From an uncultured Gemmatimonadales bacterium (GTDB lineage: Bacteria > Gemmatimonadota > Gemmatimonadetes > Longimicrobiales > RSA9): a stretch of 64,000 nucleotides of DNA. Each line of letters begins with the position of its first letter. Within the stretch, counting starts at the first letter, position 1. The position numbers were made by a program, and so were the translations under genes. A model generated the notes under the pieces. It searched no databases. It was not told where the DNA came from and saw only the letters and a list, made by a program, of their open reading frames with translations. Below, piece after piece: positions 1 through 64,000 of the stretch. The stretch spans positions 252,486 through 316,485 of the forward strand of contig CAVUKA010000006.1 of assembly GCA_963741945.1 (NCBI GenBank), in the 5' to 3' direction.

Positions 1-473
1 GCGTCGACTACGCGGCACAGCTCGGCCTCCGCCCGGATGCGCTCCCCGCGCGCGAAGGGCTGAGCGTCGGCGGCACGCTGTCGCGGGGTGCGCCGCTCCG
101 GCTCGAGGGAGGGCTGGCGTACCGCGTCGAATGGACGAGGGGGCCCCGCGGGGAGGAGCGTCCCGGCGGGGCCGTCGAGCCCGCGGGCCGGAGCCCCATG
201 ACCGTGGCCGTGCGCGACGGCCAGCGCCTGGAGCTGAGCGTGGGGAGCGCACTCCTGACGGCGGACCTCGGCCCGCTCATCCGGGAGCTCGAGCGTACGG
301 CGGACCCACGGGAGCCCGGGCGGCTGCCGCCGGATCGCGCGGTCGTGCCCCTGGTGGGCGGGAGCGGCGCCCGGGCCGGTGAGCTCGTGGTGTGGCAGAT
401 CTGGGCTCAAGCCGATTCCGCGGGCTGGCGGCTCCAGCGAGTGGAGGCGCTGGCGGTGGTGGGCGCGAACTGA
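1..473 (+). CDS. 3' end of a hypothetical protein (5'-truncated by window edge)
   Basis: Frame is open from position 3 (VDYAAQLGLRPDAL...) to TGA at 471-473 with high-GC codon usage; family not recognised. Confidence 0.6.
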   Translation, partial: VDYAAQLGLRPDALPAREGLSVGGTLSRGAPLRLEGGLAYRVEWTRGPRGEERPGGAVEPAGRSPMTVAVRDGQRLELSVGSALLTADLGPLIRELERTADPREPGRLPPDRAVVPLVGGSGARAGELVVWQIWAQADSAGWRLQRVEALAVVGAN

Positions 474-608
474 GGGCTTGCGGCCGGGTTGCCGCCGTCC
501 TTAGGTCCGCCTAAACTCGGTCATCGGTCCGCTGCGGGGACGGCGTGCACGCGCGCACTCCCGGGGGCGGTTCCGGGACTGTTCGATTCCAGGTCAGGAG
601 GTCGCGCA

Positions 609-1325
609 ATGGAAGAAGTCGGCTGCGCTCGACCCACGGGAGGACCCGTCGGCGCCGCGCCGGCGGACGGGGAGGACGCGCTTCCGCAGTCAGCCACGCA
701 GGAGGAGGCGAAGATGATCAAGGTGGGCCAGAAGGCGCCGGACTTCACGGCACCCGCATATCACGAGGGGAAGTTCACGGCGGTTAAGCTGTCGGACTAC
801 CTCGGCGGGTGGATCGTCCTCTGCTTCTACCCGGGGGACTTCACGTTCGTCTGAGCGACGGAAGTGTCTGCGGTCGCAGACAAGCATGCAGTATTCCAGG
901 AAATGGGCGTACAGGTGCTCTCCATGAGCACCGACAGTGTCTTCGTGCACAAGGTGTGGAACGAGGCGGAGCTGTCGAAGATGGTGGACGGCGGCGTTCC
1001 CTTCCCCATGCTCTCGGACGCCGGCGGCAAGGTGGGAGCCGTCTACGGCGTCTACGACGAAGCCGCGGGCGTGGACACGCGCGGGCGCTTCATCATCGAC
1101 CCGGACGGCGTGGTGCAGGGCTTCGAGGTCCTCACCCCTCCGGTGGGGCGGAACGTGGCGGAGACGATCCGGCAGCTCCACGCCTTCCAGCTGGTGCGGG
1201 AGACCGGTGGTGCGGAGGCGACGCCCTCCGGCTGGCACCCGGGCAAGCCCACGCTGAAGCCGGGGCCGGACCTGGTCGGTCGGGTCTGGGAGGTCTGGAG
1301 CCCCCGTATGGAGGAGGAAGGCTGA
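609..1325 (+). CDS. prxU: Selenocysteine-containing peroxiredoxin (AhpC/Prx1 family)
   Basis: ORFs 489-854 and 864-1325 are in the same frame and joined by TGA 852-854, reading [13 protein letters not shown] (AhpC FYPxDFTFVCPTE). Also GRFIIDPDG and GRN motifs, RBS CAGGAG before ATG 609, and a SECIS hairpin downstream. Confidence 0.93.
852..882 (+). promoter_or_regulatory. Bacterial SECIS element with Sec UGA codon
   Basis: TGA 852-854, a 10-nt spacer, then stem TGTCTGC (865-871), loop GGTC and stem GCAGACA (876-882): perfect 7-bp stem with G at the start of the loop. Confidence 0.85.
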
Positions 1326-1329
1326 GGGA

Positions 1330-2073
1330 TCAGGGGAGCCGCGTGTAGCTGACGGTGATGCCCACCATGTAGCCGGTTCCTGCCTGGAAGATCCGTCGCA
1401 GCCCGAGGTGCACGTCGAGTCCCCGCACCCCGACCTGCTGCGCCGCCACCCCGACGCCGGTGAACACGGCGATCCCGGTGGACGGCGCGGCGGAGGAGCA
1501 GCGGATGTCCAGGAGGGCGCCGGGCGAGACGAACGCGGCCACGCGGACGGTCCGGAGCATCGCGATCGAGAACGGCGTGGAGAGGTCCACGGTGCATGCG
1601 TTCACCCCGGGGAGCACCCCGGGCGCGTAGCCCACGCCGAGCACGGTGCCCAGTGTGCTCGTGGCCGTGTAGTCGCCGATCAGTCCGGCCAGCGTGGGTC
1701 CCGCCGTGATGACGTTCAGCCGCGCGCGGGCGCCGAACATGGCATGGCCGCCGCATTCGGACCCGGCGAGCTCGCAGTCGCGCTGGACGTACCCTGCCGT
1801 CACGCCGAATGTCGACCCGCCGAGCCACTGCAGGTCGACGCCCGCGCCGTACGCCATGCGGAGCGGACCGCCCCCGCGCAGCTCGCCGACCACCAGCCGG
1901 CCGGCCCAGTAGCTCTTGTTCCGGGCGGCGGGCATGGGCAGCGCCAGCGGCGGGAGCGCGCCGACGGGGGTGGATCTCAGCCGTACGGCGCGCACGGAGG
2001 AAGACGCGTCCTGCGCTGCCGCCGGGGGCGCCAGCAGGAGGAGCGCGGCCGCGACCCACAGGCGCCTACTCAT
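1330..2073 (-). CDS. Hypothetical exported protein, possibly outer-membrane beta-barrel
   Basis: Signal peptide MSRRLWVAAALLLLAPPAAAQD; alternating beta-strand pattern at the C-terminus; overlaps stop of the upstream gene. Confidence 0.7.
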   Translation of the reverse strand: MSRRLWVAAALLLLAPPAAAQDASSSVRAVRLRSTPVGALPPLALPMPAARNKSYWAGRLVVGELRGGGPLRMAYGAGVDLQWLGGSTFGVTAGYVQRDCELAGSECGGHAMFGARARLNVITAGPTLAGLIGDYTATSTLGTVLGVGYAPGVLPGVNACTVDLSTPFSIAMLRTVRVAAFVSPGALLDIRCSSAAPSTGIAVFTGVGVAAQQVGVRGLDVHLGLRRIFQAGTGYMVGITVSYTRLP

Positions 2074-3145
2074 GGGGCTCCAGCCAGCGCGTGTAGACGA
2101 GCCCCCCCGCACCGTGACGGTCGTAGCGGAACACGCGCAACAGCACGCCCCGGGGCTTCAGGATGTCGAGGCGCATGAAGCCGAGGCTCTGCTGCGCCAC
2201 GTAGTAGCTCTCCCTCATCCAGACCGCGCACGCCGTCTTCGAGCCCGCGCCGCTCACGAGCAGGTAGGGCAGCGTATGCCCGCTGCGCAGGACCTGCAGG
2301 ACGTGCTCGTGCCCCGCGGCGTACACGAGTGGAGGATGGTCGGCGAAAGCGCTCGTGATCGAGTCACGCATCGTGCGGTTCGCCCTGGAGACGATGTCCT
2401 GGTTGCGCCCCCCGAAGCGGTGGAACGGTCCGCTCGGACCGCAGTACCCGCCGTGGGTTCCGCCTGTCATGAGCGGGTGGTGCCCGGCCACCACGGTGAC
2501 CCGGTCCTCCCGCCCTGGCGCCGTCATCGCCCGCAGCTTCGCCGTGACCTCGCCCGGGTCCGAGGTGCAGTCGGACCGGGCGTCCCGGACAATGTAGTCG
2601 TGCAGCCACCACTGCGTGTCCAGCAGCACCAGGTGCAGCCGGCCCGTGTCCACCGCCACCGGCCCCGGGCAGCCGTTTGCGGGGAGCATCCGGATCGGGC
2701 GGCCGCCCGCGAGGGACGCGAGCATCTCCTGCTCCAGCCGCACGGACCGGAGCCCGAACACTTCGCCGCTCGCCCAGTCGTGGTTGCCCGGGATGAAGAT
2801 GGCACGCACGCCCGCCGGGACCGACCGGAGCTGCCCCCGCAGGCGACGCCGGGCGTCCGCCCGCTCCGCCGCACCCTCTTCCCGCGCCCCCACCGGCTGG
2901 ATCCCGTCCGGGTAGACGTTGTCGCCCAGGAACAGGATCAGCGACCGCTCTGGCGCTTCGGCCGCCTGGACCGCGAGCGAATCGAGCGGGGTGCTCAGCG
3001 CGCGGCGGGGATCCGGCTCGCCCGCGTCGCCCACCAGGAAGAGCGTCGTCTCGATGGACGACGGCTCCGGCTCGACCGGGCGCACGGCGCCGTGGCAGCC
3101 GGCGGCGGCGGCGAGGAGGAGGGTGATGGACAGGTGTGGGCGCAT
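2066..3145 (-). CDS. Calcineurin-like metallophosphoesterase (lipoprotein)
   Basis: Motifs GDAG, GDNVY, GNHD, GHHP, GHEH; lipobox-like AAAGC. Confidence 0.9.
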   Translation of the reverse strand: MRPHLSITLLLAAAAGCHGAVRPVEPEPSSIETTLFLVGDAGEPDPRRALSTPLDSLAVQAAEAPERSLILFLGDNVYPDGIQPVGAREEGAAERADARRRLRGQLRSVPAGVRAIFIPGNHDWASGEVFGLRSVRLEQEMLASLAGGRPIRMLPANGCPGPVAVDTGRLHLVLLDTQWWLHDYIVRDARSDCTSDPGEVTAKLRAMTAPGREDRVTVVAGHHPLMTGGTHGGYCGPSGPFHRFGGRNQDIVSRANRTMRDSITSAFADHPPLVYAAGHEHVLQVLRSGHTLPYLLVSGAGSKTACAVWMRESYYVAQQSLGFMRLDILKPRGVLLRVFRYDRHGAGGLVYTRWLEPHE

Positions 3146-3256
3146 GGGTGTCGAATTCGGTGACCGTCCGGTCCGCTGCGCAGGTTGCGGACCAGCGCCG
3201 CGGCCCGGCCCGCGGTCGGCGGGTCAGTCCCGCTCCGTGCGAGGGGCGAGGCCCGG

Positions 3257-4471
3257 TCAGCCGAGCGGCGCGAGCTCCACCTTCACCCACCCCTGCTCCC
3301 GCCGGTCGAACGCTTCGAACGCCTCGATGGCGTCGCTGAGGGGCTCGAGCTGCGTGAGGATGCGCGACGGCTCGAACACGCCGCCGGCCACCATCTGGAC
3401 CAGCTCCGGGATGTACTTGCGGTGGTGGCAGTTCCCCATGTTCAGCGACAGGTTCCGGTTCATGGCCTCGCCGATCGGGAACGTGGTGGTCGTGCTGTCG
3501 TAGACCCCGATGATGGAGAACGTCCCGGCCTTGGCCACCGCCTTCACCCCCCAGCGCAGCACCTGGCTCGGCGCGTCCCCCGGCTTCCAGAGATCGCCGT
3601 CCGGATTGCGATCCGGGGCGTTCCGCTCCACTTCCTTCCGGAACTCCTCGGCGTGCTGCGCGGCTTTCTCCGCCGCAGGGCCCGCGTGGGCGTGCTCGGC
3701 GTCGATCCCCACCGCGTCGATCACGCGGTCGGCCCCGATCCCCCCGGTCAGCTCGCGGATCGTTTCGACCGGGTCCTCCTCGTCGAAGTTGATGACCTCC
3801 GCGCCCTGCTCACGGGCCATGTCCAGTCGGGATGGGACCGCGTCCACGGCCAGCACCCGGCCCGCGTCCATGAGGAGCGCGCTGGCGATGGCGAACTGGC
3901 CCACGGGCCCGCAGCCGAAGACGGCCACGGTGTCTCCGGGCTCGATCTCGGCCATGTCGGCTCCGAACCAGCCGGTGGGGAAGATGTCGGAGATGAGGAT
4001 GGCGTCGTCGTCGCTCACGCGGTCCGGCAGCTTCACCAGCCCGACGTTGGCGAAGGGGATGCGGGCGAACTCGGCCTGGAGCCCGTCGAACGGACCGCTG
4101 GACGCGGGGCCGCCGAAGAACGCAGTGCCCGCCTGGGGGCCGTTGGGGTTCGCGTTGTCGCACTGCGCGTAGTAGCCCGCCCTGCAGTAGGAGCAGTAGC
4201 CGCACGCGATCGTGGACGGGATCACCACGCGGTCGCCCGGAACCAGGTTCCGGACGCCGCGCCCCACCTCCTCAACCACCCCCACGCCCTCGTGGCCGAG
4301 GATCGTGCCCTCTCGCATCCCGGAGAGCGTGCCGCGTACCATGTGCAGGTCCGTTCCGCAGATGGCGCTCGCCGTGATCCGCACGATGGCGTCCGTCGGC
4401 TCCCGGATCTCCGGCTCCGCCACGTCCTCCATCCGGATGTCCCCGATCCCGTGCCAGACCACTGCCTTCAT
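3257..4471 (-). CDS. Zinc-dependent alcohol/formaldehyde dehydrogenase (MDR family)
   Basis: MKAVVWHG start, ICGTDLH, GHEGVG, CGYCSYC..C structural Zn site, GCGPVG. Confidence 0.93.
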   Translation of the reverse strand: MKAVVWHGIGDIRMEDVAEPEIREPTDAIVRITASAICGTDLHMVRGTLSGMREGTILGHEGVGVVEEVGRGVRNLVPGDRVVIPSTIACGYCSYCRAGYYAQCDNANPNGPQAGTAFFGGPASSGPFDGLQAEFARIPFANVGLVKLPDRVSDDDAILISDIFPTGWFGADMAEIEPGDTVAVFGCGPVGQFAIASALLMDAGRVLAVDAVPSRLDMAREQGAEVINFDEEDPVETIRELTGGIGADRVIDAVGIDAEHAHAGPAAEKAAQHAEEFRKEVERNAPDRNPDGDLWKPGDAPSQVLRWGVKAVAKAGTFSIIGVYDSTTTTFPIGEAMNRNLSLNMGNCHHRKYIPELVQMVAGGVFEPSRILTQLEPLSDAIEAFEAFDRREQGWVKVELAPLG

Positions 4472-4699
4472 CGCGCCCTCCCGCTCGGTGATGGAAGGCG
4501 CCGACTTCCTGACCGCTCCGGAGTCGGCGCGCTGAGCGCCTGTGAAGGCGCAGCCCGCGTGCCAGCCCCCGCCGATCAGGGCGCAGCGCTGCACCGCCTC
4601 CACGTCACGGCGGGGGCGTGCCCCTTGTATCCCCCGGGCTTCCGCCGCATGCTCCGCGTGCGAGACCAGCACCCCCATCCTCCGGACGGAGCGCTCACA

Positions 4700-5218
4700 A
4701 TGCCGATCTCCAGCCGCGGTGCCGCCCTCATCGCCCTGACCAGCGGACTGCTCGCCGCCGGCGCCACGGCCGCGGCCATGAGGCGGCCGGAGCCTGCGGC
4801 TGCGCCCGCGTCCAGCCGGGCGCACCGCGTGCACGAGATGGGCGCCGCCGTGATGCCGTTCGCGCTCGACCGGACCACGCACGTGTTCGAGATGACGGTC
4901 GACGGCGGCATCCAGGACGTGGTGGCGAAGGACGCGGCCGACACGGCCACGATCCGGCTCATCCGGCAGCATCTCGGGCACGAGGCCGCACGGTTCGGAC
5001 GGGGCGACTTCGAGGACCCGATGGCGCTGCACGGAGCCGCGATGCCCGGCGTGCAGGATCTCGCGGCCGGAGCGGACCGCCTGGAGGTCGAGTATCAGCC
5101 GCTTCCCGACGGCGGCCGGATCACCTACCGAACTGCGGATCCGGCACTCGTGACGGCCGTGCACCGGTGGTTCGGCGCCCAGCTCTCCGACCACGCCGCC
5201 GACGCCACGTATCGCTGA
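4700..5218 (+). CDS. Conserved exported hypothetical protein
   Basis: Signal peptide; VMPFALDRTTHVF...HGAAMPG...AVHRWFGAQLSDH pattern of an uncharacterised secreted family. Confidence 0.75.
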   Translation: MPISSRGAALIALTSGLLAAGATAAAMRRPEPAAAPASSRAHRVHEMGAAVMPFALDRTTHVFEMTVDGGIQDVVAKDAADTATIRLIRQHLGHEAARFGRGDFEDPMALHGAAMPGVQDLAAGADRLEVEYQPLPDGGRITYRTADPALVTAVHRWFGAQLSDHAADATYR

Positions 5219-5294
5219 CCTCGGCCGCGCGGACTCCCGGTTGGAGCTTCCGGGGCCGCGCATCGACACGGACCCCGGTGCCTGCGGGCGCGGC

Positions 5295-5822
5295 TCAGCC
5301 CACGGCCTTCTCCACGAGCGCCTCGATCCTCGCCTCGACGGCAGGCGTCAGCTCCATCAACGCGAAGGACGTGGGCCACATGGCGTCCTCGTCGAGACCG
5401 GCCTTGTCGCTGAAGCCCAGCGTCGCATACCTCGCCTTGAACTTCTGCGCGCTCTGGAAGAAGCAGATCACGTCCCCGTCCTTCGCGTACGCCGGCATTC
5501 CGTACCACGTGCGGCACGTGAGCTCCGGGGCGGCGGCCCGGATGAGCCCGTGGAGCCGCTCGGCCATGGCCCGGTCCCGGTCCGGCATCTCCGCGATCTT
5601 CGCCAGAACATCGGCCTCGCCGTCCGACTTCCCGCCGGCGCCGCCCCGGGCGGCCGCCCGGACCTCCCGCGCCCGCTCCTTCATCGCTGAGCGCTCCTCC
5701 GCGGTGAATGCGTCCTCGGCGCCGGACTTCTTCCCACGCTTCCCACTCTGCCCGCTCTGCCCGCTTTTCCCACTTTTCCCGCCCTCCCCGGCCGACTTCC
5801 GCGTGCCCTTCCCTGGACTCAT
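5295..5822 (-). CDS. DUF1801 (YdhG-like) protein
   Basis: [52 protein letters not shown]. Confidence 0.88.
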
Positions 5823-5869
5823 CGATCCCCCTTCGCTCCGCGAGTTCCCGACACCGTCCCCGATCCCCG

Positions 5870-7231
5870 TCACGCCGCCTCCTGGCCGCCCCGGCGCCAC
5901 CGCATGGCGCCATACACGGGCAGCCCAAGAACGAGCAGCAGGAAGCCCCAGTACACGGTGTCCCGCCCGGCTCCGATGATCGCCACGACGGAATACGCGA
6001 ACGCCAGGGCGGCCACCGCGAGGCGCACGACGCTCCGTCCGCCCGCCCCCTTTCGCAGCTCCAGCATCGCCGCGGTCGTGCTCGAGAAGATGTACGGCAT
6101 CAGGGTGGAGAGGGTGGCGAGCAGGATCAGGAACGTGAACGTCTCCACCAGCCCGCGCGTGTAGTTCATCGCGATCAGCACGGTGGCCACGCCGCTCGAG
6201 AAGACGAGCCCCACGGCCGGCGTGCCGCGCGCGTTCAGCCGGTGCAGCGGGCGCGGAAGAAGGTGGTCCAGCGCCGCGGCGCGCGGCACCTGGCCCGAGA
6301 TCAGGACCCACCCGTTCAGCGCGCCGAAGCACGACACCGCGGCGCCAGCGGCGATCAGGCCGCGGCCCCACCCGCCCCAGATCACGGCCGCGGCGTCGGC
6401 GAATGGAGCAGTGGACTCCACGAGGTCAGCCGGCGCGATGATGCCCATCACCGCCACGGTCGTGATGATGTAGACGGCGGCGGCGATGAGCGTGCCGAGC
6501 AGGGTGGCCCTCGGGATGGTCCGCGACGGATCCCTCACGTCGCCGGCCGGAACGGTGCCGGACTCCAGGCCGAGGAACGCCCACAGCGTGAGCGTCACCG
6601 TCGCCATCACGGCACCGAGGGGGCTATCCCCGGACGGGTTGAACGGGACGAAATGCTGGGGCCGGAACGCGAAGAACCCGAACAGCGCCACGGCCACCAG
6701 CGGGAGGAGCTTCAGCACCGTCGTCGCAAGCTGGACCCGCCCCGCCTGGCGCACCCCCATCAGGTTGACGCCCGTGAGAAGCCACAGCGTGCCGATCGCC
6801 GCCACGGCACCGGCCATCCCGGACGTCCCGAGCGCTGGCAGGAAGACCGTGGAGTAGCTGACGAACGCCACGGCCAGCGCAGCATTCGTCGTCCACACGG
6901 AGATCCAGTACGCCCACGCCACCCAGAAGCCCCCGAAGTCGCCGAACCCCTCGCGGGCGTAAGCATACGGACCCCCCAGCCGGGGGAGCGCCGCCCCGAG
7001 CCAGGCGAACACGAGCGCCAGACACACCGCGCCGCCCGCGCTCACCAGCCACCCCACGATGCTGATCCCGCCGTACCGAGCCAGCGACGACGGCAGCAGG
7101 AAGACGCCCGAGCCGATCATGTTCCCCACGACAAGCGCCGTGCACACCCAGAGCCCCAGCCCCGCGCCGCGCGCGGCCGCGGATCCGCTGTCGGCGGGCT
7201 CCGCGCTTGGACGAGTCGCGGGTCGGGTCAT
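5870..7231 (-). CDS. APC-family amino acid permease/antiporter
   Basis: [27 protein letters not shown]; about 12 hydrophobic segments. Confidence 0.92.
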
Positions 7232-7309
7232 GGGCACGCTCCGGAGGGGATGGGATCGGGAAGGGGGCGTCCCCACGCTAGGGCGCGGCCCCCCGCACCG
7301 CAATCCCGC

Positions 7310-7783
7310 TCACCCGCCCGATGAGCGCGCCTGCTGCCGCCAGCGCAGCACCACGATCGTCAACAGGAACACGCGCGTGGAGGGCGCCAGCTCGTCCATC
7401 CCTTCCAGCACCGCGCTCCGGCTGAGAAGACGCGCCGGCCGGATCTCGCCGATCCGCCGGTCCCCGTGCTGAACCACGAACCGCCGCCCGGGGAAACGCG
7501 CCCGCAGCGCCAGCCCCCGGTTGTCCGCCCGGACCTGGAAGCCCGCCGGCAGCCGCGACGACTGCTCCGCCCGCGCCACCTCCCGCGCCTCCCGCCCCTG
7601 CCGCTCCAGCACGTACACCGGCCGCAGCACGCCTTCCCGATGAACCTCGTACCACTCGCCATCGAGCTCGAACGCGGCACCCGACCGGATCCGCGTCAGC
7701 TCCAGACGCGTGAGCACACGGCCATCCAGCGAAATCTCGTAGACACTCGCAAAGAGACCTTCCCGCTCCGCCCGCATCGTCAT
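7310..7783 (-). CDS. Hypothetical protein
   Basis: ATG with AGAGGA-type RBS; natural-looking 157-aa composition. Confidence 0.65.
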   Translation of the reverse strand: MTMRAEREGLFASVYEISLDGRVLTRLELTRIRSGAAFELDGEWYEVHREGVLRPVYVLERQGREAREVARAEQSSRLPAGFQVRADNRGLALRARFPGRRFVVQHGDRRIGEIRPARLLSRSAVLEGMDELAPSTRVFLLTIVVLRWRQQARSSGG

Positions 7784-7939
7784 TCGGAATCCTCTCTCCG
7801 GCCCGAGAGTCCGCGGCCCCCCGACAAGCCAAGCCGGCGTCGTATAGGGTGGGCTCGCCCTCGTGGATCAATGGATCGATCCGTGGCCTCGCCGGGTCAA
7901 GCTTCCTTCTCTCCCGGCCCCGTCCATGCCCCCCTCCTC

Positions 7940-7987
7940 TTGACAGCTACAGAACAACCCCCGACACTCTTGTAGACGGCTACAAGA
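7940..7987 (+). promoter_or_regulatory. Sigma70-like promoter and palindromic operator upstream of padR
   Basis: TTGACA (7940-45), 17 nt, GACACT (7963-68); perfect inverted repeat TCTTGTAG-ACGG-CTACAAGA (7968-7987). Confidence 0.7.
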
Positions 7988-8002
7988 ACACGGAGACGGG
8001 AC

Positions 8003-8338
8003 ATGGCCGCACGTTCGCAGTCGGACGCCCTGCGGGGCTCGCTCGACCTCCTGGTGCTGAAGACGCTCTCGCTGGAGCCGATGCACGGGTGGGGGATCAG
8101 CCAGCGTGTGCAGCAGATCTCGGAGGGAGTGCTGGAAGTGAACCAGGGCTCGCTGTACCCGGCGCTGCAGCGGCTGGAGAAGGAGGGTCTGATCACGAGC
8201 GACTGGGGGCGGACGGAGAACAACCGTCGGGCCCGGTATTACGCGCTGACGGGAGCGGGGCGCGGGGCGCTGGGGGAAGAGGTCCGGAACTGGCGCAGGT
8301 TCGCGGCGGGTCTCGAAGCCGTGTTGAGCACCGGTTGA
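8003..8338 (+). CDS. PadR-family transcriptional regulator
   Basis: LRGSLDLLVLKTL, MHGWGI, GSLYPALQRLE, ENNRRARYYALT. Confidence 0.95.
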   Translation: MAARSQSDALRGSLDLLVLKTLSLEPMHGWGISQRVQQISEGVLEVNQGSLYPALQRLEKEGLITSDWGRTENNRRARYYALTGAGRGALGEEVRNWRRFAAGLEAVLSTG

Positions 8339-10965
8339 TGGGGTGGGTGAGCGGGCTTCGGGCGCGTCTGCGTCTCCTGAAGGGTGGGGAGGCGGAGACG
8401 CGGATGCGCGAGGAGATCGCGTTCCACGTGGACATGGAAGCGGAGCGGCTGGAGCGGGAGGAAGGTCTGGCTCCGGCGGAGGCTCGGCGCCGTTCGCTCG
8501 TGGCGTTCGGGGGCGTGGAGCGGACGAAGGAAGAGCTGCGGGCGGGGCGCGGTCTCGCGTGGCTGTCGGGGCTCCGGCTCGACCTGAAGCTGGGCGCGCG
8601 GATGCTGTCGAAGTACCCGTTCCTGACGGGTACGAGCGTGCTGGCGCTGGCGCTGGCCGTGGCGCTGGCGGTGAGCTGGTTCGAGTTCATGTCGAACATG
8701 AGCCACCCGCGGCTGCCGCTTCCGGACGCCGATCGGATCGTGCTGGTCCGTTTGCAGGACGAGGAGAGCGGCGGGCAGGAGCGGCGGGCGCTGTTCGATT
8801 TCGAGCTGTGGCGGGACGGGCTGGGCACGGTCACGGACCTCGGCGCGGCCACGACGGTGGAAGTGGTGGTTCGCACCGGGGATGGGCGGTACGCCACGCT
8901 GGAAGGGGCGCGGGTCACTCCGTCCATGTTCCCGTTCTCGCGGCTGCGGCCGGTGTACGGCCGGCCTCTCCGTCCGGACGACGCGGACCCGGGCTCGCCT
9001 CCGGTGGCGGTGCTGGCGTACTCCGCCTGGCGGCGGTTGTGGGACGGCGACCCGGGTGCGGTGGGGCGCACGGTGCGGGTGGGCTCCGAGACGGTGACGG
9101 TGGTGGGGGTCATGCCGGAGGGGTTCGAGTTCCCCACCTATCAGGAGATCTGGCTGCCACTCCGCGACCGCGGGGTGGACGTGGGGCCGCGGCAGGGCCC
9201 GCCGCTGACGCTGTTCGGGCGGCTGGTGCCGGGCGTGTCGCTGGGCGAGGCGAGGGCGGAGCTGGACGTGGTGGGGCGCCGGATCGCCAGCGCGTACCCG
9301 GCCACGCACGAGCACCTTCGCCCGCAGCTTTACCGGCCGAGCATGTTCGGCGGCGCGGCGGCGTTCGCCGGGCTGCTCAACCTCCCCTTCCTCCTCTTCC
9401 TGATCGTGGTGAGCGCGAACGTGGCCACGCTCCTCTTCGCCCGCACGGCCACGCGGGAAGGCGAGATCGCGATGCGGACGGCGCTGGGCGCGAGCCGGCG
9501 GCGCATCGTGCTCCAGATGGCGGCCGAGGCGCTGGTGCTGACGCTCACCGCGGCGGTGCTGGGACTCCTTCTCGCCCGCTGGGCGTTCCCCCGCGCCCTT
9601 ACGCTCTTCCTGGAGATCCAGCAGACGCGTCGGCCATTCTGGTTCGATGACACCGTGTCGATCCGCGGCGCGATCTACGTCCTGGCGCTGGCCGTGGTGG
9701 CGGCGCTCGTCATCGGAGGGCTCCCGGCGCTCCGGGCGACGCGGGGCGAGCTGCGTCAACGGCTCACCAGCACGGGCACCGGGCTCTCCTCCATGCGATT
9801 CGGCGCCATTGCCACGGCGGTGATCGTGGTGCAGGTGGCCATCACCGTGGCGTTCGTGCCGCTGGCGGTCGACCGGGCGCTGGAGGCGCTGCCGAACCTC
9901 GGTCCGGCGGACTTCCCCGCGGACCACTTCCTGTACGGCCGGCTGACGCGGGAGCACGCGGCGACGATGGGCGGTGGTGACGGGCTGGGCGGCGAAGGGG
10001 AAGGGACGGCGGCGTTCGACGAGGTCGAGCGGAGGCTGCGCGCCGAGCCGGGCGTCGTCGCCGCGACGCGCGCCAGCTGGCTCCCCGGCTTCAACCACCA
10101 GACCACGGCCCTGGAAGTGGAGGGAGACCCGGCGCTGATCCGTCGGCGGGTGCTGGACGTGGACCCGGACTTCTTCGACGTCATGGGCGCCCGGATCGTG
10201 GGCGGACGGGGCTTCCAGGAGAGCGACCGGCTCGGCGATGCCGCGGTGGCCATCGTGGACCGCGAGTCCATCGACGCGCTGTTCGCCGGCAGGAACCCCA
10301 TTGGCCGCAGGATCCGCTTCATCAGGGACCCGGGGGCCGACTCCGCCGGGCCCTGGCAGCGGGTCGTGGGCGTGGTCGATGGGATGGAGCCGGCCATCGG
10401 TCCGGGACAGCCCGTCGGCGTATACCGTCCCCTCCGTCCCGAGCGCCACGCGTCGCTCCACTTCTTCATCCGGACGCTCGGGCGCCCGGACGCTCTCGTG
10501 CCCCGGGTGCACGACCTGGTGGCGGCCGTGGATCCCGACCTCGGGATGGCGCAGCTCGAGCCGCTGGATGCAGTCTGGCGACCCGTCCAGCGCGGCGACG
10601 CCTTCCTCCTCACCGCCCTCGGCGCCGTCGCCGCCGTCATCGTCTTCTTCGCGCTCATGGGGATTTACGCCCTCACCGCGTTCACCGTCGAACGACGCGC
10701 GCGGGAGATCGGCATCCGGCAGGCGCTCGGCGCCAGCCCCGTTCGCCTCCTGGCGGCGGTGTTCTCCCGGGCGATCCTGCAGATCGGGATCGGCGTCGCG
10801 CTCGGCGCCGTGCTGGTCGGCGTCGCCCTCGCCGATCAGCCCCGCGGCCTCCTCCTCGTGGCCGGGGTCTCGCTCTCCATGCTCCTCGCGGGCGCGCTCG
10901 GGGCGAGCATCCCGGCGCTCCGGGCCCTCCGGATCCAGCCCACCGACGCGCTCCGGGCGGAGTAG
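8338..10965 (+). CDS. Duplicated MacB/FtsX-type ABC permease (ADOP-like)
   Basis: EEIAFHVDME prefix domain, VVGVMPEGFEFP, SANVATLLFAR, REIGIRQALGA; TGATG coupling to padR. Confidence 0.92.
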   Translation: MGWVSGLRARLRLLKGGEAETRMREEIAFHVDMEAERLEREEGLAPAEARRRSLVAFGGVERTKEELRAGRGLAWLSGLRLDLKLGARMLSKYPFLTGTSVLALALAVALAVSWFEFMSNMSHPRLPLPDADRIVLVRLQDEESGGQERRALFDFELWRDGLGTVTDLGAATTVEVVVRTGDGRYATLEGARVTPSMFPFSRLRPVYGRPLRPDDADPGSPPVAVLAYSAWRRLWDGDPGAVGRTVRVGSETVTVVGVMPEGFEFPTYQEIWLPLRDRGVDVGPRQGPPLTLFGRLVPGVSLGEARAELDVVGRRIASAYPATHEHLRPQLYRPSMFGGAAAFAGLLNLPFLLFLIVVSANVATLLFARTATREGEIAMRTALGASRRRIVLQMAAEALVLTLTAAVLGLLLARWAFPRALTLFLEIQQTRRPFWFDDTVSIRGAIYVLALAVVAALVIGGLPALRATRGELRQRLTSTGTGLSSMRFGAIATAVIVVQVAITVAFVPLAVDRALEALPNLGPADFPADHFLYGRLTREHAATMGGGDGLGGEGEGTAAFDEVERRLRAEPGVVAATRASWLPGFNHQTTALEVEGDPALIRRRVLDVDPDFFDVMGARIVGGRGFQESDRLGDAAVAIVDRESIDALFAGRNPIGRRIRFIRDPGADSAGPWQRVVGVVDGMEPAIGPGQPVGVYRPLRPERHASLHFFIRTLGRPDALVPRVHDLVAAVDPDLGMAQLEPLDAVWRPVQRGDAFLLTALGAVAAVIVFFALMGIYALTAFTVERRAREIGIRQALGASPVRLLAAVFSRAILQIGIGVALGAVLVGVALADQPRGLLLVAGVSLSMLLAGALGASIPALRALRIQPTDALRAE

Positions 10966-10981
10966 GAGCCGCCGTGAGCCG

Positions 10982-12436
10982 TCAGTGCATCCGCTCCGCC
11001 CGCGCCGCGCCGGCCCGGATCGCCGTGACGGCGCCGTCCGCGTCGCGCTCGAACGTCAGTGTGATCCCGCGCCCGAGGTACATGAACGCGTCGGCCCCCG
11101 TGGGCACGAGCTCCAGCGGCGTGCCGCCATCCTCGGACAGCATGAGGCGCTCGCCTTGCACCGTGACCTCCAGCCTGGTCCCGCCGACGGCATACGTCCC
11201 GGTATAGTCGGCCAGTGCGGCGGGATCCACGGGTGCGGGCGTGATCTCGCGCGGCGCCAGCCCCGGCCATCCGTATACGCGGGCCACGGCCAGGATGACT
11301 TCCTGCGCCAGCGGAGAGCCGGTGTCGCTGTTCGTCATCACCACCACGCCCTCGCCGCTCCCGGCATAGCCCACGAACTGGCTGCGAAAGCCCTCATTGG
11401 CGCCGCCGTGGGAGAAGCGGAGCGAGTCGGCTGAGCCGGCGATCCCCAGCCCGAGCCCGTACTCGCCCAGCACGGGCGTTAGCATGGTCGCGGCCATGTC
11501 CTGCGAGATCACGGTTTCCGCCCCTCCCGCGTACGCGCGCTGGACGCCCATGACGTAGCGGGCGTAGTCGGACGGCGTGGTCCACAGCCCCGCGGCGGCC
11601 ATCTCGGGATACGTGTGGTAGAGCCCCTCCACCGGCTCGCCACCCTGCCGATACCCGGTGGCCGCGCGCTCCCGCATGGCCGCGGGAAGCGGCTGACGGT
11701 ACATGCTCTCCCGCATCCCCAGCGGGTCCAGGACCCGATCCCGCATCAGGTCGGGGAACGGCCGCCCGGCCCGCTCCGCCATGAGCAGCTGGGCGACGGT
11801 GTAGCCGCCGCCCGAGTACCGGTAGATCGAGCCCGGCACCGTGTCGACGACGATGGGCGCCGTATTGCCCGCGCCCTCCAGCACCTGGACGGTGGTGGGC
11901 ACGGCCTCCCCCGCCGCGTACCCGGGGAAGCCGTGCACGGTGGTGCCCGCCGTGTGCGACAGCAGCGCTCGCAGCGTCACCGGGCGCGCCGCCGTGAACC
12001 CGTTATCCGGCACTTTCCAACCCGCGAGCGCATCGTTGACATCGGCGTCGAGGGACAGCAGCCCATCCTCCACCATCGTCAGCGCCCCGAGCGCCGCCAC
12101 CGACTTGCTCATGGAAGCGGCCTGGAAGAGCGTCGCCGACGTGGCCTCCCGCTTGGAGGCCACGTCCGCCCACCCCCACGCGTGCGCCCAGTCGATGCGC
12201 CCGTCGTGCACCACCACCACGCTCACGGCGGGCACGTCGTAGGCTCCCATCCGCTGCGCGATCGTCCACCGCTCCGGCGTCCGGCCGACGACGTGGATCG
12301 CGCGCTCCAGCCCGCTGGCCACCGCCGCCATCCGTGCGTCCGGCGTGGCTGGTGTGCTCGGGAGCTGGGCGAGGGCGGGGGCGGCGCCCCCGAACAGGAA
12401 AAGAAGCGGCAGCAGTGTGCGACGCAGTGGGCTCAT
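10982..12436 (-). CDS. Serine hydrolase, beta-lactamase class C-like, exported
   Basis: SMSK (SxxK), YSGGGY, LLSHTAG, HGG; signal peptide. Confidence 0.92.
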   Translation of the reverse strand: MSPLRRTLLPLLFLFGGAAPALAQLPSTPATPDARMAAVASGLERAIHVVGRTPERWTIAQRMGAYDVPAVSVVVVHDGRIDWAHAWGWADVASKREATSATLFQAASMSKSVAALGALTMVEDGLLSLDADVNDALAGWKVPDNGFTAARPVTLRALLSHTAGTTVHGFPGYAAGEAVPTTVQVLEGAGNTAPIVVDTVPGSIYRYSGGGYTVAQLLMAERAGRPFPDLMRDRVLDPLGMRESMYRQPLPAAMRERAATGYRQGGEPVEGLYHTYPEMAAAGLWTTPSDYARYVMGVQRAYAGGAETVISQDMAATMLTPVLGEYGLGLGIAGSADSLRFSHGGANEGFRSQFVGYAGSGEGVVVMTNSDTGSPLAQEVILAVARVYGWPGLAPREITPAPVDPAALADYTGTYAVGGTRLEVTVQGERLMLSEDGGTPLELVPTGADAFMYLGRGITLTFERDADGAVTAIRAGAARAERMH

Positions 12437-12547
12437 CAGTCGCTCCGCGGTCGAGTCAGGGTGCACGCGGCCCGGCGGCCACAAGCAAATCACGCCGTCA
12501 CCGTCAAGCCGGCCGGGGAGGTCCGGGCCGAAGCCCGGAACCCGTGC

Positions 12548-12727
12548 TCAGCTGGCTGGCCGGTGCATCCGCTTCCGCACTGGATCGAAGTGGATGCCGC
12601 GCATCCGCTTCACACCGTCCTCCGTCTCCTTGTAAACCGTCTTGTGGTCCCTGGCGGACGTTTCCTTGTCCGACCAGAAGTAAGGCGACGGCGAGCCATC
12701 CGGCTTGGTGATGCTGACCTTGGCCAT
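12548..12727 (-). CDS. Small hypothetical protein (59 aa)
   Basis: GGAG RBS before ATG; MAKVSITKPDGSPSPYFWSDK...; good codon usage. Confidence 0.65.
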   Translation of the reverse strand: MAKVSITKPDGSPSPYFWSDKETSARDHKTVYKETEDGVKRMRGIHFDPVRKRMHRPAS

Positions 12728-12834
12728 GGGACTACTCCAGTGCTGCGGGGGAGAAGACTCGAACCGTGTGAGGCGTTCGAGGTGGTGAGATGATTGGTAC
12801 ACTCCGCAAGGACAATCGGTCCTCGATGGGCGGC

Positions 12835-12871
12835 AAAACGGCCGGCCCGGTGCAATACCGGGGCGGCCGTT
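12835..12871 (-). terminator. Rho-independent terminator of the csp gene
   Basis: AACGGCCGCCCCGGT-ATTGC-ACCGGGCCGGCCGTT (14/15 paired) ending in a T run on the minus strand. Confidence 0.7.
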
Positions 12872-12913
12872 GCTGCCGTTGGGCTGGCGAGCCCACGCGA
12901 CATCGACGCGAGG

Positions 12914-13120
12914 TCAGATCGCGCTGACGTTCTCCGCAGCCGGCCCTTTCTGGCCCTGCACGAGGTCAAACTCAACCATCTGGCCCTCGGCCAGGCTCTT
13001 GAAGCCCTCGCCCTGGATGGCACTGTGGTGGACGAAGCAGTCCTTCGTGCCGTCCTCCGGCGTGATGAAGCCAAAGCCCTTCTCGTTGTTGAACCACTTC
13101 ACGGTTCCCTTGGTGCGCAT
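12914..13120 (-). CDS. cspA: Cold-shock protein
   Basis: [15 protein letters not shown] (RNP1), CFVHHSAI (RNP2), [10 protein letters not shown]. Confidence 0.97.
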
Positions 13121-13205
13121 GCTACCGTACTCCCCTGGGTCGTTGGGTGCTGTCGGGGTGCGGTATCTCCGTACCTCTCGAACTCACCGCTTCATGGCGG
13201 CAACG

Positions 13206-13231
13206 AAAAAACCCGGGCGTAGCGCCCGGGT
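13206..13231 (-). terminator. Terminator-like hairpin inside the csp 5' leader
   Basis: ACCCGGGCG-CTA-CGCCCGGGT followed by TTTTT on the minus strand. Confidence 0.55.
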
Positions 13232-13280
13232 CTTCTCAAGCTGCTGGCTCCGACACGCGCCGGAGTAATCGCCAACGGTG

Positions 13281-13309
13281 AGTATTGCGCGATCACGGCG
13301 CCGTGTCAA
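13281..13309 (-). promoter_or_regulatory. Sigma70-like promoter of csp
   Basis: TTGACA (13309-13304), 17 nt, AATACT (13286-13281). Confidence 0.65.
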
Positions 13310-13439
13310 TGCCTGCGTCACGGGCCCACGGCGAGCCCGGGGCACATCGTGACCCACCCCGCCGGAGCAGAAGGATCCGGCAGGGCGACATCCCGGTCAG
13401 GCTGGCGGCGCGAGGGGCGGGCGCCCCTTATCTTCCGGC

Positions 13440-13892
13440 ATGAAGATCTGGATCGACGCCGATGCCGCCCCGAACGCGGTGAAGGAGATCGTGTTCCGAG
13501 CGGCGGCGCGGCTGGAGCTCGAGACGGCGCTGGTGGCCAACCGGCGGCTCTCCACGCCGGCCAACAATCCCCTCGTCACGTCGGTGATCGTGCCGGGCGG
13601 CCCGGACGTGGCCGACCGGCACATCATCGAACACGCCGGTGAGGGCGACCTCGCGATCACCGCCGACATCCCCCTGGCCGCCGCGCTGGTCGAAAGAGGC
13701 GTGCTGGTGCTGGACCCGCGGGGCGAGCGGTACACGGAGGCGAACGTCCGCGAGCGCCTCTCCATCCGCGACTTCATGGACTCGCTCCGGAGCAGCGGCG
13801 TCGAGACGGGCGGACCGAAGCCATACGGCAAGCAGGAAAAGCAGGACTTCGCCAACGCCCTGGACCGGCTGCTCACGAGGTACGGTGAGTGA
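13440..13892 (+). CDS. yaiI: YaiI/YqxD (UPF0178) family protein
   Basis: MKIWIDADA, DVADRHI, ITADIPLAA, PRGERYTEANV, TGGPKP. Confidence 0.93.
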   Translation: MKIWIDADAAPNAVKEIVFRAAARLELETALVANRRLSTPANNPLVTSVIVPGGPDVADRHIIEHAGEGDLAITADIPLAAALVERGVLVLDPRGERYTEANVRERLSIRDFMDSLRSSGVETGGPKPYGKQEKQDFANALDRLLTRYGE

Positions 13893-13949
13893 AGGGTGGG
13901 GCGCGCCCGCAGCGTGCCCGGTTTCAGGGCGGCGACGGCAGGGGGAGGC

Positions 13950-15194
13950 ATGACGCAGGGACTGGTTCTCGTGGACCGCCCGTACGTGAGCGAGCACCTG
14001 CGGGCGCTGATCCGCGAGCGCGGTCTGCCGGTGGTGCTGACGCCGTCGGCGCGGGAGCTGGGCCTGGGCCCGGCTCCCGGGGGTGGTGGGGGTGCGGCGC
14101 TGGAGGGGGCGTCGGAGCGGCAGCCTTCCGGGTGCGGCGGGCTACTGACGGAGGCCGAGGCGGTCGCCGCGGCGCGATCGGCCGACCGGGTTCTGGTCTA
14201 CACCAGCTCCGAGAACGCGCTGCCATGGGTGACGCGGCACCTGCCGTTCACTCACCTGCCGGCGTTGGCGATGCGGCTGAAGAACAAGGCCCGGTTCCGG
14301 GAAGCGCTCCGGCCGCGCTTCCCCGACTTCTTCTTCCGCGAGGTGCCGGCGGATGCGCTGGCGGCCGTGGACGCCCGGGCGCTGCCGCTGCCGGTGGTCG
14401 TCAAGCCGACGGTGGGCTTCTTCAGCCTGGGGGTGCTGAAGGTGGCGGAGCCGGGGGAGTGGCTGGCGGCGCGCCGCACGCTCGAAGCCAAGATGGACGC
14501 GGCGCGGGGGCTGTATCCGCGCGAAGTCCTGGACGCGGCATCCTTCCTGGTTGAGGAGTGGGTGGAGGGGGAGGAGTTCGCGGTGGATGCCTGGTTCGAT
14601 GCCGCCGGCGAGCCGGTGATCCAGGGGATCTGGGCTCACACCTTCGCCTCGGAGGCGGACACGAGCGACCGGGTCTACAGCACGTCGGCGGCGATCGTGC
14701 GGGAGAACCTGGAGGAGTTCGCGGCGTTCCTGGATGAGCTGGGGCGGCTCACCGGTGCTCGCGATGCTCCCGTCCACCTCGAGCTGCGCCGGACGGGCGA
14801 CGGCCGCCTGGTGCCCATCGAGCTCAACCCGCTCCGCTTCGGTGGCTGGTGCACGACGGCGGACCTGACGTGGCACGCCTGGGGCTTCAGCCCGTACCTG
14901 AGCTTCCTCGAGCAGCGACGACCCGACTGGCCCGCGCTGCTGCGCGACGCCGACGAGGCCATCTACAGCATCGTCGTGCTGGACAACAGCACGGGGATCG
15001 ATGGCCGTCGGATCGCGGCGTTCGATTACGACGCGCTGCTCGCGCGCTTCCACCAGCCGCTGGAGCTGCGGCGCGTCGACCACAGACGGCAGCCGCTTTT
15101 CGGCTTCCTGTTCCTGCGGACGCCGGCCGGGTCCCGGGACGAGCTTGAGTGGGTGCTGCGTTCCGACCTGCGGGAGTTCGTGCGGGAAGCGTGA
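13950..15194 (+). CDS. ATP-grasp domain protein
   Basis: KNKARFR, VVKPTVGFFS, EEWVEGEEFAVD, IELNPLRFGG. Confidence 0.88.
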   Translation: MTQGLVLVDRPYVSEHLRALIRERGLPVVLTPSARELGLGPAPGGGGGAALEGASERQPSGCGGLLTEAEAVAAARSADRVLVYTSSENALPWVTRHLPFTHLPALAMRLKNKARFREALRPRFPDFFFREVPADALAAVDARALPLPVVVKPTVGFFSLGVLKVAEPGEWLAARRTLEAKMDAARGLYPREVLDAASFLVEEWVEGEEFAVDAWFDAAGEPVIQGIWAHTFASEADTSDRVYSTSAAIVRENLEEFAAFLDELGRLTGARDAPVHLELRRTGDGRLVPIELNPLRFGGWCTTADLTWHAWGFSPYLSFLEQRRPDWPALLRDADEAIYSIVVLDNSTGIDGRRIAAFDYDALLARFHQPLELRRVDHRRQPLFGFLFLRTPAGSRDELEWVLRSDLREFVREA

Positions 15195-15264
15195 TCACGC
15201 ACGTCCCCCACGGCGGCCTCCCCGGGCGGGGGACCCGCCGGGGAGGCGTTCCCGTGGACTCGCC

Positions 15265-16770
15265 TCAGGTCGTGACCTCCTTGGTGACGGCCTCCGCCGC
15301 CACCGCTTCCTCCCACGGCCCTTCGCTCACGGCCGACAGCTTCTTCATCGTCGGGATCACCGCGGCGGCGATCAGCGTTCCGGCCACGGCCACGAGGCCC
15401 AGCTTTGTGAAGAGGTTCGTGTAGAGCGGCAGCGTGGCGACGGGGTCCGTCACGTTCTGGGGCACACTGGCGAACGTCGCCACGTAGCTCCCCACGTACT
15501 GCGAGATCCCGGTGGCGAGGAACCAGACGCCCATGATGAACCCGCGCAGCGACGGGCCGACATAGCGGGCGACGACCGCGAGTCCAAGACCGCTGATGAG
15601 GAGCTCACCGAGCGACTGGAATCCGTAGCCGGTGATCATCCACCAGAACGAGACCTTGCCGTCCGTGGCGAAGTGTCCGCTGAACCCGTAGGTGAAGAAG
15701 CCGAGGCTCAGCACGGCGAAGCCCATGGCGAACTTCGTGGAGATGTGGAAATCTCCCCCCTCGCCCTTCCCGAGGTGCGTGTAGAGCCAGGCGAGCCCGG
15801 GGCTCAGGATGAAGACCCAGATCGGGTTCAGTGCCTGGACCTGCCCCGCGGGCACGTGGTACCCGAACAGGCCGAGGTCGACATTGCGGAGCGAGAAGAG
15901 CGTGAGCGACGTCGACATCTGCTGATAGAAGATGAAGAACAGCATGCCCAGCCCCGTGAGGATCAGCACGGCGATGAGCCCCTTCCGCTCCCGCTCGCTC
16001 CCCCGTCGCATCATGATGCCGAAAATGGCGAGCATGGTGAAGAACCCGAGGATGACCGTGCCCTGCGCGACGGTGCGGTTCTGGACGATGAACGTCACGA
16101 GCACGATGCCGACGGCGATTCCGACGAGCACCTGAAGGAGCCGCTTCACGTCGAGGGGACGGAAATCGGGCTCGGAGCCCACGTGCCGGAGGTAGCGGCT
16201 CATGGCGAAGTAGTTGAGGAGACCGACCACGAGCCCGGCCGCGGAAACGGCGAAGGCGGCATGCCATCCGAACTTGATCGCGATGAGCGGCGTGGCGATC
16301 TGTGATGCGGTCGCACCGATGTTGACCGCCATGTAGTACATGGTGAACGCGCTGTCGATCTTGGCGGAGTCTCCCTCGTAGAGCTTGGAGATCATGTTGG
16401 CGGGGTTCGCCTTGAACACGCCTCCGCCGACCGCCACGAGCGCCAGGGCCGGGAAGAGGAGGGCGGGATGGTCCGGAATCGCGAGCCCGATGTAGCCGAG
16501 GGCGAGGATCAGCGCACCGAGCACCATGGTGCGGCGGCTCCCGAGGAGCTTGTCGCCGATCCAGCCGCCGACCGCCGGAACGGTGTAGGCGAGCGCCGCG
16601 AACGCGCCGAACGTGAGGGTGGCGCGGTCGTCGGTATAGCCGAGCTTCTGCACCATGAACAGCACGACCACAGCGGTCATGCCGTAGTAGCCGAACCTCT
16701 CCCACAGCTCGATGAGGAAGAGGGTGGTGAACCCCTTGGTCCGCGACGGCGTCAGCGCCTGGGTCGTCAT
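15265..16770 (-). CDS. POT-family proton-dependent oligopeptide transporter
   Basis: ELWERFGYYG (ExxERFxYY), FTMYYMAVNIGA, GELLISGLG. Confidence 0.95.
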   Translation of the reverse strand: MTTQALTPSRTKGFTTLFLIELWERFGYYGMTAVVVLFMVQKLGYTDDRATLTFGAFAALAYTVPAVGGWIGDKLLGSRRTMVLGALILALGYIGLAIPDHPALLFPALALVAVGGGVFKANPANMISKLYEGDSAKIDSAFTMYYMAVNIGATASQIATPLIAIKFGWHAAFAVSAAGLVVGLLNYFAMSRYLRHVGSEPDFRPLDVKRLLQVLVGIAVGIVLVTFIVQNRTVAQGTVILGFFTMLAIFGIMMRRGSERERKGLIAVLILTGLGMLFFIFYQQMSTSLTLFSLRNVDLGLFGYHVPAGQVQALNPIWVFILSPGLAWLYTHLGKGEGGDFHISTKFAMGFAVLSLGFFTYGFSGHFATDGKVSFWWMITGYGFQSLGELLISGLGLAVVARYVGPSLRGFIMGVWFLATGISQYVGSYVATFASVPQNVTDPVATLPLYTNLFTKLGLVAVAGTLIAAAVIPTMKKLSAVSEGPWEEAVAAEAVTKEVTT

Positions 16771-16870
16771 CTTCGTTTTCCTGGATCCGTGAATCTCGGC
16801 GGGTCGCACACTATTATCCCCTGCGCGACACCGCCGCGCCACTACCACACGCCAGACCGGGGAGTTCCCG

Positions 16871-18136
16871 ATGATCGCGTTCAATGACCCGTCCACCATC
16901 CTGGGCCGCACCCGGATCGTGGAGCGCCTGCTCGACTACGTGCGCATCGACACACAGTCGGACGAAACCAGCTCCAGCTGCCCGAGCACCGCGAAGCAGC
17001 TGGAGCTTGCGCGCCGGCTCGTGGACGAGCTGAAGGAGCTGGGGCTCCAGGGCGTGGGCGAGGCCGAGGTCACCGTGGATGGGAACGGCTACGTCCTGGC
17101 GGAGCTCCCCGGCACCACTCGCGGCCGGGTGGGCCTCTGCGCCCACCTGGACACGGCGCCCGCCTTCACCGGTGCCGGCGTGAGTCCGCAGCTGGTCGAG
17201 GGCTACGATGGCGGAGTCATCGACGTGGGCGGCGGCGTGGTCCTGGACCCGGGCGACACGCCCGAGCTGACGGAGTGCGTCGGCGACACCATCATCACCA
17301 CCGATGGTCGCACGCTCCTGGGGGCCGACGACAAGTCCGGGATCGCAGCCATCATGGGCGCGCTGGAGATCCTGGTCCAGGAGCCGGAGATCCCGCGGCC
17401 CACGGTGCGCATCTGCTTCAACCCGGACGAGGAGATCGGCCGGGGCGCCGACCGCTTTCCCCTGGAACGCTTCGACTGCCCGGTGGCGTTCACCGTCGAC
17501 GGCAGCTTCACGGGGGAGGTCAACGTCGAGACGTTCTCCGCCGACAAGGCCGTGGTCACCTTCACGGGCGTCGCGGTCCACCCGGGGACGGCACGCGGCA
17601 AGATGGTCAACGCGCTCACCTGGATGGGAAAGCTGCTGGACCGGCTGCCCATGGCTGAGGCGCCTGAAACCACGGACGGGCGGGAAGGCTTCTACCACCC
17701 GGTCGCCGCCTCCGGTGATGCCGCCTCCTGCACGCTGCAGCTCATCCTCCGGGATTTCGACACCGGCGTGCTGGAGGAGCGCGGCCGCAGGCTGGAGCGG
17801 ATGTGCGCCGGTCTCATGGCCGAGGAGCCCCACCTCGACGTGGACGTCGACATCACGAAGCAGTACCGGAACATGTACGACGTGCTGAGCGGCCACCCCG
17901 ACGTGACCGACAGGCTCATGGAGGCGGTTCGAGCAGGCGGGATGACTCCGCGGCTCGAGCCCATCCGCGGCGGGACGGACGGCTCCCGGCTGACCGAGCT
18001 CGGCATGCCCACGCCCAACGTCTTCGCGGGGGGCGTGAACTTCCACGGCCCATCGGAGTGGATCTCGACCCGCGTGCTGGCACAGTCGGCGTGCACGATC
18101 CTGAACCTCGTGCAGCTCTTCGCCGAGCAGGATTGA
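16871..18136 (+). CDS. pepT: Peptidase T (M20B tripeptidase)
   Basis: YVRIDTQS, AHLDT, LLGADDKSG, PDEEIGRG, HPGTARGKMVNA, PIRGGTDG. Confidence 0.95.
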   Translation: MIAFNDPSTILGRTRIVERLLDYVRIDTQSDETSSSCPSTAKQLELARRLVDELKELGLQGVGEAEVTVDGNGYVLAELPGTTRGRVGLCAHLDTAPAFTGAGVSPQLVEGYDGGVIDVGGGVVLDPGDTPELTECVGDTIITTDGRTLLGADDKSGIAAIMGALEILVQEPEIPRPTVRICFNPDEEIGRGADRFPLERFDCPVAFTVDGSFTGEVNVETFSADKAVVTFTGVAVHPGTARGKMVNALTWMGKLLDRLPMAEAPETTDGREGFYHPVAASGDAASCTLQLILRDFDTGVLEERGRRLERMCAGLMAEEPHLDVDVDITKQYRNMYDVLSGHPDVTDRLMEAVRAGGMTPRLEPIRGGTDGSRLTELGMPTPNVFAGGVNFHGPSEWISTRVLAQSACTILNLVQLFAEQD

Positions 18137-18147
18137 CAGCGGCGGCC

Positions 18148-18186
18148 CCGCGCCGCGGTCCTCCCGGGCGGGAGACCGCGGCGCGG
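18148..18186. terminator. GC-rich hairpin after pepT (terminator or REP-like)
   Basis: CCGCGCCGCGGT...ACCGCGGCGCGG inverted repeat with inner CTCCCG/CGGGAG; no U tract. Confidence 0.4.
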
Positions 18187-18248
18187 CGCGGATCTCGCGA
18201 GTGGCCCTGCCGTCGGAATGGCGCCTGTACGGGAGCGGACGCACGGTG

Positions 18249-19505
18249 ATGGCGGGATTTCTGCATTGGCTCGAGAGCTACGGGTACATCGGCGTCGCGG
18301 CGGGCGTACTGCTCGAGAGCATGGGCCTGCCGATCCCGGGGGAGACCGCGCTCCTCGTGGGGGCGTTCGCGGCGGCGAAGGGATCGCTGCAGATCGGGTG
18401 GGTGATCGTGGTGGCCGCCGCAGCAGGGATCCTCGGCGACAACCTCGGCTACCTGCTCGGTCGAAGGCTCGGACGCGGCTGGATCCGCGAACACGGCCAA
18501 CGCTTCTTCTTCCCCAGCGAGCGGCTCCGGAAGATGGAGCGCTTCTTCGACCGCTTCGGTGCGGCCGCGGTTGCGCTCGCCCGCTTCGTCACCGGCGTTC
18601 GCGTCGTCGCCGCGTTCGCCGCGGGCGTGAGCCGGCTCGCTTGGGGGAAGTTCCTGGCCTTCAACATCCTCGGGGCCGTTGTCTGGGCGGCGACGATCGG
18701 CGGGCTCGGCTATGCTGCCGGCCGGGGCTCCTCGGCGCTGGGGGTCCAGCCGTGGATGTTCGGTGCCGTCATCGTCGGCGTCATAGCCCTCGTGGCGGCA
18801 GCCGCGTACCTGCGACGCCGCGCGGGCGAGCCGCTGACGCGGTGGGTCAGGGAGAGCTGGCTGGGCCGGCTGCTGTGGCGCGAGGCATGGGTTCTCGCGC
18901 TCAGCGTGTCGGGGCTGGTGCTCTTCGCCAAGGTCGCGGAGGACGTGACGCAAGCGGAGTCCGGGGCTTTCGACGCCGCGATCCGCCATTGGATGCTGAC
19001 CCACCCGTATGCGCCGGCGAGGACGATCCTCGGGGGGCTGAGCTGGCTCGGCGCCCCGGTCGTCGCCCTGCCGGCAACCCTCGCCGTCGCGCTCTGGCTC
19101 TGGTGGCGACGGCGTGCCCTGGCACCCGCCGTGGTCCTGATCGCCGCCCTGTTGGGCTCCGCGCTCTTCCTCGGACTGAAAGCCGCCTTCCACGGCAGCT
19201 ATCCGGCCACCGTCCCGCTGGGCCCGACGCCGCATTACAGCTTCCCGAACGGCCATGCCACCGTGATCACGGCCGTGGCCGCCACGACGGCCTACATCCT
19301 CGTACGCTCCGGACGGCTCGGGTGGGGCGTGGCGCTCGCCGCGTCGCTGCCGGTGATCCTGGTGGTGGGGATGGCGCGCGTGTACCTGGACCTGGCACAC
19401 GCCACCGACGTCATCGGCGGGTGGGCCGTGGGACTGTTCGTTTCCGCCATCGCCGGAACAGCATACGAGACGCTGAGGGACTACCGGCGCAGTCCGCCGC
19501 CCTGA
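18249..19505 (+). CDS. Bifunctional DedA / PAP2 phosphatase membrane protein
   Basis: ESMGLPIPGET, GDNLGYLLGR, ARFVTGVR (DedA); SFPNGH and ARVYLDLAHATDVIGG (PAP2). Confidence 0.9.
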   Translation: MAGFLHWLESYGYIGVAAGVLLESMGLPIPGETALLVGAFAAAKGSLQIGWVIVVAAAAGILGDNLGYLLGRRLGRGWIREHGQRFFFPSERLRKMERFFDRFGAAAVALARFVTGVRVVAAFAAGVSRLAWGKFLAFNILGAVVWAATIGGLGYAAGRGSSALGVQPWMFGAVIVGVIALVAAAAYLRRRAGEPLTRWVRESWLGRLLWREAWVLALSVSGLVLFAKVAEDVTQAESGAFDAAIRHWMLTHPYAPARTILGGLSWLGAPVVALPATLAVALWLWWRRRALAPAVVLIAALLGSALFLGLKAAFHGSYPATVPLGPTPHYSFPNGHATVITAVAATTAYILVRSGRLGWGVALAASLPVILVVGMARVYLDLAHATDVIGGWAVGLFVSAIAGTAYETLRDYRRSPPP

Positions 19506-19587
19506 CCTGGAGCCCCCGGCGCGCCTTGCGCGGTCGGCTCCACCGCCCCTGACGCGGACACGGTGAACGAGGTGTCGGACGGGCGCG

Positions 19588-21456
19588 TCAGTCGGTCGGG
19601 CGACCCCTGGCCGCGGCTCGCTCCCGGTACGCCGTGTTCCCGTTCGGCAGTCCGAGCCTATCCAGGATCGCCGCGAATCGCGGCTCCTCCCGCATTCCGT
19701 CGTACTCGCCCAGCACGGCCGCCAGGCCGATCCATGGGTTCCGGTCGGCGGCGCCGGCTTCGACGACACGGATGGCGTCCTCGGTGGACCCGGCCCAGCT
19801 GTAGAGGGCGGCCACGAAGTAGAGGCCGGGGCCGGTCTTCCGCTCCAGGTCGCGCACAGCGTCGATCGCGGCGGGCGAGGGATCGGTCCCGGGATACGCC
19901 CGCGCCACGTCCCGCAGTGCGCTCTCCGGTGCGGCCTGCCCGTGCGCGAGCGCCTCGAGGCTGGCCGCCGCCGCGCGGCGTTGACCGAGCCGGAACAGGA
20001 GCCCCGCTTCCATGAGCCGTGCCAGCGTGATGTCCGGCTCGAGCACCAGCGTTCGCCGGACCTGCGCCAGCGCCTCCTCGTCCCGACCGAGGCCCGCGAG
20101 AGGCAGGGCGAGCAGCAGGTTGGCGACCGCGCCAAGCGGGTTCAGCTCGACCGCCCGACGGCAGGCGGAAAGCGCTTCGGCGTCCCGCCCCTCGATCGCA
20201 CGGGTCTCGCACAGCCAGGCGTACGCCGGCTCGTAGTTCGGATTCAGCTCTATCGCGCGCAGGAGGTAGCGCTCACCCTCCGCGAAATCGAACTCGTACT
20301 CCGTCGCGATGATGCCGCGCGCCGCGCGCGCCTCGGCCAGGTCGGGAGCCAGCCCGAGCGCCCGCTCTGCGGCGTTCAGGGCCTCCGGGTAGGCGACCCT
20401 GCCCGTCACGGTACGGTCGTAGAAGGGGAGGACGCCCCATGCGTCGGCGAGGCCGGCCCAGGCGAGGGCGAAGGTCGAGTCGCGAGCGATGGCCTGCTCG
20501 TAAAAGTCGATCGCCTCGCGCAGGGAGCGCGCGTTGCGCGTCGCCCACTCGTGGCGCCCGCGCAGGTAGAGGTCGTACGCGGCGAGGTCGAGCGTCCGCC
20601 GCTCCGCCTGGAGGTTGGCGGCCCCCGGTCGCAGCTCCCGGGTCAGTGCCCCCGCGATCTGGGCCGTGAGCTCGTCCTGGATCGCGAACACGTTGGCGGC
20701 GGTCAGCTCCCGTTCCAGGACCTCCGACCAGATCTGAAAGCCGTCGCTGGTGCGGCTGAGCTGCACGGCGATGCGAATCGTACCGCTCGACCGGCGAACG
20801 CTGCCTTCGACGATTGCCCCGACGCCGAGATCCTGTCCGATACTGCGGGCGTCCACGTCGCGCCCCTTGAACGCGAGCGAGGAAGTGCGTGCCGCGACCC
20901 GCAGACCGTCGACCTGTGAGAGGGCGTTGCTGAGCTCCTCGGAAAGGCCGTCGCTGAACGACTGGTCCTCCACGTCGTCGATGCTGGTGAAGGGGAGCAC
21001 GGCCACGAAGCCGATCGGAAGCGACTCGGCCGGGACCCGCGCGGCGGCCGCCGTGCCGGGCGCCACACCCCGGTCTTCGCCCACACGGATGCCGGCCCAC
21101 CAGGTGCCGCTCATGAGCAGGACGACGCCGGACAGTCCGAGCAACCCGGCCGCCCAGCGCTTCGAGCGCGGCTGGGCCAGGATGGCATCGAGCTCATCGT
21201 TGCGCGCGTGACCGGTCCGCTCCACGCCGTGCGTGGTGAGGTCGAAGGTCCAGGCCACGAACACGGCGAACGGAAAGGCCGCCAGGCAGAGCACGATGAG
21301 CCAGGTCACGGCGCTCTCCGGCAGGCCCAGCGCGGGGAACACGATGTCGGCGAGCTGCAGGAGGGCGAACGCGCCGGCGCCGTAGATCGCCATGGCCCGG
21401 AAGACTTTCCGGCGCTTGAAGTCGGCGAGGAGACGCGGCCAGAATCGGGGCGTCAT
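19588..21456 (-). CDS. Membrane-anchored TolB-like/TPR sensor protein
   Basis: FKRRKVFR plus TM helices, VAVLPF, FSDGLSEEL, VAARTSS, AYDLYLRG, TPR repeats. Confidence 0.88.
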   Translation of the reverse strand: MTPRFWPRLLADFKRRKVFRAMAIYGAGAFALLQLADIVFPALGLPESAVTWLIVLCLAAFPFAVFVAWTFDLTTHGVERTGHARNDELDAILAQPRSKRWAAGLLGLSGVVLLMSGTWWAGIRVGEDRGVAPGTAAAARVPAESLPIGFVAVLPFTSIDDVEDQSFSDGLSEELSNALSQVDGLRVAARTSSLAFKGRDVDARSIGQDLGVGAIVEGSVRRSSGTIRIAVQLSRTSDGFQIWSEVLERELTAANVFAIQDELTAQIAGALTRELRPGAANLQAERRTLDLAAYDLYLRGRHEWATRNARSLREAIDFYEQAIARDSTFALAWAGLADAWGVLPFYDRTVTGRVAYPEALNAAERALGLAPDLAEARAARGIIATEYEFDFAEGERYLLRAIELNPNYEPAYAWLCETRAIEGRDAEALSACRRAVELNPLGAVANLLLALPLAGLGRDEEALAQVRRTLVLEPDITLARLMEAGLLFRLGQRRAAAASLEALAHGQAAPESALRDVARAYPGTDPSPAAIDAVRDLERKTGPGLYFVAALYSWAGSTEDAIRVVEAGAADRNPWIGLAAVLGEYDGMREEPRFAAILDRLGLPNGNTAYRERAAARGRPTD

Positions 21457-21666
21457 CCTCGGGCGCGCTCCAACCCGCCCGTAATTCCGACCATTGCCAT
21501 GGAAACCGGCTCCAGTACTATCGAGAGACCCGAACCACGACAGGCGTTCGACGGATTGGGATGCGTGCTACACCGGGACCCGTGGGACGGTCCCGGGCAC
21601 ATGGCGCGGAGCGCGGTCCGCCCCACCCGGTCGTGCTCCGGCCGCGCTCCCCGCGCGGCCGGGCCG

Positions 21667-21951
21667 CTACGCCGGGGTCTCCGGACGGTCCGCCACGGCC
21701 GGGGGTGGCGCCTCCGGTGCCTGCATGCGCGCGGCGAGGAGCTGCCGATTGTGCTCTTCGATGGCGCGCTGCGTCCGACTCCTGAGCCCGTGCGGCGCGA
21801 GCCGGCCACATTGTCCGCTGCCCTCGCGGTCCGGGACACAAAGTCCGTAACACCAGGATGTCCGATTCCGGGTGAGCGGGCAGCCGCGCGTGTATTCTCT
21901 CACGCCCTTGCGGGCTCGGACCTTACGAACCGAGTTCTTTCCGTCTCGCAA
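21667..21951 (-). CDS. Putative small Cys-containing protein
   Basis: TTG-start 94-aa ORF in an otherwise empty gap; four Cys plus His in CPLTRNRTSWCYGLC...CGRLAPH. Confidence 0.45.
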   Translation of the reverse strand: MRDGKNSVRKVRARKGVREYTRGCPLTRNRTSWCYGLCVPDREGSGQCGRLAPHGLRSRTQRAIEEHNRQLLAARMQAPEAPPPAVADRPETPA

Positions 21952-22147
21952 CAGTCACCGTCCGGGGCAGGAGTCGACGCGGCGGGCCCTCCCCGTCACG
22001 CCGCCGCGCGCACGCATCAACGTACCATGTGCCGCGCGGGCGAAACAGCATCTCGTTCGCCTCCGAAGCCGGGTGGGGCCACTGGCGGATTCTGCGGGCC
22101 GCGGGGGCATTGTCGTCGCAGCCCGCCCATGCTACGCTTGCCGGACC

Positions 22148-23116
22148 ATGCGCACCGATGAGCTTCGGCTGCCCGCCACCGACGGCAAGCAGATCTTCGT
22201 CTACCGCTGGGCCCCGGAGGACGACGATCCGGCCCGTGGCTCGGTCCAGATCGCGCACGGCATGGCCGAGCACGCCGGCCGCTACGCTCGGGTGGCGGAG
22301 CGGCTGACCGCGGCCGGGTACGTGGTCTGGGCGAATGACCTCCGGGGGCACGGTCGCACGGCCGCCTCTCCGGCGGAGCTCGGCTCGCTCGGAGACCACG
22401 ACGGCTGGACGTTGACGCTGCACGACCTGGCCACACTCGACGAGCACGTCAGGACGGAGCTGCCCGGCGTGCCTCGCTGCCTCCTCGGGCACAGCATGGG
22501 CTCCTTCCTGGCCCAGGCGGACATGGCCCGCCGGCCCGGCGCCTACCACGCCGTGGTGCTCAGCGGCTCAAACGCCGGCGGGGGCGCCCTCGTCACGGCC
22601 GGCCGCCTGATCGCGCGGCTCGAGCGCGTGCGCCTGGGGCGCCGCGGGCACAGCCCTCTGCTGAGGGGCATGACCTTCGACAGCTGGAACAAGGCCTTCA
22701 GGCCCAACCGCACCGGGTTCGACTGGCTGTCGCGTGACGAGGCGGAGGTCGACGCGTACGTGCGCGACCCGTTGTGCGGCATCCCGATCGCGACACAGAT
22801 GTGGATCGACCTGCTCGATGCGCTCAGCCGGCTGGGGCGCAGCGAGACGTACGCGCACATCCCGCGCGATCTCCCGATCCTCGTCATCGCCGGAACGCGT
22901 GATCCCGTCGGCGACTTCACCAGGGGCCTCGAGCGCCTGCTGCGCGCCTACGGCCGCGTCGGGCTCACGCGCGTCGCCCACCGCTTCTATCCGGGGGCGC
23001 GCCACGAGCTGTTCCACGAGACCAACCGCGACGAGGTGCTCACCGACCTGGTGGAGTGGCTCGACACCTCGCTGGCCAGCCCGGGCGGCACTCCGGGGTG
23101 CATCTTCGGAGCATGA
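22148..23116 (+). CDS. Alpha/beta hydrolase (lysophospholipase-like)
   Basis: HGMAEH, DLRGHG, GHSMGS, WLSRD, GARHELFHETNR. Confidence 0.93.
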   Translation: MRTDELRLPATDGKQIFVYRWAPEDDDPARGSVQIAHGMAEHAGRYARVAERLTAAGYVVWANDLRGHGRTAASPAELGSLGDHDGWTLTLHDLATLDEHVRTELPGVPRCLLGHSMGSFLAQADMARRPGAYHAVVLSGSNAGGGALVTAGRLIARLERVRLGRRGHSPLLRGMTFDSWNKAFRPNRTGFDWLSRDEAEVDAYVRDPLCGIPIATQMWIDLLDALSRLGRSETYAHIPRDLPILVIAGTRDPVGDFTRGLERLLRAYGRVGLTRVAHRFYPGARHELFHETNRDEVLTDLVEWLDTSLASPGGTPGCIFGA

Positions 23117-24627
23117 ACGACGCGTCACCCCAGGGCCGCACGCCGGACGCGGCGGGCCAAGCGCCGTGCGCGGGCGGGATCGTGCTCCTCACGGGCGCCA
23201 CCGGCTATGTCGGCGGGCGGCTGCTCGCCCCGCTGCTCGAGCGGGGCAACCGGATTCGCGCCCTGTCGCGGCGGCCGGACGAGCTCCGGGCGCGCCTGGA
23301 CCGGGACGTGGAGGTGGTGGGCGGCGACGTCCTCGACCCGGACTCCCTGGGCGCGGCGCTGGACGGTGTGGAAGCCGCGTACTACCTGGTCCACTCGATG
23401 GGCTCCGCCGGCGGCTTCCGGGAGGAGGACCGGGAGGCGGCGACGAACTTCGCCGCGGCCGCGTCGGCTGCGGGCGTGCGTCGCGTGATCTACCTGGGCG
23501 GGCTGGGTCGCGACACCGACCTCTCGCCGCACCTGGCGAGCCGGCAGGAAGTCGGCCGGATCCTGCGCGAGCAGGGACCACCGACCATCGAGCTGCGGGC
23601 GTCCGTGATCCTCGGATCGGGCAGCCTCTCGTTCGAGATGATCCGCGCGCTCGTGGAGCGCCTCCCCGTGCTGGTGACACCGCGCTGGGTGAATCGTCGG
23701 GCGCAGCCCATCGCCGTGGAGGACGTGATCGCCTACCTCCTGGCGTCGCTCGACGTCCCGCTGGACGGCTCCGAGGTGGTGGAGATCGGCGGCGCCGAAC
23801 GGATCTCCTACCGCGGACTCATGGAGGAGTACGCGCGACAGCGGGGGCTGCGGCGCGTGTTCCTGCCGGTGCCGGTGCTCACCCCCCGGCTGTCGTCGCT
23901 CTGGCTCGGGCTGGTCACGCCGATCTACGCCCGCGTCGGACGGAAACTCATCGACAGCGTGCGCTACGACACGGTCGTGGAGTCGCCCCGCGCCCGCGAG
24001 CTCTTCCCGGAGATTCACCCCAGGGGCGTGGCCGACGCCATTGCCCGCTCACTGGCCCGGGAGGACTACGACTTCGCCCGCACCCGCTGGTCCGACGCCC
24101 GCTCCGCCGCGGGCGACCCGCAGCCGTTCGGCGGCGAGCGCCTCGGCTCGCGTCTCGTCGACACCCGCGAAGCCGCCGTCGCCGTGCCGCCGGCACGGGC
24201 GTTCGAGCCCGTGCGCCGCGTCGGCGGCGGGACCGGCTGGTACTTCGGCGACGCGCTCTGGCGGCTTCGCGGATTCCTCGACCTGCTGGTGGGCGGCCCC
24301 GGCCTCCGCCGAGGACGCCGCGACCCCGCCACCCCGCTCCCCGGTGATGCCATCGACTTCTGGCGCGTGGAAGCGTACGAGCCCGACCGGCTGCTGCGGC
24401 TCCGTGCCGAGATGCGCCTGCCGGGCCGCGCCTGGCTCCAGTTCGAGGTGGACGATGACGGCCGCGGCAACGCCCGCATCCGCCAGACCGCTCTCTTCGA
24501 GCCCGCCGGACTGGCGGGCCTCGCCTACTGGTACGCGCTCTGGCCGGTCCACTCGCTCGTGTTCGGCCGCATGCTGCGCGGCATCGCGGCCGCGGCCGGC
24601 GAGGAGGCGAGCGCCGGCGGACGGTAG
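23113..24627 (+). CDS. SDR/NAD(P)-binding oxidoreductase with DUF2867 (YbjT-like)
   Basis: TGATGYVG, YYLVHSM, HLASRQEVG, DFWRVE, RAEMRLPGRAWL. Confidence 0.92.
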   Translation: MNDASPQGRTPDAAGQAPCAGGIVLLTGATGYVGGRLLAPLLERGNRIRALSRRPDELRARLDRDVEVVGGDVLDPDSLGAALDGVEAAYYLVHSMGSAGGFREEDREAATNFAAAASAAGVRRVIYLGGLGRDTDLSPHLASRQEVGRILREQGPPTIELRASVILGSGSLSFEMIRALVERLPVLVTPRWVNRRAQPIAVEDVIAYLLASLDVPLDGSEVVEIGGAERISYRGLMEEYARQRGLRRVFLPVPVLTPRLSSLWLGLVTPIYARVGRKLIDSVRYDTVVESPRARELFPEIHPRGVADAIARSLAREDYDFARTRWSDARSAAGDPQPFGGERLGSRLVDTREAAVAVPPARAFEPVRRVGGGTGWYFGDALWRLRGFLDLLVGGPGLRRGRRDPATPLPGDAIDFWRVEAYEPDRLLRLRAEMRLPGRAWLQFEVDDDGRGNARIRQTALFEPAGLAGLAYWYALWPVHSLVFGRMLRGIAAAAGEEASAGGR

Positions 24628-24692
24628 AGAACCCAGACGCTCACGGCAACTTCGATCGACGAGGCCGGGTGGCCGGCACACCGGTCTTCCAC

Positions 24693-26471
24693 TCACCCCC
24701 CTCTCGCCCCCACCGCCGCGCGCCGCAGCCCCATGAAGAACCGCCGCGCGTTCACGCCCAGCGTGCGGGTCCTGTACCCGCCCTCCTGGACGACCAGCGT
24801 GGGCAGCCCGAGCGCGCCGATCCTCTCGCCGTTCTTCTCGAAGTCCTCTGCCGCGAGCGACCAGGTGCCGGTCGGGTCGTTCTTCGCCGGGTCGAGGCCG
24901 AGCGCGACGACCAGGAAGCGCGGATCGAATTCCTGCACGCGGGCGAGCGCCTTGCCGAGCGCCTTCCTGTAGCGGGCTCCATCGACGCGCTCGGGCAGCG
25001 CGAGGTTCACGTTCATCCCCTCGCCCTCCCCTTCCCCGACCTCCTCCTCGAAGCCGGAGAAGTACGGGTAGGCGAAGCGCGGGTGGCCGTGGATCGAGAC
25101 GGTCAGCACATCCGCGCGCCGCCAGAAGATGTCCTGCTGGCCGTTGCCATGGTGGTAGTCGACGTCGAGGATCGCCACGGTGCCGTGCTCGGCCAGCAGC
25201 TCCGCGGCCACCGCGGCGCTGTTGAAGTAGCAGAACCCGCCGAACGAGCGGCGCTCGGCGTGGTGGCCGGGCGGGCGAACGAGCGCGTAGCCGAGCCACA
25301 CGCCGTTCAGCACCTCGTCGGCTGCGGTCAGCGCGCAGTCGACGGCGCCGCGGGCGGCGAGGTAGGCGTTGCGGTTGAGCGGCGTGAACGTGTCGATGCA
25401 GTAGTAGCCGGCGCGCGTGGCCAGGTCCTCGGGCGGGCGCGCCGCGTTGCGGATCGGGAAGACGTACGGGTACACCGACTTCCCTTCCGGCGTCTCCGCG
25501 CACACCCGCTCGAGGTAGCGGACGAAGCCGGCATCGTGGACCCGGGTGATGCGCGCGTCCGGGAAGGGGCGCGGCTCCACGCGGCGGAACGCGCCGGTCG
25601 GCTCCAGCTCCTTCAGGATCGCCGGAATCCGCACCGGCGCCTCCACGTAGCCGCGCTCACGGACGTGGTGGATCTGGTGCCCCTCGTTGACGACGAGCGC
25701 GACGACGTGGGGCCCGCTGGCGACGCGGCCACCCGCCGCCGCGACCGCCGCCGCGCCGGGCCCCCTGTGGTTGCCGCCCGGTTTCGGCCGCGGCCCGGCG
25801 AGCGGCTCGAGGCGCACCGGGTGGTCGGTGAACGAGGCGACGACGCGCTCGATGTACTCCGCCGGGCAGTAGCCGCCGTAGCGGCGCTCGAGGATGGCGC
25901 GGGCGATGGCGGCGCCCTCGTCGCGTGCCAGCGGCCGGTCGCGACCGAGGCCGTCGTACAGCAGCAGCGGCGCTTCAGAGTCCGACCCGACGGGGGTCTC
26001 CCACGCCGTTCCGGCGACGCGCTGGACGCCCCACTGCGCATAGAAGCGGAGGCGGGCGCGGTTGGCACGGCGCGCGTCCTCGCCGAGCTGCGGATCGTCG
26101 GCGGGCATCACTTCCATGAAAACGCCCACGCAGCCGAGCGCCGCCGCCTCCTCGCGCACCCGCTCGTACAGCGCGCCGCCGACGCCACCGGTCTCCCCGC
26201 GCGCGGCCGCGATGAAGTCGAGGAACGCGAAGCGGAGATCGGGCGCGTGCCGCACCAGCGCGAAGCCCCGCGTGCGCCCCGCGCTCGTCTGCGCAACGAA
26301 CAACAGCGTCCGGAAATCGGAGCGGGCCGGATGTCGCAGCTCGTCCGGCATCGCCGCCACCAGCCGCTCCGCCACGCCGCGGAACCGGGCCCTCAGCATG
26401 GCCTGCGCCTCCTCCACCGCCGCGGCGTCCTCGGCGGCGCGGATGTCGTAGATGCGGCGGATGCGGAGCAA
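24693..26471 (-). CDS. GNAT-like domain fused to HDAC-family acetylpolyamine amidohydrolase
   Basis: N-terminal GGVGGALYERVRE...RLRFY; C-terminal RPPGHH, GGFCYFN, DVDYHHGNG, QEGGY; TTG start. Confidence 0.9.
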   Translation of the reverse strand: MLRIRRIYDIRAAEDAAAVEEAQAMLRARFRGVAERLVAAMPDELRHPARSDFRTLLFVAQTSAGRTRGFALVRHAPDLRFAFLDFIAAARGETGGVGGALYERVREEAAALGCVGVFMEVMPADDPQLGEDARRANRARLRFYAQWGVQRVAGTAWETPVGSDSEAPLLLYDGLGRDRPLARDEGAAIARAILERRYGGYCPAEYIERVVASFTDHPVRLEPLAGPRPKPGGNHRGPGAAAVAAAGGRVASGPHVVALVVNEGHQIHHVRERGYVEAPVRIPAILKELEPTGAFRRVEPRPFPDARITRVHDAGFVRYLERVCAETPEGKSVYPYVFPIRNAARPPEDLATRAGYYCIDTFTPLNRNAYLAARGAVDCALTAADEVLNGVWLGYALVRPPGHHAERRSFGGFCYFNSAAVAAELLAEHGTVAILDVDYHHGNGQQDIFWRRADVLTVSIHGHPRFAYPYFSGFEEEVGEGEGEGMNVNLALPERVDGARYRKALGKALARVQEFDPRFLVVALGLDPAKNDPTGTWSLAAEDFEKNGERIGALGLPTLVVQEGGYRTRTLGVNARRFFMGLRRAAVGARGG

Positions 26472-26585
26472 GGTTCCAGGTCCGGGGTCGGGGGTCTCGA
26501 CGCCTGCCGGACCATCCGGCGCATCGTAGTCCGTCGAGGCCGTGAAAAGAATATGCGGAAAACGCGTGCCGCGCCGGCTTCCGGG

Positions 26586-29500
26586 CTAGAAGCGGTGGGT
26601 CCAGAACAGGAAGGTCCCGAACGAACGCGCGAGCGTCGGGGTCTGGAGGGTCAGCGACGGGTCGCTGGGCAGGTACCGGGGCTGCCACGTGGTCTCCCAG
26701 GAGAAATGGCCCGGGGTCCGGTACTCCACCCGGATGCCGGGGATGCCGCTGGAGATGCGCTCCTGCAGGCCCAGGTAGATCCGCGGGCTCACGTACTTCC
26801 CGGCCTCCACCTCCGTGCTGCGGAGGAAGTTCTGGAAATAGCCGTCGAAGGACAGCTCGGTGGGCAGGGACGCGGGGTGGATGCGGAAGACGTCGAGCCC
26901 GGCGCGGGTGCCGCTCCGCTGAATCTGCGAGACCTCTCGGTCCATGAAGCTGCCCAGCGCGAGGCCCGTGAGCTGCTGCTGGGCGATGGCCGGGAGGCCG
27001 TCGGCGCCCCCGGATGCGGCAGTGAGCCCGCTCCCCTGGAGGCTGAGGAGGGAGGACGAGGTGCGCCCGAACGCCAGGTAGCTGATCAGCTCGCTCTGAG
27101 GCAGCGGCGGCTGGGCGTTGCTCTCGAGGGAGATCCGGGGCTGCCGTGCCGTCCCCAGCACATGGATCTGGATCAGCAGCGTCTCCCGGTCCTGGCGGGG
27201 CACATCGTACTCGCCGTTGATATGGAGCAGCGGATCGATCTGCTGGGCGCCGGTGAACGTGATGGCACCGGACGTGAGGCGGAAGAGCCGCCCCGCGTAG
27301 GTGTACTCGCCCCGGTCCGCGTTGACCACGCCGCGCAGCGTGAGGTTCTGGCGCCCGTGCGACATCCGGATGTGCAGCGGCTCCGTGCCACCGCCGGTGT
27401 AGACTTCGACGTTGCCATCCGTGTTCCGGACCCACGTGTTGCGGGCGATGCTGACCCGCACGTCCGCCGTCAGGTTGGACAGCAGCGGATTGCTGGTTGG
27501 CAGGACCCCGGGTCGCACCGCGGACGTGTCGATGGCCGGTGCGATCTCCGGGTTCTGGAGATTCGTCACGTGCCGGATGCTGGTGGGCGCCGGCGCGTAG
27601 ATCGCGCCGCCCAGGATGTGCACCTGTCCGGTCACGTCCAGCGTCGGGTAGCGGCCGCCGATGTCCAGGTCGCCATCGGCGCGCACGCGACCGAGTGAAT
27701 TGTCGAACACCAGCGCGTTCCGGGAGCGAACCGTGAGGTCGAACGCGGGCGAGCTGAGCGGCTTCAGTCCGATCCCCCCGCTCACGATGAAGCTCCCGGG
27801 TCCCGTGCGGGCCACCAGTGAGTCCACGCGCGCGGAGTCGCCCCGGAGAACCAGGGCGCCGGTCACGGCATTGAAGTCCACGCCGGTGTAGGCGACGCGG
27901 AGCGATGACAGATCGACGCGCAGGTCGCCCCGCGTCACCGGCTCGTTCCACGTCCCTCGCACCGTCAGGTCACCGGCCAGGCCACCGTGGACATCGGACA
28001 CCCCGCTGCTCACCCGGGACAAAAGGTCCGCCGGGAGCGAATCGGCGCGCACGTCAACGGAGATCGGCCCCGGGAGCCGCCGCGAGCCGGGGACGCTGGT
28101 GAGGGAGAGATCGAACGGCAGCGTCGCATCCGCCACCACGAGCGTGTCCGTGGTCACCGCGCCCCCACCGGCGGCCGGCGTGGCACCGGCGGTGGTGGCG
28201 ACGACCGGCGCGGCGGGCTCCACGGACCGGGCCAGCGTGGCGTGGGTGGTGAGCCGCCGGTCTGCGTAGTCGAGCCGGGCGTGGGCGCGCGGCAGGGCGA
28301 TGGTCCCCCAGGAGCCGTGGACCAGGCCCACGGTCGCCCGGAGCTGCGGCGACGACCGGGGCCCGCGCAGCCCCGCATGGAGCGAGAGGAGCCCGGTGAT
28401 GGGGGTGGTATCCTGGATCAGGGTGGTGACCTGGCCGAGGGCTAGGCTGTCCACGTCCAGCGTCATGTCCGCCGGCCCGCTCACCGGCACCTGCCCGTCG
28501 AGGATCACGCGCCCGCCCGCGTTGCTGGCCAGCGACAGGCTGTCGACGGAAAGGCCGGGTCCGCCCCAGTCGATGGCGCTCGTCCGCGTCGACCGCCACG
28601 TGGTGGTGTCGAAGCGGAGCAGGACCCGGTTCAGCTGCGCGTGGTTCCGGTTCAGGGAGAGGGAGAAGCTCGAACCCAGCCGGTACTCGGTGGCCGTGTC
28701 CTGGAACAGCGCGATGTCGGCGGTGCCGTGCCCCTGCCGGGTCTTTCCAGTGTACGCCAGGCGGACGTCCGCGCTGTCGAACGTGAACCCACGAGTCCGC
28801 AGCGTGTCGACGGTGCCCGCCAGCACGACCGCAGGGGAGTCGGTGCCGAAGTCCCGCACCTGGTACGTGGCGGCCGCGTGCGCCACCGCGCTGCCCACCA
28901 TCACCACGTGGTCCACTGTCGCGCTCCCCCGGGTGTCGAAGCGATGGATGTTCCCGGTGATCGTACCCCGCGCCCGCACCGACCCGGCCACGGAGTCACG
29001 CGGCAGGGGCGGGATCGTGTCCAGCCGGAGCCTCGGGGGCGGCGGATATCCCACGGCCATCCGCTGCACTTCCGTCTGTCGCGCCAGTCTCGCGGAATCC
29101 CGCTTCGCCCGGGCCAGCGCCCGGGCCTGGCTCGCGGGCCGGGGCGCGACCACGCCCGTGCCGGACGGGAATGCGGAGCTGTAGGCGCCGAGGGAGTCGA
29201 GCCGGATGTCGTACGTCAGTGTGCCGCTGGTCCCGGCGACGAGGCCGAAGCGGCCGTGGGCGTCCGCCGCCAGCGAGTTCATCCGCACCTGACCTCGCCG
29301 GACATCGGCCACGCCGTTCTGGAGCCGCACCGCCACGTGCGTAGAGTCGAGCCGGCGTCCCCGGACGGCCAGGTCGACCATGTCGGCCCGCACGGTGGCA
29401 TCCATGGTGGCCAGGTGCGTGCCCGCCCCGGCCACCGAGGCGGTTCCCGTGAGCAGCGTTTGGGGCGCCCGGGTCGAAGCGGCGCTGGCATCGAAGTGGT

Positions 29501-31475
29501 CGAAGCGGGCCGCCAGGTCGTAGCGGCGGGGCGTCTGCCGCAGGGCCAGGGTCCCGGTGGTCGCCACGTCGCCATCGCCCACCACTCCGAGATCCACCGC
29601 CACCTGCATCCTCGCCATGGTGCCGTGGACAGACACCGTGCCGTGGGCCGTCCCGTGCAGCCCGCCGTTCATGGGCACCACCCGATCGATGGTGCCGAGC
29701 GCCAGCTCCGGCGTGCGCAGGTCGAGGGCGAAGGAGGCGGGCGGCCCCGGTCGCCGCTCGGCGGTCCCGATGAAGTGCGACGGGCCCGCGGGGCCATGGT
29801 GAACCAGGTCCACCACGGCGGACAGTCGCTTCGATGGCGCGCCCGTGATGGTGGCGGTGCCCGACAGCGTTCCTTCCACCGGCAGCCCGGGCATCATCGG
29901 CTTGACCGCGGCCAGCTGGAGCGGCTCGAGCCGGAGGTGGAGTCCCTCGGCCCGGAAGCTGCCCTTCAGGCCGAGGTCGCCGCGGGCGAGGAGGTGCGAT
30001 TCGCCCGCGGACGGGTCGTGCTGGATGAGATCGGCGTCGACCGAGACCGCGGACCGGGTGGATCCCGTGAGCGTCGCGGTGCCCGTCACGGTCCCGTTCA
30101 CGCCGGCCGGCAGCGACGGGATGACCTGGCGAGCGAGTGCCAGGTGGAACGGCATGAGGCGCAGTGTGAGGTCGCGCATCTGGACACCGCCGCCGGTTGC
30201 GGTGCCGAGGCCGCCGTGGGCCGCGATGGTACTCGGCAGCCCGTGCACGGGGTTGAAGCGCACGTGGCCGTTCAGCGACAGCTCCGCGGGTCGGCCGGAC
30301 AGATCCAGGTCGCCGGCCAGCGACCCGTGCACGGGGAGCGTGTCCGATGGCATGAACCGCTCGATCAGGCCCGTGGTGATGCCGCTGAAGCTGAGGTGAG
30401 CGGGGCCGAGCTGCGTGGTCGTGCCGAGCTGTACCGCGCCCCGGGCCAGGACCTTCGCCCCCTCCGTGTGCAGCGCAAGCTGCTGGACCTGCAGCCGGGT
30501 GTGGCCCTGCCGCCGGGCCAGGACCCCGCCCTGCAGCGTGCCGCCGCCCGGTGGCAGTGAGGGCCGGAAGAAGTGGAAGTCCGGGAAAGCGATGGAAGGT
30601 GCGCTGGCGTGCAGTCGCAGGCCGCCGCCGTTCATGACGTACGCCCCCTCACCCTCGATTCGGGTGCCCGGAAGCGCCAGCACGAGGTTGTGGAGCTCGA
30701 TGGAGTCCGGCCCCATGACGAACCGCCCCGCCAGCTGCTGGATTCTGGCCACCGGTGGACGGTAGGGGAGTGCGAGCATCTGCAGACTGTCGATGGCGAT
30801 CAGCCTGGATGCCGTGTCGGGGTTCGCCACCCGTAGCATCGGCAGATACGCGTCGATGCCGTACAGCTGCTCGATGCGCTGGTACCCGCCCGGGACGCGG
30901 ACCACCCACGGCCGGGCCGACGGCGACAGCTCCGTCCGGATCGCCGCCTCGCGCGCCGCGCCGGAGAGGGAGTCCGGCGGCGACCACGGCATCCTCACCA
31001 CCACTTCGCCTCTCCGGATCCTGGTATCCACCAGGCGAATCCAGGAGCCGAAGCCCGGGATGGTGTCGGCGGCGGTCCCGGGCTTCTGCTTCAGGACATG
31101 CTTGTAGTTCCACTCGCCGCCGGGCGGCCGGTTCAGCACGATGGCCAGGTTCACCAGCCGGACGTTCCTGAGCACCAGGTGTTTGTGGATGATGTCGCTC
31201 AGGGAGTAGTGGGCCACGATGGTGTCGGCCACCAGGAACGTGTTTCCGGTGCTGTCCGTGAGCTCGACATCGACGAGGCGGGCGCCCGTGAGCAGGTTCC
31301 CCTGGATGGAGCCCACCTCGAGCTGCCCGTTCAGGCTGTTCCGGAGCTGGCCGAGGACGAAATGCCCCACCTTCTCCCGCCCGAAGCTCGTGTTGGTGAG
31401 CACGAACACCGCGGCCGCCATCAGGAGCACGAGGCCGAGCACCACGCCGAGCACGATCCGGAGCCACCGGGGCAT
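26586..31475 (-). CDS. tamB: Translocation and assembly module TamB
   Basis: 1629 aa, N-terminal TM anchor, beta-taco-like repeats, C-terminal DUF490-like GTARQPRISLES/LISYLAFG/VEAGKY. Confidence 0.88.
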   Translation of the reverse strand: MPRWLRIVLGVVLGLVLLMAAAVFVLTNTSFGREKVGHFVLGQLRNSLNGQLEVGSIQGNLLTGARLVDVELTDSTGNTFLVADTIVAHYSLSDIIHKHLVLRNVRLVNLAIVLNRPPGGEWNYKHVLKQKPGTAADTIPGFGSWIRLVDTRIRRGEVVVRMPWSPPDSLSGAAREAAIRTELSPSARPWVVRVPGGYQRIEQLYGIDAYLPMLRVANPDTASRLIAIDSLQMLALPYRPPVARIQQLAGRFVMGPDSIELHNLVLALPGTRIEGEGAYVMNGGGLRLHASAPSIAFPDFHFFRPSLPPGGGTLQGGVLARRQGHTRLQVQQLALHTEGAKVLARGAVQLGTTTQLGPAHLSFSGITTGLIERFMPSDTLPVHGSLAGDLDLSGRPAELSLNGHVRFNPVHGLPSTIAAHGGLGTATGGGVQMRDLTLRLMPFHLALARQVIPSLPAGVNGTVTGTATLTGSTRSAVSVDADLIQHDPSAGESHLLARGDLGLKGSFRAEGLHLRLEPLQLAAVKPMMPGLPVEGTLSGTATITGAPSKRLSAVVDLVHHGPAGPSHFIGTAERRPGPPASFALDLRTPELALGTIDRVVPMNGGLHGTAHGTVSVHGTMARMQVAVDLGVVGDGDVATTGTLALRQTPRRYDLAARFDHFDASAASTRAPQTLLTGTASVAGAGTHLATMDATVRADMVDLAVRGRRLDSTHVAVRLQNGVADVRRGQVRMNSLAADAHGRFGLVAGTSGTLTYDIRLDSLGAYSSAFPSGTGVVAPRPASQARALARAKRDSARLARQTEVQRMAVGYPPPPRLRLDTIPPLPRDSVAGSVRARGTITGNIHRFDTRGSATVDHVVMVGSAVAHAAATYQVRDFGTDSPAVVLAGTVDTLRTRGFTFDSADVRLAYTGKTRQGHGTADIALFQDTATEYRLGSSFSLSLNRNHAQLNRVLLRFDTTTWRSTRTSAIDWGGPGLSVDSLSLASNAGGRVILDGQVPVSGPADMTLDVDSLALGQVTTLIQDTTPITGLLSLHAGLRGPRSSPQLRATVGLVHGSWGTIALPRAHARLDYADRRLTTHATLARSVEPAAPVVATTAGATPAAGGGAVTTDTLVVADATLPFDLSLTSVPGSRRLPGPISVDVRADSLPADLLSRVSSGVSDVHGGLAGDLTVRGTWNEPVTRGDLRVDLSSLRVAYTGVDFNAVTGALVLRGDSARVDSLVARTGPGSFIVSGGIGLKPLSSPAFDLTVRSRNALVFDNSLGRVRADGDLDIGGRYPTLDVTGQVHILGGAIYAPAPTSIRHVTNLQNPEIAPAIDTSAVRPGVLPTSNPLLSNLTADVRVSIARNTWVRNTDGNVEVYTGGGTEPLHIRMSHGRQNLTLRGVVNADRGEYTYAGRLFRLTSGAITFTGAQQIDPLLHINGEYDVPRQDRETLLIQIHVLGTARQPRISLESNAQPPLPQSELISYLAFGRTSSSLLSLQGSGLTAASGGADGLPAIAQQQLTGLALGSFMDREVSQIQRSGTRAGLDVFRIHPASLPTELSFDGYFQNFLRSTEVEAGKYVSPRIYLGLQERISSGIPGIRVEYRTPGHFSWETTWQPRYLPSDPSLTLQTPTLARSFGTFLFWTHRF

Positions 31476-33811
31476 CAGAACGCCTCGCCGATGGCCAGGT
31501 GGAGCTGGAGCCTGGAAAGGAGCCGGCGCAGCCCGCCATAGCCGGCGCCGGGGTCGTATTGCTCGGTGGTGGCGAGCCGCACCAGGCGAGGCTGCCCGTC
31601 AGGCCCGGGCACCTGCGTGACGACGCCGAGGGCTTCGCTCCCGAGCTGGTGAAACGCCAGGTCGATCCGAACCGGCCCCACGGGCGACGAATAGCGGATC
31701 CCGACGCCCGGCGTGATGGCGCTGCGGGGGCGACCCGGCAGACCCGCGCCCGGGGCACCGACCCGTGCGCCGTCCACGAAGACCGCGCCGGTGAGGGCGT
31801 TCAGGATCGGGAACCGGTATTCGACGCTCCCCTCCAGCACCGAGGTGCCACCCACCGGGCGGGGCGTGAAGGCGCTGGCGGGAAGGATGTTGGGGTTGCA
31901 GCTCGCGTCCGCCAGGCTCGCTTCGGTGCAGGTCGCCGCCCCCGAGTCGGAAGCCGTGAGCAGGCGCTGCGGGTCCACGGTGAGGATGCGCGGCCCGAGC
32001 TGGTTCTCGCCGTAGCCGCGGACAGACTGGGATCCGCCGGCGTAGAACCGCTCCTGTGGGTGGAGCAGTGCCGTCTGACTGCCCTCGAGCCCCATGGCGC
32101 TCGCGGTGCTGGACAGGGCCCGTACCCAGCCGGCGCGCACGTGAGCCGCCAGCGTGGAGTGGAGGCCGACGGAGAAGTAGTGGCTGTAGTCGGCTTCCAG
32201 GCGGTTGTACCGGAACTGCGAGCCCGTGAGCGCGGACGCATGCTCCAGCGTCACGCTGGCCTTCGACCCGGCCGTGGGCTCCAGAGGATCGTCGGAACGG
32301 TCCACCTGGAGCCGCAGCGTGAGGGGGGAAAGACGATGCGTGCCGCGCAGGGTGGCGATGGTAGCCTGGTCGCAGACGCCGAAATCGATGCAGAAGTACA
32401 CCTGGTCGGCTTCCTGCCGCGTCTGGCCAAACCGGTAGTCGAGCGACAGGGGGACCCCGTCCGCCAGCCGGCGCGTGAACGTGAGCGTCCCGCCGTAGTC
32501 GCGCTCGATGACAATGCCGGGGATGCTCCGGCGGGTCGTGAACCCGCCCACGCCGAGCGACAGCCTGGGCGAGAAGAACCAGGGCTGGTTGAATTCGAGC
32601 GACACCTGCCAGGTGGGGGAGAGATACGCCGGGTCGACAGTGCCGCCGATCCCGCGTGGCACCGCGCTCCCGAAGATGGACTGGCCGTAGAGCTGGGGTG
32701 CCAGCAGGTTCCCGACGGCGGTGTTGAGCGTGAGCGTGCGCGCACCGCCGAGCCAGTTGTAGAGCGTATAGTGGGCCTCGGCCTGGGCGAACTCCACGGT
32801 GTTGAAGCCCGCGCCCAGACGCAGCGCGTGCAGGGGCGCCTCCTGCACCGTGACCACCACCGTCTTCGCGCTGTCGGTGGTGTCGGGCACGGTCACCAGC
32901 GCCTGTCGGAACATCTGGGAACGGTAGAGCCGGAGCTGTGCCGCGTTCAGGCTCCGACGCTTGTAGACCTGGCCCCGGGACAGGTCAAGAAGCCGCTCGA
33001 TGCTGCGGGTGCTCACGGCCTGATTGCCCTCGACGACCACCGTGTCGATCGTGGTCACGGGGCCCGGTTCGATGGTCACCTCGAGGTCCGCCCGGGTGAG
33101 CGAATCGCTCACGATGGCCGTGTCTTCGATCGCGGCGTTCCCGTGGCCCCTGTCCCAGAGCTGGTTCTTCAACCGCTCCCGGGCGGTGTCCAGCTGCACC
33201 AGGCTCAGGCGGTCTCCGGCGGCCGGGATCCCCGCCCGCCCGATCTGGCCCCGGGACAGGACCGGTCGGGTCTGGTGGACGGACCGCTCCGCCACCTGGA
33301 CCGGCGTGCCCGGCTCCACCACGAATGTCACGGCCACACCCCGCCCCTGCGGTGTGACGGTTGCCCGCGCCTGCGCGTGCCTCCACCCCCGCAACCAGTA
33401 ATAGGCCCGGATCCGGAGCTGGTCCCGCGCCAGTTGCTGCGGATCCAGGTCGTGTCGCGCGTAGAACGCCGGCGCGTGGCTCACCAGGCAGAACAGCTTG
33501 AGGACGATGCTGCGGCACTGGCTGCTCTGCGTGTACAGCGTCGCCTTCAGCTCCGAGACGTCCACAGGACCGGTGCCCTCGAACTGGAGCGACACCACGG
33601 CCCGGTGGTCCTCCGGACCGGATTGCTGCGCGCTCAGCGGCGCCGGCCGGGCCGCCGCCGTGGCGAGCCCCAGGACCAGGCCCGCGAGCGCAGACCACCG
33701 CACCACCCGACCGCGAGCGGGCGGGCGGTGGGGGCGCCCTGGCGAGATGCCAGGCGGCGCATTCCGCAGAGACGGCGGCGCCCAGGCGCCGCCCGGTATC
33801 GCAACCGGCAT
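31475..33811 (-). CDS. tamA: Omp85-family outer-membrane protein (TamA/BamA-like)
   Basis: POTRA-like segments, ERFYAGGSQSVRGY, GIRYSSPVGPVRID, C-terminal IGEAF; start codon uncertain. Confidence 0.88.
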   Translation of the reverse strand: MPVAIPGGAWAPPSLRNAPPGISPGRPHRPPARGRVVRWSALAGLVLGLATAAARPAPLSAQQSGPEDHRAVVSLQFEGTGPVDVSELKATLYTQSSQCRSIVLKLFCLVSHAPAFYARHDLDPQQLARDQLRIRAYYWLRGWRHAQARATVTPQGRGVAVTFVVEPGTPVQVAERSVHQTRPVLSRGQIGRAGIPAAGDRLSLVQLDTARERLKNQLWDRGHGNAAIEDTAIVSDSLTRADLEVTIEPGPVTTIDTVVVEGNQAVSTRSIERLLDLSRGQVYKRRSLNAAQLRLYRSQMFRQALVTVPDTTDSAKTVVVTVQEAPLHALRLGAGFNTVEFAQAEAHYTLYNWLGGARTLTLNTAVGNLLAPQLYGQSIFGSAVPRGIGGTVDPAYLSPTWQVSLEFNQPWFFSPRLSLGVGGFTTRRSIPGIVIERDYGGTLTFTRRLADGVPLSLDYRFGQTRQEADQVYFCIDFGVCDQATIATLRGTHRLSPLTLRLQVDRSDDPLEPTAGSKASVTLEHASALTGSQFRYNRLEADYSHYFSVGLHSTLAAHVRAGWVRALSSTASAMGLEGSQTALLHPQERFYAGGSQSVRGYGENQLGPRILTVDPQRLLTASDSGAATCTEASLADASCNPNILPASAFTPRPVGGTSVLEGSVEYRFPILNALTGAVFVDGARVGAPGAGLPGRPRSAITPGVGIRYSSPVGPVRIDLAFHQLGSEALGVVTQVPGPDGQPRLVRLATTEQYDPGAGYGGLRRLLSRLQLHLAIGEAF

Positions 33812-33952
33812 GGTGGCCGGACCGGCGCAAGATGGGCGCCAGCGGCGGCATCATCGGGCGGGCTGGACTGGCGCGGCGTCATTGGCGCTGAGGCGGGCGG
33901 CGACCGATCTTGAAACGGACACCGCTGGTCCCACCACGACAGGGAGGCGTTC

Positions 33953-34315
33953 ATGCGCATTGTTTCCGGCCGGGTCGTCCCCCTCGGCTACGGCACCTTC
34001 GTGCGCTCCGACCGCATCAGCGCGGTCCAGCCGATCGAGGAGGGGCGCGGTCCAGGGCGGCGCACCATGGTCTACGTGGACGACCTCCCCGAGCCGCTGA
34101 TCGCTTCCCGCTCCGATGCGGCCATCGTCCGCGACATGGTCGAGCCCGTATCCGAGGGAGGGGAGACGCTCCAGCTCCGACAGCTCCTGGGCGACATCCT
34201 CGACACCATCGACCGGCTCGAGCCCATGCTCCGCTCCATCATCCGCGACCAGGCCGGCTGGAACCTGGACCGCCTCGAGGAGCGGATCCGCGATGCGCTG
34301 GGGGAGGAGGGCTGA
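33953..34315 (+). CDS. Hypothetical protein
   Basis: GGGAGG RBS, 120 aa, good codon usage. Confidence 0.75.
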   Translation: MRIVSGRVVPLGYGTFVRSDRISAVQPIEEGRGPGRRTMVYVDDLPEPLIASRSDAAIVRDMVEPVSEGGETLQLRQLLGDILDTIDRLEPMLRSIIRDQAGWNLDRLEERIRDALGEEG

Positions 34316-34328
34316 CCGAGACGGTCCC

Positions 34329-34860
34329 ATGGCCATCGACATCACCACCCTGGGAGGTCTGCGCGTCCGGGACGACGCACGTGAGATCCCGGCGTTGGCG
34401 GGTCAGCCGGTCCGGGCGGCCCTCCTGGTCTACCTCGCCATCGAGCGCGAGGCCACTCGCGATGGGGTCATGGCCGTGCTCTGGCTGGAGCGCGACCGTC
34501 GTCGTGCCCGCCACGCGCTGAGCCAGACGCTCTACGAGCTCCGCCGCATGCTGGGCGAGGACTGGCTCGACGCGCACGGGGAGGTGCTGCGTGTGACAGA
34601 CGTGGGTGCGCACGGACGCGGCCGGTCTCGCCCGGGCCGTGGACGTGCCCTGGAGACGGCGCGGCGCTGGGCCGTCGTCGAGCCGCTGGAAGCCGAGGCG
34701 CAGCACGCGGTCATCGGGGTGCTCCTGGAGTCGGGCGACCCGCAGCGGGCGCTGCGCCACGCGCGCGGCTACGAGCGCCGATTGGTGAGAGAGGAGATCG
34801 AGCCGCTGCCCGAGACGCGGCGGCTGCTGGAGCGGATCCGGTTCCAGCTGGGCCGGGCGG
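34329..34860 (+). pseudogene. SARP/BTAD-type regulator with internal deletion
   Basis: N-terminal wHTH (TLGGL, ALLVYLA, ARHALSQTLYELRR) joined directly to the late BTAD segment (EPLEAEAQ, EPLPET); frame then runs on into the convergent cytochrome gene (stop 35297). Confidence 0.65.
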
Positions 34861-35035
34861 GGGATGGCGATGCGGCTGATGTAGCGGGGGGTGGACTTGG
34901 GTCCGCGGGACGGGAGCGCTCGGCCGGCAGGTGCCTGGAACGACCCGGCACCGACCTTCCGCCATCTCCCTCGGCACACCCGCTTCCTCCACCGCATCCG
35001 CGACGACGCACCCGGGGACTGGTGTGCCGCGCCAG

Positions 35036-35767
35036 CTACTGCCCCGGCCCCCCGCCGCCGTGCGCCTGCAGGTATGTCGTTACGCTGTCCACTTCGGGCG
35101 CGGTGAGGGGCTGGACGTCCATCTTCGCCATGTTCGATCGCATCTTCTGCACGACCCGCGGCCATTCGGCGGCGGTGTGCGCCGAGGGCGAGGGCGTTTC
35201 GTGGCAGACCGAGCATCGCCGTGCGAAGAGCCTGGCTGAGGGAGACTGGCCGACTTCCCCCGGCTTCGCCACCGGCAGGGCGTTGCGCTGGAGATAGGCG
35301 ATGATGCTGTCCTGCTGATCGGCGTCCGGGTACCCCACCTTCTTGATGATGTCCACCATCCAGCCGCCCACGAGGCCCCGGGTCACCGGGCCACCGATGC
35401 GGTCCTTGAGGATGCCCGCGCGCAGCATCATCCGGCGCACCAGCAGCGGCCACTCGGCCGCCGAGTGCATCTGCGGAGAGGGGAGCCAATGGCACTGCTC
35501 ACAGTACACCTCCAGCATGGCCGCGCCGTACGAGTGGGGCTCGGGCAGCTCGGAGATGCCGTAATCCTGGGGCGGCAGACCGGTCCCGATGGAGCTGATC
35601 ATGCGCCAGCGCTGCTGTCGTGAGAGGCTGTCCGTGAGCGGCCCTCCGAACTCGCGGAGGATACTGTCCACCGTCGTCAGCGTGATCTGTTCCGGCTGCG
35701 TCTTGTTCTCGTTTCCGGAGCAGGCGGCGAGGGAGAAGAGCAGCGGGAGGAAGAGAATGCGCTTCAT
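35036..35767 (-). CDS. Diheme c-type cytochrome lipoprotein
   Basis: Lipobox LAAC; CEQCH and CSVCH, each followed by PSP..H.AAEWP..V..M. Confidence 0.88.
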   Translation of the reverse strand: MKRILFLPLLFSLAACSGNENKTQPEQITLTTVDSILREFGGPLTDSLSRQQRWRMISSIGTGLPPQDYGISELPEPHSYGAAMLEVYCEQCHWLPSPQMHSAAEWPLLVRRMMLRAGILKDRIGGPVTRGLVGGWMVDIIKKVGYPDADQQDSIIAYLQRNALPVAKPGEVGQSPSARLFARRCSVCHETPSPSAHTAAEWPRVVQKMRSNMAKMDVQPLTAPEVDSVTTYLQAHGGGGPGQ

Positions 35768-36107
35768 CAGTTCGTCCTCGTGACGGTGCACTCACAATGA
35801 ATCCTCTAAGGGTAGCGCTCGGGCGCGCGCGTGGCCGTGCATAAGACGTTCCACGGGAACCCGCCCCCGTGCAGCCGGTCTGCAGGTGCCCCGGTCGGCG
35901 CTCGGCTCCCACTGCCGAGGATTCCGATCCGGAGAGCTCCAGGTCATGCGGTCGAAGCCGATGGGGAATGGCGCGCCTCGGCCAGCCGCAGTTCGGCAGG
36001 CCCCGGTATCCAGGCTCCCACTCTGCCCCGGAAGGGGGTATCCTCTTGCAGACGATGGCGGCCCCGGCCGCCGTCGGAGACCCGAACGAGCACCCGGGAC
36101 ACGTGAA

Positions 36108-36809
36108 ATGGCCGCGTCCACGATCACTTCCGACTTCTGGCCGGACCCCCGCCTCCAGGCGCTGGCCCGGGATGCCCTGGCGTTGCTGAAGGAGCATCTC
36201 CACGTCCGCCATTTCCGGAAGGGCAACCTGCTCTGGCGTGATGGGGACACCTCAGGGATGCTGGTCTCCCTGCGCCAGGGGCGGGTGAAGATCTACCGCC
36301 CGCTGACCGGCGGTCGGGAAGCGACGATCTTCCTGTTCGGCCCCGGCGACATCTTCGGTTTCCTTCCCTTCCTCGATGGTGAAGCCTATCCGGCGTCCGC
36401 CCGGGCCATGGACGACGTGGAAGCCGACGTGATGGCGCGATCGACGTTGCTCGAAGTGCTCCGCGCGGAGCCCGACCTCGGCATCACGCTCATCTCGCTC
36501 CTCGGCCGTCGCCTCCGGGCGTCCTTCGACCTGATCGGTTCCCTTTCCATTCCGAGTGCTCGCGTCCGCGTGGCGCAGGCCCTGCTCACGCACGTGCGAC
36601 ACGCGGCGGCCGGAGCGTCCCATCCCGTCATCACCCTCCCGGTCTCGAACCAGGAGTTCGCCAGCGCCCTGGGGCTGGTGCCCGAGACGTTGTCGCGAGC
36701 GCTGTCCGGACTCGTGGAGGACGGCGTGCTGGAGCGGACCGGCTCCGGCGGCTACAGGGTCCTGGATGCGGGAGCGCTGACCCGGGCATCCCAGCTCGAA
36801 GGGGAGTAG
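36108..36809 (+). CDS. Crp/Fnr-family transcriptional regulator
   Basis: GRVKIY, GPGDIFG, HTH with PETLSR; no FNR Cys cluster. Confidence 0.92.
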   Translation: MAASTITSDFWPDPRLQALARDALALLKEHLHVRHFRKGNLLWRDGDTSGMLVSLRQGRVKIYRPLTGGREATIFLFGPGDIFGFLPFLDGEAYPASARAMDDVEADVMARSTLLEVLRAEPDLGITLISLLGRRLRASFDLIGSLSIPSARVRVAQALLTHVRHAAAGASHPVITLPVSNQEFASALGLVPETLSRALSGLVEDGVLERTGSGGYRVLDAGALTRASQLEGE

Positions 36810-36884
36810 CCCTTTCCCGGCGACGACGTGCGGCCGGCCACTGCGGCGAGTGGCCACGGTCCCGTACGCCGGCATCTTTCCGCG

Positions 36885-36900
36885 ATTGACTCGAGTCAAT
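36885..36900. promoter_or_regulatory. FNR-type binding box
   Basis: Perfect palindrome ATTGAC-TCGA-GTCAAT, matching the FNR box TTGAT-N4-ATCAA; lies upstream of the fmdE-like gene. Confidence 0.75.
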
Positions 36901-37025
36901 GCGCCCCCTGCCGCATCTCCGCGACCTTCATGTTGAGCGGGCCGAGCGGCGGCCCGTCGGGAGCGACGCACCCCGATGGGGGCGGCTCCCGCACGACTCG
37001 ATGGAAGACGCGGAGGAGGAACGAC

Positions 37026-37643
37026 ATGGTGGATCCCAAGGAATACCTGGAAAGCGGGCTGGAGCTGCACGGCCACAAGTGCCCGGCCATGCCCATGGGG
37101 CTGCGCGCGGGCGCCATAGCCATGAACCGGCTGGGTGTGGAGCGCTCGGGCGCGAAGACCCTGCTGGCGCTGGTGGAGCTCGGCGATGGCCATTGCGCCC
37201 ACTGCTTCGGCGACGGCGTCCAGACCGTCACCGGCTGCACGTTCGGCAAGGGCAACATCCAGCAGCTGGGCTACGGCAAGTTCGGCCTCACGCTGGTGGA
37301 CAGGAAGACGGGTCGCGCGGTGCGCGTGGTCCCCCGGGGCGAGGCTCAGATGCAGCAGAAGCAGACCCCGTTCTTCAAGGAGTACAGGATGAAGGGGATC
37401 CCCCCGACGGAAGTGCCGGCGGAGGTGGTGGATCCGCTCATCGAGAAGGTCCTGTCGGGCCCGGAAGAACAGATGTTCAAGGTGAGCGACCCGTTCGACT
37501 ACCCGGTCGCGGCCAGCGAAGAGGACTTCAGCTCCTTCCTGTGCGAGCGGTGCGGCGACATGGTGGTGGAGCGCTACGGCCGCGTGGTCGGGGACGCGAA
37601 GGTGTGCATCCCGTGCCAGGAGGCCCTGGTGGCCGGGAGGTAG
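37026..37643 (+). CDS. FmdE-family protein with C-terminal Zn finger
   Basis: HGHKCPAMPMG, CFGDGVQ..TGCTFGKGN, CERC...CIPC; GGAGGA RBS. Confidence 0.92.
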   Translation: MVDPKEYLESGLELHGHKCPAMPMGLRAGAIAMNRLGVERSGAKTLLALVELGDGHCAHCFGDGVQTVTGCTFGKGNIQQLGYGKFGLTLVDRKTGRAVRVVPRGEAQMQQKQTPFFKEYRMKGIPPTEVPAEVVDPLIEKVLSGPEEQMFKVSDPFDYPVAASEEDFSSFLCERCGDMVVERYGRVVGDAKVCIPCQEALVAGR

Positions 37644-37645
37644 CC

Positions 37646-38395
37646 ATGCTGTACGCGCTCCTCGCCGTCGCGTTCGTCGGCGCGTCGTTCCTGTTTTCCA
37701 TGCTCGGGCTGGGCGGCGCGCTCGTGTACGTGCCCGCCCTGACCTGGGCCGGATTCCCGGTCAAGGAAGTGGCCATCCCGCTGGCGCTGCTGCTCAACGG
37801 AGTCACGACGCTCATCGCCCTGGGCTCCTACGTCCACGCGAGGCTCGTGGACTGGAGAGGCGGAATCGGCATGACCGCGGCCGCGTTCGTCTTCGCGCCC
37901 GTGGGCGCCTTCGCCTCGCGGCTCATCCCCGTGAAGCTCCTGCTCGGGCTGTTCGCCGTCGCCGTCCTGGTGGCGGCCTTCCGGATGCTGGTGATGTCCA
38001 GGCGGCCCGAGCCGCGGGAGCTCATGCCGTTGCGCCGAAGGCTCATCATCGGAGCCGCAGTGGGCGTCTTCGCCGGCTTCATGGCGGGGCTTCTCGGCAT
38101 CGGCGGCGGGTTCATCATGTCTCCCCTCCTCATGTGGATGGGATACGAGACCAAGCAGGCCGTGGCCACTTCGGCCCTCGCCGTGACGTTCTCTTCCTTC
38201 TCCGGCTTTGCCGGGCACGCGGCCCAGGGTCACTTCGAGGTGCGCCTGACCGTGATCCTGGCGCTGGCCGTGCTGGTGGGCGCGTTCGCCGGAAGCCGCT
38301 TCATGGTGACCCGGGCGAAGTCGTCGAGGGTCAAGCAGGTGTTCGCCCTCGTGCTGCTCGTCATCGCGGTGAAGCTGGTGGTGGGGGTCATCTGA
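37646..38395 (+). CDS. TauE/SafE (TSUP) family transporter
   Basis: MLGLGGALVYVP and LLGIGGGFIMSP repeats, AVATS. Confidence 0.92.
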   Translation: MLYALLAVAFVGASFLFSMLGLGGALVYVPALTWAGFPVKEVAIPLALLLNGVTTLIALGSYVHARLVDWRGGIGMTAAAFVFAPVGAFASRLIPVKLLLGLFAVAVLVAAFRMLVMSRRPEPRELMPLRRRLIIGAAVGVFAGFMAGLLGIGGGFIMSPLLMWMGYETKQAVATSALAVTFSSFSGFAGHAAQGHFEVRLTVILALAVLVGAFAGSRFMVTRAKSSRVKQVFALVLLVIAVKLVVGVI

Positions 38396-38396
38396 C

Positions 38397-39440
38397 ATGC
38401 GACGCGCGGGGGCCGTCGCCGCCGTTCTGGCTGGCGGGCTGCTGGCCGCCACGCCCGCTGCCGCGCAGGACTCGCTGCAATGGCACGGCTACGGCCAGCT
38501 GCGCTATGCCCACGCGGATCCCGCCTCCGGCTTCACGCTGCGACGGGCGAAGCTCTGGCTCGGCGGTCCGGTGCCGGGGGTCGAGCAGCTCTCGTTCAAG
38601 GTCCAGGGGATCTTCCGGGGCGGCGACGGCGGGGCGCTGGTGCTGCAGGACCTGTTCGCCGACTACGGCGGCTCCCGCGCCGGAGTCCGGGTCGGCCAGT
38701 TCGTTCCGGCCTTCAGCCTGCAGCGCTCGCAACCCGACTACCGCGTGCCCCTCATCGAGCGCGCGGCCGTCGTCGAGACGCTGATCCCCGACGCGCGCAC
38801 CATGGGGCGGGACCGCGGGGTGGAGGTGCGGCTCGCACCGGACCCCCACGCGAGCCTCGCCGCGGGCGTCTTCGATGGCTCGGGCACGAGCGGGCATCCC
38901 GTGGGCGCCGGAGACTTCCTTGCGACGGCCCGCCTCCGCTTCTCCGCCCGGCTGCCGGACGGGGCGACGGGCGCCGTCGGCGGTTCCGTCGCCTGGCGCA
39001 GAACGGACGGCATGGACGTGGGAGTTCTGAGCACCGAAGCAGCCGCGTTCGCCGGCCGTGACCTCCGCTGGGGCGTGGATGCGCAGGTCGCCGGCACCGA
39101 CTGGGAGGTCCAGGCCGAGTACCTCCACGCCGACCTCGAAGGGGAGGAGAGCCACGGATTCTACGTGCTCGGGAATCTCGCGCTCACCGACCGCGACGCC
39201 CTTGCCCTGTCCGTCGAGCAGCTTCACGCGCCCGGGCTCGGACCCGGCGCGCACCCGTGGTACATAGCCGGCCTCACGCGGATGCTGGGGCGGGACGCCG
39301 CGCGACCGGCCCGCCATGACCGGCCGATCCCCGCCAAGGGCGCGCTCCCGACGCGGCTGATGGTCGATGTCCGCTGCCAGCCCGAACGCGGAATGGTCGA
39401 CGTGGCCGGGGCCCTCCAGCTGCAGGTGTTCCTGCACTGA
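38397..39440 (+). CDS. Porin (OprO/OprP-like)
   Basis: Signal peptide; GYGQLRY, FTLRRAKL, VGQFVPAFS, RDRG, QAEY. Confidence 0.78.
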   Translation: MRRAGAVAAVLAGGLLAATPAAAQDSLQWHGYGQLRYAHADPASGFTLRRAKLWLGGPVPGVEQLSFKVQGIFRGGDGGALVLQDLFADYGGSRAGVRVGQFVPAFSLQRSQPDYRVPLIERAAVVETLIPDARTMGRDRGVEVRLAPDPHASLAAGVFDGSGTSGHPVGAGDFLATARLRFSARLPDGATGAVGGSVAWRRTDGMDVGVLSTEAAAFAGRDLRWGVDAQVAGTDWEVQAEYLHADLEGEESHGFYVLGNLALTDRDALALSVEQLHAPGLGPGAHPWYIAGLTRMLGRDAARPARHDRPIPAKGALPTRLMVDVRCQPERGMVDVAGALQLQVFLH

Positions 39441-39459
39441 GTCGCGTCCGTCCGGCGGG

Positions 39460-40581
39460 TCAGGACCGCGGCTTCACCCCCGCCGACACCGCGCAGTTCG
39501 ACACCGCCTGCAGCTCCGCCTCCGCCGCGGGGAAGTACTTCCGCTTCCACCAGAGCGCGACGTTGACGAGACCGATCAGCACCGGGACCTCCACGAGCGG
39601 CCCGATCACGGCCGCGAACGCGGCGCCGTGGCCGATCCCGAACGTCCCCACCGCCACCGCGATGGCCAGTTCGAAGTTGTTCGACGCTGCCGTGAACGAC
39701 AGCGTGGCCGTCTGGGCATAGCTCGCCCCCACCGCCCGGCTCATGAAGAAGGTGACCGCGAACATGACCAGGAAGTAGATCAGCAGCGGCATCGCCACGA
39801 GCAGCACCTGCGACGGGTGCTGCACCATCGCCTGCCCCTGGATCGAGAACATCACCACGATCGTGAACAGCAGCGCCACCAGCGTGAGCGGGCTGATCTT
39901 CGGCACGAACCGCTCGTGGTACCACGTCTTCCCTCTTGCCTTCACCAGCACGAAGCGCGTCAGCATGCCTGCCAGGAACGGGACGCCGAGGTAGATGAAT
40001 ACGCTCTCGGCGATCTGCGCCATCGTGATCGCAACCACCATCCCTTCCAGCCCCAGCCACCGCGGAACCACCGTGATGAAGACCCACGCGTAGACGGAGT
40101 AGAACAGGACCTGGAAGATCGAGTTGAAAGCAACCAGCCCGGCGGCATACTCGCTGTCGCCCGCCGCCAGCTCGTTCCACACGATCACCATGGCGATGCA
40201 CCGGGCAAGGCCGATGAGGATGAGCCCCACCATGAGCTCCGGATGGCTCCGGAGGAACAGCACGGCCAGTCCGAACATGAGCAGCGGGCCGATGATCCAG
40301 TTCTGCACCAGGGACAGCCCCAGCACCTTCCAGTCCCGGAAAACATCGCCCAGCTCCTCGTACCGCACCTTCGCCAGCGGCGGATACATCATCAGGATCA
40401 GCCCGATGGCGATGGGAATCGAGGTCGTGCCCACCTGCGTCGCCTGGTTGAGCGCCGTGATCGGCTCCGGCCAGACGTACCCCAGTCCTACCCCCAACAC
40501 CATGGCCGCGAAAATCCACAGCGTCAGATACCGGTCGAGGAACGCCAGCCGCCGCCCCACGCTCTGCTGCTCTCCCATCAT
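39460..40581 (-). CDS. acr3: ACR3-family arsenite efflux permease
   Basis: [46 protein letters not shown]. Confidence 0.96.
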
Positions 40582-40650
40582 CCGTTCTCCTGCTCCTGCC
40601 CCGTCCGGTCGCGCGCGCCCAGGGCCGCACGAACCCCGCATCATGGCGGA

Positions 40651-40680
40651 ACAGTACATCAACGGTACTTGATATGTCAA
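40651..40680 (-). promoter_or_regulatory. acr3 promoter with ArsR-type operator
   Basis: TTGACA (40680-75), 18 nt, TACTGT (40656-51); ATCAA-N6-TTGAT (40658-40673) lies in the spacer. Confidence 0.75.
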
Positions 40681-40756
40681 CGCGAGTGGCCCCGCCGTGC
40701 TCCTTACGGCGCTCCCGAGGCGCCGTGGACGCCGGAACGCTCCTGCACGGGTAGAT

Positions 40757-41599
40757 CACTGGCGCGCGTGCTGGCGGGGCCCGGTGAGCGCGTGGCGATG
40801 GAGGACCGGCTACACGCCGATCGCGTGGCTGTTCGAGTCGCTGGGGCTGGATGTGGTGACTGCCCCGGTGGACGACGAGGGGGTGGTGGTGGACGGACTG
40901 CCGGCGGACGTCCGGCTGGTCTACACCACGCCGTCGCATCAGTACCCGCTCGGGATGGCCCAGTCGCTGCCGCGGCGACTCCATCTGCTCGAGTGGGCGG
41001 AGCGAACGGGCGCGGCGATCGTGGAGGACGACTACGACAGCGAGTTCCGCATCCAGGGCAAGCCGATCGAACCGCTCCGGGCGCTGGACGAGACCGGCCG
41101 CGTCATCTACGTCGGGTCGTTCTCGAAGACCACGCTGCCCGCGCTGCGACTCGGTTTCGTCATCGCGCCGCCATCACTCAGGACGGCGCTGCGCCGGGCC
41201 AAGTTCGTCGCCGACTGGCACTCGCCGGTGCTCATGCAGCGCGCCCTCGCCGCGTTCATCGACGACGGCGGATTCGCCAGCCACATCCGGCGGATGAACC
41301 GCGTGTACGAGCGGCGCCACCGGCTGCTTCTGCGCGTGCTTCGCCGCGACCTCTCCGAGCACCTCGAGCCGGTCCCCGCGGATGCCGGACTGCACGTGTC
41401 CGCGTTGGCAAGGCGACTGGACGTCCCCGCGCTGGAAGCCGTGGCGGAGCGGGCCGCCGACCGGGGGGTGCAGGTGCAGCTGCTCAGCCGCTTCCGCCTC
41501 GGCGAGACCGCGCGCGCGGGGCTCATGCTCGGCTACGGCGGCGTCGAGATCGAACGGATGGAGGAGGGCCTCGCGCTGCTGCGCGAGTGCTTCGACTGA
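40757..41599 (+). pseudogene. MocR/GabR-family PLP regulator, 5'-truncated and frameshifted
   Basis: LARVLAGPGERVAMED in one frame continues as GYTP...YTTPSHQYP, EDDYDSEFR, GSFSK, LRLG in another (shift near 40807); no GntR HTH upstream. Confidence 0.82.
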
Positions 41600-41622
41600 C
41601 GGAATCCCGGCGAGGAGGCGCC

Positions 41623-41856
41623 ATGTTCCAGATGTACGCCTGGATCGAGTTCATTCACGTCGCCTCGGCCACCGGCTGGCTGGGGGTGGGCGTTGCGACC
41701 ATGCGACCGATGCTGGCCCCACTCGAGGCGGGGGCGGAGAGCGGTGCCAGCCCCGACGCGCTGCGCGGACTCCTGCGCAGACACCGGGGCCTGCTGGCGC
41801 TGAACGTCCTGATCCTGCTGTCGGCGCTCTGGGCAATGGTCCTCAAGCCGACCTGA
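41623..41856 (+). pseudogene. DUF2269-like membrane protein remnant
   Basis: GAGGAGG RBS; N-terminal FIHVASATGWLG and C-terminal LWAMVLKP retained with only 77 aa in total. Confidence 0.5.
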
Positions 41857-41927
41857 CCGCCTGGCGCGCTGGGCGCCCAGGTACATCCACGAGCGTACGC
41901 TGTGACACCTGCAAGGGAGTGAAACGA

Positions 41928-42488
41928 ATGCGTAAGATCATCAACTCGAGCTACGTGACCCTCGACGGCGTCGTCCAGAACCCGCACATGTGGCCGTCCC
42001 TGCCGCTCGGCGCCGCGGCCGAGCACGACGAGGTGCAGTACGCGCTCCTCGAGCACTGCGACGTCCTCCTCATGGGCCGGCGCACCTACGACGCGTTCGC
42101 GCCGGTGTGGCCGACCCGGCGCGGTGATCCGGTCTCCGACCGCATCAACGCCATGCGGAAGGTCGTCGCGTCGACCACCCTGACAGAGCCGGCATGGGAG
42201 AACACGGAGGTCGTCTCCGCGGGACTCGCGGACCGGCTCCGCGAATTGAAGCGGGAGGACGGCGGCGACATCGTCCAGTACGGCATCGGCCCGGTCACGA
42301 ACCTGATGCTCCGGGAGGGGCTCCTCGACCGGCTCTACCTCTGGATGCACCCGCTGTTCGTGCGGGGGACGACGCAGGACCTGCTCTTCGATCCGGAGGT
42401 CGAGGCGATGTTCGCGCTGCTCGACAGCCAGACGCTGAGCAACGGCATCGTGATCCTTCGTTACGACGTACACCAACCGAACCCATGA
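41928..42488 (+). CDS. Dihydrofolate reductase-like (RibD C-terminal) protein
   Basis: YVTLDGVV, LLMGRRTY, INAMRKVVAS, GLLDRL. Confidence 0.9.
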   Translation: MRKIINSSYVTLDGVVQNPHMWPSLPLGAAAEHDEVQYALLEHCDVLLMGRRTYDAFAPVWPTRRGDPVSDRINAMRKVVASTTLTEPAWENTEVVSAGLADRLRELKREDGGDIVQYGIGPVTNLMLREGLLDRLYLWMHPLFVRGTTQDLLFDPEVEAMFALLDSQTLSNGIVILRYDVHQPNP

Positions 42489-42502
42489 CGCCGGAGGAGA
42501 GC

Positions 42503-42745
42503 ATGGGCCACACGTTCCGCACGCGCATCCGCCGCGGCAAGACGAAGAACACCACGGCATCGTCATTCCGCCGAAGGTCACCGAGGCGATGGGACACGGC
42601 AGGTGTCCACCGGTGGCCGTCACCCTGAATGGCTACACCTACCGCTCCGCCGGACCTCCAGGCGGCGCTGGAGGAGCACGGGGCCGGCGGAGGACCTCGC
42701 CCGGGGGCTCCGGGCGGCGCTGGATCGGACCGGCGACGATTGAGG
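42503..42745 (+). pseudogene. DUF1905/YdeI-like remnant
   Basis: MGHTFRTRI...TT | GIVIPPKV.EAMG.G..PPVAVTLNGYTYRS | PPDLQAAL spread over different frames; middle of the protein is missing. Confidence 0.65.
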
Positions 42746-42761
42746 CTGAGCGACCCCGTCT

Positions 42762-44877
42762 TCAGTACCGGAACGCGTACTGCGCCTTCACGAGGAGCTG
42801 GTTGGACTCGAAGCCCCAGCGGTCCAGCCGGTCGCGGATGTTGTGGTTGTAGACCACGAACAGGTCTCCCATGGGCGAGAAGCGCCAGCGTACCCGGGTA
42901 TTGGTGCCGAGCGACCGGCTCTCGGAGTCGTACTGCACGTAGCTGGCGGCCTGGAGGTCCGGCGACACGTTGACGCTGGCGCGGAGCCCGACCACGTCGA
43001 CCGTGAAGGAGCCCTCCGGCAGCCGGCCCACGTCGCGCTCCCCGCTGAGCTCCAGGCTGAACAGCGCTGACGGTTTCCACGCACCGTCCAGCTCGACCTG
43101 GTGCAGTGTACCCCGGAATCGCCACACCCTCGGCCACCTCGAATGGCTCCGCCAGCCGCTCGCCCTCCGGTACCCAGTTGAACTCCACCCGATCGCCGCT
43201 CTCGAAGCGGCAGTTGATGGGCGCCATGAAGAAGCGCCAGCTCTGCCAGACCCCATCGAGCCCCGCCACCCAGCTCGCACGGTTCTCCCAGAAGCACTGC
43301 CGGATCCCCAGCAGCTCCGGGCGTGGGCGGAGCTCGACGTTCAGGTCGGCGAGCTGCACCGCCGGCCGGGGAACGAAGCCGAGCGAAGGGTCGAAGCCCT
43401 CCCCCAGGCGCTTGTAGCCCGCGTAGACGTCCCACAGGTCGTTCGGGTAGTCGATGCTGAGGCCGAAGGCGGTGCGGTCACGGCCGTCGCCGGCGAGGTC
43501 GCCGCGGCCGTCGAGAAGCCCCCACGCGCCCACGAGGAAGTTCCTGTCGCCGAAGAGGCGTGAGGTCTGGTACGTCCCGTCCACACCCGCCGTCCAGGCG
43601 ACCTGCCTGCCGAGGGGGTCGCCGAAGCTCGCGATCATCCCCACCGAGGACTCGCTCAGCACGTTCTGCTTCAACCGTACCACGCCCATCGGGCCGGGCG
43701 ACTCGCCGCCGGGCGCCGTACCCGTCTGCGCCACCAGGCCTCCGATGCTCGTCCCGCCCACCCGGCCACTCAGCTTCCCCCCAAGTCGCAGCGGAACCGT
43801 CGAGCCGCTGACCAGTCCGATCCGGCGACTGAAGAAGGGCATCACGTCGTCCCCGAGCCCCAGCCCGAAATCGAAGATGTCGGAGCCCTCGAGGAAGAAC
43901 GTCCGCTTCTCCGGGAAGAAGAGGGGGAAGCGAGTCAGGTTCGTGCGCCGCGTATCGACCTCGGTCTCGGCGAAATCGGTGTTGAGCGTGAGCGAGGCGA
44001 GGAGGTTGGAACCGACCCGCTGGGTGACGTCCAGGCTGGGGTGCAGCGTCCCGTCGACGGTGGTGTCCGGAGCCGGGTAGCCGCCCCCGGTCGTGAGCGC
44101 AGGCCGGACACTGAGCCCCAGGCCGAGCCGGAAATCCGGCAGCCCCATGAGGTAGCCGGCGCGGGCGACCTGAGTGACCCGGAAGTCGCGCCCGGGCGAA
44201 GCCCAGCGGTCGGTTTCCTGGAGCCGCTGGATGCGGCGCTCGACGTTGAACCCCCAGCGCTCCAGGCCCGGCTCGAAGATCAGGCTGCGCACCGGGATCC
44301 GGAGCTCCGCCGTCCAGCCGTCGGCCTCGCGGCGGACCGCCGCCTCCCAGATCCCGTCCCAGCTCGCGTTCTCCGACTCGCCCTGGCCGGCCACCAGCGC
44401 GTCGTAGCGCGCCCCCGTGGGGTTCACCGCGAAGACGTACCCCGTGCGGCCGTCCAGGAACGTGTCCAGCACCACGCGCACGTGGTCCTGGCTTCGCAGG
44501 TCGGCATCGGGCGCACGGGCGAAGCTCACGATCCCGTCCGGGTCGTCGTACGCGCGGATGCCGATCACCAGCGCGTCGGGGCTCGCCAGCACCTTCACCA
44601 CCGTCCGGTACGACGGCTCGCCGCGTTCCACCGGCTCCACCTGCGCGAAGCCCCGGATCGAGTCCGCGGCGGTCCACTGCGGCTCATCCATCCGCCCGTC
44701 CAGGCGGATGCCCGGGGCCATCGCGCCCACCCGCAGCGCCGGCCGACCGGAGTCCTGCGCAGCCGCAGGCGCCGCTGCCAGCACCGCGAGAGCGAGTGCG
44801 AACGCCAGATCCAGGCAGGGACGGCGGGAACCAGGAGGCGCCGCACACGTTGTCGGGCGAGCTGTCGCCCACTGCAT
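42762..44877 (-). pseudogene. CBM9-like/DUF5916 outer-membrane protein, frameshifted near 43110
   Basis: LDGRMDE, DTFLDGRTGYVF, NTDFAETEVD, FPEKRTFFLEG; C-terminal barrel (...LLVKAQYAFRY) lies in another frame. Confidence 0.8.
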
Positions 44878-45126
44878 CGAGAGCGTCAGGGAGTTCGGCC
44901 CCTCGAGGATCGTCGCGAAAGTCGGTCAGAAGATACGCGGCCCCCGCAGCCGCGCAACGCGATCCGTTCGACACGCGATGGGTTCCCGGGTGGTCGCGCT
45001 CGGTGCGGATCTGCACCGGACCCGCAGCCCGAACTTGCGCGTCTCGCGCATGTCGCGGGAGCGAGGCTCTGCACGAGGAGTAGCACCGGGCGAGCGACCG
45101 AGGCCTGATCCGAAGGACGCAAACCG

Positions 45127-45525
45127 CTACCCGGACCGTTCGAGTGACCACGCCGCGTGCTCCCGCACCAGCGCCTCCTCGTCCTCCAGCGCCTGCCGCA
45201 GCACCGCCACCGCCTCCTCCCGAGTCTCGTCCGCGGACGCCAGCCAGTTCCCCATCGCCACCGCGACGTTCCGCTTGAAGCCCGCGTACCCCGCCCGCCG
45301 GATCGCCGACCCCCGCGTCCACAGGTCCCACTCCTCCCGGGTCATCCGCATCAGCTCGACGAGCGATGGCGACTCCGTGGAGGGCCCGGTCTCCGCGTGC
45401 GGGTGCGGGTGCGTGCCTGACCCCGTGTCCGGCTGCGGCCCCGAAAGCCCGGGCGCGCGAGCCCGGTAGTCCGGCTCCGTCGTCGCCTGAACCAGCTTCG
45501 GTGAGTTCCATGGACACACCTCCTG
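45127..45525 (-). pseudogene. queG: queG 3' fragment, copy 1 (epoxyqueuosine reductase C-terminus)
   Basis: QEVCPWN...GSAIRRAGYAGFKRNVAVAMGNW...LVREHAAWSL; everything upstream, including GCDIC, is absent. Confidence 0.88.
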
Positions 45526-45579
45526 GGTGTTGTGCCGGTTCACCCGTTTCGAGGTACCACTCCGGACCGGCCGCAGAAC
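45500..45579. repeat. Putative att junction 1 (queG half plus 54-bp arm)
   Basis: Arm 45526-45579 is 40/54 identical and ungapped to 54640-54693; imperfect dyad around dinucleotide 45524-25. Confidence 0.7.
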
Positions 45580-45710
45580 CCCCCCCCCGCAACGCACGGG
45601 CGCCTTGCGGGGGCCGGTAACCTCCTCGCCCTCGCGGGGTAATCCTCGTACGGCCAGAACGGTCGCTCAAGACACCGCCGAAGGACGATGCGCTCCATGA
45701 CGATGCAGCA

Positions 45711-48700
45711 ATAGCACTTCCGCGCCTTCTGGCGTTCCTCCGGCCGGCCGCGACCTCCGGCCGGGACGAGCTCCTGGCCGGTCCGATCCAGGGCGCACTT
45801 CTCGGTACCGACCAGCTCGCCGAAAAGGCCCGGGCCGTGGCGCGGCGCGAGGGCATGCGTCCCCCGACGCGGTCGCGCACCCGGCGGCGCCGCGAGGCCG
45901 CCCTCCTCCTCCGCCTGTCCCAGACCCGCCGGATCCTGGACGACGCCCACGCGGCTCTTTCCGCGGGCGCGGCCCGGGACGTGGATGTTGGCCCGGCCGG
46001 CGAATGGCTGCTGGACAACTTCCACGTCGTGCAGGAGCACATCCGGGAGGTGCATGAGGCGCTCCCCCGCGGCTATTACCGGGAGCTGCCCGAGCTCGCG
46101 ACCGGACGACTCGCCGGGTACCCGCGCGTGTACGAGCTCGCCATCGCGCTGATCTCCCACTCCGAAGCGCGCATCGACCTCGAGAACCTGGAGCTCTTCG
46201 TCTCGGCCTACCAGTCGGTCACACCCCTCGCCATCGGCGAGCTGTGGGCGCTGCCCGCCATGTTCCGGATCGCGCTGATCGAGAGCGTGCGCCGCATGAC
46301 GCTGCGCACCATGCGGCGGATGCAGGAGATCGAGGATGCGGACGCGTGGGCGCTGCGCGTCGAGGCCGCCAGTGAGCAGGGGGCAGACGCGCTGGGCCAC
46401 GCACTGGACGCGTTCGTCCGGGCGCCACCGCGGCTGACCGCAGTGTTCATCGCGCGCTTCCTGCACCAGCTCCGGCTGACGCGCGGCGCGTATCTGCCGC
46501 TCGTGGAGATCGAGGCATGGATCAGCGAGCGGATGGTGACCGACGAAGTGGCGTCGGCGCGGGCGACGCAGCACCTGGCCCTCACGCAGGTGATGATGGC
46601 CAACAGCATCACGAGCCTGCGCACGATCGCACAGCTGGACTGGCGCACCTTCGTGGAGCGGCAGAGCGCGATGGAGTCGATCCTCCGCACCGACCCCGCG
46701 GCCTGTCATTCCCGCATGACGTTCGGCACGCGTGACCACTACCGCCACGTGGTCGAGCGCATCGCGCGCCGGACCGGTCGCCCGGAGGAGGGCGTGGCCC
46801 GGATGGCCGTCGACCTCGCGCGCGCCGCAGCGAACGACCATGGCCTGGAGGATGTCCGCGCCCACGTCGGCTACTACCTCGTGGACGACGGGCTCCGCGA
46901 GCTGGAGGCCGCCACCAGGTACCGGCCCCGTGTGTGGGAGGGCCTTCACCGATGGGTGCTGCGGCACCCGGACGCCACCTTCGTCTCGAGCCTCCTCACC
47001 GGCATGGTCGCCGCCCTCGTCGCCGAGCTGTGGCTGGTCGGCCCCGATGCCCGCGGAGTGTGGATCCCGATCCTCCTCCTGGCCCTCATCCCCGCGAGCC
47101 ACGTGGTCCTCGCCGTGGTCGACCAGCTCGTGACGACGCTGCTCCCGCCGCGCACGCTCCCCCGACTCGACCTGAGCGAGCGGGACGCGGTGCCCGCGAA
47201 GCTCCGCACCGCCGTGGTCGTGCCCACGCTGTTCGACAGCACCGCCGCCGTGGACGAGGCGTTCGACCACCTCGAGGTCCAGTTCCTCGCCAACCGGGGC
47301 GCGCACCTGCACTTCGCCGTACTGAGCGACTTCACCGATGCGGCGGCAGAGACCCTCGGCGAGGACGCTGCCATCGTCGCCGCGGCCGTGGCGCGCGTCC
47401 AGGACCTCAATGACCGCTACGCGCCGCTCGGCGGCGATGCGTTCTACCTCTTCCATCGGCCTCGCCGCTGGAACGCGCGCCAGGGCGTCTGGATGGGCTG
47501 GGAGCGCAAGCGCGGCAAGCTGGCCGAATTCAACCGCTTCCTGCGCGGCGGAGCGCGGGACGCCTTCACCACCATCGCGGGCAATGTGGAGCCGCTGGGC
47601 GACGTGCGGCACGTCATCACGCTCGACGCCGATACGGTGCTGCCGCCCGGGAGCGCTGCGGACCTCATTGGCACGCTCGCGCACCCGCTCAACCGCGCCG
47701 TGTACGACCCGGACCGGGGCCGGGTGGTCCGCGGCTATGGCATCCTCCAGCCGCGTGTCAGCGTCACGCTGCCCAGCGCGCACCGGTCCCGTTTTTCGGC
47801 CATCCACTCCGGCCACCCGGGCGTGGATCCCTACACGACCGCCACCTCCGATGTCTACCAGGACCTGTTCGGCGAGGGCAGCTTCACGGGAAAGGGCATT
47901 TACGAGGTCGACATCTTCGACCAGGCGACCCACGGCCGCTTCCCCGAGAACACGCTGCTGTCCCATGACCTGATCGAGGGCAGCTACGCTCGCGCGGGTC
48001 TGGTCACCAGCATCCTCGTCTACGACGACTATCCGGCCAGCTACCTCACGTTCACCCGGCGCAAGCACCGCTGGATCCGGGGGGACTGGCAGCTGCTCCG
48101 GTGGCTGACGCCCCGCGTGCCGGGACCGCACGGCCCGGAAGCCAACCGGCTCCCGATGCTCTCCCGCTGGAAGATCTTCGACAATCTGCGCCGCAGCATG
48201 GTGGAGATCGGGCTGATGCTCTTTCTCGTCGCCGGCTGGCTGCTGCTCCCGGGCTCGGCGCTGGTCTGGACTGCGCTGGCGCTCGGGACGGTCGCGGCGC
48301 CCTGGGTCGTCTCGCTCCTCCTCGCCGCGCTGCGCCCGCCGCTCGACCGGTCGTGGCGGGCATACTACGCCTCCGTCGGCCGCGACGCGCGGACGGCCGC
48401 GCAGCAGCTCGCCCTGGCCGTCGCCTTCCTACCCCACCAGGCGTGGGTGTCGGCCAATGCGATCATCCGCACCCTCTGGCGGCTGGGCGTCAGCAAGCGG
48501 AACCTGCTAGAGTGGGAGACCGCCTCGACGGCGGAACGCGGGGCGGGCACCGGCCGCGCACTCGTGTGGCGGGCCATGGCCCCGGCGGCGGCCGTCGCGG
48601 TGGCCATCGCACTGGTCGCCATGGCGCGATCGGCCGGCACCGACGGGGGCGCGCTCTGGTGGCCCGACCTGGTGGCCATCGGCGGCCTCGCCGCGCTCTG

Positions 48701-51700
48701 GGCCGTGTCGCCCGCCATCGCCCACGCCCTCGGACGACCGCGCGTGCGACGGCGCCGGCCGCTCACGGCGGCCCAGGGCGACAGGGCACGGGATCTGGCG
48801 CTCCGGCACTGGCGCTACTTCGACCGCTTCAGCGATGCGGAGACGCAGTGGCTGGTGCCGGACAACGTGCAGGAAGATCCCGGCGCCGCTGTCGCCATGC
48901 GCACGTCGCCGACGAACATCGGCCTGCAGCTGCTGGCGATCGGCAGTGCCCACGACCTCGGCTTCATCACGCTCGAAGACATGACGCGCCGGCTGGAGCG
49001 CGTGTTCCGGTCGCTGGAGCGAATGCGGCGCTTCCGTGGGCACTTCTTCAACTGGTACGACCTGCACGACCTGAGCGTCCTGGAGCCAGCCTACGTCTCC
49101 ACCGTGGACAGCGGCAACCTCGCCGGCCATCTGCTCGCGGTCCGGCAGGCCTGCCTGGAGGCGCGCCCCGAGCACGGGGACGACGGCGCGGTTCCTCCCG
49201 TGCTGCGCGCCCGGCTGGACGTGCTGGCCAGCCGCGCCGGCGATTACGTCACCGAGATGGACTTCGGCTTCCTCTTCGACGAGGAGCGCGAGCTCTTCTC
49301 CATCGGCTATCAGTTCGCCAGCCGCTCTCTCGACCTTTCCTACTACGACCTGCTCGCATCCGAGTCGCGACTCGCGAGCTTCGTCGCGGTCGCCAAGAAC
49401 GACGTGCCGCTCGACCACTGGTTCCGACTCGGGCGGTCGCTGACCCACGCGTCGGGAGCCACCGCGCTGGTCTCCTGGAGCGGCAGCATGTTCGAGTACC
49501 TGATGCCGGCGCTCGTCATGCGCTCCTATCCCGCCACCCTCCTCGATCAGACGTACCGCGGCGCCGTGCAACGCCAGATCGCCCACGGCGCCCGGCGCAG
49601 GGTGCCCTGGGGCGTGAGCGAGAGCGCGTACAACCTGCGCGACCACCAGCTCACCTATCAGTACCGCGCGTTCGGCGTGCCGGACCTGGGCCTCAAGCGC
49701 GGGCTCGGCCGTAACCTCGTCATCGCCCCGTACGCCACCGCCCTGGCGCTGCAGGTAGAGCCGGACCGCGCGCTGGACAACCTGGCCGTGCTCGCCGGCA
49801 TGGACGCGCTCGGGCCATACGGATTCCGCGACGCCATCGATTACACCCGACCGGATCCCGACCGGGACTACGCCGTGGTGGGCAACTACATGGCGCACCA
49901 CATCGGCATGAGCCTCGTCGCGCTGACCAACGTGCTCACCGGCGACGTGTGGCAGCGACGGTTCCACGCCGACCCCCTGGTGCGGTCGGCGGAGCTCCTG
50001 CTCCATGAGCGCATCCCGCGCCGCCTCGTGCTGCACCCCGCAAAGCCGGCGAGCGCCGAGGGTGCGCCGGCACGCCCGGACGTCGAGGGCCAGGCCGTCC
50101 GCGAGTTCACTGGTCTCCACACGCAGCGGCCCCACGTGGCGCTGCTCGGCCGTCAGCCCTACACCGTGATGGTGACCCACGCGGGCTCCGGGTTCTCGCG
50201 CTACGATGACGTCGCCGTGACGCGCTGGCGCGCCGACGGGACCACGGACGCCATGGGCCAGTTCTGCTACGTGAGGGACGTGACCAGCGACCGCGTCTGG
50301 TCGGCCGCCCACCAGCCGGTGTGCGCCCCGGCCGACGCGTACCGCGCGCTGCTCGCCAGTGACCGCGTGACGTTCGACCGGTCCGATGGAGACATCGAGA
50401 CACGGACCGAGATCAGCGTGGTGCCGGACGACGGCGCCGAAGTGCGCTGCGTCACGGTCACCAACCACGCGGACGACCCCCGGGAGATCGAGCTCACGAG
50501 CTACGGCGAGGTGGTGCTGGGGCCGGCGGACGCCGACCGGGCCCACCCGGCGTTCGCCAATCTGTTCGTCGAGACGGAATGGCACGAGTGGTGTTCGGCC
50601 CTCACCGCCACGCGGCGGCCGCGTTCGGCGGCGGAGCCGGCCCTCTGGTGCGTGCACGTGATGGACGCCGGCACCGCGCGGGTCGGCCCCGTCTCCTGCG
50701 AGACGGACCGCGCCCGCTTCATCGGCCGCGGCCGCACCACCCGGGCGCCGGCCGCTCTCGATGGTCCCGGCCCGCTCTCCGGAACCACCGGCGCCGTGCT
50801 CGACCCCATCTTCGCGCTGCGCACGCGGCTGCGCCTGGCCGCCGGGGAGTCGGCCACGGTGACGTTCACCACGCTGGTCGCCGCCACGCGGGAGGGCGCG
50901 TTCGAGCTGGCCGACCGGTACCACGATCCGCATACCGCCCAGCGCGCGCTCGACCTGGCGTGGACCTCCCACCAGGTCGAGCTGCGGGAGCGGGACCTGA
51001 CGCCGGCGGACGCGGCCATCTTCCAGGAGCTCGCCGGCTGCCTCCTCTATCCCCACCCGGCACTGCGGGCCACGCCGGAGGAGATGGACCGCAATCGGGG
51101 CGCGCAGCCGCTCCTCTGGTCCGCGGGGCTCTCCGGCGACAGGCGCATCATCCTCGCCACCCTCGACGGCACGGACGGGCTGCCGACGCTGCGGCAGGTC
51201 GGCGCCGCCCACCAGTTCTGGCGCCGCCGCGGCCTCGCCGCGGACCTGGTCGTCCTGTTCGCCCAGCCCGCGTCCTACCTGAAGGAGCTGCAGGACCGGA
51301 TCATGGAGACGCTCTTCACCATCGGCGGCACGGAGCTCGATCGGCCCGGTGGTGTCTTCCTCCGCAACGTCGAGTCGCTGGACGCGGAGACGCTGCTCAT
51401 GCTGCGCGCTACGGCCCGGCTCATCCTGCCGTGCGACGGGCGCTCGCTCACGCATCTCGGCGACGTGGTCATGGGGTCTACACCTGGCTCCACAGACCCC
51501 ATGACGCCCGCGACGGCGCCGCGGACCCCCGAGCGACAGCCGGCACGGGTGTCCGCCCTCGAGCGCTGGACGCACATCCGCATACCCGCCCGCAGGTCGG
51601 CCGACCTCCCGCCGCCGAAGCTCGCCGGCGCCACGGATACCGCTCCGCCGGCGTCAGACGCCGCAGGGTCGGGCCAGCCGGGTGATCACACCGCCGTCGA

Positions 51701-54149
51701 CACGGACGGCGCGAGGCTCATGTTCGACAACGGGCTGGGTGGGCTCGATGCCACCGGGGATTATGTGATCCGCGTCGCGGGCGACGCCGTGCCGCCCGCG
51801 CCGTGGGTCAACGTCGTCGCCCATCAGCGGGGCGGGTTCATCGTCAGCGAGCGCGGGGCCGGCTGCACCTGGGCGGACAGCAGCTACTTCTTCCGCCTCA
51901 CGCCGTGGCACAACGACCCCGTCAGCGACCCGATCTCCGACGTCCTGTACCTCCAGGACGAGGCGTCCGGCGACACGTGGAGCGCCACGCCCGCGCCGCT
52001 GGGGCACGACACTGCGTACACCATCCGGCACGGCGCTGGCGAGTCGGTCTTCGAGGCCGAGAGAAACGGCATCGCCACCCGCCTCACCCTCGGCATGGCC
52101 GCCGACGAGCCGGTGCGGCTGTCGGTGCTGCGGGTCACCAATCGCGACACCGTCGAGCGCCGCATCCAGCTCACCGCGTACGTCGAATGGACCCTCGGCG
52201 CCCAGCGCGAGCGCACGATGCACCACGTGCGCACCGCATTCGAGCCGGCCCTCGGCGCGGTCTTCGCCCGCAACCACTTCGACCCGCAGTTCCACGACCA
52301 CGTCGCGTTCTGCGCGCTGAGCGAGCCGGTCACCGGCCACACCGGCGACCGCCGCTCCTTCCTCGGACGGAACGGGAGCGTGAAGGCGCCCGCCGTGCTC
52401 CGGGGGCGTCAGATCTCCGGCGCGACAGGCACCGGCCTCGACCCGTGCGCCGCGCTCCAGTGCGCCCTTGTGCTCGCTCCCGGCGAGTCCCGCGAGGTGG
52501 TGGTGTCCCTCGGCGCCGCCGCCACCGAGGCGGAGGCACGCCGGCTCGTGACCCGGTTCCGCGGCCTGGACGAAGCCACGGCGGCCGCAGCCCGCACGGT
52601 CGAGCAGTGGCGCCAGCGCCTTTCGGTCATCACCGTCCGTACCCCCGATCCGGCGTTCGACGCGCTGCTCAACCGCTGGCTGCCATACCAGACGCTGGCC
52701 TGCCGCATGTGGGCGCGCTCGGCACTCTACCAGAGCAGCGGCGCCTACGGCTTCCGCGACCAGCTCCAGGACGCCCTCGCCCTCGTTCACGCCGAGCCGG
52801 CGCTGGCGCGGGAGCACATCCTGCGCGCCGCCGCGCGCCAGTTCCTCGAGGGCGATGTCCAGCACTGGTGGCACCCGCACACCGGCGCCGGCGTGCGCAC
52901 CCGCTTCTCCGATGACCTCGCCTGGCTGCCCTGGGTCGTCGACGAGTACGTCACCCGGACCGGCGACGGCTCCGTGCTGGACGAGTACGTGCCCTTCCTG
53001 ACCATGCGCCCCCTCGAGCCGGGCGAGGACGAGATCTACGACGTACCCGGCACCAGTGATGAGCACGGCAGCGTCTACGAGCACTGCCTGCGCGCGCTCC
53101 GTCGCGCGTCCACGGCGGGGCCCCACGGGCTGCCGCTCATCGGCACGGGCGACTGGAACGACGGAATGAACCGCGTCGGCGTGGAGGGCCGGGGTGAGAG
53201 TGTGTGGCTCGCCTGGTTCCTCATCGCCACCCTCCGCGCGTTCGCCGTGCGCGCCGCGGAGCGCGGGGATGGCGAGATGGCCGGTGAGATGCGCCGCCAG
53301 GCCGAAGCGTACGTGGCCGCCGTGCAGGCCCACGGCTGGGACGGCGGATGGTACCTGCGCGCATTTTTCGACGACGGCACACCCCTCGGCTCTAGCGACA
53401 GCGACGAATGCCGCATCGACTCCATCGCGCAGAGCTGGAGCGTGATCTCCGGGGCCGGCGCTCCCGGGCGCCAGGCCCGGGCCATGCGCGCCCTCGAGGA
53501 GCACCTTGTGGACGAGGACGCCCGGGTCATCCGACTTCTCACGCCCCCGTTCGACGAGTCCCCGAACGATCCCGGGTACATCAAGGGGTATCTGCCCGGC
53601 GTGCGGGAGAACGGCGCCCAGTACACCCACGCAGCCGCCTGGGCCGTCCTCGCCACCGCGCGTCTGGGCGGCGGCGGTCGCGCGTTCGAGCTGTTCCAGA
53701 TGCTCAATCCGCTGCTGCACACCCGGACCCCTGAAGAGGTCGCCACTTACAAGGTCGAGCCCTACGTCATCGCAGCGGATGTCTATACGGCGCCCGGTCA
53801 CCTCGGCAGGGGCGGCTGGACCTGGTACACCGGCGCGGCGGGCTGGATGTACCGGGTCGGACTCGAGGCCATCCTCGGCTTCGACAGGCGCGGCAACGTG
53901 CTCCGCATCACGCCCCGCGTGCCCGCCGCCTGGCCGGAAATGACCATCGAGTACCGCTTCGGCACCTCGCGCTACACGATCGTGGTGGACGAGCCCGGCA
54001 CATTCGCCGACGGCGCCCGGACGGAGGTGACCTTCGACGGGTGCGTCCTCGATGGCCCGGATATCCCGCTGGTGGACGACGGGAGGGCGCACCGGGTGCT
54101 CGTGCGGGCCACGGCGTCGGCAACGCGACTCTCCGCCGGCGGGCCGTAG
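45711..54149 (+). CDS. ndvB: Cyclic beta-1,2-glucan synthase (NdvB/ChvB/Cgs; GT84 plus glucoamylase-like plus GH94 domains)
   Basis: EWLLDNF, WMGWERKRGKL, ITLDADT, GILQPRV, LLSHDL.EG, RWIRGDWQ, TSPTNIG, SWSGSMFEY, QSSGAYGFRDQLQD, GDWNDG, RENGAQYTH. Conserved-looking coding extends upstream of GTG 45837 to a probable ATA start. Confidence 0.95.
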   Translation: MALPRLLAFLRPAATSGRDELLAGPIQGALLGTDQLAEKARAVARREGMRPPTRSRTRRRREAALLLRLSQTRRILDDAHAALSAGAARDVDVGPAGEWLLDNFHVVQEHIREVHEALPRGYYRELPELATGRLAGYPRVYELAIALISHSEARIDLENLELFVSAYQSVTPLAIGELWALPAMFRIALIESVRRMTLRTMRRMQEIEDADAWALRVEAASEQGADALGHALDAFVRAPPRLTAVFIARFLHQLRLTRGAYLPLVEIEAWISERMVTDEVASARATQHLALTQVMMANSITSLRTIAQLDWRTFVERQSAMESILRTDPAACHSRMTFGTRDHYRHVVERIARRTGRPEEGVARMAVDLARAAANDHGLEDVRAHVGYYLVDDGLRELEAATRYRPRVWEGLHRWVLRHPDATFVSSLLTGMVAALVAELWLVGPDARGVWIPILLLALIPASHVVLAVVDQLVTTLLPPRTLPRLDLSERDAVPAKLRTAVVVPTLFDSTAAVDEAFDHLEVQFLANRGAHLHFAVLSDFTDAAAETLGEDAAIVAAAVARVQDLNDRYAPLGGDAFYLFHRPRRWNARQGVWMGWERKRGKLAEFNRFLRGGARDAFTTIAGNVEPLGDVRHVITLDADTVLPPGSAADLIGTLAHPLNRAVYDPDRGRVVRGYGILQPRVSVTLPSAHRSRFSAIHSGHPGVDPYTTATSDVYQDLFGEGSFTGKGIYEVDIFDQATHGRFPENTLLSHDLIEGSYARAGLVTSILVYDDYPASYLTFTRRKHRWIRGDWQLLRWLTPRVPGPHGPEANRLPMLSRWKIFDNLRRSMVEIGLMLFLVAGWLLLPGSALVWTALALGTVAAPWVVSLLLAALRPPLDRSWRAYYASVGRDARTAAQQLALAVAFLPHQAWVSANAIIRTLWRLGVSKRNLLEWETASTAERGAGTGRALVWRAMAPAAAVAVAIALVAMARSAGTDGGALWWPDLVAIGGLAALWAVSPAIAHALGRPRVRRRRPLTAAQGDRARDLALRHWRYFDRFSDAETQWLVPDNVQEDPGAAVAMRTSPTNIGLQLLAIGSAHDLGFITLEDMTRRLERVFRSLERMRRFRGHFFNWYDLHDLSVLEPAYVSTVDSGNLAGHLLAVRQACLEARPEHGDDGAVPPVLRARLDVLASRAGDYVTEMDFGFLFDEERELFSIGYQFASRSLDLSYYDLLASESRLASFVAVAKNDVPLDHWFRLGRSLTHASGATALVSWSGSMFEYLMPALVMRSYPATLLDQTYRGAVQRQIAHGARRRVPWGVSESAYNLRDHQLTYQYRAFGVPDLGLKRGLGRNLVIAPYATALALQVEPDRALDNLAVLAGMDALGPYGFRDAIDYTRPDPDRDYAVVGNYMAHHIGMSLVALTNVLTGDVWQRRFHADPLVRSAELLLHERIPRRLVLHPAKPASAEGAPARPDVEGQAVREFTGLHTQRPHVALLGRQPYTVMVTHAGSGFSRYDDVAVTRWRADGTTDAMGQFCYVRDVTSDRVWSAAHQPVCAPADAYRALLASDRVTFDRSDGDIETRTEISVVPDDGAEVRCVTVTNHADDPREIELTSYGEVVLGPADADRAHPAFANLFVETEWHEWCSALTATRRPRSAAEPALWCVHVMDAGTARVGPVSCETDRARFIGRGRTTRAPAALDGPGPLSGTTGAVLDPIFALRTRLRLAAGESATVTFTTLVAATREGAFELADRYHDPHTAQRALDLAWTSHQVELRERDLTPADAAIFQELAGCLLYPHPALRATPEEMDRNRGAQPLLWSAGLSGDRRIILATLDGTDGLPTLRQVGAAHQFWRRRGLAADLVVLFAQPASYLKELQDRIMETLFTIGGTELDRPGGVFLRNVESLDAETLLMLRATARLILPCDGRSLTHLGDVVMGSTPGSTDPMTPATAPRTPERQPARVSALERWTHIRIPARRSADLPPPKLAGATDTAPPASDAAGSGQPGDHTAVDTDGARLMFDNGLGGLDATGDYVIRVAGDAVPPAPWVNVVAHQRGGFIVSERGAGCTWADSSYFFRLTPWHNDPVSDPISDVLYLQDEASGDTWSATPAPLGHDTAYTIRHGAGESVFEAERNGIATRLTLGMAADEPVRLSVLRVTNRDTVERRIQLTAYVEWTLGAQRERTMHHVRTAFEPALGAVFARNHFDPQFHDHVAFCALSEPVTGHTGDRRSFLGRNGSVKAPAVLRGRQISGATGTGLDPCAALQCALVLAPGESREVVVSLGAAATEAEARRLVTRFRGLDEATAAAARTVEQWRQRLSVITVRTPDPAFDALLNRWLPYQTLACRMWARSALYQSSGAYGFRDQLQDALALVHAEPALAREHILRAAARQFLEGDVQHWWHPHTGAGVRTRFSDDLAWLPWVVDEYVTRTGDGSVLDEYVPFLTMRPLEPGEDEIYDVPGTSDEHGSVYEHCLRALRRASTAGPHGLPLIGTGDWNDGMNRVGVEGRGESVWLAWFLIATLRAFAVRAAERGDGEMAGEMRRQAEAYVAAVQAHGWDGGWYLRAFFDDGTPLGSSDSDECRIDSIAQSWSVISGAGAPGRQARAMRALEEHLVDEDARVIRLLTPPFDESPNDPGYIKGYLPGVRENGAQYTHAAAWAVLATARLGGGGRAFELFQMLNPLLHTRTPEEVATYKVEPYVIAADVYTAPGHLGRGGWTWYTGAAGWMYRVGLEAILGFDRRGNVLRITPRVPAAWPEMTIEYRFGTSRYTIVVDEPGTFADGARTEVTFDGCVLDGPDIPLVDDGRAHRVLVRATASATRLSAGGP

Positions 54150-54204
54150 AACCCGCATCATCCTGAAGCTCGAGTACTTCGAGCCGGAGCAGGCCGGCAG
54201 GTTC

Positions 54205-54639
54205 TCACCGGACTGATCGCTCGAATGCCCACGCCGCGTGCTCCCGCACCAGCTCGCTCTCGTCCGCCACGGCCTCCCGCAGCACCGCCACCGCCTCCTG
54301 CGGCGCCTCGTCCACGGACGCCAACCAGTTCCCCATTGCCATGGCGACGTTGCGCCTGAAGCCGGAATACCCCGCCCGCCGCATCGCTGACCCCCGCGTC
54401 CACCGATCCCACTCCTCCCGCGACATCGACATCAGATCCACGAGCCGCGGCCCCGAGGTGCCCGGCAGCGAAGCGGCGCCCGGTGAGCCCGCCGCGCCCG
54501 GAACAGGGGTGGTCGAATCGCCGCGAAGCGGCGGCGTTAGGCCGGAGGCCGAAGGCGATCGAACCTCGCCCCGCGCCAGGTAATCCGCCTCCGCCGTGAC
54601 CTGAACCAGCTTCGTCGAGTTCCACGGGCAAACCTCCTG
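54205..54639 (-). pseudogene. queG: queG 3' fragment, copy 2
   Basis: QEVCPWN...GSAMRRAGYSGFRRNVAMAMGNW...LVREHAAWAF; same breakpoint as copy 1 but a different linker. Confidence 0.88.
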
Positions 54640-54693
54640 GGAAATGTGTCGACTCACCCGTTTCGAGATTTCGTTGCGGACGGGGCGCAGAAC
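54614..54693. repeat. Putative att junction 2
   Basis: Homologous to junction 1 and shares TCACCCGTTTCGAG; marks the left edge of the AT-richer island. Confidence 0.7.
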
Positions 54694-54805
54694 TGTAAGG
54701 AAGTAGGAGGGCGGAGGGCACGCGACTAGCGGCGTGTCGATAGCGGGGCAAAGGGACAAGAGGGCGACGCGACCCTCAAGCCCTATCAATGGGTAGTCGC
54801 GACAA

Positions 54806-55790
54806 CTACGTCCCCGGAGGACTGGGGGCAGCTCCGGGGCCGAGGTCGAGCGGCATCCTCTCCGAGCTCCCGTGTCCTACTGCTACAATGCCGTTATGGA
54901 TGAGATCCCCAAGCCACCGGGCGCGGTGAGCGCGAAGAGTCTTCGGGCTGTTCCGCCAGTAGACTGACGAAGCGACGAAGCGGAGTAGGTATGCTTGTCG
55001 CAGGTCCACCTTGTCCCAATAATGACGCGCGCGAACGTGATCAGGGCGAAGATATGGGTTCGCCCTAGCAGCAGCCGACTCCGCTCCGGATCGAAGACCT
55101 CATTGTGCAGAGGGATCGACAGATCGACCACTGCCTTTCGAGCATCCGTGCCGTGCGGTGGGCCGTCGCCGAACTGCACCGAGATCCGCTCGGGGAGGCA
55201 GTCGGTAAGATCGACGACAATGGCGCCCCCGTGGTAGCGGGGGCCGATCTCTGTCTGCTTCGCCGCCTCTGAGATAAGCCGCCGGGGGTCCACCTTCCCC
55301 GCTGGACGCTTGACTTCGACGGGATATCTTGAGAGGCCGTTCTCCACCACGAAATCTGGGCGCCGGCCCTTCGCAGTCGTGATGACACCAGTTGGCGTTC
55401 CTGAGTGAGCGAGCATCGCCCCAACCCAGAGCTGGCTCTGGTACTGAGCCGCGGTCGTTCCCCCGACCCCTAGAGTCCCCCCACCGAGTGCTGGAGATCT
55501 ACGGCCAGGGGCTGGAGTTCGTCGTCGGGTAGAACGGCCGCGATTTCGGCGAACTCCTGTGCATCGCGAGCGGCATGAGCTACCGCCGCCAGTTCAGATT
55601 CTGCCGTCGGGAAGCTGCCCGCGGCAGCCACACGACGGAGGAGCGCAGCGCTCCGGCCGAGACGCCCGGCGTCAATGACGCGAATACCCCATGCACGTAG
55701 GGACGCCACGGCCTCATCCATTCGGTCCGCAAGATCCGCCATACGTTCGGGAGTGAGAAGAGCCGCGTCTTCGGGTTGCGCAATTCTCAT
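54806..55790 (-). pseudogene. PD-(D/E)xK nuclease-like protein, frameshifted (three ORF pieces)
   Basis: ORFs 55470-55790, 54883-55416 and 54806-55009 join into one protein; RPDFVV...VEVKRP motif. Confidence 0.6.
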
Positions 55791-55803
55791 CGCGCCATGG
55801 GGA

Positions 55804-58800
55804 TCATGGCAGGTCCCGCTCTTCCGCCCATTGACGGGCCCTTCTGGCCTCCTCCCGGGCTGATTGCTCTTCGACAGCCGCCCATTCCCGGATCCGACGG
55901 GCCGGGTGGTTGAGGAATCTCCGAGCCACTGCAGCCTCCGCCTCATGCTCGGCCGCAATGTCGCCGCTGTAGACTTTGAAGCTATTCGTTCCCGCTGCGA
56001 ACTCGTGGAAGACGCGATCGTCTGTCTCAAACCGCGTCAGCAGCCATTCGGTGAAAGCCGGCACCACAGCGTGGTCATCCGAATCGATGTGCGGGGGTAC
56101 CAGAATGCCTGGCAATCTTTTGGGCCCCCTCGACGCCCACCCGTTCCAGCCACGCCATCTTGACTTGATCCGGTATCGATTCGAACAGGTTCCGATAGGT
56201 CCCAATGTGGAAGCGCCAGCCGACCAGTATCATCTAGCATGACACGCCCTAAGGCTTCCATCGTGATCTGGGGATCCTGGCGCGAGACTACGCTCAGTAC
56301 CTGCTGGACCTGGTCTTCGGCGCCGACCGGTCCATGTCCCAGTAGCCGCGCCGCGAACTCTGCCGCGCGTCCTGGGTCGTGGTTGGCCATCGCCGCCGCG
56401 ACGGTGCCCCACCAGTAGCTCTCCGGGGCCTCGTCGGCTGGCGTGCTCTCCGAGGATCTGCCAATGAATTCAATGAGGCGGGGCACCTCTACAAGTAGCG
56501 GCGGAGGAGCCTCCTCCAGGTCGCGTGGCAGCACTCTGGCGAGGGAATCGAGCGCGATTCGCTGGGCACGCTCATCCCCTTGGTCAGTGGCCGTGGCAAA
56601 CCGTTCGAAGAGTAGAGCCACATCTTCGTCATTCAGTTCGTCCAGACGCCCGAAGTTCGCGGGGTTCAGATAGCCGATGGGTACCCTGCCTTTGTCAAAG
56701 AGCCGAAGTACTCGTCCTAATGCTCCGACGGGTGCGCCCGCGCTTATGGCGATCGCTGCCGTGTTCTCCGGACGCTCATGCTCGTTCGCGTCCAGCCACT
56801 CGATCAGACGGTCAGCGTGTCGGGGATGCTCGCTCATTAACCCTCGCACATAGCCCCGAGCCAGAAGATCTGTGCCATCGTCGAGGGTGATCCACAGCAC
56901 CATTTCCAAAAGGGTAGCATTAGGTCGCGTTGGCCGAGCGCCTCTCCCAACTCCCCTGCAGCAACAGCTTCCTCGCTGGTTAGCCATGGAAGCTCCGACC
57001 GAAGAGCTTCATGGTCTGCGACGAGTTCGTCAGCTAAGGCAGCCAACTCCCGGTCCCAAGCATCGCTCTCGAGCCGCCCAGTTCCCCAGCGCTGCCGACC
57101 AACCGTGGATACGAGCCGGCCGTGCATGCCCTGTCCTATCAGGGCAGCTCGCCACTCTAGTAGCTGGTCCCGAAGCTCCAATGTGCCTTCGGCGTCATAC
57201 GTAAGGGCGGCATCGATGGACTCGAGCACGGCCACCTTGGCCGCGTCAGCCAATTCGACTTCGTCCAGGGATGCACGTGCCTGCGGCAGATAGCCTATGG
57301 CAGCTAGTCGGCGCAGGTTTCGAGCGAGTATCGCGATTGCCGCCTCGCGTGTTGCGGGCTCGAGGTGAAGCGCTTCCCTTATGAGCGCTAGCGCCGTTCT
57401 GAGTGCGTCCTGCTGCTCGCCATGTGTGCGGGGACGCCATTCCGCCGGTGGGATACGACCGGCTACGACCGGCGGCCCCAGGGTACGCGTGGCTCGCCAA
57501 TCAAGAGGAGACTCCAAGGCCGACGTTGCCACCCGCCGGACCTCGTCGACGTCGTCGTGCAGGCGCTCGCGGAGCAGAGACAATCGTTCTGCAAACGGGG
57601 TGGCGGTGCCGGAGAGGTGGATTCTGAAAAGCTGCTGCCAGATCCCGGTGGCGTTGTTTGATATATCAGGCTCGCTCTCAGCGGCGGCCAGACGAACGAG
57701 AATGCGTTCCGCATCAGCAAAGAACTCCGGAAACTGGGCAAACCGCTCGGCCAACCAAACCAGTCCTCGCCGGGGGCCCCAGCGTCCGCCGGCTTGAGCG
57801 GAACCCGTTATGCCGCGAAGCGCATCCAGATCAGCGCCATCGATGAGCTGTCGGACCACTGGGAGGTACCGATCTGGATCGGTATCGGTCAGCGCTACAA
57901 GCCTATCGACCGTCTCCACATCTCTGAGATCGGCAGTGGTGAGGGCGTCGGCCCAGCGCCGAAAGTAGTCGGCGCACACGCGCCGAACCTCCTTAGATCC
58001 GCTGCGCCATACCCGGCCGAGGAATGCGTCAACCAGTTCTGCGGGGAGAGAGGCCAAGAAGGCCTCGGCATCTGGCTCTATCCAGCGCCGCCAGGCTTCA
58101 TCGAATACGACCTGAGCGACGATCTCCGGGGTCACATAGAAGTACCGTCCTGCCTGCGCGGCGAACCCCGGACCCTCGTGCATCTGACGTAAGGCGTTGA
58201 CCATCTCCTTACGGGGGATCTCCGTCAGGGAGCAGAGCCGCTCCAGTTCGCCAGCCACCTCTCCGTTGTGACCGATCTTCGTTACGAGCGAGAGCGCCGC
58301 GAGGCACTCAAGCTGTTGGGGAGAGAGCCGTAGCCGCAGGTAATCTCCAACATGAGGCAGGGCAGGGCCTACATCCCCTGTGTCAGCGATCAGTGCATCG
58401 TGCCGACAAAGGTCAGCCGCAAGACGCGGAAAGCCTTCCGATAGGCGTGCGTACGCCCTGCGGCGGCGGTCTGGAATATCCGGGAAGTTCGCTTCCAGCA
58501 CCGCATCGACAGACTCGTCGGCATCTTGCCCATCGACAGCTCCGGATCGGGGGTAGCCGGTCTGGCCAAGGAGTTGTCGATCGCAATGACCCTGATGCGG
58601 TTAGAATGCCCGGACAGTAGCTCGTGCAGCTTGTGGCGTCCGGCCGGACCACACTCATCAGCCACCACGACGGCCCGGGTGCGCTCGTCGTTCGCGAGCA
58701 GCCGTGCAACATGCAGCACGGTTCCCTCGTCGTTGCAGTAGACGGTTGTACCGACCGCGCCCGGGGCGGCAGACACTACCTCGAAGACAGTTCGAGTCTT

Positions 58801-59480
58801 GCCGATTCCGGCCTCACCCTGGACCGTGCGAACAGCTGCCGCCGGTGTCATGCCGAAGTCAACGTGGGCGGCGAGCGATTCCTGTACTCCTGCCCAATCC
58901 GGTACGGGTACGTAGACCCTGGTGTTCGCGCGCGCGTTGGCCTCCCAGGCTCCCAAGTGGAGAACATCACGCGCGAGCGCCGGCTGAAAGAAGGAGAGGA
59001 CAAACCCGGGGTACCGATTCGCAAGTGCGGCGAGTTCGTCCGCAGTCACGACGCGAGCTGGCGGAGCTCCCGGGGTTATCTTTCGGGCTGCCGCGGTCAG
59101 GTCCATTTCCCACTGCGTTCAGTGGGGCCGGGCATGCTGTCGGCCAAGGCGAGCCGGAAAGCGTCGCCACTCTCAATGCGCTCCCTCACGAAAGAGCCAT
59201 CGAGCATGTCGTTGGTGGACACGTTCCGGTATTCGGTTCCCTTGTACTGCCATACGCTGGGGGACTCGAACCACCCCGAATCGTCACCATTTAGAGCGAC
59301 GCGCACGGTGGTATCGACACCGCCGTCCGGTATGTTTGTGCGGATGTTTGTTTCCACGTCGGCGTCCACGGCTCCGCAGACTGCAGCGTGGGTTCGGAGG
59401 AGGCCGTCCGCGAAGGAGGTGAACGGCACCCCTCCGCTGCCACGAAGGGCGAATATCCGGTCGGGGGTTATCGAGATCAT
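55804..59480 (-). pseudogene. Large nuclease-like + P-loop NTPase + helical-repeat protein (STAND-like), split by indels
   Basis: GGAGG RBS; N-terminal PDGGVD...WQYK; Walker A GEAGIGKT; Walker B VVVADE; long alpha-helical C-terminus; shifts near 59120, 58520, 56925, 56225, 56110. Confidence 0.72.
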
Positions 59481-59668
59481 CTGATCCTCCCGGGGCAAAC
59501 CGGTCCCCGCTTGGCCTGCTCGTTTTCTCGGTCTGCCGGCCTAGAAGCGGTCAGGCAGGTCTCTTGGCAATCTAGCCACTTCACACTCCTCTTCACAACC
59601 GCTCGCCAGAGGCTTATGTTGGTGCATGGCGATTCAGCTTTGCCGACCACCACGACGCGCGGGTACAC

Positions 59669-60468
59669 GTGAGCAACAGCAACTCACCCCTTGAGGGACC
59701 CCCTCCTGCAGAGGTGCCCTTGGCAAACGCCCCGCTTGTACGGGTAATTGCACAAATCCGGTTCCCCCTTGTCGCCTCGATCGAAAAGCGTGACTTCATC
59801 GGGTCCTTTCAGGAGGCCATCCGGAGGACGTATCCGGTCTTGCGACCCGAGCAGACGAGATCGGTGGTCTTCGGCCCAGAAGGGATGGTTGAGGCGAGAA
59901 CTGGCAACATTTGGCGCTTCAGCTCGAAGGATGGGAGTTGGCGCGTTGCGCTTGCCCCGGACTTCCTTGCGCTGGAGACTGGGAGATACACGAGCCGGGC
60001 TGACTTCGTCGATCGCTTCCGTACCGTACTACGGGCCTTGGCTGATCACGTCGAACCGCAAGTTACGGATCGGCTCGGCGTCCGCTATATCGATCAGGTG
60101 TCTGGAGACCACTTCTCTGATCTTCCCACACTCGTCAGGCGCGAAGTCGCCGGCATCTGGAGTACCCCCCTCGCCGGTCACGCCAGCCAGAGCATTGCCG
60201 AGAGCCTTTTCACGCTTCCGGATGGGTCGGGGAACTTGAAGGCACGGTGGGGGTGGTCCCGCGGAGGCCACAGTGGATCCAGCTGCCATTGACCCGCTTG
60301 ATACCCCTAGCTGGATCCTGGACCTCGACGCGTTTGCGGCTCGTTCTCAGACCTTCGATGTTGATGAGGTGGTCAGGCAGACAACAGCGTTTTGCTGAGA
60401 GGATTTACAGCTTCTTCCGGTGGACAGTCACGACGGAATTCCTTCGGCGCTACGGAGGTGACGTATGA
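59669..60468 (+). CDS. TIGR04255-family protein (frameshifted about 60250-60390)
   Basis: LANAPLVRVIAQIRFP, WRFSS..G.W.V.L..DFLALET..Y, RLGVRYID, then WILDLD and IYSFFRW in other frames. Confidence 0.8.
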
Positions 60469-61166
60469 CGGCCCAACCGCAAGTCACAAATCAGGGGACC
60501 ACGTTCACGGATTCCTCTCCGTTGGAGGGAATTCGGCAGAAGACGCCGCGCTGGCTGATCATCAGTGGATCTCTCGCGATCGCCGGCACATCTTCGGCAG
60601 GTCCGCATCGGGCTTGGAGCGACCTCTACGTACCTCAGTTGGACGCCACGGCCGCCTCGGACAGACTGCTTGTCCGCCAGTGTGCGCCGGCGCAAGCTGA
60701 GACACCGGAGGCAGCGATCGCCACGCTTCGCCGCCTCTCAGGGCTGACATGGGATCAACTCGGCGAGCTATTCGAAGTCTCCCGTCGGAGCGTGCATTTT
60801 TGGGCTAGCGGAAAACCATTGAATGCTGCCAATGAAGCTCGTCTAATGCGCGCTCTGGCAGTCATTCAGTATGCAGACCGCGGGGATCCAGAACTCACTC
60901 GACGAGCGCTCTTCGAGCCTGTAGGAGGGTTGGTGCCCTTCGACTTGTTGGCGAGGCAGGGCTTCGAGGAGGCGCGGGACCTTCTTGGCGAGGGGGCACG
61001 ATCCTCAGCCGTCGCAATGACCGACCTGAGCCCGGTAGCCAAGCGGGCGAGACAACCCCTGCGCCCAGAAGAGTTGGCGGATGCGCGCCACGACCAGGCG
61101 CACCGAGATCTGGAGGGCAGCCGACCAGCGCGTACGATCCGGAATGCCCGACGAACGCGCGGTTGA
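60465..61166 (+). CDS. XRE-type HTH protein with extended N- and C-termini
   Basis: LRRLSGLTWDQLGELFEVSRRSVHFWASG; ATGA overlap with the upstream gene. Confidence 0.82.
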   Translation: MTAQPQVTNQGTTFTDSSPLEGIRQKTPRWLIISGSLAIAGTSSAGPHRAWSDLYVPQLDATAASDRLLVRQCAPAQAETPEAAIATLRRLSGLTWDQLGELFEVSRRSVHFWASGKPLNAANEARLMRALAVIQYADRGDPELTRRALFEPVGGLVPFDLLARQGFEEARDLLGEGARSSAVAMTDLSPVAKRARQPLRPEELADARHDQAHRDLEGSRPARTIRNARRTRG

Positions 61167-61932
61167 GATCGATGCGCAAGGTATCAACGACGCCTTAGCC
61201 GTATGGCGCCAGGGCGATTATGTGCTGGGCGACCACTGGTTTCTGTACCGCTTGGCCGTCAGGGCTCCCCTAACCGAGGCTGCCTCTGTGGCGGCAGCCG
61301 AGGGAGTCGACGCAGCAGAGGCGCGAGTGGCCGGGTTGATGGTCGCCACTCAGACCTGTGACATTGTCAGGGCTTGCTCGGAGAGGCCATTCGTGGAGGT
61401 CACTCCACTCGTGCAGGTCGACGCGGACACCTTGGAGGAAGTCCGCAAAGGGCGCCAACCTCGTTACGCATACATCCCCGGCGCTTCCGACGATTACCTG
61501 GTCGCTGATTTGGACCGTGTGATGACGGTAGAGAAGGGGGTAGTGGCCGAGTGGGACCGTAACGCAGGTTGCGAGGACGACGACGAACGTCGCCGGCTGG
61601 GCCTGAATCTGGCCCGTAAGAGAGTTCGAGCAGCCTTCCCGAACGACTTCGTCGCTTTCGCCTCCGGACTTCGTAACAGAATCCTGAAGAAGCATGGCAA
61701 GGACAGCGACGAGGGACGGGCGCTACGAGCGTTACGGGAGATCAGAGTCCGTGCTGCCCCGGCACGGGATGCCGACGCGGTCGATCTGACCTTCTTCTTC
61801 ATTCGAGAGGACGACCAGCCGGAATTCGAGCGGAGCGGGTGGGACGTGTACCTCGAGAAATGGCTCGCCCGTCTACCGGCCAGCGGCCGCTTCAAGTCCG
61901 TCGACGCCCTGGTCCAGCCGCTCAAGGACTGA
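61144..61932 (+). CDS. Hypothetical protein with PemK/MazF-like motif pattern
   Basis: WRQGD, VATQTCDI, PFVEVTP, VADLD, RAAFP; tail LTARDYVESDPLDLDHLS follows a probable 1-nt deletion near 61929. Confidence 0.65.
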   Translation: MPDERAVEIDAQGINDALAVWRQGDYVLGDHWFLYRLAVRAPLTEAASVAAAEGVDAAEARVAGLMVATQTCDIVRACSERPFVEVTPLVQVDADTLEEVRKGRQPRYAYIPGASDDYLVADLDRVMTVEKGVVAEWDRNAGCEDDDERRRLGLNLARKRVRAAFPNDFVAFASGLRNRILKKHGKDSDEGRALRALREIRVRAAPARDADAVDLTFFFIREDDQPEFERSGWDVYLEKWLARLPASGRFKSVDALVQPLKD

Positions 61933-62326
61933 CCGCCCGGGACTATGTCGAGAGCGATCCACTCGACCTGGACCATCTCTCCGAACCGGCCGAAGAGTGC
62001 TCTGCCGAGTCCTTCAACTCCTCATCCTGTCGTCACGCCGCATTTTCGTTCCCGAACCGAAGCGGGATATGCGGATCAGCTTCCCACTTCGGGTCTTCCG
62101 TCGTTGAAGACCCACCTTCAATTCTTGAAGCCGCACCCAGCCACCTGAGCGCACAATCCAGTGGCAAGCGGAGTAGCCGCACTAGCAGCGACCAACGGCT
62201 CTCAGAGCTTCGCGGTGCTCCCGCCACATGCTCACCGCCCCCGTTCAAGGCAACGATTAGCTGGGTATTCAGTCCATGAGCTGCAGGACCTGCTCGGTCC
62301 GGTCCTCCCGGGCCTCAAGAGCGATC

Positions 62327-63133
62327 CTATGCGCTTCCTCGAGGCGAGACCGGGCTTGGGAGATGGCGGATCCTCGAACCCCTCCACGCGGCGGCCTCCG
62401 TCAGGAGCGGCCCCAAGGTTCCAATGAACTCCACCCGCTCGTCCCGCGACCAGCTTGCCACGTCGGTGGTCCGGAATGTGGCGCGCACGACGCCCTTCCG
62501 CCCCTCCCTCCATTCGAATGCCGGCGCGTGTTGCTCCTTCGTCGACGAGGCCCTGACGGCGGCAAGGATTCGGGCCGGCAGCGGGTCCTCCGGACCAGAA
62601 GCAATCGCCGAGAGCTTCACGATTCCCAAGCCGGCAAGATCCTCGGGCGCGAGACCTGCCTCAGCAATGCGCTCCGGCGTGATAGCGTTGCCCGTCCGCA
62701 CGTACATGCTGGCCTTGCCCTCGCTGAACTCCTCCCGCTCCGCGAGCGCCGCCTGAGTCATTCCGGCGGCGCACATGGACGCATAGTACCAGCAGTCCTC
62801 AAGCGCTGTCCGAGATTCGGTGGTCTTATCAGCGTCGAACGCCAGTTGCAGCACGCCGGCGTCGTCGAGATCGTCGCGCACCACGGCGGGCACCGTTTCC
62901 CAACCGAGACGACCCGCTGCCAGCTGCCGCCGGTACCCAAGGACGGTGAGGTACTTGGGACCGTCGGCTACGGGCTCTGGCGCGGGCCGCACGACGAGGG
63001 CCTCAGCCATTCCGTTCCCAGCCACGGACCGGCACAGGGACTGGAGCCGCCTTTCGTCCATGATGCGGGGCGGCAGGATTGGATCCCGAGTCAGATCCTC
63101 CAGAGGTATCTCGATCACGTTGTGCGTGCTCAT
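62327..63133 (-). CDS. ParB/RepB/Spo0J-family protein
   Basis: LCRSVAGNGMAEALVVRP, GYRRQLAA..LGWETVPAVVR, HTH MTQAALAE; C-terminus may be frameshifted. Confidence 0.8.
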   Translation of the reverse strand: MSTHNVIEIPLEDLTRDPILPPRIMDERRLQSLCRSVAGNGMAEALVVRPAPEPVADGPKYLTVLGYRRQLAAGRLGWETVPAVVRDDLDDAGVLQLAFDADKTTESRTALEDCWYYASMCAAGMTQAALAEREEFSEGKASMYVRTGNAITPERIAEAGLAPEDLAGLGIVKLSAIASGPEDPLPARILAAVRASSTKEQHAPAFEWREGRKGVVRATFRTTDVASWSRDERVEFIGTLGPLLTEAAAWRGSRIRHLPSPVSPRGSA

Positions 63134-63214
63134 CTCGCGCTCCAGGTACGGCCGTCGCCTCGTTCTTCTGAGATACGCTCAAGGCGCATTTCGCGTTTGA
63201 CTCCCGCGCAGGCC

Positions 63215-64000
63215 CTACTCCCGCCACACGCCCTTCGGCGGGGCCGGGAGCGAGAGGTGGTCTCGGGCCAGCACCCACACCATACCCGGTTTCGCGCCTT
63301 CCTCGAGCAGGCGGATGAGCGCGCCCTCGACCGCGGCCGAGATCCAGCTCATGCCTGCGGCCACACCACCATACTCACCGGCCTCGACGACCCCGGATAC
63401 GTACCTGATCACCTGCTCCTCGACCCGCAAATGGAAGCCATACCGGAGGAACTGTCCCCTGAGATCGTCCGAATGTGCCCGCAGGCTGTGTTCGACCTCG
63501 ACGCGTGAAGGCGCGTCCAGACCAATGAACACCCCGCTCGCCAGCGCGTCAGCGAGTTCGGTAGCATTCCCCATGATCGGAGATCGGCGCTGGACGGCCG
63601 TCCGGGCCGCAGGTCGGGGAGCTCGGCCGTGGTGGCGATCAGCGCCCGACCTCCTCGCCGATGAAGCCTGCGCCGCGGTCAGGGGCCACAGGGATCGGGC
63701 ACCCGTGAGCAGCTGCGCCAGCGCCTCCTGCTTGCCGGCCCGATCCTCACGTGTAGGCGCGCTGGCGTAGGAGGTGCCGAGGCGGGCTCGATCAATATCG
63801 GAGACGAGAATGCACGCGCGCTCGGACAGCCCCGGCACTAGGGAGTGCGTGTCGCGCAGGGGGAGCCCGGCACGAAGCCGCTGGAGGAAGAACGGTAGGT
63901 CGGATCCTGACCAGTTGGTTCATGCTAACGCGCTACTCTGCACCTCCAGGAACGGCACGTCGAGGATCTGGGCGAGGACACGGACCATGGCGGCTCCCTG
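63215..64000 (-). pseudogene. ClpX/HslU-like AAA+ protein, degenerate, 5' end outside window
   Basis: VLAQILDVPF, SALA*TNWSG (TGA at 63922-63920), ILVSDID, KQEALAQLLTG, DLRSWGMLP|ELADAL and F..YGFHLRV parallel ClpX motifs in order. Confidence 0.62.

What the first reader, a model, noticed from the sequence alone, without database searches (positions are those of the whole stretch)
45127..54693. Tandem queG 3' halves with att-like junctions: a queG-targeted composite island
Seen: two diverged queG C-terminal fragments, 9114 bp apart in direct orientation. Both begin exactly at the Gln codon of the (GCDIC)QEVCPWN 4Fe-4S motif and stay open to a natural stop. Their linkers differ, so they are different alleles rather than a recent duplication, and each is fused to a homologous non-queG arm. 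Known: site-specific elements leave target-gene fragments at att sites, and staphylococcal SCC elements build tandem att-delimited cassettes at rlmH. Inference: a recombinase system that cuts inside queG and accretes cassettes. Recombination with either junction would rebuild QueG with an alternative C-terminus, tying tRNA queuosine maturation to island excision.
Basis: partly seen in the sequence, partly recalled or inferred. Interest (0 to 1): 0.88.

Follow-up and report, generated by a model that had tools for sequence, protein, structure and literature searches.

The report
Serine-integrase island scars in queG
Two leftover tail pieces of the tRNA-modification gene queG mark where mobile gene islands were spliced, one after another, into the same spot of that gene, apparently by a serine integrase; this is a new target gene and a new bacterial group for an otherwise familiar kind of element.

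Summary
The window holds two diverged queG 3' fragments on the minus strand, A at 45127-45525 and B at 54205-54639. Each begins at the Gln codon of QEVCPWN and is preceded by a homologous 54-nt non-coding arm.

The missing queG 5' half lies at the first bases of contig C4, which stops 1 nt before that codon. The window itself ends at the end of contig C6.

The arm-plus-junction sequence occurs in 33 of 401 genomes of the same order (Gemmatimonadota). There it bounds cargo cassettes downstream of queG.

No recombinase lies in the window or in this assembly. In relatives, however, a large serine recombinase gene or its remnant sits convergently behind a queG 3' end in 14 of 14 loci examined. One of these is a complete ~39-kb island in a single-contig genome.

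The junction follows serine-integrase att-site rules. It has dyad symmetry about the CA of the Gln codon, and a distal motif lies 5 bp further out in the arm than in native queG.

Reading: the window holds two attR scars from successive integrations, separated by a 2770-aa glucan-synthase cargo, plus part of a newer low-GC island.

Twelve of those 14 relatives' loci keep queG uninterrupted, so the proposed coupling of queuosine synthesis to excision is unsupported.

This is a new member of a known kind.

The parts
45127..45525 (-). Displaced queG 3' fragment A. It runs from the Gln codon of QEVCPWN to the stop (132 codons) and is read as the B' side of the older attR.
   Evidence: TIGR00276 positions 251-336.
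45526..45579 (-). Arm A. This is the 54-nt non-coding element end, read as a P half-site, abutting the CA of the Gln codon.
   Evidence: (D2).
45837..54149 (+). Cargo between the two scars. A single 2770-aa ORF carries GT2, glucoamylase-like and GH94 domains and resembles a cyclic beta-1,2-glucan synthase.
54205..54639 (-). Displaced queG 3' fragment B (144 codons), read as the B' side of the younger attR.
   Evidence: TIGR00276 positions 262-336.
54640..54693 (-). Arm B, the 54-nt non-coding element end (P half-site) of the newest island.
   Evidence: (D2).
54694..64000 (.). Partial body of the newest island. GC is 0.61-0.68 against about 0.71 to the left, and it runs off the end of contig C6. 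It holds a weak nSTAND-type NTPase match and a ParB-like N-terminal domain protein (62327-63133, minus strand). Most ORFs match no family.
   Evidence: The window end is the contig end.

Best explanation
The two fragments are attR scars left by two successive site-specific integrations of genomic islands into queG. The elements belong to a Gemmatimonadota family driven by a large serine recombinase (LSR).

A complete element, read in the sense of queG, has four parts in order. First comes its own replacement queG 3' end, from the Gln codon to the stop. Second is a convergent LSR gene just behind it. Third is the cargo. Fourth is the ~54-nt arm.

Recombination happens at or next to the CA of the Gln codon, between the element's site (arm + CA + replacement 3' end) and the chromosomal site inside queG. 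This joins the host 5' part to the element's 3' end, so queG stays whole. The host's old 3' end is pushed behind the element, where it sits next to the arm.

A second integration into the rebuilt gene pushes the first element and its scar further out. In this window the order is: queG 5' half (contig C4), an unassembled gap, the newest island (64000 down to 54694), arm B with fragment B, the glucan-synthase cargo, then arm A with fragment A.

Older elements lose their recombinase and remain as cargo bounded by scars.

Shown here: the anatomy, the conservation of the arm, the break in similarity exactly at the CA, and the strict linkage of the LSR to queG in relatives. Inferred: that the LSR catalyses the event, the exact crossover dinucleotide, and that the attL and LSR of the newest island lie in the gap.
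For: 1. Own genome. The queG 5' half (TIGR00276 positions 1-235, 255 bits) lies at C4:6-749 on the minus strand. The contig begins ..GSRIYGCDI plus 2 nt, which is 1 nt before the Gln codon. The window's right end is the end of C6.

2. Arm distribution. The arm-plus-junction pattern occurs in 33 of 401 genomes of the order, in all three families. The reversed-pattern control gave 0 in every genome. In one-per-species genomes it gave 31 stretches, 30 of them labelled Gemmatimonadota. It gave 19 metagenome contigs.

3. Arrays in relatives. The order intact queG, cargo, arm|CA|fragment is seen in G001, G007, G022, G072, G123 and G173 (G327: no fragment after the arm). Multi-arm arrays are seen in G157 and G168.

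4. Break at the CA. Within arrays, similarity between the resident queG and the displaced copy jumps at the CA. In G173 it goes from 19 and 21 matches per 50 nt upstream to 46-49 of 50 downstream.

5. Host-like fragments. In 4 of the 5 arrays where both copies were scored, the displaced fragment's best match is the resident gene. Similar arms sit next to quite different fragments.

6. Solo arms. These leave queG similarity 7-13 nt after the CAG.

7. The arm is non-coding. Two arms carry an in-frame TAG.

8. Dyad symmetry about the CA. Arms average 6.14 of 9 complementary positions (best 9 of 9) and native queG averages 4.96 of 9. With the centre slid, the values are 0.5-4.1.

9. Distal motif shift. 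The motif ACGG[GC] starts at -22 in 32 of 37 arms and at -17 in 15 of 29 native sites. A 5-bp shift toward the centre in attB relative to attP is the published rule for serine integrases (PMC3783163, passages read).

10. A complete element in G087. Intact queG is followed by a convergent 754-aa ORF with a Resolvase domain (37.3 bits) and a Recombinase domain (32.8 bits). About 39 kb of lower-GC DNA follows, then the arm and a displaced fragment.

11. LSR distribution and linkage. LSR homologues occur in 16 of 401 genomes. In 14 of 14 loci fetched, the LSR or a remnant lies convergent to a queG 3' end. Twelve of these have uninterrupted queG and 2 have only a displaced fragment.

12. Mirror motif. 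Five of the 12 LSR-linked attL sites printed carry CCCGT at +20 to +24 and three more a one-letter variant there. This is the mirror image of ACGGG at -22 to -18 in the arm.
Against: No serine recombinase is found in the window or anywhere in this assembly. The link to an LSR therefore rests on relatives.

Most arm-bearing genomes show no LSR homologue. Of the 16 LSR-positive genomes, only 5 are among the 33 arm-positive genomes.

Among ORFs on the element side of arms, no recombinase family recurred: none in 114 ORFs, none in 23 ORFs, and none in the direct scans. displays only 25 of 103 families, so single occurrences could be hidden.

Fragment B, which the model takes as the first element's replacement end, has the ordinary CPWN-type right half. 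It lacks the CCCGTAAATTCTC-type right half seen next to LSR genes, and no LSR remnant follows it.

G001 and G141 share a cargo at 91-98% identity, while the preceding queG 3' parts are only about 77% alike except for their last ~100 nt. Homologous exchange within the fragments therefore also occurs.

The right-half motif offset between native and element sites is about 8 nt, not 5.

Similarity of the arm to queG -57..-1 is convincing only for some arms. The mean alignment score is 4.41 against 3.35 for shuffles.
Confidence: 0.78

Rival explanations
1. There is no dedicated recombinase. Circular DNA carrying a queG 3' segment inserts by RecA-dependent single crossover (Campbell type) within the ~450-nt homology. 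The arm merely marks where the homology of an ancestral circle ended.
For: There is a mosaic identity profile between G001 and G141. The cargo is 91-98% identical, the last ~100 nt of queG plus 80 nt downstream are about 95% identical, and the rest is about 77%. Fragments within one genome are 90-97% alike in G173, G157 and G168, which suggests gene conversion. Most cassettes carry no recombinase.
Against: Similarity breaks exactly at the CA, not at scattered points. The proximal 24-32 nt of the arm is about 90% conserved between families, while the neighbouring fragments are only 35-60% identical at protein level. Solo arms end 7-13 nt after the CAG. There is dyad symmetry and a 5-bp motif shift at the site. 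The LSR is linked to queG in 14 of 14 loci.
Confidence: 0.1
2. A programmed switch. queG is kept split, and recombination with junction A or B restores it with alternative C-termini, coupling queuosine synthesis to excision. This would resemble the skin or SPbeta elements in Bacillus.
For: In this assembly no queG 3' end is attached to the 5' half, because C4 stops at the junction. Both fragments keep open frames. Contigs of three other relatives also end within -57 to +25 of the site (one of them, G017, is an unpublished genome).
Against: Twelve of 14 LSR-linked loci in relatives have an uninterrupted queG, and 29 of 31 genomes reach the queG model cut-off. Displaced fragments in relatives are frameshifted or truncated. 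dN/dS between A and B is about 0.5. The contig break is equally explained by strain differences or by failure to assemble a mobile island.
Confidence: 0.06
3. The elements use a tyrosine recombinase: a classical integrase, an integron-type system, or host XerCD as in IMEX elements.
For: The genome has six PF00589 genes, three of them within 11 kb of contig ends. In G072 and G173 a Xer-like gene lies 7-15 kb upstream of queG.
Against: No PF00589 hit lies inside any array in 15 arm-bearing genomes. The genome's dif-like site is on contig C8 and is unlike the queG site. The arms gave no consensus hairpin. The recombinase that does sit next to queG in relatives is a serine recombinase.
Confidence: 0.04

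Closest known systems
Staphylococcal cassette chromosome (SCC/SCCmec) composite islands at rlmH (recalled, not looked up here)
   Same: Large serine recombinases act at a site in the 3' part of a conserved RNA-modification gene. Elements accumulate in tandem, and each boundary is marked by a repeat of the target. Many cassettes lack their own recombinase.
   Different: The target is queG, and the site lies about 130-150 codons before the stop rather than in the last few codons. The element must therefore carry a ~400-450-nt replacement gene end. The host phylum is Gemmatimonadota. Relatedness of this LSR to Ccr proteins was not tested. Mobilisation of recombinase-less cassettes in trans is not shown.
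Phage serine integrases such as A118/LI integrase, phiC31 and Bxb1 (PMC3783163, passages read)
   Same: The recombinase has Resolvase and Recombinase domains. The att sites are short, with imperfect dyad symmetry about a central dinucleotide. The distal motif lies 5 bp further out in attP than in attB. The best solved-structure match of the LSR profile is the A118 integrase C-terminal domain (E 0.0046).
   Different: The arm is absent from 2.9 million viral contigs and from the phage and plasmid collections searched. The cargo is defence and accessory metabolism rather than a phage genome. The sequence relationship is weak: a single-sequence search of solved structures found nothing.
Phage 21 and e14 in icd of Escherichia coli (recalled)
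   Same: The element integrates inside a protein-coding gene and brings a substitute 3' end. The gene stays functional and the old end is left as a fragment at the far junction.
   Different: Those elements use tyrosine integrases. They are single prophages rather than arrays, and the duplicated segment is shorter.
Tycheposons of Prochlorococcus (bioRxiv 10.1101/2020.12.28.424599, passages read)
   Same: Successive integrations at one site push earlier elements further into an island. Degenerate elements and partial target repeats remain, and the cargo is adaptive.
   Different: Tycheposons use tyrosine recombinases and target tRNA genes.

Membership tests
Large serine recombinase (LSR) integrative element | Recombinase with an N-terminal resolvase-type catalytic domain | tested here: met
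   This was tested in a relative, not in the window. The G087 ORF next to queG scores 37.3 bits on PF00239 against a cut-off of 23.3. An R-K-S motif is visible near the N-terminus in the 3 aligned full-length sequences that reach it (read by eye).
Large serine recombinase (LSR) integrative element | Recombinase domain (PF07508) following the catalytic domain | tested here: met
   The score is 32.8 bits against a cut-off of 21.1, at residues 239-321.
Large serine recombinase (LSR) integrative element | Zinc-ribbon domain with an embedded coiled coil | tested here: inconclusive
   Invariant Cys columns (C342, C345, C386) are seen in 8 homologues. The profile's best solved-structure hits are the A118 integrase C-terminal domain at E 0.0046-0.0052, followed by coiled-coil proteins. 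No Pfam zinc-ribbon hit was obtained and no structure was predicted.
Large serine recombinase (LSR) integrative element | Short att sites with imperfect dyad symmetry about a central dinucleotide | tested here: met
   Complementarity about the CA averages 6.14 of 9 in 37 arms (best 9 of 9) and 4.96 of 9 in 26 native sites. With the centre slid it is 0.5-4.1.
Large serine recombinase (LSR) integrative element | Distal (zinc-ribbon) motif 5 bp closer to the centre in attB than in attP (PMC3783163) | tested here: met
   On the left half, ACGG[GC] starts at -22 in 32 of 37 arms and at -17 in 15 of 29 native sites. On the right half, the mirror motif is at +20 in LSR-linked sites and at +12 where it is present in native sites. 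That offset is 8 nt, not 5.
Large serine recombinase (LSR) integrative element | Recombinase gene inside the element at this locus | tested here: not met
   The assembly has no PF00239 or PF07508 hit and no homologue of the G087 LSR. The expected place is the unassembled gap between C6 and C4.
Large serine recombinase (LSR) integrative element | Strand exchange at the central dinucleotide by the LSR | not testable with these tools
   This needs an in vitro or in vivo recombination assay.
SCC-type composite island | Tandem cassettes, each bounded by a repeat of the target gene's 3' part, with some cassettes lacking a recombinase | tested here: met
   The window holds two scars. G157 has two arms and G168 three. 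Cargo ORFs show no recurrent recombinase.
SCC-type composite island | Target rlmH and Ccr-type recombinases | tested here: not met
   The target is queG. Relatedness to Ccr proteins was not tested.
Integron | Adjacent tyrosine integrase (IntI) and folded attC sites at cassette ends | tested here: not met
   No PF00589 hit lies in or next to arrays in 15 genomes. RNAalifold gave no consensus structure for the 37 arms.
IMEX (Xer-exploiting elements) | The attachment site mimics the chromosomal dif site | tested here: not met
   A dif-like site lies on contig C8 near 129105 and has no likeness to the queG junction.
QueG (TIGR00276) as a gene | Full-length match over the curated cut-off | tested here: not met
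   Fragments A and B cover only model positions 251-336 and 262-336, at 48 and 44 bits against a cut-off of 200. The 5' half on C4 covers positions 1-235.

The most novel reading that the evidence does not exclude
The scars may not be passive. The LSR of a resident island, with a directionality factor, could recombine the queG-proximal attL with any of the stacked attR sites. That would excise one, two or three cassettes as a unit and mobilise recombinase-less cargo in trans, acting as an integron-like accretion and shuffling platform built on a serine integrase. In strains like this one, queG would be left split until excision. The LSR reading frame also stays open for about 180 codons antisense to the replacement queG end in several genomes. 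This could link expression of the two genes.
Probability: 0.12. Interest if true: 0.7.

Novelty: new member of a known kind. Interest (0 to 1): 0.45.

Why it matters
It defines a previously undescribed hot spot for gene gain in Gemmatimonadota, a common but little-studied soil and sediment phylum. Glycan synthesis genes, transporters, signalling proteins and many defence-type genes (STAND/CHAT/SIR2 NTPases, Fic, PIN, AbiEii, BREX parts) collect there.

It also yields a natural family of serine integrases whose attB lies in a conserved gene, with readable attP, attB, attL and attR sets. That is the kind of information used to choose integrases for genome engineering.

Four literature searches found no paper that names queG as an attachment site. 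These searches cover only the held open-access library.

Tried and rejected
Transfer RNA and RNA families. ARAGORN found no tRNA in the window or in ten related loci. Rfam at E<=1 over 44800-55200 gave only two chance-level hits away from the arms.

Structured arm. RNAalifold on 37 arms gave no consensus structure.

Xer/IMEX. Rejected after a dif-like site was found on C8. GC skew over C6+C4 shows no switch at the junction.

IS91-type rolling-circle transposase. A truncated Y2_Tnp ORF follows queG in G007. Y2_Tnp hits occur in 12 of 32 arm-bearing genomes, but only G007 and a weak G169 hit are near arrays. There is none in G000. I judge these incidental.

Tyrosine integrases. None lies inside arrays.

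G013's 31-kb interval between queG and a distal fragment holds housekeeping-type genes and no recombinase.

Synteny. The gene left of fragment A (42295-44877) has no homologue in the queG loci of relatives. G001 shares synteny only on the 5' side of queG. An ancestral downstream neighbour could not be defined.

ParB-like island protein. Its only closer homologue, in G129, is not near queG.

Arm as a diverged copy of queG -57..-1. Some arms are suggestive, with shared CTGCGCCCGG, ACGGGTG and CGACA. Overall support is weak, at 4.41 against 3.35 for shuffles.

Public reads. The best run holds only 0.19 of the sampled words. When laid, near-identical short contigs of run X1 cover all 16 bins from 44001 to 54672, but depth is 0-0.49 in the 14 bins from 54673 to 64000. 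No contig bridges the junction, so this absence of cover is not used as evidence.

Other collections. Plasmid and phage collections gave no match to arm plus fragment B, and viral contigs gave none.

Single-sequence search of solved structures with the LSR found nothing.

Structure and complex prediction were not used.
Full report
WHAT IS IN THE WINDOW

The DNA is about 71% GC and falls to 0.61-0.68 to the right of about 55 kb. On the minus strand there are two ORFs, 45127-45597 and 54205-54789, whose products both read ..QEVCPWN.. and continue to a natural stop.

The repeat finder gives two direct-repeat blocks. One is 231 nt at 84% identity. The other is 122 nt at 79% identity, at 45458-45579 and 54572-54693, with a spacing of 9114.

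The pairwise alignment shows that the linkers differ by indels. It also shows that the likeness continues for 54 nt upstream of the CAG into sequence that does not encode the expected GCDIC.

The curated queG model matches only its last 75-86 positions in each copy, at 44-48 bits against a cut-off of 200. Over 132 aligned codons the copies differ at dS 0.54 and dN 0.26.

The open frames, however, say little in DNA this rich in G+C.

Between the two copies lies one 2770-aa ORF (45837-54149, plus strand) with GT2, glucoamylase-like and GH94 domains. The window holds no tRNA.

THE OTHER HALF OF queG

The window is C6:252486-316485 of an eight-contig assembly, and C6 is 316485 bases long. The window therefore ends at a contig end.

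The assembly holds only these two queG 3' copies. The 5' part (model positions 1-235, 255 bits) lies at C4:6-749 on the minus strand. Contig C4 begins ..GSRIYGCDI plus two bases, which is one base short of the Gln codon where both fragments begin.

Contig ends share no overlap. The join itself is not assembled.

THE SAME ARCHITECTURE IN RELATIVES

Thirty relatives were searched with the queG model. Extra 3' fragments lie downstream of queG in G001 (same genus), G007, G013, G022 and G026. In three further genomes a contig ends inside queG near the same point. One of these, G017, is unpublished, and only that remark rests on it.

The arm next to the displaced fragments is conserved across genera and families. 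A degenerate 32-nt pattern of arm plus CAGGAGGT, with up to 3 mismatches, occurs in 33 of 401 genomes of the order. By family this is f1 11/72, f2 9/257 and f3 12/71. The reversed control pattern scored 0 in all genomes.

An exact version of the pattern finds 31 stretches among one-per-species genomes. Thirty are labelled Gemmatimonadota (Longimicrobium, Longimicrobiales, Gemmatimonadales, Gemmatimonadaceae) and one is labelled Acidobacteriota. It finds 19 metagenome contigs, no viral contig, and no plasmid or phage record.

The arrays have the form intact queG, cargo, arm|CA|fragment. Up to three arms occur on one contig.

The cargo is diverse. It includes:
- MacB/FtsX permeases;
- arabinofuranosidase and Sde182;
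- LarA and KdgT;
- histidine kinases, KaiC and GGDEF-EAL proteins;
- CheB and PLD;
- STAND, CHAT and SIR2 NTPases;
- Fic, PIN and AbiEii;
- BrxC/D and HerA.

WHY THE JUNCTION IS A SITE-SPECIFIC ONE

1. Within an array, likeness between the resident gene and the displaced copy jumps at the CA. In G173 it goes from 19 and 21 matches per 50 nt upstream to 46-49 of 50 downstream.

2. The displaced fragment resembles the resident gene best in 4 of the 5 arrays where both were scored; G001 is the exception. Similar arms sit beside very different fragments. Arm and fragment therefore have separate histories that meet at the CA.

3. Several solo arms keep CAGGAGG(TGTG) and then diverge 7-13 nt after the CAG. 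One of these is in this genome, at C5:106350-106381.

4. The arm is non-coding, because two arms have an in-frame TAG. Even so, its proximal 24-32 nt is about 90% conserved between families whose fragments are only 35-60% identical as protein.

5. The site has dyad symmetry about the CA. Arms average 6.14 of 9 complementary positions, with 9 of 9 in G092. Native queG averages 4.96 of 9. With the centre slid, the values are 0.5-4.1.

THE RECOMBINASE

The window has none. The assembly has six tyrosine recombinase genes, none near the window's junctions. It has no serine recombinase.

No recombinase family recurs among ORFs on the element side of arms. I scanned 114 such ORFs (which shows only 25 of 103 families) and 23 more. 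In 15 arm-bearing genomes no tyrosine recombinase lies inside an array.

A scan of 32 arm-bearing genomes for the resolvase domain then gave a 754-aa open frame in G087, 37 kb on the element side of its arm. G087 is a single-contig genome, and its layout is clear:
- intact queG;
- directly behind it, and convergent, an ORF with a Resolvase domain (37.3 bits) and a Recombinase domain (32.8 bits);
- about 39 kb at GC 0.61-0.70, flanked by 0.72-0.75 on the queG side, holding an AAA_25 protein, an IS transposase, an N6 methylase, a protein kinase and HerA;
- the arm and a displaced fragment.

Homologues of this protein (residues 1-570, E<=1e-20) occur in 16 of 401 genomes of the order: f1 5/72, f2 4/257 and f3 7/71. 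There is none in G000.

In all 14 loci returned, the gene or a remnant of it lies convergent to a queG 3' end. Twelve of these have an uninterrupted queG. Two have only a displaced fragment, one of them with an arm. The loci of the remaining two genomes were not examined. Short remnants also follow fragments in G045.

A profile of eight homologues finds the A118 serine integrase C-terminal domain as its best solved relative, though only weakly (E 0.0046). The next hits are coiled-coil proteins. A single-sequence search found nothing.

THE SITE OBEYS SERINE-INTEGRASE GRAMMAR

Rutherford and colleagues (PMC3783163, passages read) report that the zinc-ribbon-domain motif of attB lies 5 bp closer to the central dinucleotide than in attP. 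The recombinase-domain contacts stay in place.

Here the proximal 8 nt are nearly the same in many arms and in native queG. The distal motif ACGG[GC] starts at -22 in 32 of 37 arms and at -17 in 15 of 29 native sites. The other 14 native sites have no exact match, and by eye they carry synonymous variants.

In 5 of the 12 LSR-linked attL sites printed, the right half carries CCCGT at +20 to +24, and three more carry a one-letter variant there. This is the exact mirror of the arm's ACGGG at -22 to -18 about the CA. A reconstructed attP would therefore be symmetric at the positions where a serine integrase's zinc-ribbon domains bind. On the right side, the native motif, where present, lies at +12, an offset of 8 nt rather than 5.

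READING OF THE WINDOW

Fragment A with arm A, and fragment B with arm B, are two attR sites (element P half-site, CA, displaced host B' side). The glucan-synthase gene is what remains of the first element. The low-GC stretch from 54694 to the contig end is the distal part of a newer island.

The newer island's attL, replacement queG end and recombinase should lie in the gap before C4. That would also explain why the assembly has no serine recombinase.

WEAK POINTS

- Fragment B has an ordinary CPWN-type right half and no recombinase remnant behind it.
- Only 5 of 16 LSR-positive genomes matched my arm pattern.
- Most arm-bearing genomes show no LSR.
- G001 and G141 share a cargo at 91-98% identity behind queG ends that are only about 77% alike, except for their last ~100 nt. 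Homologous exchange and gene conversion between the repeats clearly also shape these arrays.

WHAT IS NOT SUPPORTED

There is no evidence that excision supplies alternative QueG C-termini or regulates queuosine synthesis. In relatives the gene is kept whole by the element's replacement end, and displaced ends decay. Whether queG is whole in this strain cannot be told from the assembly.

COMPARISON AND NOVELTY

The nearest known systems are:
- SCC composite islands at rlmH and the phage serine integrases;
- phage 21 and e14 in icd, for the substitute gene end (both recalled, not looked up here);
- tycheposons, for stepwise accretion with remnants (bioRxiv 10.1101/2020.12.28.424599, passages read).

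Searches of the held library for queG or epoxyqueuosine reductase together with attB, integration site, integrase or prophage, and for Gemmatimonadota with integrase and genomic island, gave nothing relevant.

I file it as a new member of a known kind. It has a new target gene, a new host phylum and an unusually long replacement segment that begins inside an iron-sulfur cluster motif.

The tallies include a few unpublished genomes (G016, G017, G020, G043, G101, G147). No specific claim other than the G017 contig end depends on them.

Noticed in passing
G000 contig C5:106350-106381 (minus strand), outside the window: A third copy of the arm, nearly identical to the arm of the same-genus genome G001. 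It is followed by CAGGAGGTGT and then unrelated sequence. It lies about 330 nt downstream of a PD40 beta-propeller gene, with no recombinase nearby.
   Followed up: partly
window 45837-54149 (+): A 2770-aa ORF with GT2, glucoamylase-like and GH94 supersandwich and catalytic domains, resembling a cyclic beta-1,2-glucan synthase. Its GC is host-like even though it lies between two integration scars.
   Followed up: partly
L164:12127-14388 (G087) and the LSR loci: The serine recombinase reading frame stays open for about 180 codons antisense to the replacement queG 3' end, with open frames of 694-983 aa in four genomes. This may be chance in GC-rich DNA or a real gene overlap.
   Followed up: no
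window 54883-64000: The low-GC island holds a ParB-like N-terminal domain protein (62327-63133, minus strand), a weak nSTAND NTPase match (58390-59106, minus strand), and a 177-aa ORF (54883-55416, minus strand) with a PD..EVK-like motif seen by eye. Most ORFs match no Pfam or PHROG family.
   Followed up: partly
L035:about 5330-5400 (G013): A stretch that looks like a tRNA 3' end (T-arm plus acceptor end, by eye) directly abuts a queG piece that starts about 20 nt upstream of the usual junction. ARAGORN calls no tRNA there.
   Followed up: partly
L036:about 16810 (G013): The resident queG of G013 has a one-base insertion just before the Gln codon. This splits the gene into two frames exactly at the integration site.
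   Followed up: no
L034:15951-16424 (G007): A truncated IS91-type Y2 transposase ORF (PF04986, profile positions 96-172) starts at the stop of the intact queG. The neighbouring KdgT permease gene is also truncated.
   Followed up: partly
G000 contig C8 near 129105 (minus strand): A canonical dif-like site (two 11-nt arms around a 6-nt centre), about 25 kb from a tyrosine recombinase gene at C8:104447.
   Followed up: no
G000 contig ends: Most contigs end in low-GC stretches, for example C3 right end (0.55-0.61 over 12 kb), C2 left end and C5 left end. The first 25 nt of C6 recur at C6:3236, and the last 25 nt of C8 recur at C1:963866. The assembly therefore breaks mainly at islands or repeats.
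   Followed up: no
L033:4410-4924 (G001) and L081:9933-10444 (G141), in the queG-sense coordinates (reverse complement of both loci): A MacB/FtsX permease cassette is 91-98% identical between two genera. In both it lies behind a queG 3' end, which points to recent transfer of a cassette.
   Followed up: partly

What the first reader, a model, noticed from the sequence alone, without database searches (positions are those of the whole stretch)
45524..45580. The att arm seems to encode a conserved peptide antisense to queG
Seen: plus-strand translations are WVLCRFTRFEVPLRTGRRT (45524-45580) and WEMCRLTRFEISLRTGRRT (54638-54694), 14/19 identical. Six differences are synonymous (TGC/TGT, CGG/CGA, CTC/TTG, ACC/ACG, GGC/GGG, ACC/ACT) and three are conservative swaps (L/M, F/L, V/I). 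Inference A: it is the severed C-terminal tail of an element gene (possibly the recombinase) that spans attP, so integration splits both it and queG, acting as a switch. Inference B: it is a micropeptide starting at the aligned TTG/ATG. The queG-frame reading (VLRPVR...SKRV.RH, 12/18) shares third positions and cannot be excluded.
Basis: partly seen in the sequence, partly recalled or inferred. Interest (0 to 1): 0.75.

Follow-up and report, generated by a model that had tools for sequence, protein, structure and literature searches.

The report
Serine-integrase att arm encoding integrase tail
The repeated 57-base arm is the island-side half of a serine-integrase attachment site inside the queG gene, and it probably also encodes the last twenty or so residues of that integrase, so integration would rewrite the enzyme's own tail.

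Summary
The two 57-nt segments share 42/57 bases, and their plus-strand translations share 14/19 residues. They form the 5' edge of two diverged copies of the queG 3' end on the minus strand.

The same arm occurs in 25 of 73 genomes of the family, always where similarity to queG begins. In a complete relative (G061), an intact queG is followed by a large serine recombinase (LSR) gene on the opposite strand. Its frame runs about 180 codons antisense through the island-borne queG 3' end and across the crossover. A 39-kb island and an arm plus displaced queG fragment follow.

That frame has 0/31 stops in arms, against 3/31 for the queG frame. It shows 3-nt periodicity, and it stops 20-26 codons after the crossover in 19/31 arms. 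The CGGNTG motif lies 5 bp further from the crossover in arms than in queG, which is the attP/attB signature of LSRs.

Inference A is largely supported, but by relatives only: this assembly holds no LSR. Translation of the tail and any switch function are untested. Inference B (a micropeptide) is not supported.

The parts
45524..45580 (+). Arm 1. It is the island-side (P) half of an LSR attP, now part of an attR relic. Read on the + strand it gives 19 codons of the putative integrase tail.
   Evidence: (covariance model R1, 62.3 bits).
54638..54694 (+). Arm 2. It has the same nature as arm 1 and is the P end of the lower-GC DNA to its right. The frame stops at 54704-54706.
   Evidence: 61.4 bits.
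45524..45525 (.). Inferred crossover dinucleotide of copy 1 (TG on +, CA on the queG strand). The equivalent position in copy 2 is 54638-54639.
   Evidence: This is the midpoint of CGGGTGA-N30-[TA]CACCCG in the attP reconstructed by inspection from G061. attL and attR share only CCAGGA. Contig C4 ends exactly here.
45540..45549 (+). TCACCCGTTT, the reverse complement of AAACGGGTGA. It is a candidate zinc-ribbon-domain motif of the P half-site. The copy 2 equivalent is 54654-54663.
   Evidence: The CGGNTG-to-CA spacing is 21 nt in 11/11 arms and 16 nt in 17/17 intact queG. A 5-bp shift of this kind is described for LSR attP versus attB (PMC3783163).
45127..45523 (-). Displaced queG 3' fragment, copy 1 (QEVCPWNSPKLVQ... 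then the HEAT-like end).
   Evidence: TIGR00276 positions 251-336; HEAT Pfam hits.
54205..54637 (-). Displaced queG 3' fragment, copy 2.
   Evidence: TIGR00276 positions 262-336.
45837..54149 (+). A 2770-aa GH94 / cyclic beta-1,2-glucan synthase-like gene. It is the only gene between the two arm-plus-fragment units.
   Evidence: PF06165 at 3e-150 and PF17167 at 1.7e-120.
54695..64000 (.). Lower-GC (about 0.60-0.65) foreign DNA that ends in arm 2 and runs to the contig end. It includes a ParB_N protein gene at 62327-63133 (-).
   Evidence: It has no DNA relatives in 72 other family genomes.

Best explanation
The arm is the island-side (P) half of the attachment site of a family of large-serine-recombinase (LSR) genomic islands of Gemmatimonadota. 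These islands integrate into queG at the codons for C-Q-E-V-C-P.

Structure of the island:
- One end carries the LSR gene together with a replacement queG 3' end, which lies antisense to the LSR's own 3' extension.
- The other end carries the arm.

Integration joins the host queG 5' part to the island's 3' end and so regenerates queG. The old 3' end is left downstream behind the arm, forming attR. The window holds two such attR relics in series.

The inner ~25 nt of the arm would be the integrase half-site. From the crossover to a stop 20-26 codons on, the arm is also the last part of the LSR open reading frame as it exists on the excised circle. Integration would therefore replace the integrase's conserved C-terminal ~20-25 residues with whatever lies antisense to the host queG 5' part.

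Shown: the anatomy, the frames and the conservation patterns.
Inferred: that this LSR is the enzyme that acts on these sites, that the tail is translated, and that the exchange matters.
For: 1. Arrays. Intact queG, then cargo, then arm plus queG 3' fragment is seen in G001, G007, G019, G028 and G061. No tyrosine integrase lies near the arrays in the 5 genomes checked.

2. G061, a complete genome. queG lies at 4739485-4740666 (+). An ORF of 754 codons between stops (744 aa from the first Met) lies on the opposite strand, with Resolvase (37.3 bits) and Recombinase (32.8 bits) domains. It overlaps the queG 3' end by 544 nt and stops 80 nt beyond the crossover. A 39-kb lower-GC island and an arm plus fragment follow.

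3. LSR homologues or remnants lie convergent with queG in 8 of 73 family genomes. In 6 of the 6 loci tested, one tblastn HSP runs from the LSR C-terminal domain through the antisense tail.

4. Of 29 database proteins that match the tail region, 27 reach the crossover. Of the 20 near-full-length LSRs, 20 reach it: 7 stop exactly there, 7 stop seven residues later, and 6 run 26 or more residues further.

6. Arms have 0/31 stops in that frame and 3/31 in the queG frame. The stop lies 20-26 codons after W in 19/31 arms. Of 104 short ORFs that match the arm-peptide profile, 66 end within 8 residues of profile position 30.

7. Three-base periodicity gives a permutation p of 0.006 over all 54 columns and 0.004 over the distal 27 nt.

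8. The arm at G000:C5 and the G001 arm are 95% identical over 74 nt.

9. The CGGNTG-to-crossover spacing is 16 nt in 17/17 intact queG and 21 nt in 11/11 arms. This matches the 5-bp shift of the zinc-ribbon-domain motif between LSR attB and attP (PMC3783163, passages read).

10. In G068:C95 a decayed LSR frame reads through the tail into an arm peptide.

11. Contig C4 of this genome ends to the base at the inferred crossover, with the queG 5' part running off it.
Against: - No serine recombinase is found in the window's own assembly. The link to an LSR therefore rests on other genera.
- No intact LSR ORF that ends in an arm peptide was found. There was none among the 29 tail hits and none of LSR length among the 106 profile hits. 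The attP pattern had 0 matches in 401 genomes, but only 7 of those belonged to this family besides G000.
- Third codon positions are shared with the queG frame. The position-1 versus position-2 contrast that would separate the two frames is not significant (p = 0.14-0.17).
- The tail hits were found with the tail itself as query, which is an ascertainment bias.
- An open antisense frame in a 70% GC gene is not rare: 4 of 23 queG 3' ends without an LSR also lack stops. Two of 5 LSR-adjacent ends, both next to decayed LSRs, have one stop.
- Both fragments in the window are of the 'NSPKLVQ...DY' type, with 2 antisense stops each. Simple serial insertion of LSR islands carrying the 'FTRKFS' type does not explain this.
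- In copy 1 the frame runs 58 codons past W.
Confidence: 0.62

Rival explanations
1. The arm is only a DNA site: the LSR P half-site plus perhaps a binding site for a directionality factor or another accessory protein. The open plus-strand frame would be a by-product of high GC and of the shared third positions with a queG-derived sequence. The integrase tail would then be untranslated or irrelevant.
For: - The inner half of the arm fits an LSR half-site, and periodicity is weak there (p = 0.22).
- No intact LSR ending in an arm peptide was found.
- Tails in the integrated state vary from 0 to more than 100 residues, so the enzyme tolerates many different ends.
- The antisense frame is open in 4 of 23 queG 3' ends that have no LSR.
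Against: - The distal 27 nt lie outside a 25-bp half-site, yet they show the strongest 3-nt periodicity: 0.27/0.42/0.57, p = 0.004.
- 0 of 31 arms have a stop in this frame.
- Homology between arms of different species ends at or within 3 nt of the frame's stop.
- 20 of 20 near-full-length LSRs keep the frame open to the crossover.
Confidence: 0.25
2. The arm is read in the queG frame. It would be a short leader and start (the conserved GTG in K-R-V-S-R) of a stand-alone protein made of the QueG C-terminal HEAT-like domain, kept in several copies.
For: - The queG frame is open in 28 of 31 arms.
- GTG is conserved in most well-kept arms.
- The fragments keep open frames and HEAT Pfam hits.
- Third-position variation fits this frame as well.
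Against: - There are stops in 3 of 31 arms, one of them after the GTG (G087).
- The QueG cysteines of G-C-D-I-C are gone from the arm.
- Periodicity is strongest upstream of the GTG.
- In this frame position 2 varies more than position 1.
- Arms also occur without a queG fragment behind them: G000:C5, G066:C5, G070:C144, G080 and G060.
Confidence: 0.08
3. The arm encodes an independent plus-strand micropeptide that starts at the aligned TTG/ATG.
For: Both window copies have a possible start at codon 3, and copy 2 would give a 20-aa product.
Against: - The aligned codon is I, F, D, E or T in many arms.
- Product lengths differ widely.
- Conservation begins at the crossover, before any start codon.
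- The LSR frame accounts for the same codons.
Confidence: 0.03

Closest known systems
Large serine integrases and their attP/attB sites (Listeria A118-family, Bxb1, phiC31). Source: Rutherford et al. 2013, PMC3783163, passages read.
   Same: - Resolvase and Recombinase domains, followed by a Cys-rich coiled-coil region.
- A very short identity core between attB and attP (CCAGGA).
- A pseudo-palindromic attP.
- A distal motif that lies 5 bp closer to the centre in attB than in attP.
   Different: - The integrase ORF has no stop at the end of its last domain.
- It continues for about 150-180 codons antisense to a captured host-gene fragment and crosses its own attP.
- No activity was tested.
- No directionality factor was identified.
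Archaeal 'suicidal' (SSV-type) tyrosine integrases, in which attP lies inside the int gene. Source: review PMC8371274, passages read.
   Same: The attachment site lies inside the integrase reading frame, so integration changes the int gene. int and att form one compact module.
   Different: - This is a serine, not a tyrosine, recombinase, and it is in bacteria. The review states that self-disrupting recombinases are found only in archaea.
- Only a non-catalytic tail of about 20-25 residues would be exchanged. The enzyme is not cut in two.
Genomic islands that regenerate the target gene and leave a displaced fragment (the Islander principle). Source: PMC4383910, abstract seen in the listing.
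   Same: The island restores the split target, and a displaced 3' fragment marks the far end. Repeated insertion gives tandem fragments.
   Different: - The target is a protein gene (queG), not a tRNA or tmRNA gene.
- The enzyme is a serine integrase.
- The restored part is about 140-150 codons long and is dual-coded with the integrase tail.
Integration-dependent immunity of mycobacteriophages such as BPs, where attP lies inside the repressor gene. Source: PMC4557955, abstract start seen in the listing; the details are recalled.
   Same: Integration changes the C-terminus of an element protein because attP lies inside its gene.
   Different: The affected gene there is the repressor and the integrase is a tyrosine recombinase. 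Here the integrase's own tail would change, and any functional consequence is unknown.

Membership tests
LSR (large serine recombinase) integrative element, att site | A gene with Resolvase (PF00239) and Recombinase (PF07508) domains lies next to the att site. | tested here: inconclusive
   Met in relatives: G061, and most of the 29 database homologues carry one or both domains. Not met in the window's own assembly: there is no PF00239 match in G000, and the junction where the gene is expected is an unassembled contig end.
LSR (large serine recombinase) integrative element, att site | The distal (zinc-ribbon-domain) motif is shifted 5 bp toward the centre in attB relative to attP. | tested here: met
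   The CGGNTG-to-CA spacing is 16 nt in 17/17 intact queG and 21 nt in 11/11 arms. The criterion comes from PMC3783163. One of the 17 (L022) is from an unpublished genome, G016.
LSR (large serine recombinase) integrative element, att site | attB and attP share only a short central identity, and attP is pseudo-palindromic over about 50 bp. | tested here: met
   G061 attL and attR share only CCAGGA. Arm plus island 3' end gives CGGGTGA-N30-[TA]CACCCG, with its midpoint at CA. This was judged by inspection of two islands, G061 and G073.
LSR (large serine recombinase) integrative element, att site | The enzyme recombines attP with attB. | not testable with these tools
   No experiment was possible. 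The read data did not bridge any junction.
Target-regenerating genomic island | An intact target gene with an island-borne 3' end, plus a displaced 3' fragment at the far end. | tested here: met
   G061 has a full TIGR00276 match (317.6 bits) and a fragment 39 kb downstream. G001, G007, G019 and G028 show the same. In G000 the queG 5' part lies on another contig.
att-inside-int ('suicidal'-type) integrase | The recombination site lies inside the integrase reading frame. | tested here: met
   The LSR frame is open to or beyond the crossover in G061 and G052 and in 20 of 20 near-full-length database proteins.
att-inside-int ('suicidal'-type) integrase | Integration separates the catalytic part of the enzyme from the rest. 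| tested here: not met
   All recognised domains lie upstream of the crossover. Only the extreme tail changes.
QueG (TIGR00276) coding sequence | The arm encodes the QueG residues that precede C-P-W-N (G-C-D-I-C). | tested here: not met
   In the queG frame the arms read ...K-R-V-S-R-H-I-S in place of ...F-G-C-D-I-C. 3 of 31 arms have stops in that frame.
Stand-alone micropeptide gene | A conserved start codon and a conserved length. | tested here: not met
   The aligned start position varies, and the distance to the stop ranges from 20 to 97 codons.

The most novel reading that the evidence does not exclude
A bacterial serine integrase rewrites its own C-terminus by the reaction it catalyses. 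On the excised circle it would carry a conserved arm-encoded tail of about 20-25 residues. After integration it would carry a host-dependent end. These state-specific isoforms could bias the enzyme toward integration or excision, which would be a built-in directionality or commitment switch. In addition, about 150-180 residues of the enzyme are encoded entirely antisense to a captured, functional piece of a host gene, making this a long dual-coding overlap. It would be the first serine-recombinase and first bacterial counterpart of the archaeal att-inside-int integrases.
Probability: 0.25. Interest if true: 0.85.

Novelty: new variant of a known kind. Interest (0 to 1): 0.66.

Why it matters
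Serine integrases are valued genome-engineering tools, and how their direction is set is an active question. A natural family whose attP lies inside the integrase reading frame would give two things:

- a directly testable case of state-dependent integrase isoforms;
- a long sense/antisense dual-coding region in which the integrase tail overlaps a regenerated host-gene end.

It also defines queG as an island hotspot in Gemmatimonadota. Arms are present in 25 of 73 family genomes, with up to 7 copies per genome, and they bring in varied cargo such as glycoside hydrolases, transporters, Fic and kinases. Finally, it offers a new attB/attP pair with a clear 5-bp half-site shift.

I found no paper in the searched library that describes queG as an attachment site or describes these islands. 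Supplementary tables of island databases could not be read and may list it.

Tried and rejected
**Alternative mechanisms and structures**
- Tyrosine integrase: none lies near the queG arrays in G001, G007, G013, G028 or G006. G000 has six, none next to the arms.
- IS91/Y2 transposase: suggested by a PF04986 fragment in G007, but there is no such gene in G000.
- RNA or attC-like hairpin: RNAalifold gave no consensus pairs for 11 arms.
- tRNA target: there are no tRNA genes in the window or next to the arms.

**Annotating the foreign DNA right of arm 2**
- Ten ORFs gave no PHROG hits and only weak Pfam hits.
- It has no DNA relatives in the family.
- It has no real similarity to the G061 island.
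- Only a ParB_N protein was identified.

**Recovering the missing junction of G000**
- An exact scan of metagenome contigs with the first 38 bases of contig C4 gave 0 matches.

**Looking for attP-form sites**
- A degenerate arm-plus-island-3'-end pattern gave 0 matches in 401 genomes of the phylum. Only 7 of these besides G000 were from this family, so this says little.
- The arm-peptide profile against 1.84 billion representatives gave 106 hits. None was of LSR length with the match at its end. Two long multi-stretch hits (P0040, P0098) were set aside as repeats.

**Sequencing runs**
- Four runs held only short, low-depth Logan contigs.
- None bridged an arm or the crossover.
- No joint lay at the arms.
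- Parts without cover are not used as evidence.

**Tool and labelling notes**
- The codon-position labels printed were shifted by one. They were corrected, and the corrected values are the ones used.
- Ten rows were dropped before the column statistics: 2 duplicates of other loci, 1 partial second hit, and 7 weak or indel-bearing matches. This left 26 of the 36 rows of alignment A3.

Full report
**1. The observation**

They share 14/19 residues and 42/57 bases. The 15 differences fall 9, 5 and 1 on codon positions 3, 1 and 2 of that frame.

The segments are not isolated. The repeat finder shows two diverged direct repeats, 45134-45364/54215-54445 (84%) and 45458-45579/54572-54693 (79%). blastn joins them at E = 9e-74.

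On the minus strand both copies encode the C-terminal part of QueG, from Q-E-V-C-P-W-N to a HEAT-like end. They match TIGR00276 positions 251-336 and 262-336 and have HEAT Pfam hits. Homology between the copies stops sharply at 45580/54694. The arm is therefore the 57 nt immediately 5' (in queG orientation) of the point where similarity to QueG begins. In the queG frame the arm does not encode the QueG residues F-G-C-D-I-C.

**2. Where the rest of queG is**

The genome has 8 contigs, 4.09 Mb and 70% GC, and the window reaches the 3' end of contig C6. The queG 5' part (TIGR00276 positions 1-235) lies on contig C4. It runs off the first base of that contig, ending ...G-C-D-I. That is, to the base, the position where arms and native queG converge on CAGGAGG.

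Right of arm 2 the GC content falls from about 0.72 to about 0.60-0.65, all the way to the contig end. This DNA has no relatives in 72 other genomes of the family. It encodes a ParB_N protein.

Between the two arm-plus-fragment units lies a single 2770-aa GH94 / cyclic-glucan-synthase-like gene.

A third arm lies at G000:C5:106348. No recognisable queG fragment follows it.

**3. The arm is a conserved module across genera**

With the copy 2 protein as query, 37 of 41 related genomes gave a match, and many carry several queG 3' fragments. In G001, G007, G019 and G028 an intact queG is followed by cargo genes and then by one to three fragments.

Each fragment is preceded by a sequence like the window's arm, not by native queG sequence. 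A sequence-only covariance model of 11 arms found arms in 25 of 73 family genomes, with up to 7 per genome. 36 hits in the fetched loci were aligned.

Cargo is diverse. It includes an arabinofuranosidase, an Sde182-like protein, Fic, LarA, KdgT, DUF2254, a Na/H exchanger and an ADOP-type permease.

No tyrosine integrase lies near the arrays in the five genomes checked. RNAalifold finds no shared structure.

**4. The recombinase**

G061 is a single-contig genome. It has an intact queG at 4739485-4740666 (+), with a TIGR00276 score of 317.6 bits, and an arm plus fragment 39 kb downstream on the same strand. The DNA between has lower GC.

The first gene of this island is convergent with queG. It is an ORF of 754 codons between stops, or 744 aa from the first Met, with Resolvase and Recombinase Pfam domains. 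A Cys-rich and coiled-coil region follows these domains.

Its recognisable domains end where queG's stop codon lies, but the frame has no stop there. It continues 544 nt antisense through the queG 3' end, crosses C-Q-E-C-C-P, and stops 80 nt later in the antisense of the queG 5' part.

Using the LSR core (residues 1-563) as query, 8 of 73 family genomes have homologues or remnants. In the 6 loci tested by tblastn, a single HSP runs from the LSR C-terminal domain through the antisense tail. In G052 the full-length LSR stops exactly at the crossover, because the host Cys codon is TGT.

A database search with residues 480-744 returned 29 proteins.
- 20 near-full-length LSRs all reach ...[H/Q]-T-S at the crossover. 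Seven stop there, seven stop seven residues later, and six run 26 or more residues further.
- Of the other nine, seven reach the crossover, one ends within the tail, and one is an attR ORF that ends in an arm peptide.
- Two hits carry names, Gemmatimonadetes bacterium SCN 70-22 and Gemmatirosa kalamazoonensis. These names place the family in Gemmatimonadota.
- Because the tail itself was the query, this set is biased toward open tails.

**5. The arm as an LSR half-site**

In G061, attL and attR share only CCAGGA. This suits serine integrases, which need only a central dinucleotide.

Arm plus island 3' end gives CGGGTGA-N30-[TA]CACCCG, with CA at the midpoint (by inspection).

The motif CGGNTG starts 16 nt before that CA in 17/17 intact queG and 21 nt before it in 11/11 arms. 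Rutherford et al. (PMC3783163, passages read) describe a 25-bp attP half-site whose zinc-ribbon-domain motif lies at positions 16-24. In attB the same motif is shifted 5 bp toward the centre. The arm therefore looks like a P half-site and native queG like a B half-site.

**6. The arm as coding sequence**

The queG frame has stops in 3 arms. The other four frames have stops in 3-23 arms.
- *ORF end.* The stop comes 20-26 codons after W in 19 of 31 arms, with several different endings.
- *Homology boundary.* The C5 arm of G000 and the G001 arm are 95% identical over 74 nt. By my reading, this stretch begins about 8 nt on the fragment side of the crossover and ends 3 nt after that stop. In three arms of another subfamily, homology ends at the stop codon (by inspection).
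- *Database ORFs.* A profile of 17 arm peptides found 106 proteins among 1.84 billion representatives. After two long multi-stretch hits were set aside, 66 of 104 end within 8 residues of profile position 30, with a mode of 6 (37 of 104).
In the distal 27 nt, outside a 25-bp half-site, it is 0.27, 0.42 and 0.57 (p = 0.004). In the proximal 27 nt it is flat (p = 0.22).
The position-1 versus position-2 contrast, which alone separates the two frames, is not significant (p = 0.14-0.17).
- *A natural fusion.* In G068:C95 a decayed LSR frame, with its N-terminal half missing and two stops, reads through the tail into an arm peptide. This shows that the two parts do occur fused in nature.

**7. What remains open**

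- No intact LSR ending in an arm peptide was found.
- The window's genome has no serine recombinase in its assembly.
- The antisense frame is free of stops in 3 of 5 LSR-adjacent queG 3' ends and in 4 of 23 others. An open frame alone is therefore weak evidence.
- LSR-linked 3' ends are of one type (C-P-[F/Y]-T-R-K-F-S...). Both window fragments are of the other type (C-P-W-N-S-P-K-L-V-Q...D-Y), with two antisense stops each. How arrays of that second type arise without an LSR is not explained.
- The sequencing runs were uninformative.

**8. Comparison with known systems and novelty**

The mechanism is that of a serine-integrase island that regenerates its target gene. The unusual part is that attP lies inside the integrase reading frame, which in turn overlaps, in antisense, the captured target-gene end.

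The nearest precedent is the archaeal 'suicidal' tyrosine integrases. A review states these are found only in archaea (PMC8371274, passages read). Here only a non-catalytic tail would be exchanged.

Searches for queG or epoxyqueuosine reductase as an attachment site, and for such islands in Gemmatimonadetes, found nothing relevant. Supplementary tables could not be read.

**9. Verdict**

The arm is an LSR att arm (confidence about 0.85), and it probably also encodes the integrase's excised-state tail (overall 0.62). Function as a switch is a hypothesis.

The counts include one or two loci from unpublished genomes (G016, G020). No claim depends on them.

Noticed in passing
window 45837-54149 (+): A 2770-aa ORF with GH94 supersandwich and catalytic domains, a glucoamylase domain and a GT2 domain (cyclic beta-1,2-glucan synthase-like). 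It is the only gene between the two arm-plus-fragment units, and its GC content matches the host's.
   Followed up: partly
G000:C5:106348-106421 (L050:10349-10422): A third arm, 95% identical over 74 nt to the arm of the same-genus genome G001. It is followed not by a queG fragment but by a short degenerate stretch that holds TCACCCG in inverted orientation. It may be a fossil attP-like or secondary site.
   Followed up: partly
L036 (G013:C2, about 511.8 kb) and L051 (about 480.3 kb): The otherwise intact queG of G013 has one extra T exactly at the crossover codons, which puts the 3' part out of frame. This is either a real frameshift or a sequencing error. Its displaced fragment 31 kb away begins with native-type sequence and is directly preceded by a tRNA 3'-end fragment.
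   Followed up: no
L035:13951-14424 (G007:C189): A fragment of a Y2_Tnp (IS91-family, PF04986) transposase lies directly after the intact queG, inside the array of fragments.
   Followed up: partly
G000 contig ends (C7 and C8 starts; C1:1401643, C3:5373, C6:4070): Two contigs begin inside tRNA genes, and three tyrosine integrase genes lie 4-10 kb from contig ends. Assembly breaks in this genome seem to coincide with mobile elements.
   Followed up: no
window 54883-63838: The lower-GC DNA right of arm 2 holds ORFs with almost no family matches. The exceptions are a ParB_N protein (62327-63133, minus strand) and a weak STAND/AAA NTPase-like hit (58390-59106, minus strand). Several long ORFs there look frameshifted.
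   Followed up: partly
loci: queG 3' ends in this family fall into two sequence types. One is linked to LSR genes and mostly free of antisense stops. The other is found in displaced fragments and in many intact genes, and has 1-3 antisense stops.
   Followed up: partly
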